A stretch of 56,302 bases of DNA from Gammaproteobacteria bacterium. Lineage in GTDB: Bacteria > Pseudomonadota > Gammaproteobacteria > SZUA-229. The position numbers and the translations under genes are program-made. Positions 1 to 56,302 of this stretch are shown one piece after another; the stretch's first letter is position 1; the number at the start of each line of letters is the position of its first letter. The stretch is taken from positions 1 to 56,302 of the forward strand of contig JAUVDT010000003.1 of NCBI GenBank assembly GCA_030595185.1, written 5' to 3'. The notes under the pieces are model-generated. The model had not been told where the DNA came from and did no database searches. It was given only the letters and a program-made list of their open reading frames with translations.

Positions 1-12
1 CCTAGACATAAA

Positions 13-2661
13 TTACTCTGATAATAACTGCTTTAACTCTGGCACACATGAGCCACAATTAGTTCCCGCTTTTAATAACTCACCTATTTCTTCTGCTGTT
101 GTTAATTTATTTTCTACTATGCACTGCTTAATCGTATTAATGCCCACACCAAAACATGCGCAAATAACTCGTCCAGAATCGGCTTTAGGGTCTGTAGGCT
201 TACCGGTTAATAAACTAATACGATCAGCCTCTTCTAACTGATCATTATCAAATAATTTTGCTAACCAGTCACGTTCAGGCAAATTCAAATCGGGGCCGAT
301 AAAAATACAACTTTCTAAATGATCATTTTCAATGCGCGCCGCGCGGTAACGCAAACTTGCCTGATCAAAATATTCTACCCAATTCACATCATCTGATTTT
401 GTGCATAATAAGTCTCTTGCACAGGCCGCCCAATCCTCAGCAGATTCATCACCTGCCAATTCATAGCGCCACATACCATGACCTTTAGAGCTGGACCAAT
501 AGGTTGCATTTTTTATATCAAGCTTTCGGCGCGATAATAAAAAACCAAACCACTTAGCATTATAGGTTTTTATTTTTACAGGAGTATATTTAAACTCCGG
601 CTGACCAGAAACAGGATCACAATTATTACCTACTAATGATCCTACACCCGCTTTACTGGCAAACTGATGACTCCAGTGTATCGGTACAAACACATTTCCT
701 TTTTGTTGTGAATCACTTACTACTGCCCTGACAATTACCTCTGCCTTGTCACTGCTCACTGTAACCAGACTATTATTCTCAACTTTAAATTGATGCGCAT
801 CGTCAGGGTGAAGTTCAACGTAAGGCTCTATTATATGAGCCGATAGAATAGCGGACTTACCGGTTCTCGTCATTGTGTGCCATTGATCTCGAATACGCCC
901 TGTATTCAAAACTAATGGATAATTCTCATTCACATTTGAGGCTGGTGTCTTTGCTTTTACTGTAATAAATTGTGCTTTTTTTGATGGCGTAAAAAACAAA
1001 CCATCAACAAACATTCGCTCTGTGCCTTCAGGCGATTTTCTATTAACGGGCCACTGCACAGGTTCTAAATCATCATACCCTCGATAACTAACATCACTGA
1101 ACAAACTGATATCAAAATCACGTCGCCCATTATTCTTATGACCTGACAGTGCAGCATGCTCTATAAAAATATCCCGAGGTTCTTCATAATTAAATTTTTC
1201 AGCAAAACCCATACGCTTTGCAACTTCAGAGATAATCCACCAATCTGGTTTTGCATCCCCTGGTATCGGTAAAAAGGAACGCTGTCGAGTAATTCTGCGT
1301 TCCGAATTTGTAACAGTACCATCACGTTCTCCCCATGTTTGCCCGGGTAATAAAACATCGGCATATTTTGTGGTATCGGTTTCTCTCACACAATCTGATA
1401 CCACTACAAACTCACATTTTTCTAATGCTTCTCGTACAAATTCAGTATCAGGTAAACTAACAGCCGGATTCGTTGCCATAATCCAAAGTACTTTTATTTT
1501 TCCTTCATGCACAGCTTTAAATAAATCAACTGCTTTCAGACCTTCTTGTTTAGCAATATAGGGAGACTGCCAAAAAGTTTGCACTAAATTCTGATGATCT
1601 TTATTTTCCAGTGCCATGTGCGCTGCCAGTTGATTTGACAAGCCACCAACTTCTCTACCACCCATAGCATTAGGCTGGCCAGTAAATGAAAAAGGTCCCA
1701 TGCCAGGACGGCCAATTCGCCCTGTTATTAAATGGCAATTGATAATAGAGTTAACACGATCAGTTCCATTCGACCATTGATTAATACCTTGAGAATAAAC
1801 GGTAACAACACGCTCTGTGCGTGCAAACAATCTAAAAAAGTTTTCTATGCTTTCTTTTGATAAACCACAAAAGCTGGCTACTTTCTCAATATCACCCGCA
1901 CTTTCTTTCGCTTCTGCAATTGCTGCGTCAAAGCCTTCAGTATTATTGCTTATGAACTTATTATTTTTTTCAGTTGATCCATCTAAATAAGTTAATAAAC
2001 CATTAAATAGTACATGATCTGTTCCCGCTTTTATTGCTAAATGCACATCGGCAATATCCACACTAGCAGTTTTTCGAGGATCAACAACTACAATCGTTAA
2101 ATCAGGGTTATTACGCTTTGCTTTTTTAATGCGTTGAAATAAAACAGGATGGCACCACGCGGTATTGGAACCCGTTAGAATAATTAATTTTGCGCACTCA
2201 AGGTCTTCATAAGAACAAGGAACCGTATCAGAACCGAATGCTCTTTTATAACCGGCAACCGCTGATGACATGCAAAGCCGGGAGTTAGTATCGATATTAC
2301 CGCTACCAATAAATCCTTTCATTAATTTATTAGCGACGTAGTAATCTTCTGTTAATAATTGTCCGGAAACATAAAAAGCAACAGAACCAGGTCCATGATT
2401 ACGAACAGCTGAGGATAATTTATCAGCAACCAGATTTAAGGCATTAAGCCAGTTCTCTGTCTCCCCATCCACTTCAGGATATAACAAGCGGCCGTCATAA
2501 CCCACTGTATCTGCAAGCGCGGCTCCTTTCGAACAAAGATTACCGAAATTAGCCGGATGATCTGGATCACCGGTTACAACAATCTTGCCCTCTTCACTTA
2601 GCGATGCAATGACACCACAACCGACACCACAATAAGGACAAGTTGTTTTTACTTTATTCAT
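13..2661 (-). CDS. nasA: Assimilatory nitrate reductase catalytic subunit (Mo-bisPGD) with C-terminal BFD-like [2Fe-2S] domain
   Basis: N-terminal CPYCGVGC...C 4Fe-4S motif, NIDTNSRLCMSSA active-site loop, GQPNAMGGRE, QWHTMTRTG, C-terminal VICACFGVG...CGSC; no Tat signal; last gene of the nirBD operon. Confidence 0.93.
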   Translation of the reverse strand: MNKVKTTCPYCGVGCGVIASLSEEGKIVVTGDPDHPANFGNLCSKGAALADTVGYDGRLLYPEVDGETENWLNALNLVADKLSSAVRNHGPGSVAFYVSGQLLTEDYYVANKLMKGFIGSGNIDTNSRLCMSSAVAGYKRAFGSDTVPCSYEDLECAKLIILTGSNTAWCHPVLFQRIKKAKRNNPDLTIVVVDPRKTASVDIADVHLAIKAGTDHVLFNGLLTYLDGSTEKNNKFISNNTEGFDAAIAEAKESAGDIEKVASFCGLSKESIENFFRLFARTERVVTVYSQGINQWSNGTDRVNSIINCHLITGRIGRPGMGPFSFTGQPNAMGGREVGGLSNQLAAHMALENKDHQNLVQTFWQSPYIAKQEGLKAVDLFKAVHEGKIKVLWIMATNPAVSLPDTEFVREALEKCEFVVVSDCVRETDTTKYADVLLPGQTWGERDGTVTNSERRITRQRSFLPIPGDAKPDWWIISEVAKRMGFAEKFNYEEPRDIFIEHAALSGHKNNGRRDFDISLFSDVSYRGYDDLEPVQWPVNRKSPEGTERMFVDGLFFTPSKKAQFITVKAKTPASNVNENYPLVLNTGRIRDQWHTMTRTGKSAILSAHIIEPYVELHPDDAHQFKVENNSLVTVSSDKAEVIVRAVVSDSQQKGNVFVPIHWSHQFASKAGVGSLVGNNCDPVSGQPEFKYTPVKIKTYNAKWFGFLLSRRKLDIKNATYWSSSKGHGMWRYELAGDESAEDWAACARDLLCTKSDDVNWVEYFDQASLRYRAARIENDHLESCIFIGPDLNLPERDWLAKLFDNDQLEEADRISLLTGKPTDPKADSGRVICACFGVGINTIKQCIVENKLTTAEEIGELLKAGTNCGSCVPELKQLLSE

Positions 2662-2761
2662 TCGATATCCCGATACAACTAGACATAAGGTATAAGTAAT
2701 TTAGACCCTTCGATTTATTATATATTGCTTACTGAACTTTTGTGATAGCAAATCACTATAA

Positions 2762-3112
2762 TTATGAATCAAATAATAACTCACGAATAAAACCTTTATT
2801 TAATACATGGTTTTTAACGACTCGTTGGTATTCTTTAAAAGCACTTTTAAGGTAAATTCTAAGCCAAAAGAGCACACCCGGTATAAAAAATGCGGTGTAC
2901 CAAATATATTCAGCCGACACTGGAGATAATATAAGGAGAAGAAATAAAAGATAGAAAGGCCAAACCAGAATCAAACCGCAGCTAATGTATTTAATGATCA
3001 GTACGATCATCGCGACAAGACGATTGAATCGTTGTTTGCGCGAATGATAAACAGACCAAAATACAGCCTTTTCTAATTCACTGGCGTCTTCTCTAAGGGA
3101 TTTAGAAACCAT
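2762..3112 (-). CDS. Small hypothetical membrane protein (about 2 TM)
   Basis: 116-aa ORF with hydrophobic stretches, co-oriented between the DsrC-like gene and nasA. Confidence 0.6.
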   Translation of the reverse strand: MVSKSLREDASELEKAVFWSVYHSRKQRFNRLVAMIVLIIKYISCGLILVWPFYLLFLLLILSPVSAEYIWYTAFFIPGVLFWLRIYLKSAFKEYQRVVKNHVLNKGFIRELLFDS

Positions 3113-3137
3113 AAAACGACAAACAGACAGTGATGCT

Positions 3138-3494
3138 TTAGTGTTCGCCTTTGGTTCTCATCAAACCTGCCAGACGATTACCTTGCTTTTGTGGCCCACC
3201 ATATGGAAATATTTTATGTAGGTAAGTACTATTTCCACGCTCTTCACCCCATGCTGTTTTAAAGTATTTTACAATTTTACGAACTTCTGCTTGAGCGCTA
3301 TGCTGCTCATAAAATTTTCGTAAAAAATAAACCACATCCCAAACCTCATCTGTTAAATCAAGTTGTTCAGATTTTGCCTGTGCACGAACAAAGTCCTCAC
3401 TCCATTCATCCATGTTAACGATATAACCTTCACTACAGGTCAAAACAACTATTCCGTTAACATCCAACTCTTTTGTCTGCATATTTGCGTACAT
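3138..3494 (-). CDS. DsrC/TusE/DsvC-fold protein lacking the C-terminal catalytic cysteines
   Basis: EGYIVNMDEWSE, LTDEVWDVVYFLRKFY and YLHKIFPYGGPQKQGNRLAGL match the DsrC/TusE pattern, but the protein ends RTKGEH with no Cys in the tail. Confidence 0.88.
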   Translation of the reverse strand: MYANMQTKELDVNGIVVLTCSEGYIVNMDEWSEDFVRAQAKSEQLDLTDEVWDVVYFLRKFYEQHSAQAEVRKIVKYFKTAWGEERGNSTYLHKIFPYGGPQKQGNRLAGLMRTKGEH

Positions 3495-3527
3495 AATAAA
3501 ACCTTTTAAAAATATTTAATTTCATTT

Positions 3528-3560
3528 CGTCATTCCGGAAATCTTTTAGCTGGAATGACG
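3528..3560. repeat. Collapsed GTCATTCC...GGAATGAC palindromic (REP-like) element
   Basis: cgtcattccgg-aaatcttttag-ctggaatgacg; same termini as the longer copy at 49828-49916. Confidence 0.65.
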
Positions 3561-3568
3561 GATACCTA

Positions 3569-5428
3569 TTAATGTATATCTGGTAAAACACCAACTTGTG
3601 GCATATCTGCTAAACCAGTTTCTCTTGCATGTTCCTGGAAACCTTTATTACGCCAGAAAAAGGCTCCCGGCATTGTTGTTGGTATAACCAATACATAAAA
3701 TAATGCACGACCAATGTAAGCTGCACTTACTATTGTTAAAATAGCAATCACCCATAACATAAGAGCAACAGCACCTTCCGCTTGCAACAACATTAACAAG
3801 GTAACTATCACTATGCCTGCGAATAACAATGCATTTCGTAATAGATATGTTTTTCCAAATGTCGTTATTTGTTCGTAATAAGAAGCAGCGCCTTCTCCGC
3901 CATTCTTTTTCAAATCTGAACGATGACGAACTAAACCAAAGCCTTCGATAACTAAACCCGCAAGCAGCGGTAAAGCCACATAATTTATCAATGGTAATAT
4001 CGACTGTCCTTCAAACACAGCAACTGAACCAAAAGCAATCAACACAATAACAGCACCCAAACTGAACATGGAGCCATAAAATGATGAAAGTACTTGCCAG
4101 TGGTTCCAAAAGGGACGTGCTTTAATACGATAAATACTGTGCATAAAATACAAAGCAACAGGACCCGCAACTACAGCACCCCAGCCCATAATTGTTTGTA
4201 ACGACTGCAACCAACCTGTTGGTAGCCATGTAAACAAACCACTAAATACTGTTAACACGGTGTACGCTGCAAACAAATTAAAGAACACGGCGATACTTGC
4301 CACTTCACGACTGACCGGTGAATACTTTAAATTATTAAAGGCGCGATAAAAACGATGTGGTTTGCCCAGGTGCATTGTTGATAAAGCCAATGCAAAAGTT
4401 TCCAAACCTAATAGTGCAAACAGTGTAATAGGAAATGCTATTGGATAGTACTCAATACTTAATTCTGTGAAACCTAACATTGGCCCAAAAGTAGAAGACA
4501 GAAACATCATTAAAAACGCACCAATCACACCCTGACTGATTAAAGTAAAAACAACTAAAGGATCTTCTCGCGAACGTAACTTAGCCAGGTTCCATTCTTT
4601 TGATTTACCCGTTTCATGAACTTTAGTATGGAATGAATTCTCGCCCAGACGACCTTGTTCATCCTGTTCATAACGTAACGGCATACTGTCAGTACGTGTC
4701 ATTTCACGAGGCAATGTTTTTGTTTGTTCAAAACGAATATTTGGGTTTGTAATATCAGGTGATGGAAAACCGGGGATACTTGTTTCTAGCTGATCACGAT
4801 TTTCTGGCGTGGTTTCAATCACACCAAAATCTAATGCACTACCCAGACAAGCGGCAACACACGCTGGCTTCAACCCTACCTCTAAACGATCAACGCACAT
4901 ATTACATTTATGCACATGGCCTTTTGTCATATCTAATTGAGGCGCATTGTATGGACACACCCATGTGCAATAACCACAACCAAAACAAATATCAGGGTCT
5001 TGTAATACCGCACCGTATTCAGCAAACTTTGTATAAGCACGCGTTGGACAGCCTTTCAAACAAACTGGATCATCACAATGGTTACAGGCCATCGAAATAT
5101 TAAGACGTGTGTAATTTGGATACGTACCACCTTCAACATAACCAACCGCACGGTAAGCTAAATGCGGTGGTAAATCATTCTTTTCACTACACGCAGATTC
5201 ACAGGCATGACATGAAATACAGTTATCCGCATTAAAATAAAAACCGTGCTGCTTATAACGATTTGGATTTTCACCTATCGAACTATCGCCATTAATATTT
5301 AAACTTTTACCAGCAAGGTCTTCACATTCTTTAATTAAATCGATCGATTTTCCATATTGATTTAATTCAGGTGAATCCACGTTGGGAATAAACGCATAGT
5401 CTGGTTCTTTTTCACGTACTTTAAACAT
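3569..5428 (-). CDS. Fused DmsB-like 4x[4Fe-4S] subunit + DmsC/NrfD-type membrane anchor
   Basis: Four Cys groups (CISCHACESAC; CNHCDDPVCLKGCP; CFGCGYCTWVCP; CNMC...CVAAC), then PLVVFTL, STMHLGKPHRFYRAFNNLKYSPVSRE and about 8 TM helices ending in IGRALFY. Confidence 0.88.
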   Translation of the reverse strand: MFKVREKEPDYAFIPNVDSPELNQYGKSIDLIKECEDLAGKSLNINGDSSIGENPNRYKQHGFYFNADNCISCHACESACSEKNDLPPHLAYRAVGYVEGGTYPNYTRLNISMACNHCDDPVCLKGCPTRAYTKFAEYGAVLQDPDICFGCGYCTWVCPYNAPQLDMTKGHVHKCNMCVDRLEVGLKPACVAACLGSALDFGVIETTPENRDQLETSIPGFPSPDITNPNIRFEQTKTLPREMTRTDSMPLRYEQDEQGRLGENSFHTKVHETGKSKEWNLAKLRSREDPLVVFTLISQGVIGAFLMMFLSSTFGPMLGFTELSIEYYPIAFPITLFALLGLETFALALSTMHLGKPHRFYRAFNNLKYSPVSREVASIAVFFNLFAAYTVLTVFSGLFTWLPTGWLQSLQTIMGWGAVVAGPVALYFMHSIYRIKARPFWNHWQVLSSFYGSMFSLGAVIVLIAFGSVAVFEGQSILPLINYVALPLLAGLVIEGFGLVRHRSDLKKNGGEGAASYYEQITTFGKTYLLRNALLFAGIVIVTLLMLLQAEGAVALMLWVIAILTIVSAAYIGRALFYVLVIPTTMPGAFFWRNKGFQEHARETGLADMPQVGVLPDIH

Positions 5429-5439
5429 TTGTTTCTCTT

Positions 5440-5590
5440 TTTTACCGCTAATAAACGCGAATGAACGCGATTAAAAGCATAAATCAATTCAACATCTATT
5501 TTTGACGCAAAACCCGCAGAGGCGCAAAGAAAATAATTTTTAAAACTACTTTATTAAATTTGCATTTATTTGCGTTTATTTGCGGTAAAA
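5440..5590. repeat. Inverted pair of 10-mer tandem repeats, with a partial 9-mer-type repeat inside
   Basis: ttttaccgctaataaacgcgaatgaacgcga (from 5440) pairs imperfectly with ttgcatttatttgcgtttatttgcggtaaaa (to 5590); gacgcaaaacccgcagaggcgcaaaga at about 5504-5530. Confidence 0.7.
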
Positions 5591-5596
5591 ACATTT

Positions 5597-7771
5597 TTAA
5601 TAAGCTCGCGCCGCTTTATTACGTACTGCCGCAGCACCCTGATTTACTATCGGTTCAATTTTCACAGCGCATTGTTTAAATGCTGGCTGTCTTGAATGCG
5701 GGTCTAATAAACCCAAAGCCAAACGATTCACACATTCATGAAAATGAAATGGTACGAAAACCATATTGGGTGAAACACGTTGCGTGGTTTGTACCATGAC
5801 AACCGCATCACCACGACGCGTAGTTAGTCGTGCATAACTACCATGTTCCACGCCTAACTTTTTCGCCGCATCTGGATTCATTTCCATATATGGCGTTGGA
5901 CTAAATTTATTTAAGTTACCCACTTTACCGGTACGGGTACGCGTATGAAAATGTTCAACAACGCGACCACTGTTTAACCAGAACGGGTAATCATCACAAG
6001 GACGTTCGTTGTCATCAACAAACGGTAAAGGAATTAATTTTGCTTTTTGGTCAGCGTGCTGGAATTCACCATCGGTGTACAACCGTGGAGAGCCTTCTTC
6101 CGCATCTTCAGAAAACGGCCATTGTATACCGCGCTTCTCTTCAATTTTATCGTAAGTCAAACCCGAGTAATCTAACATTCGACCTTTTGAAAGCTCGCGC
6201 ATTTCATTAAATGCACCTTCTGTGTTTTCTGGGAACGTTACACTGTGATCAAAACGTTTTGCCATTTCATTGAAAATCCAAAAATCAGGCTTTGATTCTC
6301 TAAATGGTTCCACAACATTTCGAGTTAAGTTAACGCGACGCTCTGTATTGGTGAAACAACCTTCTTTCTCTGCCCAAACTGCAGCAGGGAAATACACATG
6401 ACTGTATTCATTAGTTTCAACATCTTCATACGCATCTTGCACGACTAAAAAGTCCAACTTCTCCATGATCTTTCTCATGCGCGCTGTATTAGTCATTGAT
6501 GTCATTGGATTAGTCGCAATAATCCACAAGCCTTTTATTTGTCCTGTTTCTATTGCAGGAAAAATATCAGTCATAAACAGACCACGCTCTTTTGGAAAAA
6601 ACTCTTCGTCTACATTCCAAAATTCTGCAATTTCTTTTCGATGTTCTGCATTCTCAAGGGCACGATAACCTGGCAAACCGGAACACGAGGACCACTCTCT
6701 TGTTCCCATTGCATTGCACTGACCAGTAATCGACAAACTCGTCCCTCCGGGTTTGCCGATATTTCCAGTGATCAGATTCAGGTTATTGATACCTACCACG
6801 CCATCCGAACCATGCATGCTCTGGTTAATACCCATAGTCCAAATTGTCATTGCAGCACCGGCTTTGGCATAAGTGCGCGCAACGTGTCGAATCATGTCGG
6901 CATCAATGCCACAGATTCTTGATGCTGATTCCGGATCGTACTCCGCAACCAACTTTTCAAAACTTTCTATATCAGAAGTATGCGCTTCCATATAAGCACG
7001 ATCTTCAAGACCTTCTTTTATAATGACATGCGCCAGTGAATTTAATAAAACAACATCAGTACCCGGTGTCACTGGCAAATGAATATCCGCCATTTGTGCC
7101 AGCATCGTAACGCGAGGATCAACCACGATTAACGGAAACTTTTTCTTTTCCATCGCTGCTTTTAAACGGTAATAAATTACAGGGTGTTGTTCAGGTAAAT
7201 TAGATCCGATTGCTAACAAACAATCAGTGTGCTCAAAATCGTCATAACAACCCGGCGGGCCATCCGATCCAAATGAGCGCTTGTAACCAGATGCAGCAGA
7301 TGACATGCACAATGTCGTATTACCATCGTAATTATTTGTGCCAATTACACCACGCGCCAACTTACCTAAAGTATAAAACTCTTCGGTCATAATTTGACCT
7401 GTTGACACAATCGCAAATGAATCACGACCATACTTTTCTTGAATGCGCTTTATTTCGCTGGCTGTTTTATCTAATGCCTCATCCCAGCTCGCTTCTTTAA
7501 ATTCGTCGAAACGTTTTTTGCGCATGAGTGGCACACGACCACGACCTGCTGATTTAAATAATTCGTGTTCAAAAATACCTTTCAGACATAACTTACCGCG
7601 ATTCACATCCGCATCAGCTACGCCTCGCGATGTAACTGCATCTCCTTTTTTATCCAGACCGACTTCAATCGAGCAACCAGTAGAGCAATAACCACAAGTT
7701 GTGTATTTCCATTCCACCACGCCTTTGTCGGCGATTTTAATTGGATTTTTTTTGTTACGTCCGAAAAGCAT
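5597..7771 (-). CDS. Nas/NarB-related Mo-bisPGD oxidoreductase catalytic subunit (divergent subfamily, no Tat signal)
   Basis: CGYCSTGC...LCLKG, NYDGNTTLCMSSA, SITGQCNAMGTRE, EGCFTNTERR, HFHTRTRTG, DPHSRQPAFK; no C-terminal BFD domain. Confidence 0.88.
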   Translation of the reverse strand: MLFGRNKKNPIKIADKGVVEWKYTTCGYCSTGCSIEVGLDKKGDAVTSRGVADADVNRGKLCLKGIFEHELFKSAGRGRVPLMRKKRFDEFKEASWDEALDKTASEIKRIQEKYGRDSFAIVSTGQIMTEEFYTLGKLARGVIGTNNYDGNTTLCMSSAASGYKRSFGSDGPPGCYDDFEHTDCLLAIGSNLPEQHPVIYYRLKAAMEKKKFPLIVVDPRVTMLAQMADIHLPVTPGTDVVLLNSLAHVIIKEGLEDRAYMEAHTSDIESFEKLVAEYDPESASRICGIDADMIRHVARTYAKAGAAMTIWTMGINQSMHGSDGVVGINNLNLITGNIGKPGGTSLSITGQCNAMGTREWSSCSGLPGYRALENAEHRKEIAEFWNVDEEFFPKERGLFMTDIFPAIETGQIKGLWIIATNPMTSMTNTARMRKIMEKLDFLVVQDAYEDVETNEYSHVYFPAAVWAEKEGCFTNTERRVNLTRNVVEPFRESKPDFWIFNEMAKRFDHSVTFPENTEGAFNEMRELSKGRMLDYSGLTYDKIEEKRGIQWPFSEDAEEGSPRLYTDGEFQHADQKAKLIPLPFVDDNERPCDDYPFWLNSGRVVEHFHTRTRTGKVGNLNKFSPTPYMEMNPDAAKKLGVEHGSYARLTTRRGDAVVMVQTTQRVSPNMVFVPFHFHECVNRLALGLLDPHSRQPAFKQCAVKIEPIVNQGAAAVRNKAARAY

Positions 7772-7844
7772 ACTCTATTCGTCTCTTAAATTTTTTGATC
7801 CCGGCAATACTATGCCGACTTTAAGCTTATGGCCTTTGTTCTTT

Positions 7845-7958
7845 AAGTCGTAAGTCTTGAGTCTTGAGTCTTGAGTCTTGAGTCCAAAATCTAAAGTCAG
7901 AAGCCTTAAATATTTTGTCTTTTAACTTACGACTTTGAACTTACGACTTCTGACTTTT
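7845..7958. repeat. Inverted arrays of heptamer tandem repeats (RAGTCNN)n ... (RACTTNN)n
   Basis: aagtcgt aagtctt gagtctt gagtctt gagtctt gagtcca (7845-7886) and aacttac gactttg aacttac gacttct gactttt (7924-7958). Confidence 0.8.
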
Positions 7959-8294
7959 TTATTCGTTCGGACAACCTTCATTTGCAGTCAGCGAGAGCAT
8001 AATCGTTTCACCTTCCATTTTTACCGGATAAGTTGCAGCACAACCTTCATCAGGTGCCACTGCTGTTCCTGACTCTAATTCAATTTTCCAATCGTGCATT
8101 GGGCAAGCGACTTTATTCCCCATCACCAGACCTTGTGACAACTGCCCACCTTTATGCGGGCATTTATCTGCAACAGCAAAAATTTTATCTTCTGCTGTTC
8201 TGAAAACGGCAATATTGCCTGCCGCCACTTCAACAACACGGGCACCCAGCTTTGGTATGTCGTTCAATGTTCCTACTTCTATCCAATCACTCAT
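7959..8294 (-). CDS. nirD: Nitrite reductase (NADH) small subunit, Rieske-type
   Basis: IAVFRT, CPHKGGQLSQG, VACPMHDW; directly downstream of nirB. Confidence 0.93.
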   Translation of the reverse strand: MSDWIEVGTLNDIPKLGARVVEVAAGNIAVFRTAEDKIFAVADKCPHKGGQLSQGLVMGNKVACPMHDWKIELESGTAVAPDEGCAATYPVKMEGETIMLSLTANEGCPNE

Positions 8295-8321
8295 AACTAA
8301 ACCTCTTTAAATTTAAAATCC

Positions 8322-8404
8322 ACCGCTGAGATGCGGAGGCGCAGAGATTTTTTAATTATATCTTTTTAGTTCTGGAAACCTCCGCGTCTCTGCGCCTCTG
8401 CGGT
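8322..8404. repeat. Inverted pair of 9-mer tandem repeats (cgcagag-type)
   Basis: accgctgagatgcggaggcgcagag (8322-8346) pairs with ctccgcgtctctgcgcctctgcggt (8380-8404). Confidence 0.75.
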
Positions 8405-8423
8405 AGGTCTTTATTTAATATTT

Positions 8424-10859
8424 TTAACCAATCACTTTCATTGGAGTGAACTCATGAGACTCACCACCTTGTGCGCGTTCTGCCCATGGATCATCCTGCA
8501 TGAATGTCTGGCCGTATCTGAATCGATCTGCTAGTTCTTTACGTTTTTCAGCATCTTCAACAATTGCTTCTTTAACGTAGTTCAAACCAACACGTTCAAT
8601 CCACGGTGCCGTACGTTCAAGATAATAGGCATCTTCGCGATATAGTTGCATGTAAGCTGCGCTGTATTCCAGTACGTCCTCTTCCGTTTCAACATTGCAA
8701 AGGAAGTCAGTTGCACGAACTTTGATGCCGCCATTACCACCAACGTGTAATTCGTAACCTGAATCGACACATACAACGCCGTAATCTTTAATCGTTGCTT
8801 CGGCACAGTTACGAGGGCAACCAGAAGCCGCCATCTTAAATTTATGCGGCATCCATGAGCCCCAGCTTAATTGCTCAAGCTTGATACCAATACCAGTTGA
8901 ATCTTGCGTACCAAAACGACACCAATCACGACCCACACAAGTTTTAACCGTACGTAATGCTTTACCGTATGCGTGACCAGAAACCATGCCGGCATCATTA
9001 AAGTCTTTCCAAATTGCTGGTAAGTCTTCTTTCTTCACGCCGTATAAACCAATACGCTGACCACCTGTTACGTGAACCGTATCGAGGTTATATTTTTCAG
9101 CCGCATCTGCAACTGCGCGTAATTCTTTAGGCGTAGTCATGCCACCCCACATACGCGGAATAACTGAGTAAGTACCGTCGCCTTGAATATTTGCGTGAGC
9201 ACGTTCGTTGATTAAACGTGATTGGTTATCATCAACGCCTGCATCTGGGTGCTTGCAAACTAAGTAATAGTTAAGAGCTGGACGACATTTACTGCAACCA
9301 TCTTCCGTCTTCCACGCCATTGAATCCATTACTTCACGAACAGATTTTAATTCGCCAGTATTGATTGCGGCTCTAACATCAGTGTGTGATTTATCGGTAC
9401 AACCACACATTGGTTTCAAATGTGGAGCCGTTGAGTGATCGCCACCCAAAACGTGAGACATCAATGACTCAACTAAGCCAGTACATGAACCACAAGAGCT
9501 AGATGCTTTTGTGTGTGCACGAACTTCGTCTAAGGTGAATAATTTTTTATCGTTAATCGCAATAACAATGTCACCTTTAGTAACACCATTACAACCACAA
9601 ATTTCAGCAGAGTCTGCCATTGATGCAACGCGATTATCATCACCGTGACCTGAATCACCAAGATGCGCCTGACCAAATAATAAGTTTTCGCGGAACTCAG
9701 AAATATCGGTACCGTCACGCATTAGATCGAAGTACCAACTACCATCAATCGTATCGCCGTACATAACCGCGCCTTCAATCTTGTTATTTTTAACAACAAT
9801 CTTGCGGTATACGCCACGCGCTTTATCCTGAAAAACTAATTCGTCAGTTGTTTCGTCACCCGTGAAATCACCAGCAGAAAACAAATCGATACCCGTTACT
9901 TTTAACTTAGTCGATGTCATTGTGCCTTCGTAACGGCCAATGCCCATTTTCGCTAAATGATTCGCACAGACTTTTGCCATATCAAATAATGGCGCCACTA
10001 AACCATAAACTTCACCACGATGCTGCACACACTCACCAACAGAATAAATACTTGGATCGTAAGTTTGCAAAGTATCGTTAACAACAATACCGCGTTCGCA
10101 ATGAATGCCTGATTCTTTAGCCAATTTAATATTTGGTTTGATACCAACCGCCATAACAACTAGGTCAGCATAAATTTCTGAACCGTCTTTAAAACGAACT
10201 TTTTCGACTCTATCTTTACCGATAATCGATTCAGTTGAAGCTTCCATTAAGAAGTGCAAACCACGCTCTTCTAAAGACTCTTTCAACATTGCTGCTGCAG
10301 GAGCGTCCATTTGACGTTCCATTAATTTATCCATCAAGTGAACAACGGTAACGCTCATACCCTGTTCCATTAAACCGTTAGCTGCTTCAAGACCTAACAA
10401 ACCACCACCAATAACAACGGCGTGTTTATGTTTGCCAGCCGCGGCAATCATCGTATCGACATCTTTAATATCACGGAAAGCAATAACGCCTTCAAGATCA
10501 TTACCAGGAACAGGAATAATGAATGCATCAGAACCTGTCGCAACTAATAAGCGATCATAAGATTCTTCAGTGCCGTCATCGGCAATAACTTTTTTATTAA
10601 CGCGATCAATCGAAGTAACTTCTTTACCACTGTGTAACGTCACATCGTTATCTTTATACCACTGCATATCATTAATCATGATTTCTTCAATGGTCTTATC
10701 ACCCGCTAAAACAGGCGACAACATAATGCGGTTATAGTTACCGTAAGGCTCAGCACCGAAAACGGTAATGTCATACATATCCGCATCAATCTTCAATAAC
10801 TCTTCAACGGTACGCATACCCGCCATACCATTACCGATAACAACTAGTTTTTCTTTCAT
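8424..10859 (-). CDS. nirB: Nitrite reductase (NADH) large subunit
   Basis: VVIGNGMAG FAD motif, YNRIMLS, GGGLLGLE, two BFD-like Cys groups, TCVGRDWCRFG and SGCPRNCAE siroheme/4Fe-4S ligands. Confidence 0.96.
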   Translation of the reverse strand: MKEKLVVIGNGMAGMRTVEELLKIDADMYDITVFGAEPYGNYNRIMLSPVLAGDKTIEEIMINDMQWYKDNDVTLHSGKEVTSIDRVNKKVIADDGTEESYDRLLVATGSDAFIIPVPGNDLEGVIAFRDIKDVDTMIAAAGKHKHAVVIGGGLLGLEAANGLMEQGMSVTVVHLMDKLMERQMDAPAAAMLKESLEERGLHFLMEASTESIIGKDRVEKVRFKDGSEIYADLVVMAVGIKPNIKLAKESGIHCERGIVVNDTLQTYDPSIYSVGECVQHRGEVYGLVAPLFDMAKVCANHLAKMGIGRYEGTMTSTKLKVTGIDLFSAGDFTGDETTDELVFQDKARGVYRKIVVKNNKIEGAVMYGDTIDGSWYFDLMRDGTDISEFRENLLFGQAHLGDSGHGDDNRVASMADSAEICGCNGVTKGDIVIAINDKKLFTLDEVRAHTKASSSCGSCTGLVESLMSHVLGGDHSTAPHLKPMCGCTDKSHTDVRAAINTGELKSVREVMDSMAWKTEDGCSKCRPALNYYLVCKHPDAGVDDNQSRLINERAHANIQGDGTYSVIPRMWGGMTTPKELRAVADAAEKYNLDTVHVTGGQRIGLYGVKKEDLPAIWKDFNDAGMVSGHAYGKALRTVKTCVGRDWCRFGTQDSTGIGIKLEQLSWGSWMPHKFKMAASGCPRNCAEATIKDYGVVCVDSGYELHVGGNGGIKVRATDFLCNVETEEDVLEYSAAYMQLYREDAYYLERTAPWIERVGLNYVKEAIVEDAEKRKELADRFRYGQTFMQDDPWAERAQGGESHEFTPMKVIG

Positions 10860-10908
10860 TCTCGTACTCCAAGTAACAAGCAGCTTTTATTCATATTACT
10901 GATGGAAT

Positions 10909-10924
10909 AGCAACAACCGTGCCA
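10909..10924 (-). promoter_or_regulatory. sigma54 (-24/-12) promoter of the nirB operon
   Basis: Minus strand reads TGGCAC-GGTTG-TTGCT, an exact consensus match, about 50 nt upstream of nirB. Confidence 0.85.
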
Positions 10925-11007
10925 CCATATTAGAGTTAACTAAATAATGCCTTAGATGATTGTTTTTGTTGATAATAATTTTATATACAGGAGCAAAGGA
11001 ATGACAC

Positions 11008-11037
11008 TGCACCACAATGACGCACCAGATTAGTGCG
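11008..11037. promoter_or_regulatory. Tandem NtrC-like enhancer sites
   Basis: tgcaccacaatgacgca (11008-11024) and cgcaccagattagtgcg (11021-11037) resemble TGCACCA-N3-TGGTGCA, about 85-115 bp upstream of the sigma54 site. Confidence 0.7.
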
Positions 11038-11267
11038 CTAAGCACAGTTATTGATCAATATAATTGTGGCTCCATATGAATAGGTATTTCATACCAAATT
11101 ATATAAATGTCACAGATGTATTAAATGTACTTCTGCAATTTGATTTAAAACAAATTCCATTAGTACTTTCGCAAACAAATGACATAAAACTTCTATATTA
11201 GCTTATATGGATATACACAAATATCAGGATTTTTCACAAAAGACATTCCATAACTTAAGAGAAGTAC

Positions 11268-13160
11268 ATGTTAAATTTAAAAGATATCGATATTAGCAAG
11301 AAACTAATGGCTGGCTTTGGCCTTATTGTTTTACTCATCATTATCACTGTTACCATGACTTACAATGGCATCAAAAATACTGGTGACGTTAACGCACGTG
11401 TTATCAATTTACGAATGCCAACCGTACTGGCCTCAACCGAAATGACAAACGGCATCAATCATTCTCTGGCCGCTTTGCGTGGCTGGATGATTTTAGGCAA
11501 AGATAAGTTTAAAAACGATCGCCAGGAAGCATGGAAAGAAATTGATGATGCTTTTAACAAAATGAATCATTTTTCAAAGAATTGGACTAATCCAAAGAAC
11601 ATCACTCGACTCAATGAAATTAAAGAAAGCTTAATTCGCTTTAAAAAAGCACAACAAGAGATTGAAGACATTAGCGGCTCGATAGAAAATACACCTGCTA
11701 CAAAAATATTAATTCAACAAGCAGCACCTCAAGCCAAAATAATCATCACTCAAATTACGAGAATGATCGATATTGAAGCTAAATTATCCGCTACAGCTGA
11801 GCGTAAAGCCTTACTCGGTATGATGGCAGATGTTCGAGGCAGCATGGGTTTATCGTTGGCTAATATTCGTGCCTTTTTATTAACAGGTGATCAAAAGTTT
11901 AACAAAGAGTTTAGTCGCTTTTGGGCAATAAATGATCGTCGTTTTGGCGACTTATATCAGCAACAAAAGCTTTTGAATGCCGATCAGGCAATTGCGCTTA
12001 ATAAATTTAAAGCAGCTCGTGATATTTTTAAAGACCTGCCTCCTCAAATGCTGGACATTCGCGGATCAAAACAATGGAACTTAGCTAATTATTGGTTAGG
12101 CACAAAAGCGGCTCCTGAAGCCCGTATTATTTTAACTGACTTAAATGAAATGGTTGCCAATCAGAACAAGCTAGCGGCGACTGATATCACTGTTGCTAAT
12201 GATGCCTCCGATAACTTAATTGCCTTTACTATCTTACTGGGAATTATCTCTACTATTTTAGCAATTGCCATTACCGTTTACATAGTACGTATGATTTCAA
12301 AACCTCTGCAAGAGATTATCGAAATATCTTTGCCTTTATCTGAGGGTGATTTAACACAACGATTTATTGATTCGGGTGATAATGAAATTGGAAGAATGTC
12401 AGTTTCTTTAAACCATTTTATCGACAAATTAACAACCGTTTTAATTGATGTACAGGAAGCCGTTAGCAACACGTCCGTATCATCCGACCAGGTAAGTAAA
12501 ACAGCGCAAATGTTAAGTCAAAGCGGTGTAGAACAAGCAGCGAGTATTGAAGAAACATCAGCATCGGTTACTCAAATGTCAGCCTCTATTGACCTTAATA
12601 ATGAAAATGCGAGATCAACAAGTGAAATAGCATCATCGACATCAACAGATGCCGAAGAAGGTGGAGAAGCGGTTTCAAAAACAGTGCTCGCAATGAAAGA
12701 TATTGCTTCTAAGATTACATTAATTGAAGACATTGCTTACAAAACTAATCTCCTTGCCTTAAACGCAGCAATCGAAGCGGCGCGTGCAGGTGCTCACGGC
12801 AAAGGCTTTGCTGTGGTTGCAGATGAAGTAAGAAAACTGGCTGAGCGCAGTCAGATTTCAGCTCAGGAGATTAGTGAGCTAGCCAGCGGCAGTGTAAAAG
12901 TAGCTGAAAATGCTGGACACTTATTAGAAAAGATTGTGCCTAATATTAAAAATACATCTGATTTAATCAATGAAATATCATCGGCAACTGAAGAGCAATC
13001 AACAGGCGTTTCACAAATTAATACGGCCATTATTGAGCTAGATAACGTGTCCCAACAAAATGCGGCCGCAGCAGAAGAACTGGCAGCCACCGCAGAAGAA
13101 TTATCCGCTCAAGCATCTTTAATGGAGCAAAATATTGCTTTCTTTAAATTGACAAAATAG
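11268..13160 (+). CDS. Methyl-accepting chemotaxis protein (TM - helical periplasmic sensor - TM - HAMP - MA domain)
   Basis: IAYKTNLLALNAAIEAARAGAHGKGFAVVADEVRKLAERS signature; two TM helices. Confidence 0.95.
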   Translation: MLNLKDIDISKKLMAGFGLIVLLIIITVTMTYNGIKNTGDVNARVINLRMPTVLASTEMTNGINHSLAALRGWMILGKDKFKNDRQEAWKEIDDAFNKMNHFSKNWTNPKNITRLNEIKESLIRFKKAQQEIEDISGSIENTPATKILIQQAAPQAKIIITQITRMIDIEAKLSATAERKALLGMMADVRGSMGLSLANIRAFLLTGDQKFNKEFSRFWAINDRRFGDLYQQQKLLNADQAIALNKFKAARDIFKDLPPQMLDIRGSKQWNLANYWLGTKAAPEARIILTDLNEMVANQNKLAATDITVANDASDNLIAFTILLGIISTILAIAITVYIVRMISKPLQEIIEISLPLSEGDLTQRFIDSGDNEIGRMSVSLNHFIDKLTTVLIDVQEAVSNTSVSSDQVSKTAQMLSQSGVEQAASIEETSASVTQMSASIDLNNENARSTSEIASSTSTDAEEGGEAVSKTVLAMKDIASKITLIEDIAYKTNLLALNAAIEAARAGAHGKGFAVVADEVRKLAERSQISAQEISELASGSVKVAENAGHLLEKIVPNIKNTSDLINEISSATEEQSTGVSQINTAIIELDNVSQQNAAAAEELAATAEELSAQASLMEQNIAFFKLTK

Positions 13161-13181
13161 ACAACATTTAACTAAGCATTG

Positions 13182-13214
13182 AACTCTCTCTTGCCACACA
13201 GTCAGGAGAGAGTT
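13182..13214. terminator. Hairpin after the MCP gene (possible terminator)
   Basis: aactctctc...gagagagtt stem; no clear U-tract. Confidence 0.35.
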
Positions 13215-13329
13215 GCATACCTTACTTATAGCGAAAAACGACTATTCTCTATATTAGATAATTATTCCAAAATTAAGCGTCTATAATTACCCTTAATACC
13301 TCGTTAAAAGGACTTTAGCAAATACCAAT

Positions 13330-14871
13330 ATGAAGCCATTTAAGTCACTATACCCATTAGTTACCCTCGTATGGTTATTTTTAATGCTTATGCTATCCGG
13401 CATAGTTATCAATTCTAATATCAATATAGCAAAAGATGACTTTAACGATAAAACAATCAATCTATTCAACACCGTTAGTGACCAGGTTAAAATAAATGAA
13501 ACCATCGTAGAAGGTTTTGCAGCAACTATTAGTGCAGCCGGCAACCGGAACTGGAAACAAATTCGTGAATATGCAAAACAAATGCTGACACGTTATCCAC
13601 ATATTTTTAATTTTGAAATAACTGAAAAAATAAGACACAAAGATAAAACACGCTTTGAACACCATTTACAAACATCAGTATTTAAAGAATTTAAAATCAG
13701 GCAGTTTACTTACGAAACGAACCGTCAATGGAAAGAGGCAGCAACAAAAGAATTTTACATGCCTATTACTTTTATGGAACCTTTTAGGGCAGGTTCAGAA
13801 AAAATATTAGGCTTAGACGTCAGCTCCAGTTCTTTTTTAATGACTTCGCTAAAAAAAGCAATGACAACTCACGCATCCATTTCAACGATGCCTTTTACTT
13901 TGGTTGAAGGCGACTTAGCATATTTAATTTACAAACCCATTGTGAAATACGGCATTGAAACCACCTCGCATGACCACAGTTACCAGCTAGAGAACAGCTA
14001 TGCAATTTTGGTTATTTTAGCTAAGTCTTTGTTTAAAGAAGCATTAACAAGTAGCCCGGAATACCAAATAAACCTTTTCCATAGCGATTTTTCTGCCGGT
14101 GAAAATAAAGGTACATTATTTAAATCGACGGACACTCAATCAACCTCATTAGAATCACTATTGTTTCCTAAGCTTATTTTTTATCGAAAAATCGACAATA
14201 ACTCCCAGCCATTTATATTAAGCATTGAACACCAGCTAGGCTGGGATGCACTAAACTTATGGTTATTAATCATCATATGGAGCGCAGGATTTATTTCTTT
14301 CTTCGTCATGCTGCATTACGCAAAAGCCCACCATCAACTCAGCCTTCAACGTTTAAAAGAAACCGAAAACCTATTTTATTTAGCCAATCACGATGAATTA
14401 ACTGGCCTGGCAAATCGCAACTTTTTGCTAGATCGTTTAAAACATGCATTGATACAAGCCAAAAGATCCAATACACAACTCGGCATACTCTTTATGGATC
14501 TCAATAATTTCAAACCAATAAATGACAACTATGGTCATGCTGCTGGCGACCAGTTATTACGTGACACGTCAAACCGCATATTGTCCTGTATTCGAACTGG
14601 TGATACGTTATCTCGTCGCAGTGGCGATGAATTTATTCTTATTCTTGAAAACATTCAGGATCAAGCAAGTGTCAAACTTGTTGTTGATAAAATTAAGTTT
14701 GCCTTTGACAAGCCCTTTTCAATAGATAGAAAACAACTCAATATTGGCATCAGTATAGGGACTTCAATTTTCCCAATTGACGCCCAAACAGAAGAGGACC
14801 TTCTAAGTGCAGCGGATAAGAATATGTATTTAGATAAACAATCCAGTAAAAGCCCTTCTAAAAAGGCATGA
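13330..14871 (+). CDS. CHASE-domain sensor diguanylate cyclase (SGDEF variant)
   Basis: YMPITFMEP...ILGLD CHASE-like segment between TMs; HDELTGLANR, DLNNFKPINDNYGH, RRSGDEF. Confidence 0.88.
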   Translation: MKPFKSLYPLVTLVWLFLMLMLSGIVINSNINIAKDDFNDKTINLFNTVSDQVKINETIVEGFAATISAAGNRNWKQIREYAKQMLTRYPHIFNFEITEKIRHKDKTRFEHHLQTSVFKEFKIRQFTYETNRQWKEAATKEFYMPITFMEPFRAGSEKILGLDVSSSSFLMTSLKKAMTTHASISTMPFTLVEGDLAYLIYKPIVKYGIETTSHDHSYQLENSYAILVILAKSLFKEALTSSPEYQINLFHSDFSAGENKGTLFKSTDTQSTSLESLLFPKLIFYRKIDNNSQPFILSIEHQLGWDALNLWLLIIIWSAGFISFFVMLHYAKAHHQLSLQRLKETENLFYLANHDELTGLANRNFLLDRLKHALIQAKRSNTQLGILFMDLNNFKPINDNYGHAAGDQLLRDTSNRILSCIRTGDTLSRRSGDEFILILENIQDQASVKLVVDKIKFAFDKPFSIDRKQLNIGISIGTSIFPIDAQTEEDLLSAADKNMYLDKQSSKSPSKKA

Positions 14872-15022
14872 CATAATCTGACACAGATAACAATATGAGC
14901 CCGATGTATATTAACAAAACCTAATGCACATGTTTTTACATTTATATCACATTATTTTTGTTGCAAAAGGGTCTTTTTACAACTAAATAATATGTGATAG
15001 TTAATTAAGGTACATTTAAAGT

Positions 15023-17359
15023 ATGCCTTCTACTTTTAAAATTTCCAACCTTGTTCTTATATGTTTTTTACTCTACTGGCCTATTGCAAATGCGCGGCAT
15101 TCTGTCGACCCAATCGACGTATTATCCATTCATTCATACCATCAGGAATACGAATGGACGTCCTCACAATATCAATCATTCAAGAACCAACTAGAAAATA
15201 GCTTATCCGAATATACGATTAATCATTCAACTGAATATTTGGATACAAAAAGAATTTTACCATCGGATAAATATAGAAAAAGTTTTCTATCTTACATAAA
15301 AGAAAAATACGGCCCACATATTCCAAACCTTATTTATGTCACTGATGACAATGCTCTCAATTTTGTCCATTCAACAGCTAGCCTATTAGGCTGGGATGTC
15401 CCAATTGTTTTCTCGGGAATAAATAACACCAATATCTATAACCCGCATGACAGCCATATTTTAGCCGGTGTTTTTGAATACAAAGATTTAGACTCCTCTA
15501 TCAAGCTCGCTAAGAAACTCAACAATGGAGCAACAAACATCATTTTCTTAGGTGATGGAGGAACAACAGATCTTGCTATTGACAAGATCATCAATAAAGA
15601 AAGAGACATTGATGACAATATTAATATTATCCACATCAGTTCCCCTAATTTAGATACCTTAATTAATTCATTAAGTTCATCGGGTAGCGGCACTATTATT
15701 TTAACAAGCATTGGTGGAATAAGAAATAAAGACAATATTCTACTCAACTTAAAAACCACAATACAGGCCATTGTAAATACGGGTAGAAAAGTACTTGCGA
15801 TGGAAGACACATACCTGTTCCCCGGTGTACTCGGTGGATATATTAATAGCGGCAAGATTCATGGCACTGTTGCAGCGAAAATTTCTAGCAACATTATACG
15901 CCATAAAAAAAATGGCTATGACACCATTCAAGGACCAAGTGAATTTGTGCTTAATTATGCGGATGTAATTCGTTTCAATATTGATTTATTGGAAGCACCG
16001 TTTAATAGCGCAAAAATACTGAATGCACCTCAATCACTTTTCGATACATATCCTAAGCTCATCAAAGCGTTATTATGGTCGATATCCATTCTTGCTTTTC
16101 TTTTGCTTGCCTTTATTTTCAAAAGTTCAAGAAAAAGTCGTTTATTGAAAAAGCAATACACCGATACACTCACAGGGCTGCCTAATAGAATTAGATTACT
16201 CTACGATATTAAACGCGCTGTAACACCTAGCCTTATTATCATTGATATTAATAACTTCAAATCCATCAACAATCTATATGGCTTAGAAATTGGTGATGAA
16301 CTACTAAAGAGTTTTGGAGAAAAAGTATCTTCTTATATCGATGACAAATACCCTATATACAGAATAGGAGGAAACCAGTTTGCCATTCTTAATAAAAACT
16401 GCAATATAGAATCAAATCCTGATGAATATATTAGCAACTTACTTAAAAATATTAAAAACAAAAGCTACCACATCGGTAACATTGATATTAATTTAACTCT
16501 GACGGCAGGCATGAGTCGACTTGAGCACAGGTTCTTACTTCCGAGAGCAGAACAAGCATTACAAAAAGCAAAAGAGACGAATAAAGATTATTGCATAAAC
16601 GATAAAAACAATGACAATACAGATCAATATCAAAAGAACCTACTCTGGGCACAAAAGCTTAATGATGCTTTAATAGATGACAGAATAGTTCCTTATTTTC
16701 AGTTAATTTCACATAATAGAACAGGGGAAAGAAAAAAATACGAAGCGCTTGTACGATTAATTTCTGAAGATGGCCAGGTCATTCCACCTTCTTACTTTCT
16801 TAATGCGGCTAAGAGCACACGCCAGTACTCCTCATTAACAAGAATTATGATTGATAAAACACTTCAGGCAATTACTGAATACGACGTTAGTATTTCAATC
16901 AATTTCACTGTTGATGATATAAAGAACAGTGAGACCATCCAATACTTTAAAGATAAATTAAAAGAATTTAATGTTGCTGATAAAGTAATAGTAGAACTCA
17001 CCGAAAGTGAAGGTATCGATAGTTATTCAGAAATAGCGGCATTTACTACTGAAATTAAGAAACTGGGATGTAAAATTGCAATTGATGATTTCGGCACTGG
17101 ATATTCAAATTTCACCCACCTTATTCACTTAAATGTAGACTTTTTAAAAATAGATGGCTCAATTATTAAAAATATAGTGAAAGATAAAAATTCAGAGATT
17201 GTCGCTAAAGCTTTAGTACAGTTTTCCAACCGACTAGGTATTGAAACCATTGCTGAATTTGTGGATTCACAAGAAGTTTTAGATAAAGTTACTGAAATTG
17301 GTATTGATTATTCTCAAGGCTATTTCTTAGGTCAGCCCTCTGAAAAAATAATCAACTAG
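15023..17359 (+). CDS. Periplasmic binding-protein-like sensor + degenerate GGDEF + EAL (probable c-di-GMP phosphodiesterase)
   Basis: Signal peptide, IHSYHQEYEWT/EYLDTKR/PIVFSGIN sensor, GGNQF (degenerate), YEALVRL, DDFGTGYSN, AEFV. Confidence 0.88.
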   Translation: MPSTFKISNLVLICFLLYWPIANARHSVDPIDVLSIHSYHQEYEWTSSQYQSFKNQLENSLSEYTINHSTEYLDTKRILPSDKYRKSFLSYIKEKYGPHIPNLIYVTDDNALNFVHSTASLLGWDVPIVFSGINNTNIYNPHDSHILAGVFEYKDLDSSIKLAKKLNNGATNIIFLGDGGTTDLAIDKIINKERDIDDNINIIHISSPNLDTLINSLSSSGSGTIILTSIGGIRNKDNILLNLKTTIQAIVNTGRKVLAMEDTYLFPGVLGGYINSGKIHGTVAAKISSNIIRHKKNGYDTIQGPSEFVLNYADVIRFNIDLLEAPFNSAKILNAPQSLFDTYPKLIKALLWSISILAFLLLAFIFKSSRKSRLLKKQYTDTLTGLPNRIRLLYDIKRAVTPSLIIIDINNFKSINNLYGLEIGDELLKSFGEKVSSYIDDKYPIYRIGGNQFAILNKNCNIESNPDEYISNLLKNIKNKSYHIGNIDINLTLTAGMSRLEHRFLLPRAEQALQKAKETNKDYCINDKNNDNTDQYQKNLLWAQKLNDALIDDRIVPYFQLISHNRTGERKKYEALVRLISEDGQVIPPSYFLNAAKSTRQYSSLTRIMIDKTLQAITEYDVSISINFTVDDIKNSETIQYFKDKLKEFNVADKVIVELTESEGIDSYSEIAAFTTEIKKLGCKIAIDDFGTGYSNFTHLIHLNVDFLKIDGSIIKNIVKDKNSEIVAKALVQFSNRLGIETIAEFVDSQEVLDKVTEIGIDYSQGYFLGQPSEKIIN

Positions 17360-17496
17360 ACACAGAGCATCATTATTGAGTATCTCAATTAAAATCACCA
17401 AATTTATATCAAGTTATACTAATAAACGACTCAAAATCCATTATAATTGTCGTTAGCACTTTCGTTCCAAATTCCATTATCGCTTTTGAGATTAAT

Positions 17497-17799
17497 ATGA
17501 AAAAAACCTTTAAATTGACCCATGAAAAACTCAATCAAGACCGTCATATTGATGCGACTCGACATGAAATCAGAAAATACATCAAAAGAGAGCGTAAAAG
17601 AACGTTACCTGAAGGTGCCGATTATTGGGATTTTGACTGCCGCTTTGGCGCTGATGCGGGCATTAGTGATGAAATTCACTTATCTGAAATCGATAAATGC
17701 ATTAATGCTGCCATTGAAGATGAGTTCCCATCCTTCTATTTAGAGATTATTGCCAAGCCTGGTACTCGTGTAAAGAGAGAACCAGAAGACGACGATTAA
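17497..17799 (+). CDS. Conserved small hypothetical protein (DUF6172-like)
   Basis: RKYIKRERKRTLPEGADYWDFDCRFG motif recognised from memory. Confidence 0.7.
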   Translation: MKKTFKLTHEKLNQDRHIDATRHEIRKYIKRERKRTLPEGADYWDFDCRFGADAGISDEIHLSEIDKCINAAIEDEFPSFYLEIIAKPGTRVKREPEDDD

Positions 17800-17960
17800 C
17801 CTCAAGGCCAACCCCACTATGCTGTTTAAACATAGCGGGGATAAGAGGCTTTCTTATACTCTATGACTCATAGCATAAAAATACTTAAGTCGCCAAACCC
17901 CTCATCTCTTGTGCCGATAACTGCTTTACATTTATAGTCTTTACAAAGGATTAGCTCTAA

Positions 17961-18281
17961 ATGAAATTGATATATAAAGCAGGAGATATTATTGAAGCAC
18001 ATATTATTGCAGGCTTATTAGACGCTGAAGGCATTGAGTCACATGTTAGTGGACACTATTTACAAGGTGGTATTGGTGAACTGGCTCCTACCGGTTTTTC
18101 AAACATACACGTTGATGATAAGGATATAGATAAAGCTAAAATCATAATTGCAGAATACGAAAACAAGTTAAATAGACTCCCTGTTACCGACGAAGCTAAA
18201 AACCCGGTTATTCTTACAAAAATTGTCGTGATCAGTCTTTTCGCTTTCTTTATCTTCTATATTTATATTCTCACCCGATAG
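17961..18281 (+). CDS. DUF2007/putative signal-transducing protein with C-terminal TM
   Basis: IYKAGDIIEAHIIAGLLDAEGIES...LQGGIGEL motif. Confidence 0.75.
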   Translation: MKLIYKAGDIIEAHIIAGLLDAEGIESHVSGHYLQGGIGELAPTGFSNIHVDDKDIDKAKIIIAEYENKLNRLPVTDEAKNPVILTKIVVISLFAFFIFYIYILTR

Positions 18282-18386
18282 ATCTATAAAACCCTATCAC
18301 CCTCGCTAGTCCCTGTTTCATAGACGCTATTAGAAACAGAGCCGTCTCTAACAACTCTAATGAAAGTCCATTAACAGTGCAATTTA

Positions 18387-18470
18387 CGCCCCTTCTTAGT
18401 GCATTGAAACAAATTAATCTCAAAGAACTCAATAAATTCAACAGGTTATCTCTTTGGCATGATTGCTGCT
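18387..18470 (+). promoter_or_regulatory. NtrC-like site, IHF-like site and sigma54 promoter of the nitrate transporter gene
   Basis: cgccccttcttagtgca (18387-18403); attcaacaggtta (one mismatch to WATCAANNNNTTR); TGGCAT-GATTG-CTGCT (18455-18470). Confidence 0.7.
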
Positions 18471-18512
18471 ATATAAGCTTTTAATGAATCACCAGCTGCG
18501 GAGCAGAACCCA

Positions 18513-19979
18513 ATGAGTACTTCTAGCATGAGAGCCAACTTTCTCTCATTCACCGGTAGAGCAAAAATTTTACACACTACCTGGTTTGCCTTTTTTGTCA
18601 CTTTTCTCGTTTGGTTTAACCACGCGCCATTGCTTACTGTTATTCAAGAGACAATGGGATTATCCGATCAACAAATTAAATTACTGTTGATTCTTAACGT
18701 TGCCCTCACCATTCCTGCTCGAATTATTACCGGCATGTTGGTCGATGTTTATGGCCCCCGTAAAACGTATTCAGCCATGTTGTTTGCTACCGCAGGTTTA
18801 TGTTTTTTCTTTGCGCTAGCACGAACATTTGAAGCTCTGGCTCTGGCTCGCTTTTTAATGGGCTTTGTTGGTGCAGGTTTCGTTATTGGCATCCGCATGA
18901 TCAGCGAATGGTATCCAGCTAAACAATTAGGTTTGGCTGAAGGTATCTACAAGGGTATGGGTAATGTGGGTTCTGCTGTTGCAGCCGTAACTTTACCAAC
19001 ACTCGCTCTACTTTTTGGTGGTGATGATGGCTGGCGTTACGCAACAGGTGTCACTGGAATCATTGCATTAATTTATGCATTTATTTACTATTTCTCAGTA
19101 TCTGACACACCAGCAGGCTCTACTTATTTCAAACCAAACAAGTCTGGCGGTTTAGAAGTTACAAGCAAGCGTGATTTCTTTTTCTACCTTTTACTTAATA
19201 TTCCAATGTACGGAGCAATGGCGGTATTAACATGGAAAGTAAGTTTATTAGGTCTGCTCAGTGGTTTTGCTGCTAATACTATTTATGTAATATTGGTTGG
19301 TATTTACTTATTTCAAGCTAAACAAATTTACAACGTAAACAAAGAAATTTTTCACAAGCCTGTTGAAGAAATGTTGCGTTACAATTTCAAACAAGTCGCC
19401 ATCCTTAGTATTGCTTATGCTGTCACCTTTGGTTCGGAACTAGCTGTCGTTTCAATGTTGCCTTTATTCTTTAAAGATACCTTCTTAATACCTGCTGCCT
19501 TAGCCGGAATTTTCGGCGCTAGCTTTGCGGTTATCGATGTTCTGTCTTGCCCTTCTGGTGGTTGGATTAGTGATAACTTTGGTCGCAAAAAATCTTTGGT
19601 TATTTTATTAACAGGTGCATCAATAGGTTTCTTTGCTATGTCACAAATTACTGGTGACTGGCCGATTGCTCTTGCTGTGGCTGTTATTATGGGTGGCTCG
19701 TTCTTCTTAGGTTCAGCCGCCGGTTGCGTCTTTGCACTGGTACCTTTAATACGACGTCGACTAACAGGTCAGATTGCAGGAATGGTTGGTGCGTACGGTA
19801 ACATCGGTGCGGTCATCTTCTTAACCGTCTTCTCTTTTGTAACACCAACGATATTTTTTATTACTATCGGTTGCGGTATTGCATTAGCTGCTGTCGCTGC
19901 TTTGTTCCTGGATGAACCCAAAGGCGCAATGGCAGAAATATTACCAGACGGAACGGTACAAATGATTGAAGTACACTAA
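18513..19979 (+). CDS. narK: NarK/NrtP-family MFS nitrate/nitrite transporter
   Basis: TWFAFFVTFLVWFN, NVALTIPARI, GFVGAGFVIGIRMISEW, FGSELAVVSMLP, GAYGNIG; 12-TM MFS. Confidence 0.88.
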   Translation: MSTSSMRANFLSFTGRAKILHTTWFAFFVTFLVWFNHAPLLTVIQETMGLSDQQIKLLLILNVALTIPARIITGMLVDVYGPRKTYSAMLFATAGLCFFFALARTFEALALARFLMGFVGAGFVIGIRMISEWYPAKQLGLAEGIYKGMGNVGSAVAAVTLPTLALLFGGDDGWRYATGVTGIIALIYAFIYYFSVSDTPAGSTYFKPNKSGGLEVTSKRDFFFYLLLNIPMYGAMAVLTWKVSLLGLLSGFAANTIYVILVGIYLFQAKQIYNVNKEIFHKPVEEMLRYNFKQVAILSIAYAVTFGSELAVVSMLPLFFKDTFLIPAALAGIFGASFAVIDVLSCPSGGWISDNFGRKKSLVILLTGASIGFFAMSQITGDWPIALAVAVIMGGSFFLGSAAGCVFALVPLIRRRLTGQIAGMVGAYGNIGAVIFLTVFSFVTPTIFFITIGCGIALAAVAALFLDEPKGAMAEILPDGTVQMIEVH

Positions 19980-20001
19980 ATCATAATCATCAAACAAACT
20001 T

Positions 20002-20029
20002 AAAAAAGGAGCTAATAGCTCCTTTTTTT
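20002..20029. terminator. Bidirectional Rho-independent terminator
   Basis: aaaaaa-ggagct-aat-agctcc-ttttttt. Confidence 0.85.
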
Positions 20030-20288
20030 GTGCCTGAAATAAAATCATATAGAAAACCATCTTTCTATATCAAGTTTCACTAATTAGTTTTACTCATACG
20101 TGCATGCTACTCTAATCATCAACATTTCTCTGGATGTAAAATATTTTTTAAATCACATAATAAAACAATGGGATTTCTTAATTTTCAAAGCATGTCTACA
20201 CTATTTTTAAAAACATGAGGAACATGTTTTTAAACTTAAACATTTACAAAAAGCGCTGTAATACATACTTACAAAAAAGAAAAATAAA

Positions 20289-21641
20289 ATGACGATACAT
20301 TCACAAGATGAAAATACACAACCTAATCCCGTTTCTTTTTTTGAGGCCTTACTTTATTGGCTCAAACTTGGCTTCATAAGCTTTGGTGGCCCGGCAGGTC
20401 AAATCAGTATGATGCACCAGGAGCTAGTTGAAAAGCGACGTTGGATTTCTGAACATCGTTTTTTACATGCACTCAATTACACTATGGTTTTACCCGGCCC
20501 TGAAGCACAGCAACTTGCGACTTATATTGGCTGGCTCATGCATGGAGTATGGGGTGGCATTGCCGCTGGTGTTCTTTTTGTTTTACCGTCACTCTTTATA
20601 CTTATTGCATTAACCTGGGCTTACCTTTCATTCGGTGATCTACCCGCTGTCGAAGGTATCTTATACGGCATCAAACCCGCCGTTACTGCCATTGTTGTTT
20701 TTGCCGCATACCGTATTGGTTCACGGGCTTTAAGAAATAACGTACTTCGTGGAATGGCTGTTTTAGCTTTTATTGCGATCTTTATTTTTGGAATCGCGTT
20801 CCCTTACATCGTCTTAATCGCAGCCATCATAGGCTATATTGGTTCACACTATACTCCGGAAAAATTTAAAACAGGTGGTGGTCATGGCAGCTCAAACAGT
20901 TCATATGGCCCAGCAATAATAGATGATGATACGCCAGCCCCTGAGCACACTAAATTTAAGTGGAGCCGTTTTATTACATTTGCTGTCATTGGATTAAGTA
21001 TCGGCACGGCTGTAATGATCGCACTCACTCTCACTTATGGCTGGGATGCGACTCTGACTCAAATGAGCTGGTTCTTTACTAAGGCTGCTTTAGTCACATT
21101 TGGTGGTGCCTACGCAGTGTTACCGTACGTATATCAGGGCGGAGTTGATCAGTACCAATGGTTAACAGCAACACAAATGATTGATGGTCTTGCTTTAGGA
21201 GAAACGACACCTGGTCCACTGATAATGATTGTCGCATTCGTGGGTTTTGTAGGCGCATGGACAAAAGAAATTTTTGGACCCGATATGCTCCTGATGGCAG
21301 GTGCTGCCGGGGCAAGCGTAGCAACTCTCTACACTTTTTTACCTTCTTTCCTTTTTATTTTATTGGGAGGACCGGTAATTGAAGCAACACGAGGTGATAT
21401 TAAATTTACCGCGCCTTTAACGGGCATAACAGCTGCTGTTGTTGGTGTTATTTTGAACCTGGCCACATTCTTTGCTTACCACGTACTTTGGCCTCAGGGT
21501 TTCGATGCACAGTTTGAATGGGTATCTGCAGCCATTGGTGCCATTGCTTTCGTTGCTTTATTTAAGTTTAAAATAGGTATTGTAAAAGTTATTGCAGTAT
21601 CTGCAACGACAGGTCTGGCTTATTCACTTTTATTAAATTAA
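20289..21641 (+). CDS. chrA: Chromate efflux transporter (long-chain CHR family)
   Basis: LGFISFGGPAGQI, LPGPEAQQLA, VTFGGAYAVLPY, GETTPGPLI duplicated halves. Confidence 0.92.
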   Translation: MTIHSQDENTQPNPVSFFEALLYWLKLGFISFGGPAGQISMMHQELVEKRRWISEHRFLHALNYTMVLPGPEAQQLATYIGWLMHGVWGGIAAGVLFVLPSLFILIALTWAYLSFGDLPAVEGILYGIKPAVTAIVVFAAYRIGSRALRNNVLRGMAVLAFIAIFIFGIAFPYIVLIAAIIGYIGSHYTPEKFKTGGGHGSSNSSYGPAIIDDDTPAPEHTKFKWSRFITFAVIGLSIGTAVMIALTLTYGWDATLTQMSWFFTKAALVTFGGAYAVLPYVYQGGVDQYQWLTATQMIDGLALGETTPGPLIMIVAFVGFVGAWTKEIFGPDMLLMAGAAGASVATLYTFLPSFLFILLGGPVIEATRGDIKFTAPLTGITAAVVGVILNLATFFAYHVLWPQGFDAQFEWVSAAIGAIAFVALFKFKIGIVKVIAVSATTGLAYSLLLN

Positions 21642-21839
21642 CCACAGAGACACGGAGTCGCAGAGAAAAGCGGGCTTGATGTAGGGTGCGCCGTGCGCAC
21701 CAATACAGATAAAAGCACATTATTCAGATTAACTCTTCTGTTAGCTGCGGTGCGCACGGCGCACCCTACAAATTAAAAATACCACTTATACTTTCAGAGC
21801 AGCGAATACAATCAAATGTTTTTGATTTTCCTCTGCGAC
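21641..21839. repeat. GTAG-family REP doublet (REPIN) nested in a 9-mer inverted-repeat element
   Basis: gtagggtgcgccgtgcgcacc (21681-21701) and its perfect reverse complement (21749-21769); outer accacagagacacggagtcgcagagaaaa ... ttttcctctgcgac. Confidence 0.8.
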
Positions 21840-21941
21840 GGGCTTTATCTTTTGACTTTTACTGTGATTCCTTATGACTGCCCTAGGATGATTTGCAACA
21901 TTCAAATCATCAACTCGGGACCAATGAATCTAATCGTTTTT

Positions 21942-23219
21942 CTATACTTCTAAATCTTTATCTTCAGCTCTAACGACTCTATTCCGGCCTTGCGCCTTAG
22001 CTAAATACAAACCAACATCAGAACGTTTAATTAATTCTTTAAGCATTTCATCATCATGCATTTCTGCAATACCGAAACTGCATGTAATAGTCCCTACAAT
22101 ATCAAACTCAGACTTTTCAATTTCCTTTCGTAAATTTTCAGCTAATATAGCAGCGCCATTAATATCAGTATCGGGACAAACAACAATAAACTCTTCCCCG
22201 CCCCAACGACCCACTATATCTATTTTCCTAACATGATTCGATAGAATCTTAGACAATGTGACTAAAGTACTATCACCAACATCATGCCCGTAAGTATCAT
22301 TTACATTCTTGAACTTATCGATATCCAGTAAAACAACACTAAAGCTAGTCCTATAACGCAGACGCCGTAAGTATTCTGTCTCCATGCTTTCTTCAATTTT
22401 AATTCTATTAAATAAGCCAGTAAGGTGATCTGTTATTGCCATGCTTTCTAAACGACTATTAACCTCTGCCATTTTTTGTTTTGCATCTTCAAGTTCTTTT
22501 GTTCGTTCCGCCACTCTTACTTCGAGCAAACCTTTATCTGACTCAATTCTGTCAATATAATCGTTTATCTTATTTCCCATGTGATTAAACGCCCGACTCA
22601 GTGTCGCAATTTCATCAGAACCTGAAATTTCTACATACGAATACTCTCCAGACTCTTTAAACTTACTGATAACTTTCGTTAAGCTGCCTAACTTATGAGT
22701 TAGTAAAAAACCAAACATAAGACCACTGATAGCTATAACAATCATTCCTGCCATAGCAATACCTATTCCTAATTGTCTCGCCTTCTGTAACTGCTTGGTA
22801 ATTCGCTCAAGTGAAAATTCTATTTCTAAAAACCCAAACTTTGAGATTCGTTTCGTCACCCAGTAATGATGAGGCGAAGAAAACTTTTCATGCATTTTTT
22901 CTCCCACCTTATCAAACTGACTGTGCGCAATAATAACGCCACTCCTATTAAGAATGGCGATATTAAATATTTCAGGATCTTGCGCTATTTGTTCAATGTA
23001 TTGTTGCAAATCATCGTACTCTTCTGAAAACATTGAGTTACTTGATATTTGCTGTATTAATTCAATAACTATTTTATGTCTATTATCAAGATCCTCTTTT
23101 GCCTGATTTTCAACGAAATTAAATGTATTCCACAAGACAACCGTTAGCATGATAGCTTCCATTACAAAAACGGAAATAGCAATACGATACTTTAAAGAAG
23201 ATAGTGCTGTTCTAACCAT
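21942..23219 (-). CDS. HAMP-GGDEF diguanylate cyclase
   Basis: Two TMs, DEIATLSRAFNHM HAMP, TDHLTGLFNR, RKIDIVGRWGGEEF (RxxD I-site present). Confidence 0.92.
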   Translation of the reverse strand: MVRTALSSLKYRIAISVFVMEAIMLTVVLWNTFNFVENQAKEDLDNRHKIVIELIQQISSNSMFSEEYDDLQQYIEQIAQDPEIFNIAILNRSGVIIAHSQFDKVGEKMHEKFSSPHHYWVTKRISKFGFLEIEFSLERITKQLQKARQLGIGIAMAGMIVIAISGLMFGFLLTHKLGSLTKVISKFKESGEYSYVEISGSDEIATLSRAFNHMGNKINDYIDRIESDKGLLEVRVAERTKELEDAKQKMAEVNSRLESMAITDHLTGLFNRIKIEESMETEYLRRLRYRTSFSVVLLDIDKFKNVNDTYGHDVGDSTLVTLSKILSNHVRKIDIVGRWGGEEFIVVCPDTDINGAAILAENLRKEIEKSEFDIVGTITCSFGIAEMHDDEMLKELIKRSDVGLYLAKAQGRNRVVRAEDKDLEV

Positions 23220-23227
23220 TATTAGTA

Positions 23228-24028
23228 CTACTTCCTAATCACATCATAAGCACTGTTTTCAGCGCGAACCATTGGTACAATTTTTCCACCTTCAAATAAT
23301 TTTCTTCCTTCTACGGTATTAGGCCACTCAAGAATAGAAGCAATTAATTTCTGTCGTTGTTTTTCTGGTACACGTTTGTGTACAACAAACAATGAATTTG
23401 GCATATCTTTGGCTTGATACAATATTTTAAATTTATCTTTCATCTTTACATCGCCAAAATGCTTTAATGCACGTAACGCGGTACCACATGCAGCCGCTTC
23501 CCCAATGATGACGCTTTGCATACACGCAAAATGATTCTTTTTATATTTTCTATTTATTTCTGTCTTAACATCTATGCCATTTTTATTAAGCACCTGATCA
23601 GTTACTTTCGAAACAGCAGAAAGAGCGGAAGGAGTAGCTAAAACTTTACCTTTAAGTTCTTGCAAACTTTTCAACTTAGAATTCTTTTTGACGATTATGA
23701 CAGGTTGCAATGCGGTTTTACGTCGAACCATAGGTAAGTAATTATATTTATCATGTGCTTCAATGTAGTCATACGGTTGAATAAATGCAATATCGTATTC
23801 TTCCCTAAACAATGCCTTTCTAAAGTCTTTATAAGAACGTTTTGTTCTCATAGTTACTGGCTGCCCAATTGTCTTTTCAAAATCTTTTGCAATGGGCGCA
23901 TAGACCTTTTTAATTCTATTCGTAGGCAGGTAGGGAAAAACACCAAACTTATAGCCTTCTGATGTGCCCGCCGCCTGACCATTTGTTGCCACCAACATCA
24001 AAAGGGACAATAACATCAACTTATACAT
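23228..24028 (-). CDS. PhnD/SsuA-like periplasmic substrate-binding protein
   Basis: Signal peptide, FGVFPYLP, YDIAFIQPYDY, SLQELKGK; 8 nt upstream of the DGC gene. Confidence 0.8.
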   Translation of the reverse strand: MYKLMLLSLLMLVATNGQAAGTSEGYKFGVFPYLPTNRIKKVYAPIAKDFEKTIGQPVTMRTKRSYKDFRKALFREEYDIAFIQPYDYIEAHDKYNYLPMVRRKTALQPVIIVKKNSKLKSLQELKGKVLATPSALSAVSKVTDQVLNKNGIDVKTEINRKYKKNHFACMQSVIIGEAAACGTALRALKHFGDVKMKDKFKILYQAKDMPNSLFVVHKRVPEKQRQKLIASILEWPNTVEGRKLFEGGKIVPMVRAENSAYDVIRK

Positions 24029-24360
24029 ACACTTTAAGCCTCCAGAAGAATTACATTTTTATTTAAAACTCTATAAGATAGTACCATCAAGTAATATCTA
24101 TACTCTTTATTAGTGTAGCTTATCAATTAATAAAATGAGGCCTATATATTTATTATCTATTTCCTTATTTATTCAATGTTATTCTTTAATTTGACTGGAT
24201 TTTTATCTCTACAAATACCCTTTTATAAATCACCAAAATGGCGCGATATCATTGATTGAAGTAAGATAACGTTGTTTTGTTAACTAGGTTTACTGCTGCG
24301 ATAGCAACAACATTATTTTTTAATAATATATAGTTTTACTAAATCCACTTGAGAGCAAGT

Positions 24361-26067
24361 ATGCCTGCATCATTAAAAGTAATATTTGGCGAATACAGCA
24401 CTGCAGGCATTAAACCGCAGAATGAAGATAATTGCGGCGTTCATATTCCCACCGAACCATTACTAACAACCAAAGGCATTAGTGCTGCTATTGCAGATGG
24501 TATGAGTGGCAGCGATGCGGGTAAAGAAGCAAGCGAAGCTTGTGTTAGTGGCTTTTTACGCGATTATTACAGCACACCTGAAAGCTGGACAGCCAAAACA
24601 TCGGGGCAAAAAGTACTTGGCTCATTAAATAACTGGTTACAGAGTCAGGGTCAGCGACAATACGAAAGCCATAAAGGCATGGTAACGACCTTTAGCTCAA
24701 TTATTTTCAAATCGAATACGGGTTATATTTTCCATGTGGGTGATACTCGTATTTATCGCTTACGTGACACTGAATTAAAACTTCTAACTAATGACCACCG
24801 TTTGGAAGTTAGTGCTGAAAAAAGTTATTTAACTCGCGCAATGGGTATTGGTTCTCATATCGACATAGATTTTAAGTCTGTTGTTGTAGAACCAGGTGAT
24901 CTTTATATGCTTTCTACCGATGGTGTTCATGAGTTCATTAATGACAAAAACATTCATACCATTTTATCAAAGAACACATCACTCGATGAACGAGCAAAAG
25001 AAATAATTGATATTGCTCTAACAAATAAAAGCAACGATAACTTAACATGCCTTATCGTTAAAATTGAATCTTTACCAACTGAAAATGAAGATGAATTTTA
25101 TAAAAAGTTAACCGCTCTTCCATTTCCACCACCGTTAGAACCGGGCATGACGTTAGATGGCTATAAAATTATTCGCCATTTATTCTCCAACAAACGCACA
25201 GAACTTTATTTAGCGCATGACCGTGAACTTGATATTCATGTCGTTATAAAGGCCCCATCGGTTAATTACAGCGATGATCCACAATATATCAACAGTTTCT
25301 TGTTAGAAGAATGGGCTGGGCGACGCATTAGTAATAATCACGTATTAAGTGTTTTAGATTTACCCCGTAAACGAACGGCCCTTTATTACATTACAGAATA
25401 CTTACAAGGCACTACTTTACGACAATGGATGGATGATAACCCCAGACCATCATTAAGCACGGTCAGAAACTTTATCCGTCAAATTGCTCAGGGCTTACGC
25501 GCTTTTCATCGGCAGGAAATGGTACATCAAGATCTTAAACCTGAAAACATTATCGTCGATAAACACGGTACTTTAAAAATAATTGATTTTGGTTCAACGA
25601 AAATACCCGGCATTGAAGAAATACATATACCTATTGAGTCGCATATTTTACAAGGCACCGAAAACTATACCGCCCCTGAATATCATTTGGGTGAACAAGC
25701 GACAAATCGTACAGACATCTATTCTTTAGGTGTGATTTGTTACGAACTACTGACTGGCCACATTCCTTATGGAAAGGCCCTTAGTTCAAAAAACCTGCAC
25801 AAGTTAAATTATATTTCGGTTAAACAATACGTACCGGAGATACCCTACTGGGTTGATAAAGCCATTCAGAAATCCGTTAGCATTAACACTGAGCAACGCT
25901 TTCAGATTTTATCTGAATTTGTATATGCGCTTAATACACTTGATGCAAATGTAACGCGACAAGAACATATACCACTAATAAAAGCGAACCCGGTTAGATT
26001 CTGGAAAGGTTTAAGTATTTTACTATTGTTAACTAACTTAGGTTTATTCTACGCACTTTTGTCTTAA
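24361..26067 (+). CDS. Bifunctional PP2C-type phosphatase / Ser-Thr protein kinase with C-terminal TM
   Basis: NED, AIADGMSG, FHVGDTR, LSTDGV, SNDNLT (PP2C); HQDLKPEN, IDFG, GTENYTAPE (kinase); ATG 24361 preferred over TTG 24349. Confidence 0.9.
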   Translation: MPASLKVIFGEYSTAGIKPQNEDNCGVHIPTEPLLTTKGISAAIADGMSGSDAGKEASEACVSGFLRDYYSTPESWTAKTSGQKVLGSLNNWLQSQGQRQYESHKGMVTTFSSIIFKSNTGYIFHVGDTRIYRLRDTELKLLTNDHRLEVSAEKSYLTRAMGIGSHIDIDFKSVVVEPGDLYMLSTDGVHEFINDKNIHTILSKNTSLDERAKEIIDIALTNKSNDNLTCLIVKIESLPTENEDEFYKKLTALPFPPPLEPGMTLDGYKIIRHLFSNKRTELYLAHDRELDIHVVIKAPSVNYSDDPQYINSFLLEEWAGRRISNNHVLSVLDLPRKRTALYYITEYLQGTTLRQWMDDNPRPSLSTVRNFIRQIAQGLRAFHRQEMVHQDLKPENIIVDKHGTLKIIDFGSTKIPGIEEIHIPIESHILQGTENYTAPEYHLGEQATNRTDIYSLGVICYELLTGHIPYGKALSSKNLHKLNYISVKQYVPEIPYWVDKAIQKSVSINTEQRFQILSEFVYALNTLDANVTRQEHIPLIKANPVRFWKGLSILLLLTNLGLFYALLS

Positions 26068-26089
26068 AAACTTGATTAGAGTATGAAAA

Positions 26090-26725
26090 TCACCTTTGTT
26101 TTAGCTCTTTAAAAACAAAAGGTAATACTATAAAAATCAAGCCGGCAATTGCTCCATATAAATGAGAATCCACCAGTACATGCCCTTTAATTAATGACTC
26201 AGACCCCGGCATAGCACCATTAAGCTGTTCCCATATTAACTTGCCAATCAAGACAAAAAACAACATCCAGCCTGATATTGGAAAGCGGCGTATTTCGGTA
26301 ACAGCGCCCACAATAAATAAAGCATGCAACACACCTGACATACCCACATAGTTTTTTACTTCAGGATTAAATAAATATAAACCTAAACCTACCAGTAAAG
26401 AGGAAAATAGTATTAATATTACCCATTTAAGTAACTTTAATTGACCTGCAAAGAAAAACACCACCAGACCAACACCTAGCATATTCATCACTAAATGCAT
26501 GGGGTTCAAATGCACAAAGTTAGCACTTATTAATCGATACCACTGCCCTGCCTCTATTGAATACCGTTGATAACGTAAAACCGATGTCATTCCTGAAAAC
26601 TCAAAGAAAGTACACAATGCAATGAGTATTAACCAAAAGTAGTATTGTGGCTGGAGAGTTTTTTTAATTATTCTTGAAAAAAATGGGTACAAAGTTATTA
26701 ATCTTTTATGCAATACAAGGCTCAA
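26090..26725 (-). CDS. Rhombosortase (rhomboid-family intramembrane protease)
   Basis: GQWYRLISANFVHLN, YVGMSGVLHAL, GKLIWEQ, DSHLYGA; start uncertain. Confidence 0.85.
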   Translation of the reverse strand: MSLVLHKRLITLYPFFSRIIKKTLQPQYYFWLILIALCTFFEFSGMTSVLRYQRYSIEAGQWYRLISANFVHLNPMHLVMNMLGVGLVVFFFAGQLKLLKWVILILFSSLLVGLGLYLFNPEVKNYVGMSGVLHALFIVGAVTEIRRFPISGWMLFFVLIGKLIWEQLNGAMPGSESLIKGHVLVDSHLYGAIAGLIFIVLPFVFKELKQR

Positions 26726-26956
26726 CTATCTCACTTAACTCTATCGCGATAAACATAAAAGTTAATTTAGAGATAAAACACCAGAGTATTGGCTAAAACA
26801 ACATCATAAAAAGCGGTTAAATAGTATTAATACAGACATTTTTTAAACCTTTTGCCCCTGAAAAGCGTTTAATCACTAAGATACAAGCTGAAATTCATTA
26901 TATTTGTTAATATTGGGTCAAATAATGAATAAATTACAAATCTCAGGGTTAAATGA

Positions 26957-27394
26957 ATGAAAATTGCTACAAATAAACAACAAGGTTTCACCTTAATCGA
27001 AGTAATGGTTGTGGTGGTTATACTTGGCATACTCGCAGCTGTTGTGGTTCCTCGTATTATGGATAACCCCGATAAAGCCCGTATTACTAAAGCAAAACAA
27101 GATATACGAGCCATGGAAAGCGCTTTAAATCTCTATCGTTTAGATAACTTTAGCTACCCTAACACCGAGCAAGGACTGGAAGCGCTTGTTTCTGTGCCAT
27201 CAGATTTAGCTAATAGCGAAAACTACAAACAAGGTGGCTATATTCGCAAATTACCTAAAGACCCTTGGGGTTCTGCTTATTTATACTTAAGCCCTGGTGA
27301 ACACGGCGAGCTTGATATTTATTCATTAGGTGTCGATGGTGCTCCTGGTGGAACAGGTGTAGCAGCAGATATTGGTAACTGGAATATCGAATAA
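26957..27394 (+). CDS. gspG: T2SS major pseudopilin G
   Basis: QGFTLIEVMVVVVILGILA, YPNTEQGLEAL, LPKDPWG. Confidence 0.96.
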   Translation: MKIATNKQQGFTLIEVMVVVVILGILAAVVVPRIMDNPDKARITKAKQDIRAMESALNLYRLDNFSYPNTEQGLEALVSVPSDLANSENYKQGGYIRKLPKDPWGSAYLYLSPGEHGELDIYSLGVDGAPGGTGVAADIGNWNIE

Positions 27395-27421
27395 GGTTTA
27401 TTCGGTATTCAAATAAATATT

Positions 27422-28000
27422 ATGAATGGCTTTTGTTGCAAGAAAAAATCTGGTTTTACTTTAATTGAACTACTGGTTGTTATCGTACTCATTGGCATCA
27501 TTCTATCGATGGCAACCTTAGCAATAACAACCGGCTCACCTAAAGAACGGCTACAAACAGAAGCCCGACGCTTTGTTGCATTATTACAACTCGCGCAAGA
27601 TGATGCTTTATTAAATGGTAGCGAGTTTGGCATTGTGTTAACTGAAAATAGTTATCAATTTGTCATTACAACAGACAATGGATGGCAACCTGTGCGTAAC
27701 AACAATAGTTTACGTAAAAGAATGTTACCGGCAGATATGGAACTGGAACTGGAGTTAGATTTTCAATATGAAAACATTAAAAGCTCTGTTTCAAAAATCG
27801 GTGAGGTTTCTAAAGTTGGTGATGTGGAAAAATTTGACGATAATAAGGAAGATGAATCTAAACCTCAAATTTATCTGTTATCATCAGGTGAAATCGCACC
27901 TAGTTTTATGTTGATATTTTTTATTCCTGATATTGATATCAATTTTTCTGTGCAAGGCATTGAAGATGGCTCGGTTAAAATTAAATATCACTCATCGTAA
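27422..28000 (+). CDS. gspH: T2SS minor pseudopilin H
   Basis: SGFTLIELLVV, PQIYLLSSGEI; gene order. Confidence 0.92.
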   Translation: MNGFCCKKKSGFTLIELLVVIVLIGIILSMATLAITTGSPKERLQTEARRFVALLQLAQDDALLNGSEFGIVLTENSYQFVITTDNGWQPVRNNNSLRKRMLPADMELELELDFQYENIKSSVSKIGEVSKVGDVEKFDDNKEDESKPQIYLLSSGEIAPSFMLIFFIPDIDINFSVQGIEDGSVKIKYHSS

Positions 28001-28379
28001 TCAAACAGCATTTACCCTGATTGAAGTATTAGTTGCACTCACTATTATTGCAATTACTCTCGGCGCCATCATTAAAACAAGCTCGAATCAGGCGGCGAAT
28101 ACAACTTACCTCAAACAAAAAACAATTGGCAGCTGGGTCGCATTAAATATGCACAATCAACTGCTGCTTGAAAAAATATGGCCATCATTAGGGAAAAGTA
28201 CTGACAGTGTCAGCATGGCTAATCATGAGTGGCACTGGCAACGTGAAATTCAAAAAACACTATCGCCTGATACACGAAAAATAATATACCGCATTTATGT
28301 TGATGAAGACCGTCAACAACAAGTCAGCAAATTGACTGGCTACGTCACTAACCCCGAATTTTTAGAGCCTGGCTCATAG
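27966..28379 (+). CDS. gspI: T2SS minor pseudopilin I
   Basis: AFTLIEVLVAL, WVALN, MANHEWHW; ATG 27966 preferred. Confidence 0.9.
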   Translation: MARLKLNITHRNQTAFTLIEVLVALTIIAITLGAIIKTSSNQAANTTYLKQKTIGSWVALNMHNQLLLEKIWPSLGKSTDSVSMANHEWHWQREIQKTLSPDTRKIIYRIYVDEDRQQQVSKLTGYVTNPEFLEPGS

Positions 28380-28381
28380 CA

Positions 28382-28987
28382 ATGAAACGATATTCAAATG
28401 GTTTCACGTTGCTCGAACTATTAATTGCTATGTCAATTTTTAGCCTTATTTCTATCATGTCATTTGCTGGATTAAACAGTGTTTTATTTAATAAAGAAGT
28501 TATCGACAAAGAACTGACCCGCTTAAGCGACATTCAACGCACTATGCTCAACCTTTCGCGTGATATCGAGCAAGCTATCGACCGTCCCATTCGGAATAGG
28601 CTAGGTGGCACAGTCGCTGCCCTGAATGGTGGAAGCAATATTGATAGCACTCTATTTGAACTAACGCGCACTGGCTGGCGTAACCCTGCTGAACAACATC
28701 GCAGCCAATTACAACGCATTGCTTATAGCTATGAAGACAATCAATTGATTCGCCTTTATTGGTATCACATAGACCATCTGTTAACCGAGGAACCTGTTCG
28801 GCGCGTGCTGCTCAATGATGTCGAAGAAATTCAAGTGCGTTATCTCGACAAAGAATGGCTGGATAGCTGGCCCATTCAAGCACCTAATTCAAATACTGTT
28901 ACACCCGCTTTACCTCGCGCAATTGAGATTACATTGAAATTAAAAAAATGGGGCAACATCACTCGTTTATTTAGGGTGAAAACATAA
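28382..28987 (+). CDS. gspJ: T2SS minor pseudopilin J
   Basis: GFTLLELLIAM, TRTGWRNP, RSQLQRIAY, LPRAIEI. Confidence 0.93.
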   Translation: MKRYSNGFTLLELLIAMSIFSLISIMSFAGLNSVLFNKEVIDKELTRLSDIQRTMLNLSRDIEQAIDRPIRNRLGGTVAALNGGSNIDSTLFELTRTGWRNPAEQHRSQLQRIAYSYEDNQLIRLYWYHIDHLLTEEPVRRVLLNDVEEIQVRYLDKEWLDSWPIQAPNSNTVTPALPRAIEITLKLKKWGNITRLFRVKT

Positions 28988-29991
28988 TGCGCCATCATCA
29001 AAAAGGCATAGCGTTAATCACCGCTCTACTCATTGTCACGTTAGCAACGACTGCTGCGGTAACCATTACCGCTGAATTACAGCGTGAAATTCGTCGCAGT
29101 GGTAATATTTTGCACCATGATCAGGCTTATGTTTATGCATTAGCGGCTGAAGATTTTGCACGTTATGGACTTAAACTAGATCACGATGACAATAAATCCG
29201 ACCACCTCCATGAACTATGGCATACCATTCCAATTGTCGAGGATATTGAAGGAGGCACACTCGAAGGTAAACTTGATGACTTACAAGGTTTATTTAACAT
29301 AAACACTTTAGCAAATAATAACGCTATTGATAAAGATCGCTTTCAGCGCATATTACAAAACCTTGAGTTAACAACAACTGAAATTCAGCAAATAACACCC
29401 GCTCTTATCGACTGGATGGATGTTGGCCAGGATACTGTTTCACCTTACGGTGCTGAAGATGATTTCTATCAAGGTTTGGCTGAGCCACAAAAGCCTCACC
29501 TTGCCGCCAATCAATTAATAATCGATATCTCTGAACTCAGATTAATTAAAGGCTTCAACAATGATATCTTAAAGAAGTTACGTATCACCAAAAACACTGA
29601 TCCAATAACAGGTGAAACTCTACCTGTGCTATTTACCGTATTACCTGAATACACTTCAATTAATATCAACACTGCTCCAGCTGAGGTGTTAAAATCTTTA
29701 GATATTAAAATAACAGATCAGATCGCGGAAAAAATTATTACTAAAAGAGATGGCGCTGCGCTTACCAATGGCACAGCCACCCCCTTTAAATCCGTCAATG
29801 AATTTAAAAGTTACCTTGCAAGCATCCAGGTAAACAATATTAATGTCACCTCACTGAGTGTGACGACAGAATATTTTTCACTCAAAGCTAAAACCGTAGT
29901 GGGTCAATCTACTATGAATTTGTATACTTTATTAAAGAGAGAGACAAGCGGTTTTAGTCGCGTTGTCAGTCGTAATCAGGGAGCCCATTAA
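28987..29991 (+). CDS. gspK: T2SS minor pseudopilin K
   Basis: QKGIALITALLIV, DHLHELW, DLQGLFNIN, LIDWMD, ININTAP. Confidence 0.93.
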   Translation: MRHHQKGIALITALLIVTLATTAAVTITAELQREIRRSGNILHHDQAYVYALAAEDFARYGLKLDHDDNKSDHLHELWHTIPIVEDIEGGTLEGKLDDLQGLFNINTLANNNAIDKDRFQRILQNLELTTTEIQQITPALIDWMDVGQDTVSPYGAEDDFYQGLAEPQKPHLAANQLIIDISELRLIKGFNNDILKKLRITKNTDPITGETLPVLFTVLPEYTSININTAPAEVLKSLDIKITDQIAEKIITKRDGAALTNGTATPFKSVNEFKSYLASIQVNNINVTSLSVTTEYFSLKAKTVVGQSTMNLYTLLKRETSGFSRVVSRNQGAH

Positions 29992-31235
29992 TGGCCGAAC
30001 AACTTGTCATTTATATTAAAGACTTACATTCATTAGACGCAGACTGGGTTTTTAGCAGTCAAAATGGTGAAATAACAACGCCATTAAATAGCGGTTCTAT
30101 TGATGAGCTCGTTGAGAAAAATAAAAATAGCATTCAATCGGTGCAAGTAATAACCTGTATTATTCGTGCAGAAAACATTCATTTAAGTTACCAGCATATC
30201 CCCGCTAAAAATAAACAACGTGCACTACAGGCAATACCTTTTGCACTGGAAGAACAATTAGCCGAAGACATAGAGCTATTACACTTTTCTACTAGCAATC
30301 CGAAAAATAGTATTTTTCCTATCGCTGTTATCAAACACGAAATATTACAAGCTCTTTTAGAAAAACTAAAAGAGTACGACATCACCCCCGGCAATGTATA
30401 TGCAGACATTGCCTGCTTACCACAGACTGAAAATTCGTGGAACTTGCTACATCATGAAAACACTATCTCTATAGATCAACACCAAAACAGCATCATTCAT
30501 GCTGACTCAAATACATTTGCTATTATTTTAAATCAATTATTACAACAAACTAGCGAAGAGCAATTACCGGACACCATCAATATCTGGTCTGACAGTGAAG
30601 AAAGCATACTGCTGTTGCCCGACAATCTACCTGAAAGCATCAACGTTATTCATCACGAATACAAATCATCTCCTGTTAGTCTTTTTTCAAAGAACCTTGC
30701 GAATAAAAACATTATTAATCTATTACAAGGCTCCTACAAAGTGGTCACTCATTCAAACCACTGGTGGAAAGTCTGGCAAGTTGCTGCAGTTTTAGCGACT
30801 ATTGCTTTGGTACTTGAAATATTTTCTGGCACACTAATACTCAATCGACTGGAATCAGAAAACTCTCAACTTAACAAAGAAATCACTCAAATATATAAAA
30901 AGACTTTTCCACGCAGTAAACGCATTGTTAATGCACGCGTTCAAATGGAAACAAAGCTAAAACAATTGAGAAAAAATAACAACAAAGGCAGCAGCAGTTT
31001 CACCGACCTGTTAGCCACAACTGCGCCTATTATCCAACAAACCAACACTCTTTCTATTCAAAGTATAAATTTCAATAACAATAAACTGGAATTACAATTC
31101 AATATTGACAAGCTATCTAGTGTTGAAACATTTAAATCACGCTTAAATAAACTCCCTAACATTAAGGCAGAAATAATTTCATCAGCCTCTGAATCAAAAC
31201 TAGTTAACGCAAAAATCACTGTTGAGGCTATCTAA
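29991..31235 (+). CDS. gspL: T2SS protein L
   Basis: AIPFALEEQLAEDIELLHF, INLLQGSY, single TM; gene order. Confidence 0.92.
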   Translation: MAEQLVIYIKDLHSLDADWVFSSQNGEITTPLNSGSIDELVEKNKNSIQSVQVITCIIRAENIHLSYQHIPAKNKQRALQAIPFALEEQLAEDIELLHFSTSNPKNSIFPIAVIKHEILQALLEKLKEYDITPGNVYADIACLPQTENSWNLLHHENTISIDQHQNSIIHADSNTFAIILNQLLQQTSEEQLPDTINIWSDSEESILLLPDNLPESINVIHHEYKSSPVSLFSKNLANKNIINLLQGSYKVVTHSNHWWKVWQVAAVLATIALVLEIFSGTLILNRLESENSQLNKEITQIYKKTFPRSKRIVNARVQMETKLKQLRKNNNKGSSSFTDLLATTAPIIQQTNTLSIQSINFNNNKLELQFNIDKLSSVETFKSRLNKLPNIKAEIISSASESKLVNAKITVEAI

Positions 31236-31732
31236 TGAACAACTATCTATTATGGTATAAAAGACTTCCTCAGCGTGAACAATACATGTTGATTGGCATG
31301 AGCATTATTATCACTATTACATTATTCTATCTTTTATTATGGGAACCCGTTTTTAAAGGTATCGATGAACAAATGGTAAAACACCAGTCTCAAAAGAAAA
31401 TTTTACTCTGGATGAGTAATGCTGAAAAAGAGATTATGACTCTGCGTTCATCTGGCAATACGCTATCATCTCAAGCTTATTCTCAACCGATCAGCACACT
31501 GGTTGAACGAAGCGCCACTAGCACTGGTATTCGTTCCAGCATATTCAAGATGAAATCAGATAAAAAACAAAATCTTATCGTGCAATTCAAATCGGTTAAT
31601 TTTGATCGCCTAACGCAATGGTTTGGTAAATTACAAAAAGACTATGGCATTACTCCAAAACGCGTATCCATCACGCAAACTGATGCAGCTGGTTTTGTTA
31701 GCTGCCGCGTCACCTTAAGCAAGAAGTCCTAA
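31235..31732 (+). CDS. gspM: T2SS protein M
   Basis: LPQREQ, LLWEP, VNFDRLTQW; gene order. Confidence 0.88.
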   Translation: MNNYLLWYKRLPQREQYMLIGMSIIITITLFYLLLWEPVFKGIDEQMVKHQSQKKILLWMSNAEKEIMTLRSSGNTLSSQAYSQPISTLVERSATSTGIRSSIFKMKSDKKQNLIVQFKSVNFDRLTQWFGKLQKDYGITPKRVSITQTDAAGFVSCRVTLSKKS

Positions 31733-32505
31733 TGAAAACTAAACACTTACTAATTACGGCCGGTGTTAGCTATTTTTTATTTTTAATAACACTTACTCCC
31801 GCTGCCAATATAATTCCACTTTTAAACAACAAAACTACCGGTGTAGTAATGAGCGGAATATCAGGTAGTTTGTGGGCAGGGGCTGTTGAAAAAGTAAGCC
31901 TTAAAAAACAAACGATACAATCGTTAAAATGGAGTTTTAATCCTTTTTCATTATTGAGTGCTAATTTGTCAACAGATGTCGAGGCCTCTGTTCAAGGCCA
32001 GTCCATTACAACTCAAATTGATTACGCTTTATTCTCTAAAACAACCGCTTTAAAAAACCTTCATAGCTCCATTAATGCAAATGAGTTAAAAGACATACTA
32101 AAATTACCACTTGGTGATTTTTCTGGCATCATTAATATTAATATAAACAATGCGACGTTAACTGCAGGTAAATTACCGTTAATTGATGGCTTGATAAACT
32201 GGAACAATGCGACATTAATCTTATCTGATAAAATTTCTTTCGGAAAAATATCTCTTACACTAAATAATACTGATAATGGAGATTTAATAGGTAAGCTTAA
32301 TAACACGCAGGGCGAACTAAGTATTATCGGTGACATAAAAGTATTAACAAATAAAAAATACACTATCGATATAAAACTCACACCTCGTACGAATGCATCC
32401 AGCGAACTAAAAAGTATATTATCGTTAATTGCACCCCGTAAAGTTAAATCAAGTCATATTATTCACCGCACTGGTTACTTACATGACTTAGGTATTCGGC
32501 TCTAA
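31732..32505 (+). CDS. gspN: T2SS protein N
   Basis: N-terminal TM, GISGSLWAG, LKWSFNPFSLL; gene order. Confidence 0.85.
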   Translation: MKTKHLLITAGVSYFLFLITLTPAANIIPLLNNKTTGVVMSGISGSLWAGAVEKVSLKKQTIQSLKWSFNPFSLLSANLSTDVEASVQGQSITTQIDYALFSKTTALKNLHSSINANELKDILKLPLGDFSGIINININNATLTAGKLPLIDGLINWNNATLILSDKISFGKISLTLNNTDNGDLIGKLNNTQGELSIIGDIKVLTNKKYTIDIKLTPRTNASSELKSILSLIAPRKVKSSHIIHRTGYLHDLGIRL

Positions 32506-32547
32506 TAAGGCTTATAATAAACATTCATCTTATTATTGTTAGTAACT

Positions 32548-32937
32548 ATGCCAATTATCGATAAAAAACTTAGCATTACTACTGATTCTAAATGTGATTT
32601 ATGCACCGGCTCTCTCTGCTGCACGTATATAACGGAAGAAATAACTATTCCTCGTAGTAAAGCCGAATTCAATCACTTGCTTTGGCAGATATCACATGAC
32701 AATGTTGAACTTTATAAAGACAGTGATGGCTGGACTCTTTTATTTAAAACTATGTGTAGTCATTTGGAACTAGATGGACGTTGTGGCATTTATGAAATAC
32801 GCCCCGATATTTGTAAAGAATACTCTAATAATTACTGTGAATACGACGTGCCTCCTGAAGAAGCATGGGACTTACACTTTACAAACCATGCTGACCTATA
32901 TGCTTATGTTCAGAAACGTTTTAAGAAGTGGCCTTGA
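32548..32937 (+). CDS. YkgJ-family Cys-rich (Fe-S/zinc) cluster protein
   Basis: CDLCTGSLCC ... CSHL...CGIYEIRPDICKEY. Confidence 0.85.
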   Translation: MPIIDKKLSITTDSKCDLCTGSLCCTYITEEITIPRSKAEFNHLLWQISHDNVELYKDSDGWTLLFKTMCSHLELDGRCGIYEIRPDICKEYSNNYCEYDVPPEEAWDLHFTNHADLYAYVQKRFKKWP

Positions 32938-32941
32938 AACA

Positions 32942-33034
<93 letters not shown>

Positions 33035-33037
<3 letters not shown>

Positions 33038-33688
33038 AATAATATCTCGATAACTATCAATAACTGCATAATCTTCTGTATTAATTTCAGGCCCCTGACT
33101 ATCCGGTTTTCGTACTGCTCTTAAATGTTTAATACCATAATTTTCAGCCGCTTTAAGCACTGTTAAGTTGTCATCAATAAAGAGCGTTGATTCTTTTTCA
33201 AAAGGCTCTTCTCTATTTAATCTTTCCCAAAAGCCTTCTTCTTCTTTCGCCATACCAAATTGATGAGAACTAATAATTCTATGAAAATACTTATCAAGGT
33301 TTGTTTTCTGCATTTTAATTGCAATGCTCGCTTCGTGTGCATTTGTTACTAACACAACACGTTTACCTCGAGTTATGAGCATTTGCAAAAACTCTTCTAC
33401 TAATGGTCTAATCGCTATTTTATGACTCACATCTTTTTTTAGACTACGTATATCCAGACCAATTCTATCTGTCCAGAAATCCACACAATACCAGTTCAAA
33501 GTACCACCAAACTCACCATAAAGACCTGATAGCTGTACTTTTGCATCATCAACACTAATACTGTGTTTATCAGCAAAATGGATAGGCACGTACTCTAGCC
33601 AAAAATGATTATCAAAGTGCAAATCCAATAAAGTACCATCGAGATCAAGAAATACTGTCTTTATAATTTGCCAGTCAACTTTATTCAC
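33035..33688 (-). CDS. yrfG: GMP/IMP nucleotidase (HAD family)
   Basis: TVFLDLDGTLLDLHFDNHFW, TLNWYCVDFW, TLFIDD; divergent from nudE as in other Gammaproteobacteria. Confidence 0.92.
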
Positions 33689-33765
33689 ACTTCACCGCCT
33701 AATGTATATTTGGTGTAATATACTATTATTATCCCTTAACAAATACCATTACAAACACCATTAAT

Positions 33766-34317
33766 ATGTCGACTATAAAACCTAAAATCCACGAACGTAC
33801 TGAAATCGCTAAAACACGTTATTTTAGGATTGAAGAGGTTGAACTAGAGTTTTCTAATGGCGAACATCGCACCTATGAGCGCCTATCAAACCGCAGCCAG
33901 GGTGCTGTACTTATCATTGCTTTTACTGATGCAGACACTTTTTTAATGATAAGAGAATACGCTGTTGGTATGGAACGCTATGAACTCACCTTACCAAAAG
34001 GAAAAATTGATGAAGGTGAAGACATATTAACTGCCGCAAATCGTGAACTTATTGAAGAGACAGGTTACCGCGCAAATAAGCTCTCTCACCTGCATAGTTT
34101 ATCATTGGCTTCTGGCTATTCAACCCACTTCACACACGTTGTACTTGCTGAAGATTTAATACCTGATAGTGCAGAGGGTGATGAACCTGAACCACTGGAA
34201 GTTATTCCCTGGTCGTTTAATCATATGAATGATTTATTACATGAAAAAGAATGCTCTGAAGCCAGAACATTCGCAGCTCTTTATATTTGCCAGCAACATT
34301 TGTTGCAGAGAAAATAA
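33766..34317 (+). CDS. nudE: ADP compounds hydrolase
   Basis: LEFSNG..RTYER, PKGKIDEGEDILTAANRELIEETG Nudix box, GDEPEPLEV. Confidence 0.93.
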   Translation: MSTIKPKIHERTEIAKTRYFRIEEVELEFSNGEHRTYERLSNRSQGAVLIIAFTDADTFLMIREYAVGMERYELTLPKGKIDEGEDILTAANRELIEETGYRANKLSHLHSLSLASGYSTHFTHVVLAEDLIPDSAEGDEPEPLEVIPWSFNHMNDLLHEKECSEARTFAALYICQQHLLQRK

Positions 34318-34318
34318 T

Positions 34319-35122
34319 ATGAACTTAGATTTGGATCTTGAAAATCTCTGTCAGTCCTGCGTGCAAATTGCTGAATCTGCTGGTGAAATCATTCTTGAAA
34401 TTTATCATGGTGACTTTGATATTCAATCAAAACAGGATAATACTCCTTTGACAACAGCTGACATGGCCGCGCATTTTCATATTGTCAAAGCACTCGAGGA
34501 ACTCACACCTAATATTCCTATCTTATCTGAAGAAGCAGCAGATATCCCTTTTAGCATACGACAAACATGGCAAACTTATTGGCTCGTAGATCCTCTTGAT
34601 GGCACTCGAGAGTTCATTAAAGGTAATGGTGAGTTTAGCGTTAATATTGCTTTAATACACCAACACAAGAGCATATTAGGCGTCATTAGCGCGCCTGTTG
34701 GAAAACAAACTTATTTTGCATTTAATGGTCACGGTGCTTACAAACAAACCCCCGATACAACGGCTAAAAAAATATTATGCCGGAAAGCAGATGATAAAAA
34801 TTTATTAATTGCCGGAAGCCGGTCACATCACTCAGACAAGCTTAAATTATTTCTCTCTAACCTGAATAATCCAGAAGTCATTAGCATGGGAAGTTCTTTA
34901 AAGTCTTGCCTTGTTGCAGAAGGTTCTGCCGATATTTATCCGCGGTTAGGCTTAACATCTGAATGGGATACAGCGGCAGCACATTGCATCGTCGAAGAAG
35001 CAGGCGGCCAGATCACTAAAACTAATATGCAGCCTCTCCTCTACAACACCAAGGAAAGCTTACTTAATCCTGATTTTTTTGTCTTTGGCTTATCCGATTT
35101 AAACTGGCAAGATTTTCTATAA
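34319..35122 (+). CDS. cysQ: 3'(2'),5'-bisphosphate nucleotidase
   Basis: PLTTAD, LSEE, WLVDPLDGTREF, GSSLKSCLVAEG, EWDTAAA; ATG 34319 just after the nudE stop. Confidence 0.95.
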   Translation: MNLDLDLENLCQSCVQIAESAGEIILEIYHGDFDIQSKQDNTPLTTADMAAHFHIVKALEELTPNIPILSEEAADIPFSIRQTWQTYWLVDPLDGTREFIKGNGEFSVNIALIHQHKSILGVISAPVGKQTYFAFNGHGAYKQTPDTTAKKILCRKADDKNLLIAGSRSHHSDKLKLFLSNLNNPEVISMGSSLKSCLVAEGSADIYPRLGLTSEWDTAAAHCIVEEAGGQITKTNMQPLLYNTKESLLNPDFFVFGLSDLNWQDFL

Positions 35123-37762
35123 TTAATTATCAAAAATCGAACGCATTTGAAACGCTAGCTCCTGGCGTGTATAAGGTTTATTAACAACCACACCATCATA
35201 TTTTGTTGTTGGACTACGACCAACATAGCCTGATGAAAGCAATACTTTTACATCAGGATATTTGTCTTTTATTTCACTTGCCAATTCATAGCCATTAATA
35301 CCGCCCGGCATAACTACATCACTAAACACTAAATCTATAGGTTCATGACTTAAAATTTCTAACGCATCTACTGCATTAACCGCTTTAAAAACTTTATAAC
35401 CTAATGAGCTTATATATTCTCCAGTTAAATTGAGCAATTCTAATTCATCATCAACTACCAGTACTCGCTCTGAACCTTTAGGTAAAACCATAACATGTTC
35501 AGGGTCTACAGCACTTCTTGAAAAATGACCCTCTTCATGAGCCCGCGGCAAATATATGCGTATCGATGTACCATAACCAGTTGTAGATTCTATTTTTATA
35601 GTGCCGTCACATCTTTGTGCAAATGAATAGACCATTGACATACCCAAACCTGTTCCACTACCGACCGGTTTAGTTGTAAAAAATGGTTCAAATATATGTT
35701 CGACCACTTCTTTACTCATTCCTGTGCCATTATCCTGAACCTCTAACATGACATAATCACCGGGCCGGGCTCCCTGATCTGCTATCATCACTTCATCATC
35801 AAGATATACATTAGAAGTACGAATAATAATGTCGCCACCATTTGGCATTGCATCTCTAGAATTAATTACCATATTAATGACAGCATCACCCAGTTCACCT
35901 TCATCAAGAACTACTGGCCAGGGTATTTCTTCAAATTGAAAAAATACATTTACTTCCGGCGTCACACTTTTATTAATAATATCCTCTATATCATTAATAA
36001 CGCCATTTATATCAACTATTGATTTTTCTGGAGATTTTGTTCTTGAAAAAAGTAGTAACTGGCTTGTCAATTCAACGCAACGTTGCGCTGCCTTTTGTGC
36101 ACTACGAACCCAGGCAGATTGTTTTTCTTCCTTTTTTAAAAAATCTTTTAGAAATTCAAGATAGCCTGTTACTATACCTAATTGATTATTAAAATCATGA
36201 GCAATACCACCTGACAATTGACCAACTGCTTCCATTTTTTGACTTCGTCTAATAAGCTCTTCAGTTTCACGGTTTTCTGTAATATCTTGAGATATCCCTA
36301 ATAAATAACTCGCATTTCCCTCACGATTAAAAATCGGTATTTTCCTTGTGTGCAGCAATCTCACGCCTTTATATTTTGTATGAATAGTTTCTTCAGGAAT
36401 ATTATGCATTTTCCCTTCAGTAAGAACCTTTTTATCCATATCGACATAAAAACCGGCTTCTTCTTGCGTGAAAAAATCAAAATCATTTTTCCCCAACATA
36501 TCTTCACGCTTCAAACCTGTTATTTCTTCAGCAGCCTTATTCCATTCAACATAACGATGATCTTCTGCTTTTTTTACAAATAACATTGCAGGTAAGTTTT
36601 CAACAATAGAATTTTTTAATTCATTTACTTCTTCCAGTTTCTGCTCTATTAACTTCCGACCAGTTATGTCTCGTATAACTTCAAGCCTACCTTTATATTC
36701 CGAATCAGAACCAATTGGTGACAGAGTAAAATCAAACCAGCGATTGCTTTCACTATCTTCCACTTCATATGCATTAACTCTATTCCCTTCTTTACTATTT
36801 TCACATAAATAGCATTCCTCTTTATCGGTTAGAGAACAATGAAACAAGTCATGGCTAGCTTTACCAATTAATTCCTCTTTTTTAAATCCCGATAAATTGC
36901 ACGCAGCCAAATTAGTTTGATGAATTACACCGTCCATATCAACAACTAAAACAGCATCTGGAATTGCATCATACGTTGATGAATCTTTTGCCATTGCAAT
37001 AAACGGTTCTTGTAATGTCGTTTTTATCATTGCCATAAAGATTAACCAATAAGACAAGAACCTAAGGAAATGACCAACTATATTAGAGAAAGAATATTGA
37101 TTAATATAAAAAGAAAATACAATTTCCGAACACATCGTCAACACAATAGATATCAATATTAAATGAACAATGCTTTTATCCATATATTGTCGACGTTTCC
37201 AAACAATATAAATAGCCAGTCCCAATATAACAATAATAATATATTCGGAAATAGCATTTAAACTCGTCAACCCTAACCTATCAACATTCATCAAAGGAAA
37301 GAAGTCATTTACAATAGTATAATATGCAACTATAAAAAACAGACCGTAGCTGTAAAAAGCTAATCGATGAGGCAGTTTATACGTTAAAAACAACGGAGCT
37401 GACAACAAAATAATGGCTTCCATATAACGAGATACTATCAAGAACTGGGTAGCCATATTACCATCTGTAACCCCATACACGCCGACACCCTTATAGGCAA
37501 TTGTATGAAAAATATTTAGTACGCCAACCCAAAGATAGCCACAACCCAAATACATCAAAAATCTATTTTTAGTAAAGGGATACATTTGCCACGCTACGAC
37601 AAATATTAAAACGGCAACTATGACAGTAAAAAGCTCTGTGAGCGTATGAAACAAAAGAGGATTACTTTGACTGGCCACCATCAGCAAGAGTAGGAGACCT
37701 GCTGGGACATACCATACATAATCTATAATGAAATGTTGTTTATTATTTGTATTGTTTTTCAT
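35123..37762 (-). CDS. Hybrid sensor histidine kinase (MASE3-like membrane domain - PAS - PAS - HisKA - HATPase - REC)
   Basis: LFHTLTELF multi-TM N-terminus, [30 protein letters not shown]...SDVVMP. Confidence 0.92.
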
Positions 37763-37781
37763 TTCTAATCAATTAGTTGTT

Positions 37782-40700
37782 TTATGTTTTATCGATGTAT
37801 GTGATAAATTCTTGTTTTGTTATTGGTTTACTAAAATAATACCCTTGGACTTGCTCGCAATTCATCCTACTTAACACCTTGAGCTGTTCTTCGTTTTCCA
37901 CACCTTCTGCAATAACTGTTAAATGTAAACGATGAGCAAGATCTATAATCGTTTCAACGATGGCTGAATCTTCAGGGTTAATTGTTATTTCACGTACAAA
38001 ACTCTGATCCACTTTTAAAACATGCACTGGAAAGCTTCTTAAATAATTCAAAGAAGAATAGCCAGTGCCAAAATCATCAAGTGACCACCGTACTCCTTTG
38101 CGGGATAACTCGGCCATCATTTCAACGGAATATTCAACGCTTTCCATTAACGAACTTTCCGTTACTTCCAACTCGAGCAACCTGCCCGGCAAGCCTGTTT
38201 CCTCAAGTATCCCATTTACAATTTCTACTAAATTCTTTTGTCTAAACTGTCTTGTCGATAAATTAACAGCAACACGAAGGTTTTTATGCCCAGAGTCCAG
38301 CCACTTCTTACATTCAATACAGGCTGTTTTTAAAATCCAGTTGCCTAATTCATTAATAAGGCCAATGTCTTCTGCTAAAACAATCAGCTTTTCTGGCCCT
38401 AATATGTGTTCGCCATCTTTCTTCCATCGCAACAAAGCCTCCGCACCAACCACATGCCGAGTAATTACATCTATCTGTGGTTGAAAATACAGCTGCAAAC
38501 CTCCATCTTTAAGAGCTGCTCTGAATTCTATTTCTTTCTCTAACCGATCAACCGCCGCCGCATTAAACTCTTTCGAATAAAACTGATAGTTTCTTCGGCC
38601 TTGAGATTTTGCATAATACATTGCTGAATCTGCATTTCTTAATAAGTCATCAACACTATGAGCGTCCACAGGATAAACCGCTATACCGATACTGCATGTT
38701 ACACTTATCTCACGCCCCTCAATCTCCAAAGGCTGATTAACTACATCAATTATTTTTTCACTTAAGCTTTTTAAATAACCAATATTCTTTTTATAATCGG
38801 TAGCCAGATCAGTAACCAGTATCGTAAATTCATCGCCACCCATTCTAGCGATTGAATCCGCACTTCTTAAAGTCAGCTGCAGCCTAGTAGCAATAATTTT
38901 TAATAACTCATCTCCTGCAGCATGCCCTAAAGAGTCATTTATCGATTTAAATAAATCTATATCAAGAAAGAGAACACCAATATTTTTTTTATTACGTTCA
39001 CATCTAACTATTTCTTGTGCCAAACGATCTTGAAACAGCGTTCTATTTGGCAGCTCTGTTAACGAATCATAATGCGCCATCTCATAAAGACGCTTTTCCC
39101 ATTTCTTTTCTTCAGTAATATCTTTCGACATACTAAAGTAATTAGTCACTTCGCCTTGTTTATTACGAATAGCTTTTATATGAATCATTTCCGGGTAATT
39201 TGAACCATCTTTTCGACTACTCCATAGTTCGCCTTTCCACATACCCTCTTGTTCTAATTTTTGTTGAATTTCCTGGTATGTTTTTGATTTGCTTTCGGTC
39301 TGCAACAACAACGGTACTTTGCCCAACAACTCACTCTCTTCATACCCTGTCATCTCTGTATAAGCTGAGTTAACATGAACAATATGACGATCCGCATTTG
39401 TCACCATAAATCCTTCTACTGTGTTTTCCAGAACCTTTACAGCCATCTCCATTTCATCTTCAGCATTTTTCTGATCTGTAATATCAATGCGTACACCGAC
39501 GACACCCTCAACCAGTCCTTTTGCATTTAAGAAAGGTATTAGATGCACCGAATAAGTAACAGTGCCTTTTATTTTTGACTCTAATGTTTCTTCAAATATC
39601 ATCTGCTCTTTAGATTCGATGACTATTTTTTCGTTTTTACTAATTAATGAAAGTTCTTTAGAAAATTCCAGATCATTGTTTGCTTTCCCAATAACATTCT
39701 CTTTATGCAAGCCAATACTTTCACAATACCTTTCATTAACTGCAACATACTTCAAATCAGCATCTTTCAAATACGCTTCAAGTGGTAATTCATTTAAAAT
39801 AATTTCAGCATTGTGTTTTCTATTGTCAACAACGGTTTTTTCAAAGCCTCCTATTTTCTGATTAAGCGCTGTCACTACCCCTTCAAGTAAACCTCTGCCA
39901 TCTCTGGTTAGCCGACTGGATAACTCTGCTCCTATACGCAACCCTTCTATGTCTTTCTCTAGCAAATCAATAACTATTCTTAGTTTTCTTTTTTTACTCC
40001 ACCAGAAGAGATAACCCAACATTATAGAAACAATAATGATTACAATCAGACTCAACCATGCAATATCTAGTACAGCATCAGCACTCGTCGTTTCTCTAGT
40101 ATGCGATACGATAACGATAGGCTTATTACTAACATCACGAAGCAAGAAACGCGATATCACTTCTGATCCTGTTCTCATATGCGATATATCTTTATCTTCC
40201 AGGGCTAATAAAATTTTAGCCTGCTCACTATTTGCAGCCAGGTTAACGGTAGAAAAACTAATATCTAAAAAGTTATTAGCTTCAACTGTTTTCTCATCCA
40301 CTTTATGGCCAACTACTAAATACCCAATATTCTCTTCAGCATCTGCATTTAGATAAACCGGTACTGCAGCCAACATATAAACATTTTCAGAATATATATA
40401 AGCGGCACTTTGCTCATCAGCTTTTAACTGCTTTGCAAATTCACTCGTACTAATTTGATATTTTATTTTTGATGCAAGTGTTGAAAAAGCGTTCTTCGTA
40501 GAATTGAACTGCTTAGAAAAGAATATTTTTTTGTTGATATTAATCAGGGCGACAAACTCGATCGCATCTTTCTTAAACATGCCAGACTTGAGTAAGCTTT
40601 TTCTATTCTTAGAACTATTTTTAGCAAACAATGATGTAACAACGGGGCTCAGTGCCCACTCGCTCGCGACCACTTCAAAACCAGCTAATTGTTGATTTAA

Positions 40701-40853
40701 GTAACTATTGATCGCTTCAAGCTCATTAACAACCATAAAGCGCTCTGTTTTCTCAATAATATCTACAAAGGCATAATTAAGCGTCAACAATGATGCTGTA
40801 ATACCTATACTGAAAACCAGCCCAATTTTTAAAAACTGTAGAAACCTCAACAT
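37782..40853 (-). CDS. Periplasmic sensor (CHASE4-like) - PAS - PAS - GGDEF - EAL protein
   Basis: HYDSLTELPNR, RMGGDEF, AEALLRW, DDFGTGYSSL, AEGVE. Confidence 0.92.
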   Translation of the reverse strand: MLRFLQFLKIGLVFSIGITASLLTLNYAFVDIIEKTERFMVVNELEAINSYLNQQLAGFEVVASEWALSPVVTSLFAKNSSKNRKSLLKSGMFKKDAIEFVALININKKIFFSKQFNSTKNAFSTLASKIKYQISTSEFAKQLKADEQSAAYIYSENVYMLAAVPVYLNADAEENIGYLVVGHKVDEKTVEANNFLDISFSTVNLAANSEQAKILLALEDKDISHMRTGSEVISRFLLRDVSNKPIVIVSHTRETTSADAVLDIAWLSLIVIIIVSIMLGYLFWWSKKRKLRIVIDLLEKDIEGLRIGAELSSRLTRDGRGLLEGVVTALNQKIGGFEKTVVDNRKHNAEIILNELPLEAYLKDADLKYVAVNERYCESIGLHKENVIGKANNDLEFSKELSLISKNEKIVIESKEQMIFEETLESKIKGTVTYSVHLIPFLNAKGLVEGVVGVRIDITDQKNAEDEMEMAVKVLENTVEGFMVTNADRHIVHVNSAYTEMTGYEESELLGKVPLLLQTESKSKTYQEIQQKLEQEGMWKGELWSSRKDGSNYPEMIHIKAIRNKQGEVTNYFSMSKDITEEKKWEKRLYEMAHYDSLTELPNRTLFQDRLAQEIVRCERNKKNIGVLFLDIDLFKSINDSLGHAAGDELLKIIATRLQLTLRSADSIARMGGDEFTILVTDLATDYKKNIGYLKSLSEKIIDVVNQPLEIEGREISVTCSIGIAVYPVDAHSVDDLLRNADSAMYYAKSQGRRNYQFYSKEFNAAAVDRLEKEIEFRAALKDGGLQLYFQPQIDVITRHVVGAEALLRWKKDGEHILGPEKLIVLAEDIGLINELGNWILKTACIECKKWLDSGHKNLRVAVNLSTRQFRQKNLVEIVNGILEETGLPGRLLELEVTESSLMESVEYSVEMMAELSRKGVRWSLDDFGTGYSSLNYLRSFPVHVLKVDQSFVREITINPEDSAIVETIIDLAHRLHLTVIAEGVENEEQLKVLSRMNCEQVQGYYFSKPITKQEFITYIDKT

Positions 40854-41129
40854 GCACCTTGTTCCAATGTAAATATCATAGTATTCATATACTTATAGTA
40901 TATGAATTCGTATAACAATAGACTTTTTAAACGTATTATTACGTGAATATTCGACTCTTTTTATTAAAAGTAAATCCTTGAGCTATTTATACCCTTTTAG
41001 CGGCTATCTGGTAGAAATAAAGAGCGATAATGTTTAAAAAAAGCTACTTTTTCTTTAAACGGACGCTAAATGGACTGAATTTAAGGTTTTAAATCAATAA
41101 CTGGAAAGATGAGTGTTTTCTATAGGCAT

Positions 41130-41163
41130 AAAAAAAGCCGCAAACGAATTTGCAGCTTCTTTT
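41130..41163. terminator. Terminator downstream of the tRNA-Phe 3' fragment (second copy at 43855-43888)
   Basis: aaaaaaagccgcaaa-cgaa-tttgcagcttctttt; on the minus strand a stem with UUCG loop and U7 tail. Confidence 0.75.
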
Positions 41164-41170
41164 AAGGATT

Positions 41171-41215
41171 TGGTGGCATGAGGTGGAATCAAACCACCGA
41201 CACGAGGATTCTCAA
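41171..41215 (-). repeat. Degenerate tRNA-Phe 3' half (att-like fragment 1), anticodon loop to CCA
   Basis: Minus strand TTGAGAATCCTCGTGTCGGTGGTTTGATTCCACCTCATGCCACCA resembles a tRNA-Phe 3' half; no 5' half present. Confidence 0.8.
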
Positions 41216-41225
41216 GAGCTTTACT

Positions 41226-42308
41226 CTATACATTGTTGTCTAAAAATAACTCACATAATGGTTGGTTGATATAGTAATTACTTTTGCCGATTTTTTCTTT
41301 TTTTAAAAAACCTTTTTTCGATAAAAGATTCAGATATTTTGTTGCTGTTATTCTACTGACTTGTAAATCATTTTTCATAAACTCAATTTTTGTGTAGGGA
41401 TGTTTAAACAAATTATTAATTAAATCCTGACTATAAATTTTAGGCAATTGATCACGAATATCGTGTTTATATTGCATCATCAGGTTTTTAATTTCTTGAA
41501 TCAGGTTAATTGTTTTTTTTGATGTTTGTTCAACCCCATCTAACATATACAATAACCATGGTTCCCACTGGTTTGTCTCTCTTACATCCTGTAATTTTTT
41601 ATAATAATTGGCTTTATCTTGAATAATAAAACGACTTAGATAGAGTACGGGTAAATCCAACAGTTCATTCATGACTAAGAACAATATATTGATAATACGT
41701 CCTGAGCGCCCATTACCATCATAGAACGGATGAATGCTTTCAAACTGATGATGAATGACTGCCATTTTCACCAAAACATCAATATCAGTTTGTGACTCGT
41801 CATTGATATAAGTAATCAAATTATCTATCAGCGAGCTGACCTCATTCGCACTTTGAGGCGGCACATAGATCACTTCGCCCGTTTGTTGATTTTTTAGCTC
41901 TGTGCCTGGAAGCTTACGTAAACCTGCTTTATTTTTTTCTAATAGAGCCTGTATTTCTATAATGTCTGATAAACGAATTAACCTTTGTCTTTTTACTTTT
42001 CTAAAACCTAATTTTAATGCTGTCGCATAATCCTGTACTTCTTTAGCCGCTATATTTGATGTGTGACTTGAAAATAATTCTGCTTTAAATAATTCATCGT
42101 GTGTCGTAATTATATTTTCTACCGCAGAACTGTCTTTAGCTTCTTGCAGCGTAAGCATATTTATTAAGATAACTTCATTGGGAATGGTTGCAGCAATACC
42201 CTTTAATTCTGCAAGGTAGCGATGTGCGGAAGCAGCCTTCTTTAAGACCGCTTTTGTCTCAAAAGCGCTTTCGTTTTCAAAAGGCAACTTTTGCACCTGA
42301 TACGGCAT
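41226..42308 (-). CDS. Fic-family protein (N-terminal inhibitory helix, class II-like) with C-terminal wHTH
   Basis: HPFYDGNGRSGR Fic motif; DSSAVEN matches S/TxxxE(G/N). Confidence 0.93.
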   Translation of the reverse strand: MPYQVQKLPFENESAFETKAVLKKAASAHRYLAELKGIAATIPNEVILINMLTLQEAKDSSAVENIITTHDELFKAELFSSHTSNIAAKEVQDYATALKLGFRKVKRQRLIRLSDIIEIQALLEKNKAGLRKLPGTELKNQQTGEVIYVPPQSANEVSSLIDNLITYINDESQTDIDVLVKMAVIHHQFESIHPFYDGNGRSGRIINILFLVMNELLDLPVLYLSRFIIQDKANYYKKLQDVRETNQWEPWLLYMLDGVEQTSKKTINLIQEIKNLMMQYKHDIRDQLPKIYSQDLINNLFKHPYTKIEFMKNDLQVSRITATKYLNLLSKKGFLKKEKIGKSNYYINQPLCELFLDNNV

Positions 42309-42562
42309 TAGCTAAATTCCATTAGAGTGTTTCATGCATATAGAAATCTATATATTATGCACTATTCACGGTACATGTATAGATTTTTAAGTTATTTATA
42401 CACGTTTCCGGCGATATGCTAAATAATATAATTCTTTTGACAGTAATCAAGTGAATTTCTCTGTGTAACTCTCCAGTCAATTTACCGGGCAATAGAGCAG
42501 GCTGTTCAACTTAGCTAAAACAATTTATACTATTTTTTCATAATTATAAATGGAGTTATATT

Positions 42563-43342
42563 ATGGATAAGTCACAATCCACTGCTAATCTAAACCTAAG
42601 TCCTGCTGACAAACAAAGCATAGAAGGACTACTTGGTAACCTTTCAGAAAACGACAACTCTGATAGTAAAAATTTCCTCGACAACTTTGCCAACCAACAA
42701 GACTCAGGTTGGAAGCGTTATGTTAATGGTATTTATAATCACCCTAAAACATGGTGGGTAGGTATCATACATTTACAAATGCTTATGGGTATTTGGGGGC
42801 CACAATATTAGGCCCAAGCATCGATTCGTCAAAATGCATTATCTAAAGCCTTGCACTTTCTTTTGAATGATACTGACAAAAGCCAATCTCAGCTCGTTAT
42901 GAAGAGAGCCATTAAATTTAATTTGAAATACCGTAAGGCTGATATTGCAGGTCGTTTTCATGGCAGCTTATTCACAAACTATTCTTCAACAGGCGGTCGA
43001 AAAGGAGCAAAACTACCTAGAATTTCTAAGTGGTCAGTGAAAATAACCAATTTTACAATCGCAAGTTTTGGTGCCGCTATACAATCAATAGCAAATGGAC
43101 AAAAAGAACCCGATGCCATAATAAATTCTATCATTACTGGTAGAAGTGAACGTGTTCCACACCATATAAGTAAACAGTTGATGGATAATCAAGTGACCGC
43201 TGAAGAAGCGTCGCTAACTACCGCTGTTAACTCAGAAGTTTTCAGCGCAAATGCAATTAACAACTTACAACCAGGGCCTGTTCCTATAAGTGAATTTTGT
43301 AATAGACCTGAAAATATCGATTTGAAATCTATTTGCAATTAA
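42563..43342 (+). pseudogene. Hypothetical protein interrupted by one in-frame TAG (42809-42811)
   Basis: The 82-aa and 163-aa ORFs share a frame; ...GPQY*AQASIRQNALSKALHF... is otherwise open; GGAG RBS before 42563. Confidence 0.65.
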
Positions 43343-43358
43343 ATTTGAGACTAAAAGC

Positions 43359-43553
43359 ATGCCATTTATTGATACATTAAAAGACTCGGCACTAGAACTA
43401 TTAGACGAAATTATTGCGTCGATCAGTATACTTTCGGCTATATTGCTAGGACTGTATTTTTCATCTTGGATTGTGTTCGGTGCAGTACTTTCGACGGGGT
43501 TCATTATCGCAACTGTTCTTAACCGGATGTTTGCCACTAAGACTAAGCAATAA
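43359..43553 (+). CDS. Small 2-TM hypothetical membrane protein
   Basis: 64 aa, two hydrophobic helices, 16 nt after the interrupted ORF. Confidence 0.6.
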   Translation: MPFIDTLKDSALELLDEIIASISILSAILLGLYFSSWIVFGAVLSTGFIIATVLNRMFATKTKQ

Positions 43554-43622
43554 CTCGCTCTTATCCCCGCAAAACTCCCGCACAGATACTTCCTCTGTTA
43601 ATACTGATTTCCCTACAGACAC

Positions 43623-43649
43623 AAAAAAGCCGCTATATAGCGGCTTTTT
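43623..43649. terminator. Bidirectional terminator
   Basis: aaaaaagccgcta-ta-tagcggcttttt. Confidence 0.85.
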
Positions 43650-43658
43650 GAAAGTATT

Positions 43659-43840
43659 TGGTGGCCTGAGGTGGAGCAGGTTTGTCTGGAACAAACCAAG
43701 ATGGCCTGCTTTTTGACCACCCGAAGGGGGCGGCGCATGGATGCGCCGCATCACTGGTGAAGTCAAACCAGCACGGCTGCCTTTTAGCCGCCCATAGGGT
43801 GAGGCGCAGTTGGCCTCATGAATCGAACTTAATGGTTCGA
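43659..43840 (-). repeat. tRNA-linked structured repeat: multi-hairpin GC-rich element ending in the last 17 nt of tRNA-Phe
   Basis: tggtggcctgaggtgga (43659-43675) is the reverse complement of the tRNA 3' end; 43676-43840 contains at least six short hairpins. Confidence 0.6.
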
Positions 43841-43895
43841 TATCTTACAGGCATAAAAAAAGCCGCAAACGAATTTGCAGCTTCTTTTAAGGATT

Positions 43896-43935
43896 TGGTG
43901 GCCTGAGGTGGAATCGAACCACCGACACGAGAATT
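43896..43935 (-). repeat. tRNA-Phe 3' fragment (att-like fragment 3; probable left end of the large island)
   Basis: Minus strand CTCGTGTCGGTGGTTCGATTCCACCTCAGGCCACCA with intact T-loop and CCA; exact IHF-consensus aatcaacagctta at 43954-43966. Confidence 0.8.
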
Positions 43936-44050
43936 AGTTATTTATTTTATTAAAATCAACAGCTTAGAGATTGCCCATTGCAGATTAATCCTAACAAAGC
44001 ATAACAACGCTTAACTAAAATACGCAATAATCGCACAAGCAATTATTGCC

Positions 44051-44245
44051 TTATTTAAAGCTAACTGACTTTGATCTAGAAATTAGATTCGAAATACTAC
44101 TTACTTCCACACACAAACCGTCTGCAGAACCTTCTGCATTTACCGTACCTGTCCACGAACCATGCTCAATATTTGATTTTTTTACTTCTGTATTATAGCT
44201 TTCCGACGATTGAAGCTGTTGAGCCTCAGTATTAGCTTTCGTCAT
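44051..44245 (-). CDS. Small hypothetical protein
   Basis: 64-aa ORF with GAGGT RBS, 40 nt downstream of the 337-aa gene. Confidence 0.5.
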   Translation of the reverse strand: MTKANTEAQQLQSSESYNTEVKKSNIEHGSWTGTVNAEGSADGLCVEVSSISNLISRSKSVSFK

Positions 44246-44285
44246 AGGATACTACCTCAGTGATCGTTAATTAATATTATAGTAG

Positions 44286-45299
44286 TTATATTTTAGCAAA
44301 AATCTCTTTTTCAACATCAGTCTCTTTTGACTGGTCATTATTCTCTTTTAACTCTGCATTTTCAAGTAAATGATTTGATATAGAACATAAAGAATAAAGA
44401 AGATCGGCTGCTGCTCCCCCTAATTCAGGGCTATAACGCGTATCGAATACCCCTCTACTATAACAATCAACACATAAAAAACCCCAGAATTTCCACGTAC
44501 CTGGGCACTTCTTATCTTTCTCTTTTGGTGGTTTAAAGCTCTCACAATAACGTATAGGTAACACCAATGTAGACTTATAGTTTAACCTCCAATTACAAAC
44601 AACACTCCTTATGCTCTTAAACCTAAGTACAGGCTCACCAACTACTTGGAAAGAACTTGACCTATACTCGTGGTTTTTCCAAGATGCCATTAAGTTATTA
44701 TTCAAGTAATACCTTGTACATCCATTTATTGCATACCATAAGTTATTGAAATCCGTGTTGTCTGCTAGTTTATGGACTACATCTTCTTCTAGGTCACTAT
44801 TTCTCGGTGACCTAGACTTCGTCATCGTATCTCTTCCAGCATCAACAATAGTAAGATCCCCTTTCAACTCTTTTAATGAAACTCTACACCGTTTGCCTGT
44901 CAACAAACTAAAGCAATTAGCAATCGCATCTAGTATATCTTGTAAAGTACCATCTAAATTTTCAAACTTACCCTCTTGTGCTTCAGCAAAATAGTCTCTA
45001 ACCAAATGATTTATATAATGGATATATAATATACTTTCAGCATATCGGTGTAACTTACGCCTCTCTCTATAAAATGTATAAAACATCAACAATGAAATTA
45101 ATATTACTAAGAATATGGTAAAAACAAGAGGAACATCTTTTTCTGGTAAAAACTGAGGAGCAGTTACTAAACCTATAATTGATACGCTACCTGTAATGTA
45201 TGAAAAAAACTCCGAAAGGCTTGATGATTTCTTTTTAGGCAACTGTTCTTCATAAGTTTTAGCAAAGTTCTTAGAAGTATATTCAGCAATATTAAACAA
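44286..45299 (-). CDS. 2-TM protein with probable C-terminal GAF-like domain
   Basis: Two N-terminal hydrophobic helices; YKSTLVLPIR...WGFLCVD...F...ELGGAAADLLY resembles the GAF C-terminal strand-strand-helix pattern; TTG start uncertain. Confidence 0.6.
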   Translation of the reverse strand: MFNIAEYTSKNFAKTYEEQLPKKKSSSLSEFFSYITGSVSIIGLVTAPQFLPEKDVPLVFTIFLVILISLLMFYTFYRERRKLHRYAESILYIHYINHLVRDYFAEAQEGKFENLDGTLQDILDAIANCFSLLTGKRCRVSLKELKGDLTIVDAGRDTMTKSRSPRNSDLEEDVVHKLADNTDFNNLWYAINGCTRYYLNNNLMASWKNHEYRSSSFQVVGEPVLRFKSIRSVVCNWRLNYKSTLVLPIRYCESFKPPKEKDKKCPGTWKFWGFLCVDCYSRGVFDTRYSPELGGAAADLLYSLCSISNHLLENAELKENNDQSKETDVEKEIFAKI

Positions 45300-45516
45300 T
45301 GTTTCATCTACCTATAATTAGAATACTGTTACATATCGACACCATGCATTAAGTTTTACGGTCATCTTGAAATAACTTAAATACAAATCAGTCTTATTTT
45401 TTTAAAAACATCTTATACCATATATACAAATATTACTGGAGTTTTGAATCTAAACAAAATTTTATCAGCACTCTATTAATTTTCAAATTAGCTACATAAG
45501 AATATTTCACTAAATA

Positions 45517-48500
45517 CTATGCTACACCAGCATTCTCATTAACATGCTTAACTATCTCAACAATCTTCTTACTATCATGTTCACCAAAAACCCCTATCAC
45601 CCCATTATCATTAATATTAGTAAATGGTGAATCAAACATAGCTTTTGGCTCCATGGTCCCATTCTTAACCAGGTAATCGACAACTTCATTTAAGAATGTA
45701 ATTTGATCTGGGTGCATTGGCGCCTCAGCCAGGAATTCTGCGAAGGCTTTTTTGGCTGCATTTCTATCTAACCCGACCATTGTTCGTACTAAGATACCTA
45801 ATGGTTGGCCACCAAAAATTTCTGTGTATTTGTCTTTTGGTATTGGGCCATCTTCAGTAAAAAGTATATCTTCTAATGCTTCAATATCTTTAGGGGATAC
45901 TGGTTCATTATTTTTTAATCTTCTTATTGTTATATGATCTTGATGTTCTCTTATAAATCTCTGAACTCTAGCTCTGTAATCAAGAAGCTTACTGTCACTT
46001 TTAACCACATCGTATTCGTCTGTATCTTCTCCAATTTCATCTTCAAAGTTTGTAAAGACATCTTCCTTAGCTTCGTCAGGATCAATGAATCGGATAAGTT
46101 CACGCATGCGCACACGAACACCTTCTAATATTGGTAGTGTGACATCTTGCCACCATTGTTCAGTTTGTAGTTCTTGAATCAAATCTAGTTGTTTCGCTAC
46201 AGCCGGTATTGTTGATTTGCTTTCTAAATCATTCGCTATTCGAATGACTTTTTCCTGATATGAGACTTGCCTCTTACTATTACCCTGGATAGCTATTTGC
46301 AGATTTAATATTATTAAATCAAATCGGCGACGGTATTCATCATCCTCATCTATCGAGGGCAGGCTACTAATTTTTGACACAAGGATATTTACATCGCTCT
46401 CAGTTAACTTGATCCATTTATCACGTTTTGAATATATTTCAACCGCTTTACGTTCTTTCCTTATTATAAAATTATCAAGTTTCATTGAATCAACAGTCAT
46501 ATGCAGCTGATCCTTAAATGTATCAACAAGATCGTTCAACTCCGTTTCATCTGGATTACCATCTTGCAAGACAAGAGCTAATTCTAAACGGCGTTTAAAT
46601 ATCGTTTGTTTTAATGGTTCTTGAACACCTGAATCATAACCGTCCGGGTTAGCATTAAAAAATTCCAAGTTCTGGCAATAATCAAAAACAATAAATTCTT
46701 TTTTATGATTACCGGGGCCAAATAGATTTTCAGATAAGCGAGTACCTCGCCCTATCATCTGCCAGAACTTGGTTTTAGATCGCACCATCTTAAAGAAAAC
46801 AAGGTTAACGACTTCAGGCACATCAATACCAGTATCCAACATATCGACCGATACCGCTATCTGCGGGTACTTATCAACAATGCTAAAGTCATCAATTAAG
46901 CTTTGAGCATATTTAACCGTGAAATCTATTTTCTGACAGAACTGCCCTTTATAGTGTGGGTAGTTTTTATCGAACTGCTGCACAATAAAATCAGCATGTT
47001 TAGTGTTTTTAGCAAAGACGATTGTTTTACCTAACTTATCACCACCCTCTACCTTGATACCATTCAGCATTAAATGCTCAAGCACTTTATTGACCGTATC
47101 AATATTAAACAGCCACTGATTTAATGCCGGTGCCTCTATCTGTTCTTTCAGTTGTCCGGTTTCTTCATCATAAAACCGTTCCTGTAACTCATACTCTTCC
47201 TGTTCTTCTGGTGACAGGTCTTTATAGGTAATGCCTTCACGTTGAAATTTGAGTGGCACTGAGATGGCCCGTGGTGGAACTAAGAAGCCATCCGCCACAG
47301 CCTTATCTAATTCATAAGCATAAGTAGGCTGGTGATCATCTAGTTCAAACAGTTTGTATGTGTTTCGATCAACTTCACCACGCGGTGTTGCTGTTAAACC
47401 TACCAACAAAGAATCAAAGTAATCGAAAATAGCACCGTACTTCTGGTAAACAGATCTATGCGCCTCATCAATAATCACTAAATCAAAATGCGCTACACTA
47501 AATGCTTCTTTCACATCTTTACGAGTGCCATCAATACAATTTAATATCGTCGGATAAGTTGAAAACACAACCCGTGACTCTTCCTGTTTTTTGTCTAACA
47601 AACTCGATACCGAAACATGCGGCTAATGTTTGTTGAATTCACGCTTGGCTTGATTAACCAACGCAACACGATCCGCCAGAAACAATATGCGCCTTGCCCA
47701 GTTAGCTCGCATTAACATATCGACTATCGCAATTGATAAGCGTGTTTTACCGGTACCGGTTGCCATTACTATTAAACTTTTACGCTTTCGTTTTGCACCA
47801 AAGTTTTCCATTACACGGGCAGCCGCTTCCATTTGATAATAACGCCCAGTAATTTCTGTTTTCGATTGTAGCTTACTTAAATCTTCACGCGTGCTTCTCT
47901 GATTGATATGCCACTGCAATTCATCACGTGTTGCAAAGCCCTGTACTTCTCTTGGTGGGTAGAACGTATCATCCCAGATCCATGTAGTGTAACCATTGGA
48001 ATAATAGATAATAGGTCGTTGCTTGAAATGCTTTTCTAAACAATCGGCATACAACTCAGCCTGTCGTTTACCTACTTTTGCATCACTGCGCGTACGCTTA
48101 GCTTCAACCAATGCCAATGGTTTTTTATCACTCCCCCAGAGTACATAATCAACATAGCCCGTACCCGTTCGGCCACCTAGCGAATCTGGCATGCAATCCA
48201 ATACTTCAAATTCTTCTGTGTTTTTTAGTTTCGGGTCCCAGCCTGCTTCACGCAGCATCACATCAATAATAAATTCACGGGTTTCAGCTTCCGTATACTC
48301 ATCACTACCAATGGTTTTTTGATTGTCTTCTTTTACTTGCTGTAATAATGAAAGCTGTTCTTTCAGCTCTTTTAATTCAGCTTCTGTTTGCGTTAGTTTT
48401 TCTTTAGCCTTAATCGCAGCATCATCTTTGGCTTTTAAGTCTTCTTGTATTTTTTCTAATTGATCAACACTTAACTGCGGCTCTTCCGCACCTGCTTTCG

Positions 48501-48924
48501 GTAAATAATTAACGTGGAATTGTTCAGGCTTAGCACTACCTCGAGTATAAACACGCGCTAACCAGCCCAGAAACTGATGCAAGGCAACCGTTGCTTTTAA
48601 ACCTTCTTGTTCAGAAATGGTTTGATCACCATGCACCGCCACATTACCAAGGCGATGGATAAACTTAATGTCATGGAACAAACCTTTTTTAATGTTACTG
48701 GCAAAAGTCGGCTCATGAATCATCGCCGCTAGGCTTTTTTCATAGGGGGCTTTTAATGCAATGTCGTTGACGAATAGCCATTTAAGGGAAAGCTCTAAAG
48801 TACGGCGAGCATAAATGGAGGCAGCGCGAGGATCACGCAGTGCATAGCTTTCTACTTGCTGTGCATCTTGTAGCAAGAAAGCCCAGTGTTCTTTTAAAAA
48901 TGCAAAGTTACTAGCTTGTGACAT
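45517..48924 (-). pseudogene. hsdR: Type I restriction subunit R (EcoAI/EcoEI-like layout) broken by an in-frame TAG at 47623-47625
   Basis: VDYVLW...LVEAKR nuclease, MATGTGKTR Walker A, IIDEAHRS, LTATP, MLDTGIDVP, QMIGRGTRL; both ORFs in one frame, ...FNKH*PHVSVSSLLDK... Confidence 0.9.
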
Positions 48925-48983
48925 TTCCCACCCTAATTAAACGTTTATTATTATTTTTTTAGTGCCATCATTTATATTTATAT

Positions 48984-49289
48984 TTATATTTTTGCAGGTG
49001 TGTCTTCTAAATTTAACAACCTTTCACTTCGCCAAACTCTAATAACATGAATGATTTTTTCTTCTTTTAAGTAAACGATACGAAAAGGAGAATGTATTAA
49101 TTCACGTATATTTTTTTCATTAAATTCAGGCACCATTCGACCAATTTCTGGGTTATCTATTAGTGTTTCAATATGCGCAATTATATGAATAATAAATTCA
49201 TCGCCTATTTTAGGAACACCTTCATCCGCGTAGTATTTTTTTATTGCTTTTAGATCATTAAATGCAGAATCTGATATTAAGATTTTCAA
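48984..49289 (-). CDS. RelE/ParE-family toxin
   Basis: SAFNDL..I..Y, NPEIGRMVPE, IRELIHSPFRIVY; overlaps the antitoxin stop. Confidence 0.88.
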   Translation of the reverse strand: MKILISDSAFNDLKAIKKYYADEGVPKIGDEFIIHIIAHIETLIDNPEIGRMVPEFNEKNIRELIHSPFRIVYLKEEKIIHVIRVWRSERLLNLEDTPAKI

Positions 49290-49558
49290 ATATTAATACC
49301 CAGTTTCTTTTTAACATCAGAGAGCGTTTGTTCTTTGCCATCTTGTACTTCCATTATGCCTTGTGCAATCGCTTTTATAAAAGCACGTTCTTCTTCAAGA
49401 TTTTCATACTCCTCCAAGCCTTGCACAACAGCGACACCACGCCCACGGCTAGTCAGCAGAATAGGCCGGTGACTGTCTTTAGCTCGGTTTACAATTTTTC
49501 CGGGGTTAATTTTTAGTTCAGATAATGGAATGACATCTTGAGAAAATCGTATTTTCAT
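49286..49558 (-). CDS. Phd/YefM-family antitoxin
   Basis: PLSELK.NP, RPILLTSRGRGVAVV...EYE. Confidence 0.88.
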   Translation of the reverse strand: MKIRFSQDVIPLSELKINPGKIVNRAKDSHRPILLTSRGRGVAVVQGLEEYENLEEERAFIKAIAQGIMEVQDGKEQTLSDVKKKLGINI

Positions 49559-49663
49559 TGAATAGTACCTTTTAGTGGTGCTGTTAACTGGTATTGATTA
49601 TAGCAGCCGTTAACTAGAGCGCAATAACCATTTGCCGATTAAAGTGTTTCGCTGCCATGTGTC

Positions 49664-49772
49664 CTGGTTCCCATCTCCGCGTGGGAACCCATACCATCCT
49701 TAACTACAATTTATTATTTCAGCGCTGTACCAAACTTCTCTATGCATTACCACGCGAGAGCGTGGAAACGAG
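49664..49772. repeat. REP-like doublet (CTCGTTCCCACGC-type)
   Basis: ctggttcccatctccgcgtgggaacccata ... tatgcattaccacgcgagagcgtggaaacgag, imperfect inverted pair of hairpins. Confidence 0.65.
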
Positions 49773-49827
49773 TATAAAAGCCTTCAATAACTACGCGCTC
49801 TAGCTTTATGTACAAATTAAAACATAT

Positions 49828-49916
49828 CGTCATTCCCGCGCGCGCCTAGCGGGAATCCAGTGGCTTTGAGTAAACTTAAGCTATAGATTCCGGTTCAAAA
49901 GCATACCGGAATGACG
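49828..49916. repeat. GTCATTCC...GGAATGAC REP-like doublet
   Basis: cgtcattcccgc...gcgggaatcc ... gattccgg...ccggaatgacg. Confidence 0.75.
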
Positions 49917-49920
49917 GTGA

Positions 49921-50949
49921 CTATTTATTTTTACTTTTCCCCACAGCATCCGCCAGTTTTGTTAATTGATCTAGGTCTTTATTATCAACGGCTTTCGCTT
50001 CATCTGATAACCGCTGTTGTGAAAATTGTTCATATTCCTTTTCAGCCAGTTGCTTTGCTAACTGATGAGTCACTTTACCCGCATGATCAAGTATATTACG
50101 ATCATTCAAACTCAAAAAACCATCCAGCTTTTTTATCCAGTCTGTCATGTTCATCGCTATGCGCCGCATTGCCTGACCTTCGGCAAAAACAAGGTATTGC
50201 TCCACCAGGTTATTTAATGCCAGTAACTCATCTTCTTGCAAATAGTTTTTGGCATTCACCACATCTTGTTTACGCACTTTGCTACCACGCCAATTGGTTA
50301 AGCCCATATTGCTTTCACTGCTATTTGCTCGGCTTTTAATTAATTCAGCAGCAGTCTTGCCAGTAATCGCCCAGTGCACTTTATTTTGCACGGTTTTAAA
50401 AAATGAGATACTGCCTTCCAGCGTGGGGTCATAGTCGGTACTGGTGGCATAAATGTCGGTAATTTTCGTGTAAAAGCGTTTTTCACTGGTGCGAATATCC
50501 TGAATGCGGCGGGTCAGCTCTTCAAAATAATCAAAGGGCTGATCGGGATTCTTTAATCGCTCATCATCCAGCACAAAACCTTTTACAATGTATTCTCGTA
50601 GTTGTTGTGTTGCCCATTGACGAAAGCGGGTGGCGGTATGGGATTTAACCCGATAACCGACTGAAATAATGGCGTCCAGATTGTAGTGTTTTAGCTGCCT
50701 TGTAACCTGCCTAGCACCTTCCTGACGAACTACTAAGAAATCCTTAGTAGTTGCCTGCTCATCTAACTCAGCTTCTTTATAGATGTTTTTTAAGTGCATC
50801 AAAATATTTTCAGGCGTAGTGAGAAGAAGCTCTGATAATAGTTTCTGAGTTAGCCAGACAGTTTCATCCTGAAAATGCACATCCAGTTTGGTTTCACCGT
50901 CTTCAGTTTGGTAAATAATAAATTGTGAGGTGTTATCTGATTGTTCCAT
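49921..50949 (-). CDS. rhuM: RhuM-family (virulence RhuM) putative DNA-binding protein
   Basis: ETVWLTQ, YNLDAIISVGYRVKS, FRQWAT, KGFVLDDERLK, DIRTSEKRFY, VQNKVHWA. Confidence 0.9.
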   Translation of the reverse strand: MEQSDNTSQFIIYQTEDGETKLDVHFQDETVWLTQKLLSELLLTTPENILMHLKNIYKEAELDEQATTKDFLVVRQEGARQVTRQLKHYNLDAIISVGYRVKSHTATRFRQWATQQLREYIVKGFVLDDERLKNPDQPFDYFEELTRRIQDIRTSEKRFYTKITDIYATSTDYDPTLEGSISFFKTVQNKVHWAITGKTAAELIKSRANSSESNMGLTNWRGSKVRKQDVVNAKNYLQEDELLALNNLVEQYLVFAEGQAMRRIAMNMTDWIKKLDGFLSLNDRNILDHAGKVTHQLAKQLAEKEYEQFSQQRLSDEAKAVDNKDLDQLTKLADAVGKSKNK

Positions 50950-50962
50950 TTTATAAATCCAT

Positions 50963-52102
50963 TTATGCCGCTTGAGTTTGTTTGCTTAGTTGGCCGTTGA
51001 AGGCTTGTTGGGTAAGACTCTCAAAAAGTTCTTTTCCTGAAAAGGCATTTAGTTTATTTTTAAAGTCATCATGTTTTTTACGTATATGAAAATATTTGTT
51101 AATGATTTCATCTTTTGGTACTGGAATTTTAACATTACCAACAATCCCTTTATTAAGATTTGGCATTGTTGCGCCTAATGACTCACCTTCCAAATATTTT
51201 TTGATAGCAGCGCTAGACAATAACGTATACAAATATTCAGAGAAGACTCCGGTAATTTTAGGTCTAATAAAAAGGGAGCCCGTACCGCACATCCAACCAT
51301 TCTCTTTTTCAGTTATCAATGCACACCTCCCCATTTCACCTCTTCGCCCCATAATAATATCCCCTTGAGAAAGATGATATTCACTTAAAGAACTATGCTT
51401 ATCACTTGAAATAGAGAGACTACTTTTAGGAACCACATTACCATTTACAATATGAGTGGGATTGATTAATGGAACTCCACCTTCTATGTAGTCTTCTTTA
51501 TGCAGCTGAGTACCAAATGGACCGATTTGAATGTGAGCAATATCCTTCAAGTTTTTTATTTCAAATCCCTTCGGATTCGTTACCGGATCACCAAACATTT
51601 CCAGAAAAACGGAGCGGAGGAGTTGGTCGGTGAGGTCGATGGCTTGCTGGCGTTTGCGGCGTATGGCATCGGCCTTGTCCAGAATCGCAGCGATGCGTTT
51701 TTGTTCTTTTAGGGGTGGGAGTGGGATTTTTAGCCGTTTTACAAATTTAAAATGGCGACTATAACCAGCATCTTCTGGAAGCCTTGCTTGCTTCAAAAAA
51801 TAATACAAATATTTTTCATCTAAAGAATCTGACAAAGGTTTAAGAACTTTTACCCCATCCGCACCCAAAGCAAAAGCCTGATCAACAAATTTTATTTCTC
51901 GAGTATGATCACCAAAAATAACAACTGGTAATTCAGACTTACATGCTAAATCTTCATCATCTATATATCCGCCAATATATCCTTTTCCCTGATCAATTAC
52001 AGGCAAAACACCTTGCTCTAAATAATCACCAGATTTGATTTTTGCATTACCAGATGTGACATCTTTGACAGCATCAGTAAATAATACTGAACCCCAGCTC
52101 AC
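50963..52102 (-). CDS. hsdS: Type I RM specificity subunit
   Basis: IPLPPLKEQKRIAAILDKADAIRRKR conserved spacer between two TRDs; overlaps the hsdM stop. Confidence 0.93.
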   Translation of the reverse strand: MSWGSVLFTDAVKDVTSGNAKIKSGDYLEQGVLPVIDQGKGYIGGYIDDEDLACKSELPVVIFGDHTREIKFVDQAFALGADGVKVLKPLSDSLDEKYLYYFLKQARLPEDAGYSRHFKFVKRLKIPLPPLKEQKRIAAILDKADAIRRKRQQAIDLTDQLLRSVFLEMFGDPVTNPKGFEIKNLKDIAHIQIGPFGTQLHKEDYIEGGVPLINPTHIVNGNVVPKSSLSISSDKHSSLSEYHLSQGDIIMGRRGEMGRCALITEKENGWMCGTGSLFIRPKITGVFSEYLYTLLSSAAIKKYLEGESLGATMPNLNKGIVGNVKIPVPKDEIINKYFHIRKKHDDFKNKLNAFSGKELFESLTQQAFNGQLSKQTQAA

Positions 52103-53562
52103 AACATCGTCCTCAACTCTTTCAAATCAGATTGTATTTCAGATTCCAACGCTTCAAGTTGATCCAGAATTATTTGAGGCTCATCGTATTTCACTTCCTC
52201 ATATTCAATTTCTTTGTATCGATTAATTGAAAGGTCATATTTGTTAGCCGCTATGTCATTTTTATCCACAACAAACGCTTTAGACTTTTTATCCTCAAAA
52301 CCTTCGCTTTTCTTTTGCCACTGTTTGTATTTTTCGACAATGTCTGGAATGTCGTTAGCCTCTATCGGTGCTCGTTTGTCATCTAAACTAAGACCATCAG
52401 CTTCCATATCATAAAACCAAACCTTATCCGTACCACCTGAGTCAGTACGGGTAAAAATAAGTATCGCAGTTGAAACACCGGCATAAGGTTTGAAAACTCC
52501 GGATGGCATTGAGATAACGGCATCGAGTTTATGTTCTTCTATTAGCGTTTGACGTAATTGCTGATGCGCTTTGCTAGAACCAAACAGCACACCATCTGGC
52601 ACGATGCAGGCACAGCGACCACCTGGTTTGAGTTGTTTTAGAAACAGGCTGATAAATAGCAATTCGGTCTTTTTGGTTTTGCTGACTTGCAGCAGATCTT
52701 TGGCTACGCCGTCTGCATCTAATGAACCTTTGAAAGGCGGGTTAGCCAAGATTAGTGTGTATGCATTTCGTTTGTCGGCATGGTCTTCACTTAATGAGTC
52801 GCGGTATTCGATGCTTGGGTTGTCGATGCCGTGCAAGGTCATGTTCATGGCGCCGATACGCAGCATGGATGAGTCGAAATCTGAGCCATGGAACATATGC
52901 TGATGGAAATGTTCTTTCTGCTCGTTATCTAACAATATGTCTTTGTGAGTTTCTTCCAGGTAGGCCGCTGCGGTCATTAAAAAGCCGCAGGTGCCACAGG
53001 CGGGATCACAGATAATGTCTTTAGGTGTTGGCGCTGTTAGCTCGACCATCATTCTGATGATATGACGCGGGGTACGGAACTGGCCGTTTTGCCCTGCTGT
53101 GGCGATTTTGGAGAGCATGTATTCGTACAGGTCACCCTTGGTGTCACGGTCTTCCATGGGGATGGCGTCGATCATATTGACGACTTTATCCAGTAGTGCC
53201 GGGTTGGGTACGATAAACACCGCGTCTTTCATAAACTTGGTGTAGGAACTGCCCGCGTTGCCGTTCATGTCTTTAATAAACGGGAATACTTTGTCACGGA
53301 AGGTATTGAATTTCTTTTCTGGCTCAAAATCTTTAAAACGTGACCAGCGCAGCTCGTCCTGACCTTTACTGAAAATTGGGTTTTCAATCTTGCCACCCAG
53401 TAGATTAGCTTGCGCTTCTCTGTTGGTGTGAATGTCATCAATTCGCTTAGCGAACAGTAGATAAGTAACTTGCTCGATGACAGATAAGGGGTTAGATATG
53501 CCACCTGTATAGATAGTGAGCCATAACTGGTCGATTTTGCTTTTTAATTCGCCGGTGATCAT
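52099..53562 (-). CDS. hsdM: Type I RM methyltransferase (m6A)
   Basis: GQFRTPRHII, DPACGTCGFL, ILANPPFKG, VPDGVLFG. Confidence 0.95.
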   Translation of the reverse strand: MITGELKSKIDQLWLTIYTGGISNPLSVIEQVTYLLFAKRIDDIHTNREAQANLLGGKIENPIFSKGQDELRWSRFKDFEPEKKFNTFRDKVFPFIKDMNGNAGSSYTKFMKDAVFIVPNPALLDKVVNMIDAIPMEDRDTKGDLYEYMLSKIATAGQNGQFRTPRHIIRMMVELTAPTPKDIICDPACGTCGFLMTAAAYLEETHKDILLDNEQKEHFHQHMFHGSDFDSSMLRIGAMNMTLHGIDNPSIEYRDSLSEDHADKRNAYTLILANPPFKGSLDADGVAKDLLQVSKTKKTELLFISLFLKQLKPGGRCACIVPDGVLFGSSKAHQQLRQTLIEEHKLDAVISMPSGVFKPYAGVSTAILIFTRTDSGGTDKVWFYDMEADGLSLDDKRAPIEANDIPDIVEKYKQWQKKSEGFEDKKSKAFVVDKNDIAANKYDLSINRYKEIEYEEVKYDEPQIILDQLEALESEIQSDLKELRTML

Positions 53563-53782
53563 TAAAGATAAACTACTTAATAAGTATGTAATGAAACATT
53601 CTGCCGAGTAACACCGGTATATGCAACTGATTGAGACTGTAGTTTATATATTAAACAAACAGCTAATAGGAAGGAGGTTAACTTTTGAACAGAGACTGGT
53701 CATACCAAACCTGTAAATCTATCGGCATAAGGTTATTTGCTTCAATTGTCCAATGTAGGTATTGCTGATAGCTCATAAACAT

Positions 53783-53815
53783 TGACCGACAATGCCCTTG
53801 CAACATTGTCGGTCA
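53783..53815. terminator. 12-bp hairpin downstream of the microprotein gene
   Basis: tgaccgacaatg-cccttgcaa-cattgtcggtca. Confidence 0.5.
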
Positions 53816-53866
53816 GGTTAAACGATAACTGATTATAATTTCATCCAGCGATTAACTAATACAGCC

Positions 53867-54013
53867 TTATTCATCATCATCGTTTTGGTTACCGCCTCCG
53901 TATTCAGGATTATTTGGGTTTAACTGGTCAGCATGGTTATCCATAGAGTCCTGATATGCATCATTTTCTGGGTTCATACTGTCGCTTCGGTCATCATTAG
54001 GATCTCTGCTCAT
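53867..54013 (-). CDS. 48-aa acidic Asn/Asp-rich microprotein with an internal duplication (not in the ORF track)
   Basis: MSRDPNDDRSDSMNPENDAYQDSMDNHADQLNPNNPEYGGGNQNDDDE; AAGGTG RBS about 7 nt upstream; hairpin downstream. Confidence 0.7.
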   Translation of the reverse strand: MSRDPNDDRSDSMNPENDAYQDSMDNHADQLNPNNPEYGGGNQNDDDE

Positions 54014-54119
54014 TTTTATACACCTTTACTTAGTTTATAGTTGCTTTAAATAGTACGTCCTCGAACGTGCCTTATTTAATAACATTCATTAGTAAATATC
54101 AGGGACATTTGACTGAAAT

Positions 54120-55262
54120 ATGGTATCTCGAAAAGATAATAATAAAAACAGGCAATCCTTCAGCAACATCATCCCTGAAGAGGACCCTATCAATAGAGGC
54201 TTGTTATTTTACAACTTACCGCATCGCTTGCTCATTCACAGTGGCTTGTATGAATCTCAATCAGACTATGTTGTACAAGCTACCCGTATACTTAAAAACG
54301 ATCCAAATATTGGCGCTGATGATCAATATTTTAGAAAATTTCGAGAGTGTACCCTAACCAGAGAGGATGTAGTAAAAGAAGCCAGATCACTATACCCACC
54401 AGAACTTGCGGATACAGTTATTTCATTTACGGATGATCTTTTGGAAAATAAGACAATTGGTGCCTGGTCATTTTTATCTAGCCCAATAATACGTGAGCTT
54501 CAGATAGTAAGTGATCCTGAAGTACGCAAATACTTAGAATTTATTCTGGCGCTCTGTGATGTCGATGAAAAATTTTTAACTCAACGCTCCCAGAACCCCG
54601 ATTTCGACATTGATGCACTAGCCAGTGAATGGTTTATTCTGGATACTGACTTTAAAACCAACAGAGTCGAGAGCAAAAGTGTTCAGTTTAATCTTGGCTT
54701 ATTATTACACTGGATGGCTTTATTTGAACACTATCTTGATTTAACAGTCGCCTCTAAAAAAGACAAAAGAATAACCTTCAATAAATACCTACCTAAGAGC
54801 ACTCAGACGAATAAATTAACAAATAGCGTCAATGTGTTTTTAGAGAAGATAAAAAATGAGTGGCTTATAGAAAACTCTTTAAAGAATAACTGGGAGGCGT
54901 TTTTCTCAGAAATATCTTCAAAGATTAATGAGCATTCAATTGATGGAAAAGAAGTTGATGCGGAAGCTGTAAAGAAACAGATTAATAGGATTAGAAAAGG
55001 AAAAAATAAACTAACCATCAATATCTTTATAGAAAGACTGGCTATCTTAAATGGACGTATAGAAGTTGACGACACATCTCCCCAATTATTGGTAATACCC
55101 TTTATTCAGGTCATTAGTAGCTTTCAGGATGAATTATTAGACTATGGCCTAGAAGCAGAATGTATTGAAAGAATATTTCAGACTTATCCCGCTTATATTG
55201 CTTTAGTTTCTAAACGATTTAAAGAGTACTGTAAGACAGGACAACTAAAGCCACAGGTATAA
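54120..55262 (+). CDS. Hypothetical protein (380 aa), possible C-terminal HTH-like segment
   Basis: Long open ORF; VDAEAVKKQINRIRKG basic helix; no family recognised. Confidence 0.65.
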   Translation: MVSRKDNNKNRQSFSNIIPEEDPINRGLLFYNLPHRLLIHSGLYESQSDYVVQATRILKNDPNIGADDQYFRKFRECTLTREDVVKEARSLYPPELADTVISFTDDLLENKTIGAWSFLSSPIIRELQIVSDPEVRKYLEFILALCDVDEKFLTQRSQNPDFDIDALASEWFILDTDFKTNRVESKSVQFNLGLLLHWMALFEHYLDLTVASKKDKRITFNKYLPKSTQTNKLTNSVNVFLEKIKNEWLIENSLKNNWEAFFSEISSKINEHSIDGKEVDAEAVKKQINRIRKGKNKLTINIFIERLAILNGRIEVDDTSPQLLVIPFIQVISSFQDELLDYGLEAECIERIFQTYPAYIALVSKRFKEYCKTGQLKPQV

Positions 55263-55446
55263 CAAACTTTACTTAAGTTTATATTAGAAATAACTGACCC
55301 TTATACCGTTTATAAACAGCATCCCTGTTATTCAACTCAGCATAGCTGATGTTAGCCAGTATTTTTTTCATGTAATCCTGACCATGATTTCTAAATACAT
55401 TACTGTTATGATTCAACACACAATTTAATTATCAAAAGGAATTGAT

Positions 55447-56005
55447 ATGACTGACGTTGCTGAAAAAACAAATACACATTCTTCTTTCATACAATCTGTT
55501 AATGGCTCTATTGCCTCAATTGCATTAGAAAAGACGGGGCGCGCAGTCGCAGGTGCTTTAGTAACCCCAGCCACCTGGACTCTTAATTATTCAGTAAACG
55601 GTACAAAACCAGATAAAGCTGATCTAGGAATTTATGCTACTGGTCTGGCAGGAGGAGCTGCTATTCCTGCTTCAATTGCAGTTGGTATATTCAAAGCTGT
55701 GGCGGATGATGACATTGCTATCAAGCTCGGCCTAGTCCGTAAGAAACAAGATGTTAAATATCGCCCCTTTATCCTGCTATCAGTACTCATCAAGCCCACC
55801 AGCAATCAACGCAATGACAATTGCAAGTTTTGGTGGCACAGCATGGCTGGATGTAAATGGCCTTTGGGTTTATATCACCGATGCGACTGGCAAGCTTGTA
55901 TCTGACTTTTAATCTAAAAAGGCTATCAAGTATGACCAGCCAAAATCCCCTTTACAAAAACTTAGTGCTGGAAAATTTCGCTGGCACATGATAACTCAGA
56001 GATAA
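55447..56005 (+). pseudogene. Decayed hypothetical gene (frameshift near 55770 and TAA at 55910-55912)
   Basis: AAGGA RBS; the +1 frame continues CYQYSSSPPAINAMTIASFGGTAWLDVNGLWVYITDATGKLVSDF*SKKAIK...WHMITQR* and ends 5 nt before the next ATG. Confidence 0.55.
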
Positions 56006-56010
56006 CACCG

Positions 56011-56302
56011 ATGAAAAAGCTTTTTATTTTAATGTCATTTTTCTCTTTTTATTCGTGTACAGCACAAACAAATAGCTTTGATGTGGTATGCGGCGCATAT
56101 ACTAAAACAGAAAAACAGTTCGCAAATGATTACGCAGCCGCATTTACAGCTATTAAACAAGACCTCACTAAATCACTAACTGCAAGCGACCCAGCCTACG
56201 TTGCTTGGGAAGCTGTTATTTATGCCGAACCAGACCAACGATATATGCTCTACCAGTCCGCTGCAACCGACACACTTTCTTCATCGTGGAAATGTAAAGC
56301 TA
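56011..56302 (+). CDS. Probable small lipoprotein/exported protein, truncated by the window end
   Basis: MKKLFILMSFFSFYSC signal with lipobox-like Cys; frame open to the end (…AWEAVIYAEPDQRYMLYQSAA…WKCKA). Confidence 0.65.
   Translation, partial: MKKLFILMSFFSFYSCTAQTNSFDVVCGAYTKTEKQFANDYAAAFTAIKQDLTKSLTASDPAYVAWEAVIYAEPDQRYMLYQSAATDTLSSSWKCKA

Follow-up and report, generated by a model that had tools for sequence, protein, structure and literature searches.

A putative quinol-dependent, cytoplasm-facing nitrate reductase with a fused DmsB–DmsC-type anchor in nitrate-assimilation operons of Gammaproteobacteria

Textbook assimilatory nitrate reductases (Nas) are soluble enzymes fed by partners that are linked to NAD(P)H, ferredoxin or flavodoxin; in NasA, the electrons enter through a BFD-like domain. 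Membrane-bound Mo enzymes that are linked to quinol are typically respiratory. In NarGHI, the anchor NarI is a di-haem b protein that builds a redox loop. NirBD, the nitrite reductase of assimilation, is also able to serve dissimilatory or detoxifying nitrite reduction. For anchors of the NrfD/DmsC type, a 2021 review (PMC8076601) gives SoeABC as its one NrfD-type complex with N-side peripheral subunits and an inverted anchor, and reports that replacement of His65 in DmsC of E. coli blocks quinol oxidation.

Here, we describe a locus in which a Nap/Nas-type catalytic subunit (MoA) and a DmsB::DmsC fusion (the anchor) are encoded within a nitrate-assimilation operon. The window—the whole stretch of 56,302 nucleotides that was analysed, which stems from a cold-seep metagenome—bears the following features:

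11022..11036, no strand assigned: inverted repeat GCACCAGATTAGTGC, NtrC-like, located upstream of the sigma-54 element
10909..10924, minus strand: -24/-12 promoter element of sigma-54 type, TGGCACGGTTGTTGCT, some 50 nt upstream of where nirB starts
8424..10859, minus strand: nirB, large subunit of NAD(P)H nitrite reductase, 811 aa (TIGR02374 at 938 bits, cut-off 578)
7959..8294, minus strand: nirD, small subunit of nitrite reductase, 111 aa (TIGR02378 at 94 bits, cut-off 75)
5597..7771, minus strand: MoA, 724 aa, cytoplasmic Nap/Nas-type Mo-bisPGD catalytic subunit, proposed nitrate reductase
3569..5428, minus strand: DmsB::DmsC fusion (anchor), 619 aa
3138..3494, minus strand: Cys-less member of the family DsrC/TusE/RspA, 118 aa
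2762..3112, minus strand: TM116, membrane ORF of 116 aa between the DsrC-like gene and nasA
13..2661, minus strand: nasA, 882 aa, complete, canonical soluble assimilatory nitrate reductase whose C-terminal domain is of the BFD-like [2Fe-2S] kind (Pfam)
18513..19979, plus strand: NarK-family nitrate/nitrite MFS transporter, 488 aa (TIGR00886, 296 bits, just below the cut-off of 311.7)
24349..26067, plus strand: fusion of a PP2C phosphatase and a Ser/Thr kinase, 572 aa

All features named in the initial annotation were recovered in place and on the minus strand. It had counted three genes between nirD and nasA; these three are present, and with the overlooked TM116 the number is four. The sigma-54-type promoter that it had seen before nirB was found again and is the single sigma-54 match in the 56-kb window, with 0.08 matches expected and at least one match in 8 of 100 shuffles. 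The inverted repeat is likewise the single match in the window to GCAC-N7-GTGC, which we take to be the NtrC consensus, and is weak evidence when considered alone, as at least one match occurred in 25 of 100 shuffles. Near nasA, a sigma-70-like site matches at 10 of 12 positions (2746-2717), and the intergenic gaps of the operon (129-187 nt) leave room for internal promoters; terminator-like sites were found in none of the minus-strand intergenic gaps. RNA runs that contain the stretch were not found. The NarK-family ORF lies in the same window and is unlinked to the operon, and members of its ORF cluster flank the operon in 23 related loci. A 571-aa PP2C and Ser/Thr kinase protein flanks the operon in 21 related loci; its equivalence to the ORF of the window, which lies outside the clustered 20 kb, is one of domain composition and length only.

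MoA is composed of the Pfam domains Molybdop_Fe4S4, Molybdopterin and Molydop_binding, with a match to PF04879, and its closest solved relative is NapA of Desulfovibrio desulfuricans (2NAP/2JIO, 454 bits). Throughout 38 of 38 orthologues, the cysteines of the FS0 [4Fe-4S] motif CxxCxxxC...C (C26, C29, C33 and C62) are invariant, and so are C155, M156, D170, M313 and R358. The latter five align with C140-M141, D155, M308 and R354 of the Desulfovibrio enzyme, residues whose roles we take from the NapA literature. The Mo-ligand motif of MoA is thus Cys-Met, versus the (Se)Cys-His of formate dehydrogenases, and a further motif, GYKRSFGSD, resembles GYKRAFGSD of the NasA encoded in the window. As claimed initially, MoA bears no Tat signal: a twin arginine is absent from its N-terminus, the open frame begins just one codon before the ATG (725 versus 724 aa), and RRxFL before the first Cys occurs in none of 37 related loci examined. 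The missing export signal speaks against a periplasmic NapA.

The phylogeny of the 724-aa protein, which the initial annotation had suggested, was calculated as a quick IQ-TREE tree of 46 rows that leaves out references for cyanobacterial NarB, B. subtilis NasC and monomeric NapA. Within this set, MoA forms its own clade (support 100), apart from NasA, NapA and Fdh, yet inside a nitrate-reductase group that is split from the seven Fdh rows with a support of 100. It falls outside the 17-row NasA clade (support 100), in which the nasA product of the window groups with NasA of Ralstonia and nitrate reductases of Pantoea and Paracoccus. A BFD-type NasA can hence be rejected for MoA, which also shows no match to PF04324, whereas the NasA of the window has one.

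The stem of the MoA clade is long (0.69 changes per column) and MoA passes no NCBIfam equivalog cut-off (Fdh-alpha 598 versus 666; NasC 531 versus 1100). Together with the NasA already present in this genome, these features might indicate that MoA acts on something else than nitrate, be it a different oxyanion or an N-compound giving nitrite or ammonium to NirBD, an alternative already raised in the initial annotation. We consider this quite improbable: the Nap/Nas active-site residues are invariant in MoA, the operon is flanked by nitrate transporters, and in six relatives (G002, G004, G016, G021, G024 and G033) MoA is the sole Nas/Nap/Fdh-type match (E<=1e-100) and, with no narG found either, the only recognisable nitrate reductase beside nirBD.

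The neighbourhood survey, also suggested initially, covered 401 genomes of the class. MoA and the anchor are each present in 57 of these—roughly one genome in seven—with either in 58 and both in 56. On every contig that bears both, the genes are neighbours. Where the upstream flank extends to 7.5 kb or more (36 loci), 31 loci show nirB-nirD-MoA-anchor in colinear order, and NirB was found in 54 of the 57 MoA genomes. Among species-representative genomes, the pair occurs at no fewer than 557 loci. The flanking gene clusters encode NarK-like MFS transporters (23 loci), NrtA/B/C, a CobA-type methylase, MobB (10/65) and the PP2C/Ser-Thr kinase protein. TM116 is a frequent companion of the pair, being encoded downstream of the anchor at 28 of the 65 loci, and was not found in the nirBD–DsrC-like–nasA loci of G001 and G003; it has no Pfam or NCBIfam match, and a protein atlas returned nothing above 0.87.

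Among the 155 NirB-carrying genomes, MoA occurs without NasA in 37, NasA without MoA in 81, the two together in 17 and neither of them in 20 (odds ratio 0.11). This negative association is seen only after conditioning on NirB—across all 401 genomes the odds ratio is 1.15—and its significance is overstated by the non-independence of related genomes. The tendency of MoA to replace NasA among NirB carriers is consistent with functional equivalence of the two. The window's genus illustrates the alternation on a small scale, with NasA only in G001 and G003, MoA only in G002 and both in G000. NasA is retained in 17 of the 57 MoA genomes, the window's own among them, and hence the two enzymes are not simply redundant.

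The partner of MoA is a membrane protein, which comprises four [4Fe-4S] motifs (residues ~60-205), a linker and an eight-helix quinol-binding anchor (~289-575). Pfam assigns Fer4_11 (E 6e-22) and DmsC (PF04976 at 72.4 bits, cut-off 22.3), and the fusion is 41.6% identical to DmsB of E. coli and 25.7% identical to DmsC over its full length. With 160 bits for TIGR02951, below the equivalog cut-off of 214, its first part is DmsB-like rather than a DmsB equivalog; 40 sequences keep all 16 cysteines, C70 to C194, without exception. In the AlphaFold model, the eight anchor helices mostly reach a pLDDT above 90, whereas the Fe-S domain is unreliable (pLDDT below 50), and by fold the anchor matches NrfD-like subunits weakly (E 8e-3 to 0.2).

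The orientation of this anchor can be appreciated from its loop charges. Averaged over 90 sequences, Lys and Arg amount to 4.98, 2.26 and 4.63 in the inner loops and to 0.27, 0.11, 0.08 and 0.01 in the outer ones, a roughly 25-fold bias toward the side of the Fe-S domain, which is thus predicted to face the cytoplasm. The open frame of 633 aa, versus 619 aa for the protein, leaves no room for a signal peptide. Both observations reject the usual P-side orientation of DmsC in favour of an inverted one. No conserved His was found within the transmembrane helices of the 90 anchor sequences, so that neither a haem wire nor an electrogenic step is expected. The position of the quinol site at the end of helix 2 is conserved: His65 of E. 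coli DmsC aligns with H353 of the anchor, and H353 and the common motif S..HLGxP are invariant across the 90 sequences.

This invariance would be hard to explain for a passive tether. The anchor might still be a mere tether or wire, with ferredoxin or the NADH-oxidising flavin domain of NirB as the donor, or the enzyme might reduce quinone. A donor of this kind would fit the partners of canonical Nas enzymes, linked as they are to NAD(P)H, ferredoxin or flavodoxin, and NirB is encoded in the same operon in those 31 of 36 loci. However, the BFD-like domain of NasA is missing from MoA, and the reduction of quinone by nitrite oxidation is thermodynamically unfavourable on established redox potentials; these readings together appear very unlikely.

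From gene content, conservation, synteny, the topology signal and the active-site residues, we infer what the enzyme reduces, what donates its electrons, which way these flow and how the genes are regulated, as follows. MoA and the DmsB::DmsC fusion probably constitute a quinol-dependent, cytoplasm-facing assimilatory nitrate reductase—a two-protein, membrane-anchored enzyme with its catalytic side to the cytoplasm. Quinol would be oxidised at the DmsC-type site at the cytoplasmic end of anchor helix 2 (S350, H353), and electrons would pass via the four [4Fe-4S] clusters of the DmsB domain to FS0 and the Mo-bisPGD of MoA. There, nitrate would be reduced to nitrite, which NirBD, encoded just upstream, would convert to ammonium for assimilation. 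As haem ligands are missing and quinol would be oxidised on the side on which nitrate is reduced, the quinol-dependent step should be electroneutral. The gain would be that the quinone pool is drawn on in place of NAD(P)H or ferredoxin. Such electrons suit sulfur-, iron- and methane-oxidising lithotrophs, because their NADH has to be made by reverse electron flow. In the window's genome, the MoA–anchor enzyme would operate alongside the canonical NasA and under a sigma-54-type promoter.

The core idea of the initial annotation—a cytoplasm-facing reductase, coupled to quinol and regulated by nitrogen, that most likely reduces nitrate for assimilation—thereby gains comparative backing from the synteny with nirBD and nitrate transporters, the Nap/Nas active site, the inside-facing topology and the quinol-site His of DmsC, and further from the tendency to alternate with NasA among NirB-carrying genomes.

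The same quinol:nitrate chemistry at the cytoplasm could also be mainly dissimilatory, as a sink for quinone-pool electrons under oxygen limitation. NirBD would then complete nitrate ammonification, or the enzyme might serve assimilation and redox balancing alike. An Fe-S subunit with a quinol-binding anchor is the architecture of respiratory complex iron-sulfur molybdoenzymes, oxygen is scarce at the cold seep from which the window derives, and NasA is kept by 17 of 57 MoA genomes, suggesting non-identical roles. Moreover, no narG was found in 25 searched genomes of the window's family, its own included, and another nitrate-respiring enzyme may be needed there. On the other side, a haem-less anchor with an N-side quinol site would build no redox loop and conserve no energy; the surroundings (NrtABC, NarK, CobA, the sigma-54 promoter) are assimilatory; MoA tends to replace NasA among NirB carriers; and some relatives bear a separate, Tat-bearing NapA-like enzyme for dissimilation. 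We regard the dissimilatory role as unlikely, and favour assimilation as the main purpose of the quinol-dependent reductase.

The initial annotation had treated MoA, the anchor and the DsrC-like protein as one module, which does not hold for the third member. The DsrC-like gene follows the anchor in just 18 of 65 loci, and it lies between nirD and nasA in two genomes of the same genus without MoA and anchor, and after nirD in a third; a long form occurs in a genome where NirB, NasA and MoA were all not found. The protein is hence a predicted separate, optional accessory of nitrate/nitrite assimilation operons that is not specific to MoA. It matches PF04358 (99 bits) and DsrC of A. vinosum (1YX3, E 2.8e-22), in comparison with which Asn stands in place of CysB and Glu in place of CysA, the C-terminus reading ...RTKGEH. 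Asn and Glu occupy these positions in 26 of 26 type-1 sequences, in which the C-terminal arm ...GGPQKQGNR(L/F)AG....GEH is invariant. With both C-terminal cysteines lost, the protein is no DsrC, and sulfur relay and trisulfide chemistry are excluded for it. A TusE can be rejected as well: the Cys of the arm is gone, the chain ends in ...KGEH, and NF008562 gives 81 bits against a cut-off of 191.

Full-text literature searches returned no published description of the MoA–anchor pair, and no characterised clade of the same architecture, for which the initial annotation had allowed, was met in the literature searched. Currently, the two genes are annotated as 'nasA/narB' and 'DMSO reductase anchor'. 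Tentatively, MoA and the fusion may add to Nas, Nap and Nar a fourth class of prokaryotic nitrate reductase by architecture—haem-less, quinol-dependent, attached to the membrane on its inner face and devoted to nitrate assimilation—with Cys-less DsrC-fold proteins of two independent types newly joining the accessory factors of a nitrate/nitrite assimilation that depends on siroheme and Mo; this joint reading has, in our view, a little less than an even chance of being correct. If true, nitrate assimilation in lithoautotrophs would be uncoupled from the NAD(P)H or ferredoxin pool. A sizeable fraction of the sulfur-, iron- and methane-oxidising Proteobacteria, which are prominent at seeps, vents and in groundwater, would fund its first step from the quinone pool, and the energy costs that are assumed for lithoautotrophs growing on nitrate would change. 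Also, 'nasA/narB' matches in metagenomes and the anchor gene now labelled DMSO reductase would read differently, and SoeABC would be joined by a second N-side-facing complex among those with anchors of the NrfD/DmsC type. The Cys-less DsrC-like genes that recur in nirBD operons pose a separate small puzzle, as their fold is so far known for sulfur trafficking.

Compared with known systems, each part of the locus has relatives from which it departs. The 118-aa protein has the fold and the conserved C-terminal arm in common with the DsrC/TusE/RspA family—RspA presumably being the name for its Cys-less members—whereas its context is nitrate/nitrite assimilation rather than dsr or tus genes. RspA appears as a family name in PMC8477390.

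With the soluble Nas enzymes (NasA of Klebsiella/Pseudomonas type, NasC, NarB), MoA shares a cytoplasmic Mo-bisPGD, the N-terminal [4Fe-4S] cluster, the Cys ligand and the operon context of nirBD, nitrate transporters and cobA, and with the window's NasA the motif GYKR(S/A)FGSD. However, it is only 36-37% identical to NasA, belongs to a different clade, lacks the C-terminal BFD-like [2Fe-2S] domain and has a membrane-integral DmsB::DmsC fusion as its partner, in place of a soluble NAD(P)H reductase, ferredoxin or flavodoxin. Of D. desulfuricans NapA, MoA keeps the equivalents of Cys140, Met141, Met308, Arg354 and Asp155, but Glu156 is replaced by Gly, the twin-arginine signal is missing and MoA lies outside the clade of E. 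coli and Paracoccus NapA; no operon ORF matched the napB, napD or napC families in a general Pfam/NCBIfam profile scan.

NarGHI is, like the enzyme proposed here, a membrane-bound quinol:nitrate oxidoreductase with a cytoplasmic active site, whereas NarG is unrelated to MoA at the subfamily level (TIGR01580, E 1.7e-10 only). DmsABC and YnfFGH of E. coli bear a homologous electron-transfer module with eight helices, no haem and the conserved His65 in the anchor. Here, in contrast, B and C are fused in one chain, the orientation is inverted with the Fe-S side to the cytoplasm, and MoA belongs to the Nap/Nas branch rather than to that of DmsA.

This genome also holds, on contig C14, a three-gene cluster of sizes matching SoeABC, whose catalytic subunit of ~966 aa is closest to PhsA/DmsA-type models. 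It is a different locus; MoA is of Nap/Nas type and its B and C parts are fused, so that the pair is no SoeABC. The N-side orientation with an inverted anchor is nevertheless proposed for both—SoeABC with three separate subunits that pass electrons from sulfite to quinone, and the MoA–anchor pair with a proposed flow from quinol to an oxyanion.

The comparative evidence supports, at the level of sequence, an assignment of the MoA–anchor pair—a Mo-bisPGD protein and a DmsB::DmsC Fe-S/membrane fusion—as a probable nitrate reductase whose partner, location and presumed donor are new. The initial annotation had proposed a cytoplasmic quinol-coupled reductase that included a DsrC protein; its two-gene core is retained on these comparative grounds, and the DsrC-like member lacks such support. 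All operon genes lie on the minus strand and are transcribed in the order nirB, nirD, MoA, fusion, DsrC-like, TM116, and nasA:

8424-10859 (-): nirB (TIGR02374, 938 bits)
7959-8294 (-): nirD
5597-7771 (-): MoA, molybdoenzyme, 724 aa
3569-5428 (-): Fe-S/anchor fusion, 619 aa, four Cys clusters; DmsC domain PF04976, 72 bits versus a cut-off of 22
3138-3494 (-): DsrC-like protein, 118 aa
2762-3112 (-): TM116, membrane ORF, 116 aa, no family
13-2661 (-): nasA, 882 aa, C-terminal BFD-like [2Fe-2S] domain
18513-19979: narK, in the window, apart from the operon
24349-26067: PP2C/Ser-Thr kinase fusion, in the window

The molybdoenzyme, fusion, and DsrC-like genes are present between nirD and nasA as first described, together with the 116-aa ORF that had been overlooked. 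The sigma-54-type promoter noted before nirB was recovered as well: the element TGGCACGGTTGTTGCT lies ∼50 nt upstream of nirB and is the sole match of this type across the 56-kb window. A GCAC-N7-GTGC palindrome, weak when taken alone, is found ∼100 nt further upstream. The minus-strand intergenic gaps of the operon hold no terminator-like sites, and an Rfam scan of window 1-12000 gave zero matches at E≤0.1. A sigma-70-like site (10/12 positions, 2717-2746, minus strand) is located ∼55 nt upstream of nasA; hence, nasA may also be transcribed on its own. Window 2700-10900 was found in only four sequencing runs, all of DNA and from one cold-seep study, and in no RNA run. Signaling genes crowd the operon flanks (window 11268-17359 and 21942-23219), encoding a methyl-accepting chemotaxis protein, a CHASE-GGDEF cyclase, a GGDEF-EAL protein, and another GGDEF protein.

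The pair is widespread. The protein collection holds >3,500 fusion relatives—the named ones labeled "DMSO reductase anchor" or "iron-sulfur subunit"—and a scan with one genome per species yielded at least 557 confirmed loci. Eighty of these at least 557 loci, for which taxonomy was taken, belong to Gamma- and Betaproteobacteria and, where labeled below class, mostly to sulfur-, iron-, or methane-oxidizing lineages (Chromatiales, Thioalkalispiraceae, Thiohalobacter, Acidiferrobacterales, Gallionellaceae, Thiobacillaceae, and Methylocaldum). Within an even class sample of 401 genomes, the anchor occurs in 57, MoA in 57, and both in 56. Upstream flanks reach at least 7.5 kb in 36 loci, and 31 of these show the colinear order nirB-nirD-MoA-anchor. 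Genes that recur in the flanks code for an MFS transporter of the NarK type (23 loci), NrtA/B/C, MobB (10/65 loci), a CobA-type methylase, and a PP2C/Ser-Thr kinase fusion; together with nirBD, these flanking genes are a nitrate assimilation gene set. TM116 accompanies the pair in 28/65 loci and has no match above 0.87 in the protein atlas; the NasA-only loci of two congeners (G001 and G003) yielded no TM116. The plasmid collection contained no MoA orthologue. Its best match, 40% identical, is a 1171-aa fused "nitrate reductase" on a Hymenobacter volaticus plasmid (L102:3974-7489), preceded by nirD and an MFS transporter and followed by a 496-aa "rubredoxin" and cobA, which is another noncanonical assimilatory arrangement.

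The closest solved relative of MoA is NapA of D. desulfuricans (454 bits). In all 38 full-length orthologues, the cysteines of the N-terminal [4Fe-4S] cluster (FS0), the Mo-ligand pair Cys-Met (C155-M156), and the equivalents of NapA M308, R354, and D155 are invariant. In a tree of 46 rows—without NarB, NasC, and monomeric NapA references—MoA forms a single, long-stemmed clade (support 100), placed within the nitrate-reductase group and split from seven formate dehydrogenases with support 100. An identity as formate dehydrogenase was rejected on the basis of this placement and the Cys-Met motif. MoA reaches none of the NCBIfam equivalog cut-offs. A substrate other than nitrate, considered beside the invariant NapA-type residues, appears very unlikely. 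A 17-row NasA clade, which includes Ralstonia nasA and the Pantoea and Paracoccus nitrate reductases, excludes MoA; MoA also stands outside the E. coli/Paracoccus NapA pair and a group of Tat-bearing, NapA-like 826-aa proteins from relatives. With weak support (92), MoA is sister to the latter group joined by a Rhodococcus plasmid nitrate reductase. A Tat-like motif was seen in none of 37 related MoA loci; the window MoA, whose reading frame begins one codon ahead of the ATG, likewise has no twin-arginine motif. Three relatives (L112, L113, and L114 in G008, G022, and G011) carry the NapA-like open frames of this sister group, 826-859 aa long, in which the twin-arginine RRSFLKW appears only past an N-terminal extension of ∼30 residues.

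The window's own genome bears a further, signal-less-looking Mo enzyme cluster on contig C14 (locus L126: 2635-5535(-), 1909-2634(-), and 471-1490(-)). Its largest product, a 966-aa molybdoprotein, is nearest to PhsA/DmsA models; the remaining ORFs specify a four-cluster Fe-S protein (241 aa) and a protein lacking NCBIfam matches (339 aa). These sizes match the sulfite dehydrogenase SoeABC, which is the putative assignment.

E. coli DmsB aligns with fusion residues 59-240 (41.6% identity) and full-length DmsC with residues 290-590 (25.7% identity). A review of NrfD-type complexes (PMC8076601) states that quinol oxidation is blocked when His65 of DmsC is replaced; the invariant fusion residue H353 aligns with this histidine within the common motif S..HLGxP. 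An electron donor other than quinol, weighed next to this conserved site, is hardly probable. Mean K+R counts per loop over 90 sequences are 4.98 (loop 2-3), 2.26 (4-5), and 4.63 (6-7) on the Fe-S side and 0.27 (1-2), 0.11 (3-4), 0.08 (5-6), and 0.01 (7-8) on the other side. The fusion has no signal peptide. From both features together, a cytoplasmic position is predicted for the Fe-S domain and the quinol site, and hence for MoA. The same 90 sequences show no conserved His within the helices; hence, no transmembrane heme wire is expected. An AlphaFold2 model of the fusion displays eight helices, mostly at pLDDT >90, with an unreliable Fe-S domain (pLDDT <50). Foldseek against the PDB returned weak matches only, cytochrome bd subunits ranking among ACIII ActC/ActF. 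Fused DmsB::DmsC proteins also form a broader set of 550 representatives (E≤1e-30, 30-50% identity). Twelve of them were inspected (P0130-P0135, P0139, P0143, P0172, P0178, P0189, and P0196; 532-644 aa): none bears a Tat motif, and all keep the HLG(K/R)P and PARP(F/Y)WN motifs. This suggests that the fused, inward-facing module may serve further enzymes too.

Is MoA an assimilatory nitrate reductase? The class sample contains 155 genomes with NirB: 17 have MoA and NasA, 37 MoA only, 81 NasA only, and 20 neither (80 and 19 in the last two without the unpublished genomes G285 and G063, respectively). The odds ratio is 0.11, with kin not being independent; across the full set of 401 genomes it is 1.15, showing no association. 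Within the window's genus, G001 and G003 carry nirB-nirD-DsrC-like-nasA, G002 the MoA–anchor pair only, and the window's genome both. In six relatives (G002, G004, G016, G021, G024, and G033), MoA is the sole Nas/Nap/Fdh-type match at E≤1e-100, and narG was not found in the 25 family genomes searched, whose completeness is 57-100% (69% for the window's genome, which is included). These two observations are the strongest argument for MoA feeding nitrite to NirBD.

We infer substrate, donor, and regulation of the pair from sequence comparison. Quinol would be oxidized at the DmsC site on the inner membrane face, four [4Fe-4S] clusters would relay the electrons to FS0 and on to the Mo center, and nitrate would be reduced in the cytoplasm—leaving the remaining reduction to ammonium to NirBD. 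As there are no hemes and both half-reactions would take place on one side, the MoA step should conserve no energy and should spare NAD(P)H. A dissimilatory or redox-balancing role of the pair is unlikely, although somewhat less so than a different substrate or donor.

The DsrC-like protein had been regarded as part of a trio with MoA and the anchor, which the loci do not support as a unit: it follows the anchor in 18 of the 65 loci with enough downstream flank and occurs without MoA in G001 and G003 (between nirD and nasA), in G005 (after nirD), and in G015. For the same reasons, the idea that it serves the Mo enzyme specifically, as subunit or chaperone, was rejected. The window's type (type 1), which is also the one found in these MoA-less places, ends in ...GEH and has lost both cysteines; in the window protein, ending ...RTKGEH, CysB of A. 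vinosum DsrC (1YX3) is replaced by Asn and CysA by Glu. Type 2, ending in ...QQACKIAGMRKPLKLMLDL, keeps CysB and has lost CysA. In other lineages, it stands behind the anchor gene at 9-10 loci (e.g., L027:11435-11737, L028:11889-12197, and L044:12413-12742), and this second family indicates that Cys-poor DsrC-fold genes were recruited to the operon at least twice. Type 1 also has a long form of 213-219 aa that includes a conserved N-terminal domain (∼105 aa) outside all known families, with 67% identity between G015 (L134:7054-7695, -) and G002 (L135:6294-6953, +). In G015—99% complete, with no NirB, NasA, or MoA found—its neighbors are a CBS protein and a membrane protein of the HPP family; in G002, it adjoins a LysR regulator and a solute-binding protein and permease resembling molybdate uptake genes. 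The C-terminal arm GGPQKQGNR(L/F)AG....GEH is invariant in 26/26 sequences save one L/F change, so the arm is functional. Complex prediction of NirB with the DsrC-like protein scored 0.01, weighing neither for nor against binding. The window's family (G000-G024) shows 3-10 DsrC-family matches per genome, four in the window's own, which fits a putative Dsr-based sulfur-oxidizing lifestyle.

Full-text searches of open-access articles retrieved no description of the MoA–anchor system; other papers and supplements could still hold an earlier one, and supplementary tables of genome papers may list these genes. Genome papers simply list "nasA" or "narB" with nirBD (PMC4914600, PMC2607301). A 2021 survey of NrfD-type complexes distinguishes fourteen complex types, with SoeABC as the sole N-side example and "nitrate reductase" absent from its main text (PMC8076601). 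A Firmicute has NrfD-type Mo complexes of unknown function that are induced by nitrate (PMC10949509), which is a different system; in this paper as in PMC4989316, PMC4914600, and PMC2607301, nothing bearing on the MoA–anchor system was found. None of the closest known systems unites all of its features, each sharing a part: NasA/NarB resemble it in chemistry and context, NapA in the active site of MoA, DmsBC in the electron module, SoeABC in orientation, and NarGHI in the overall reaction and sidedness proposed here for the MoA–anchor pair.
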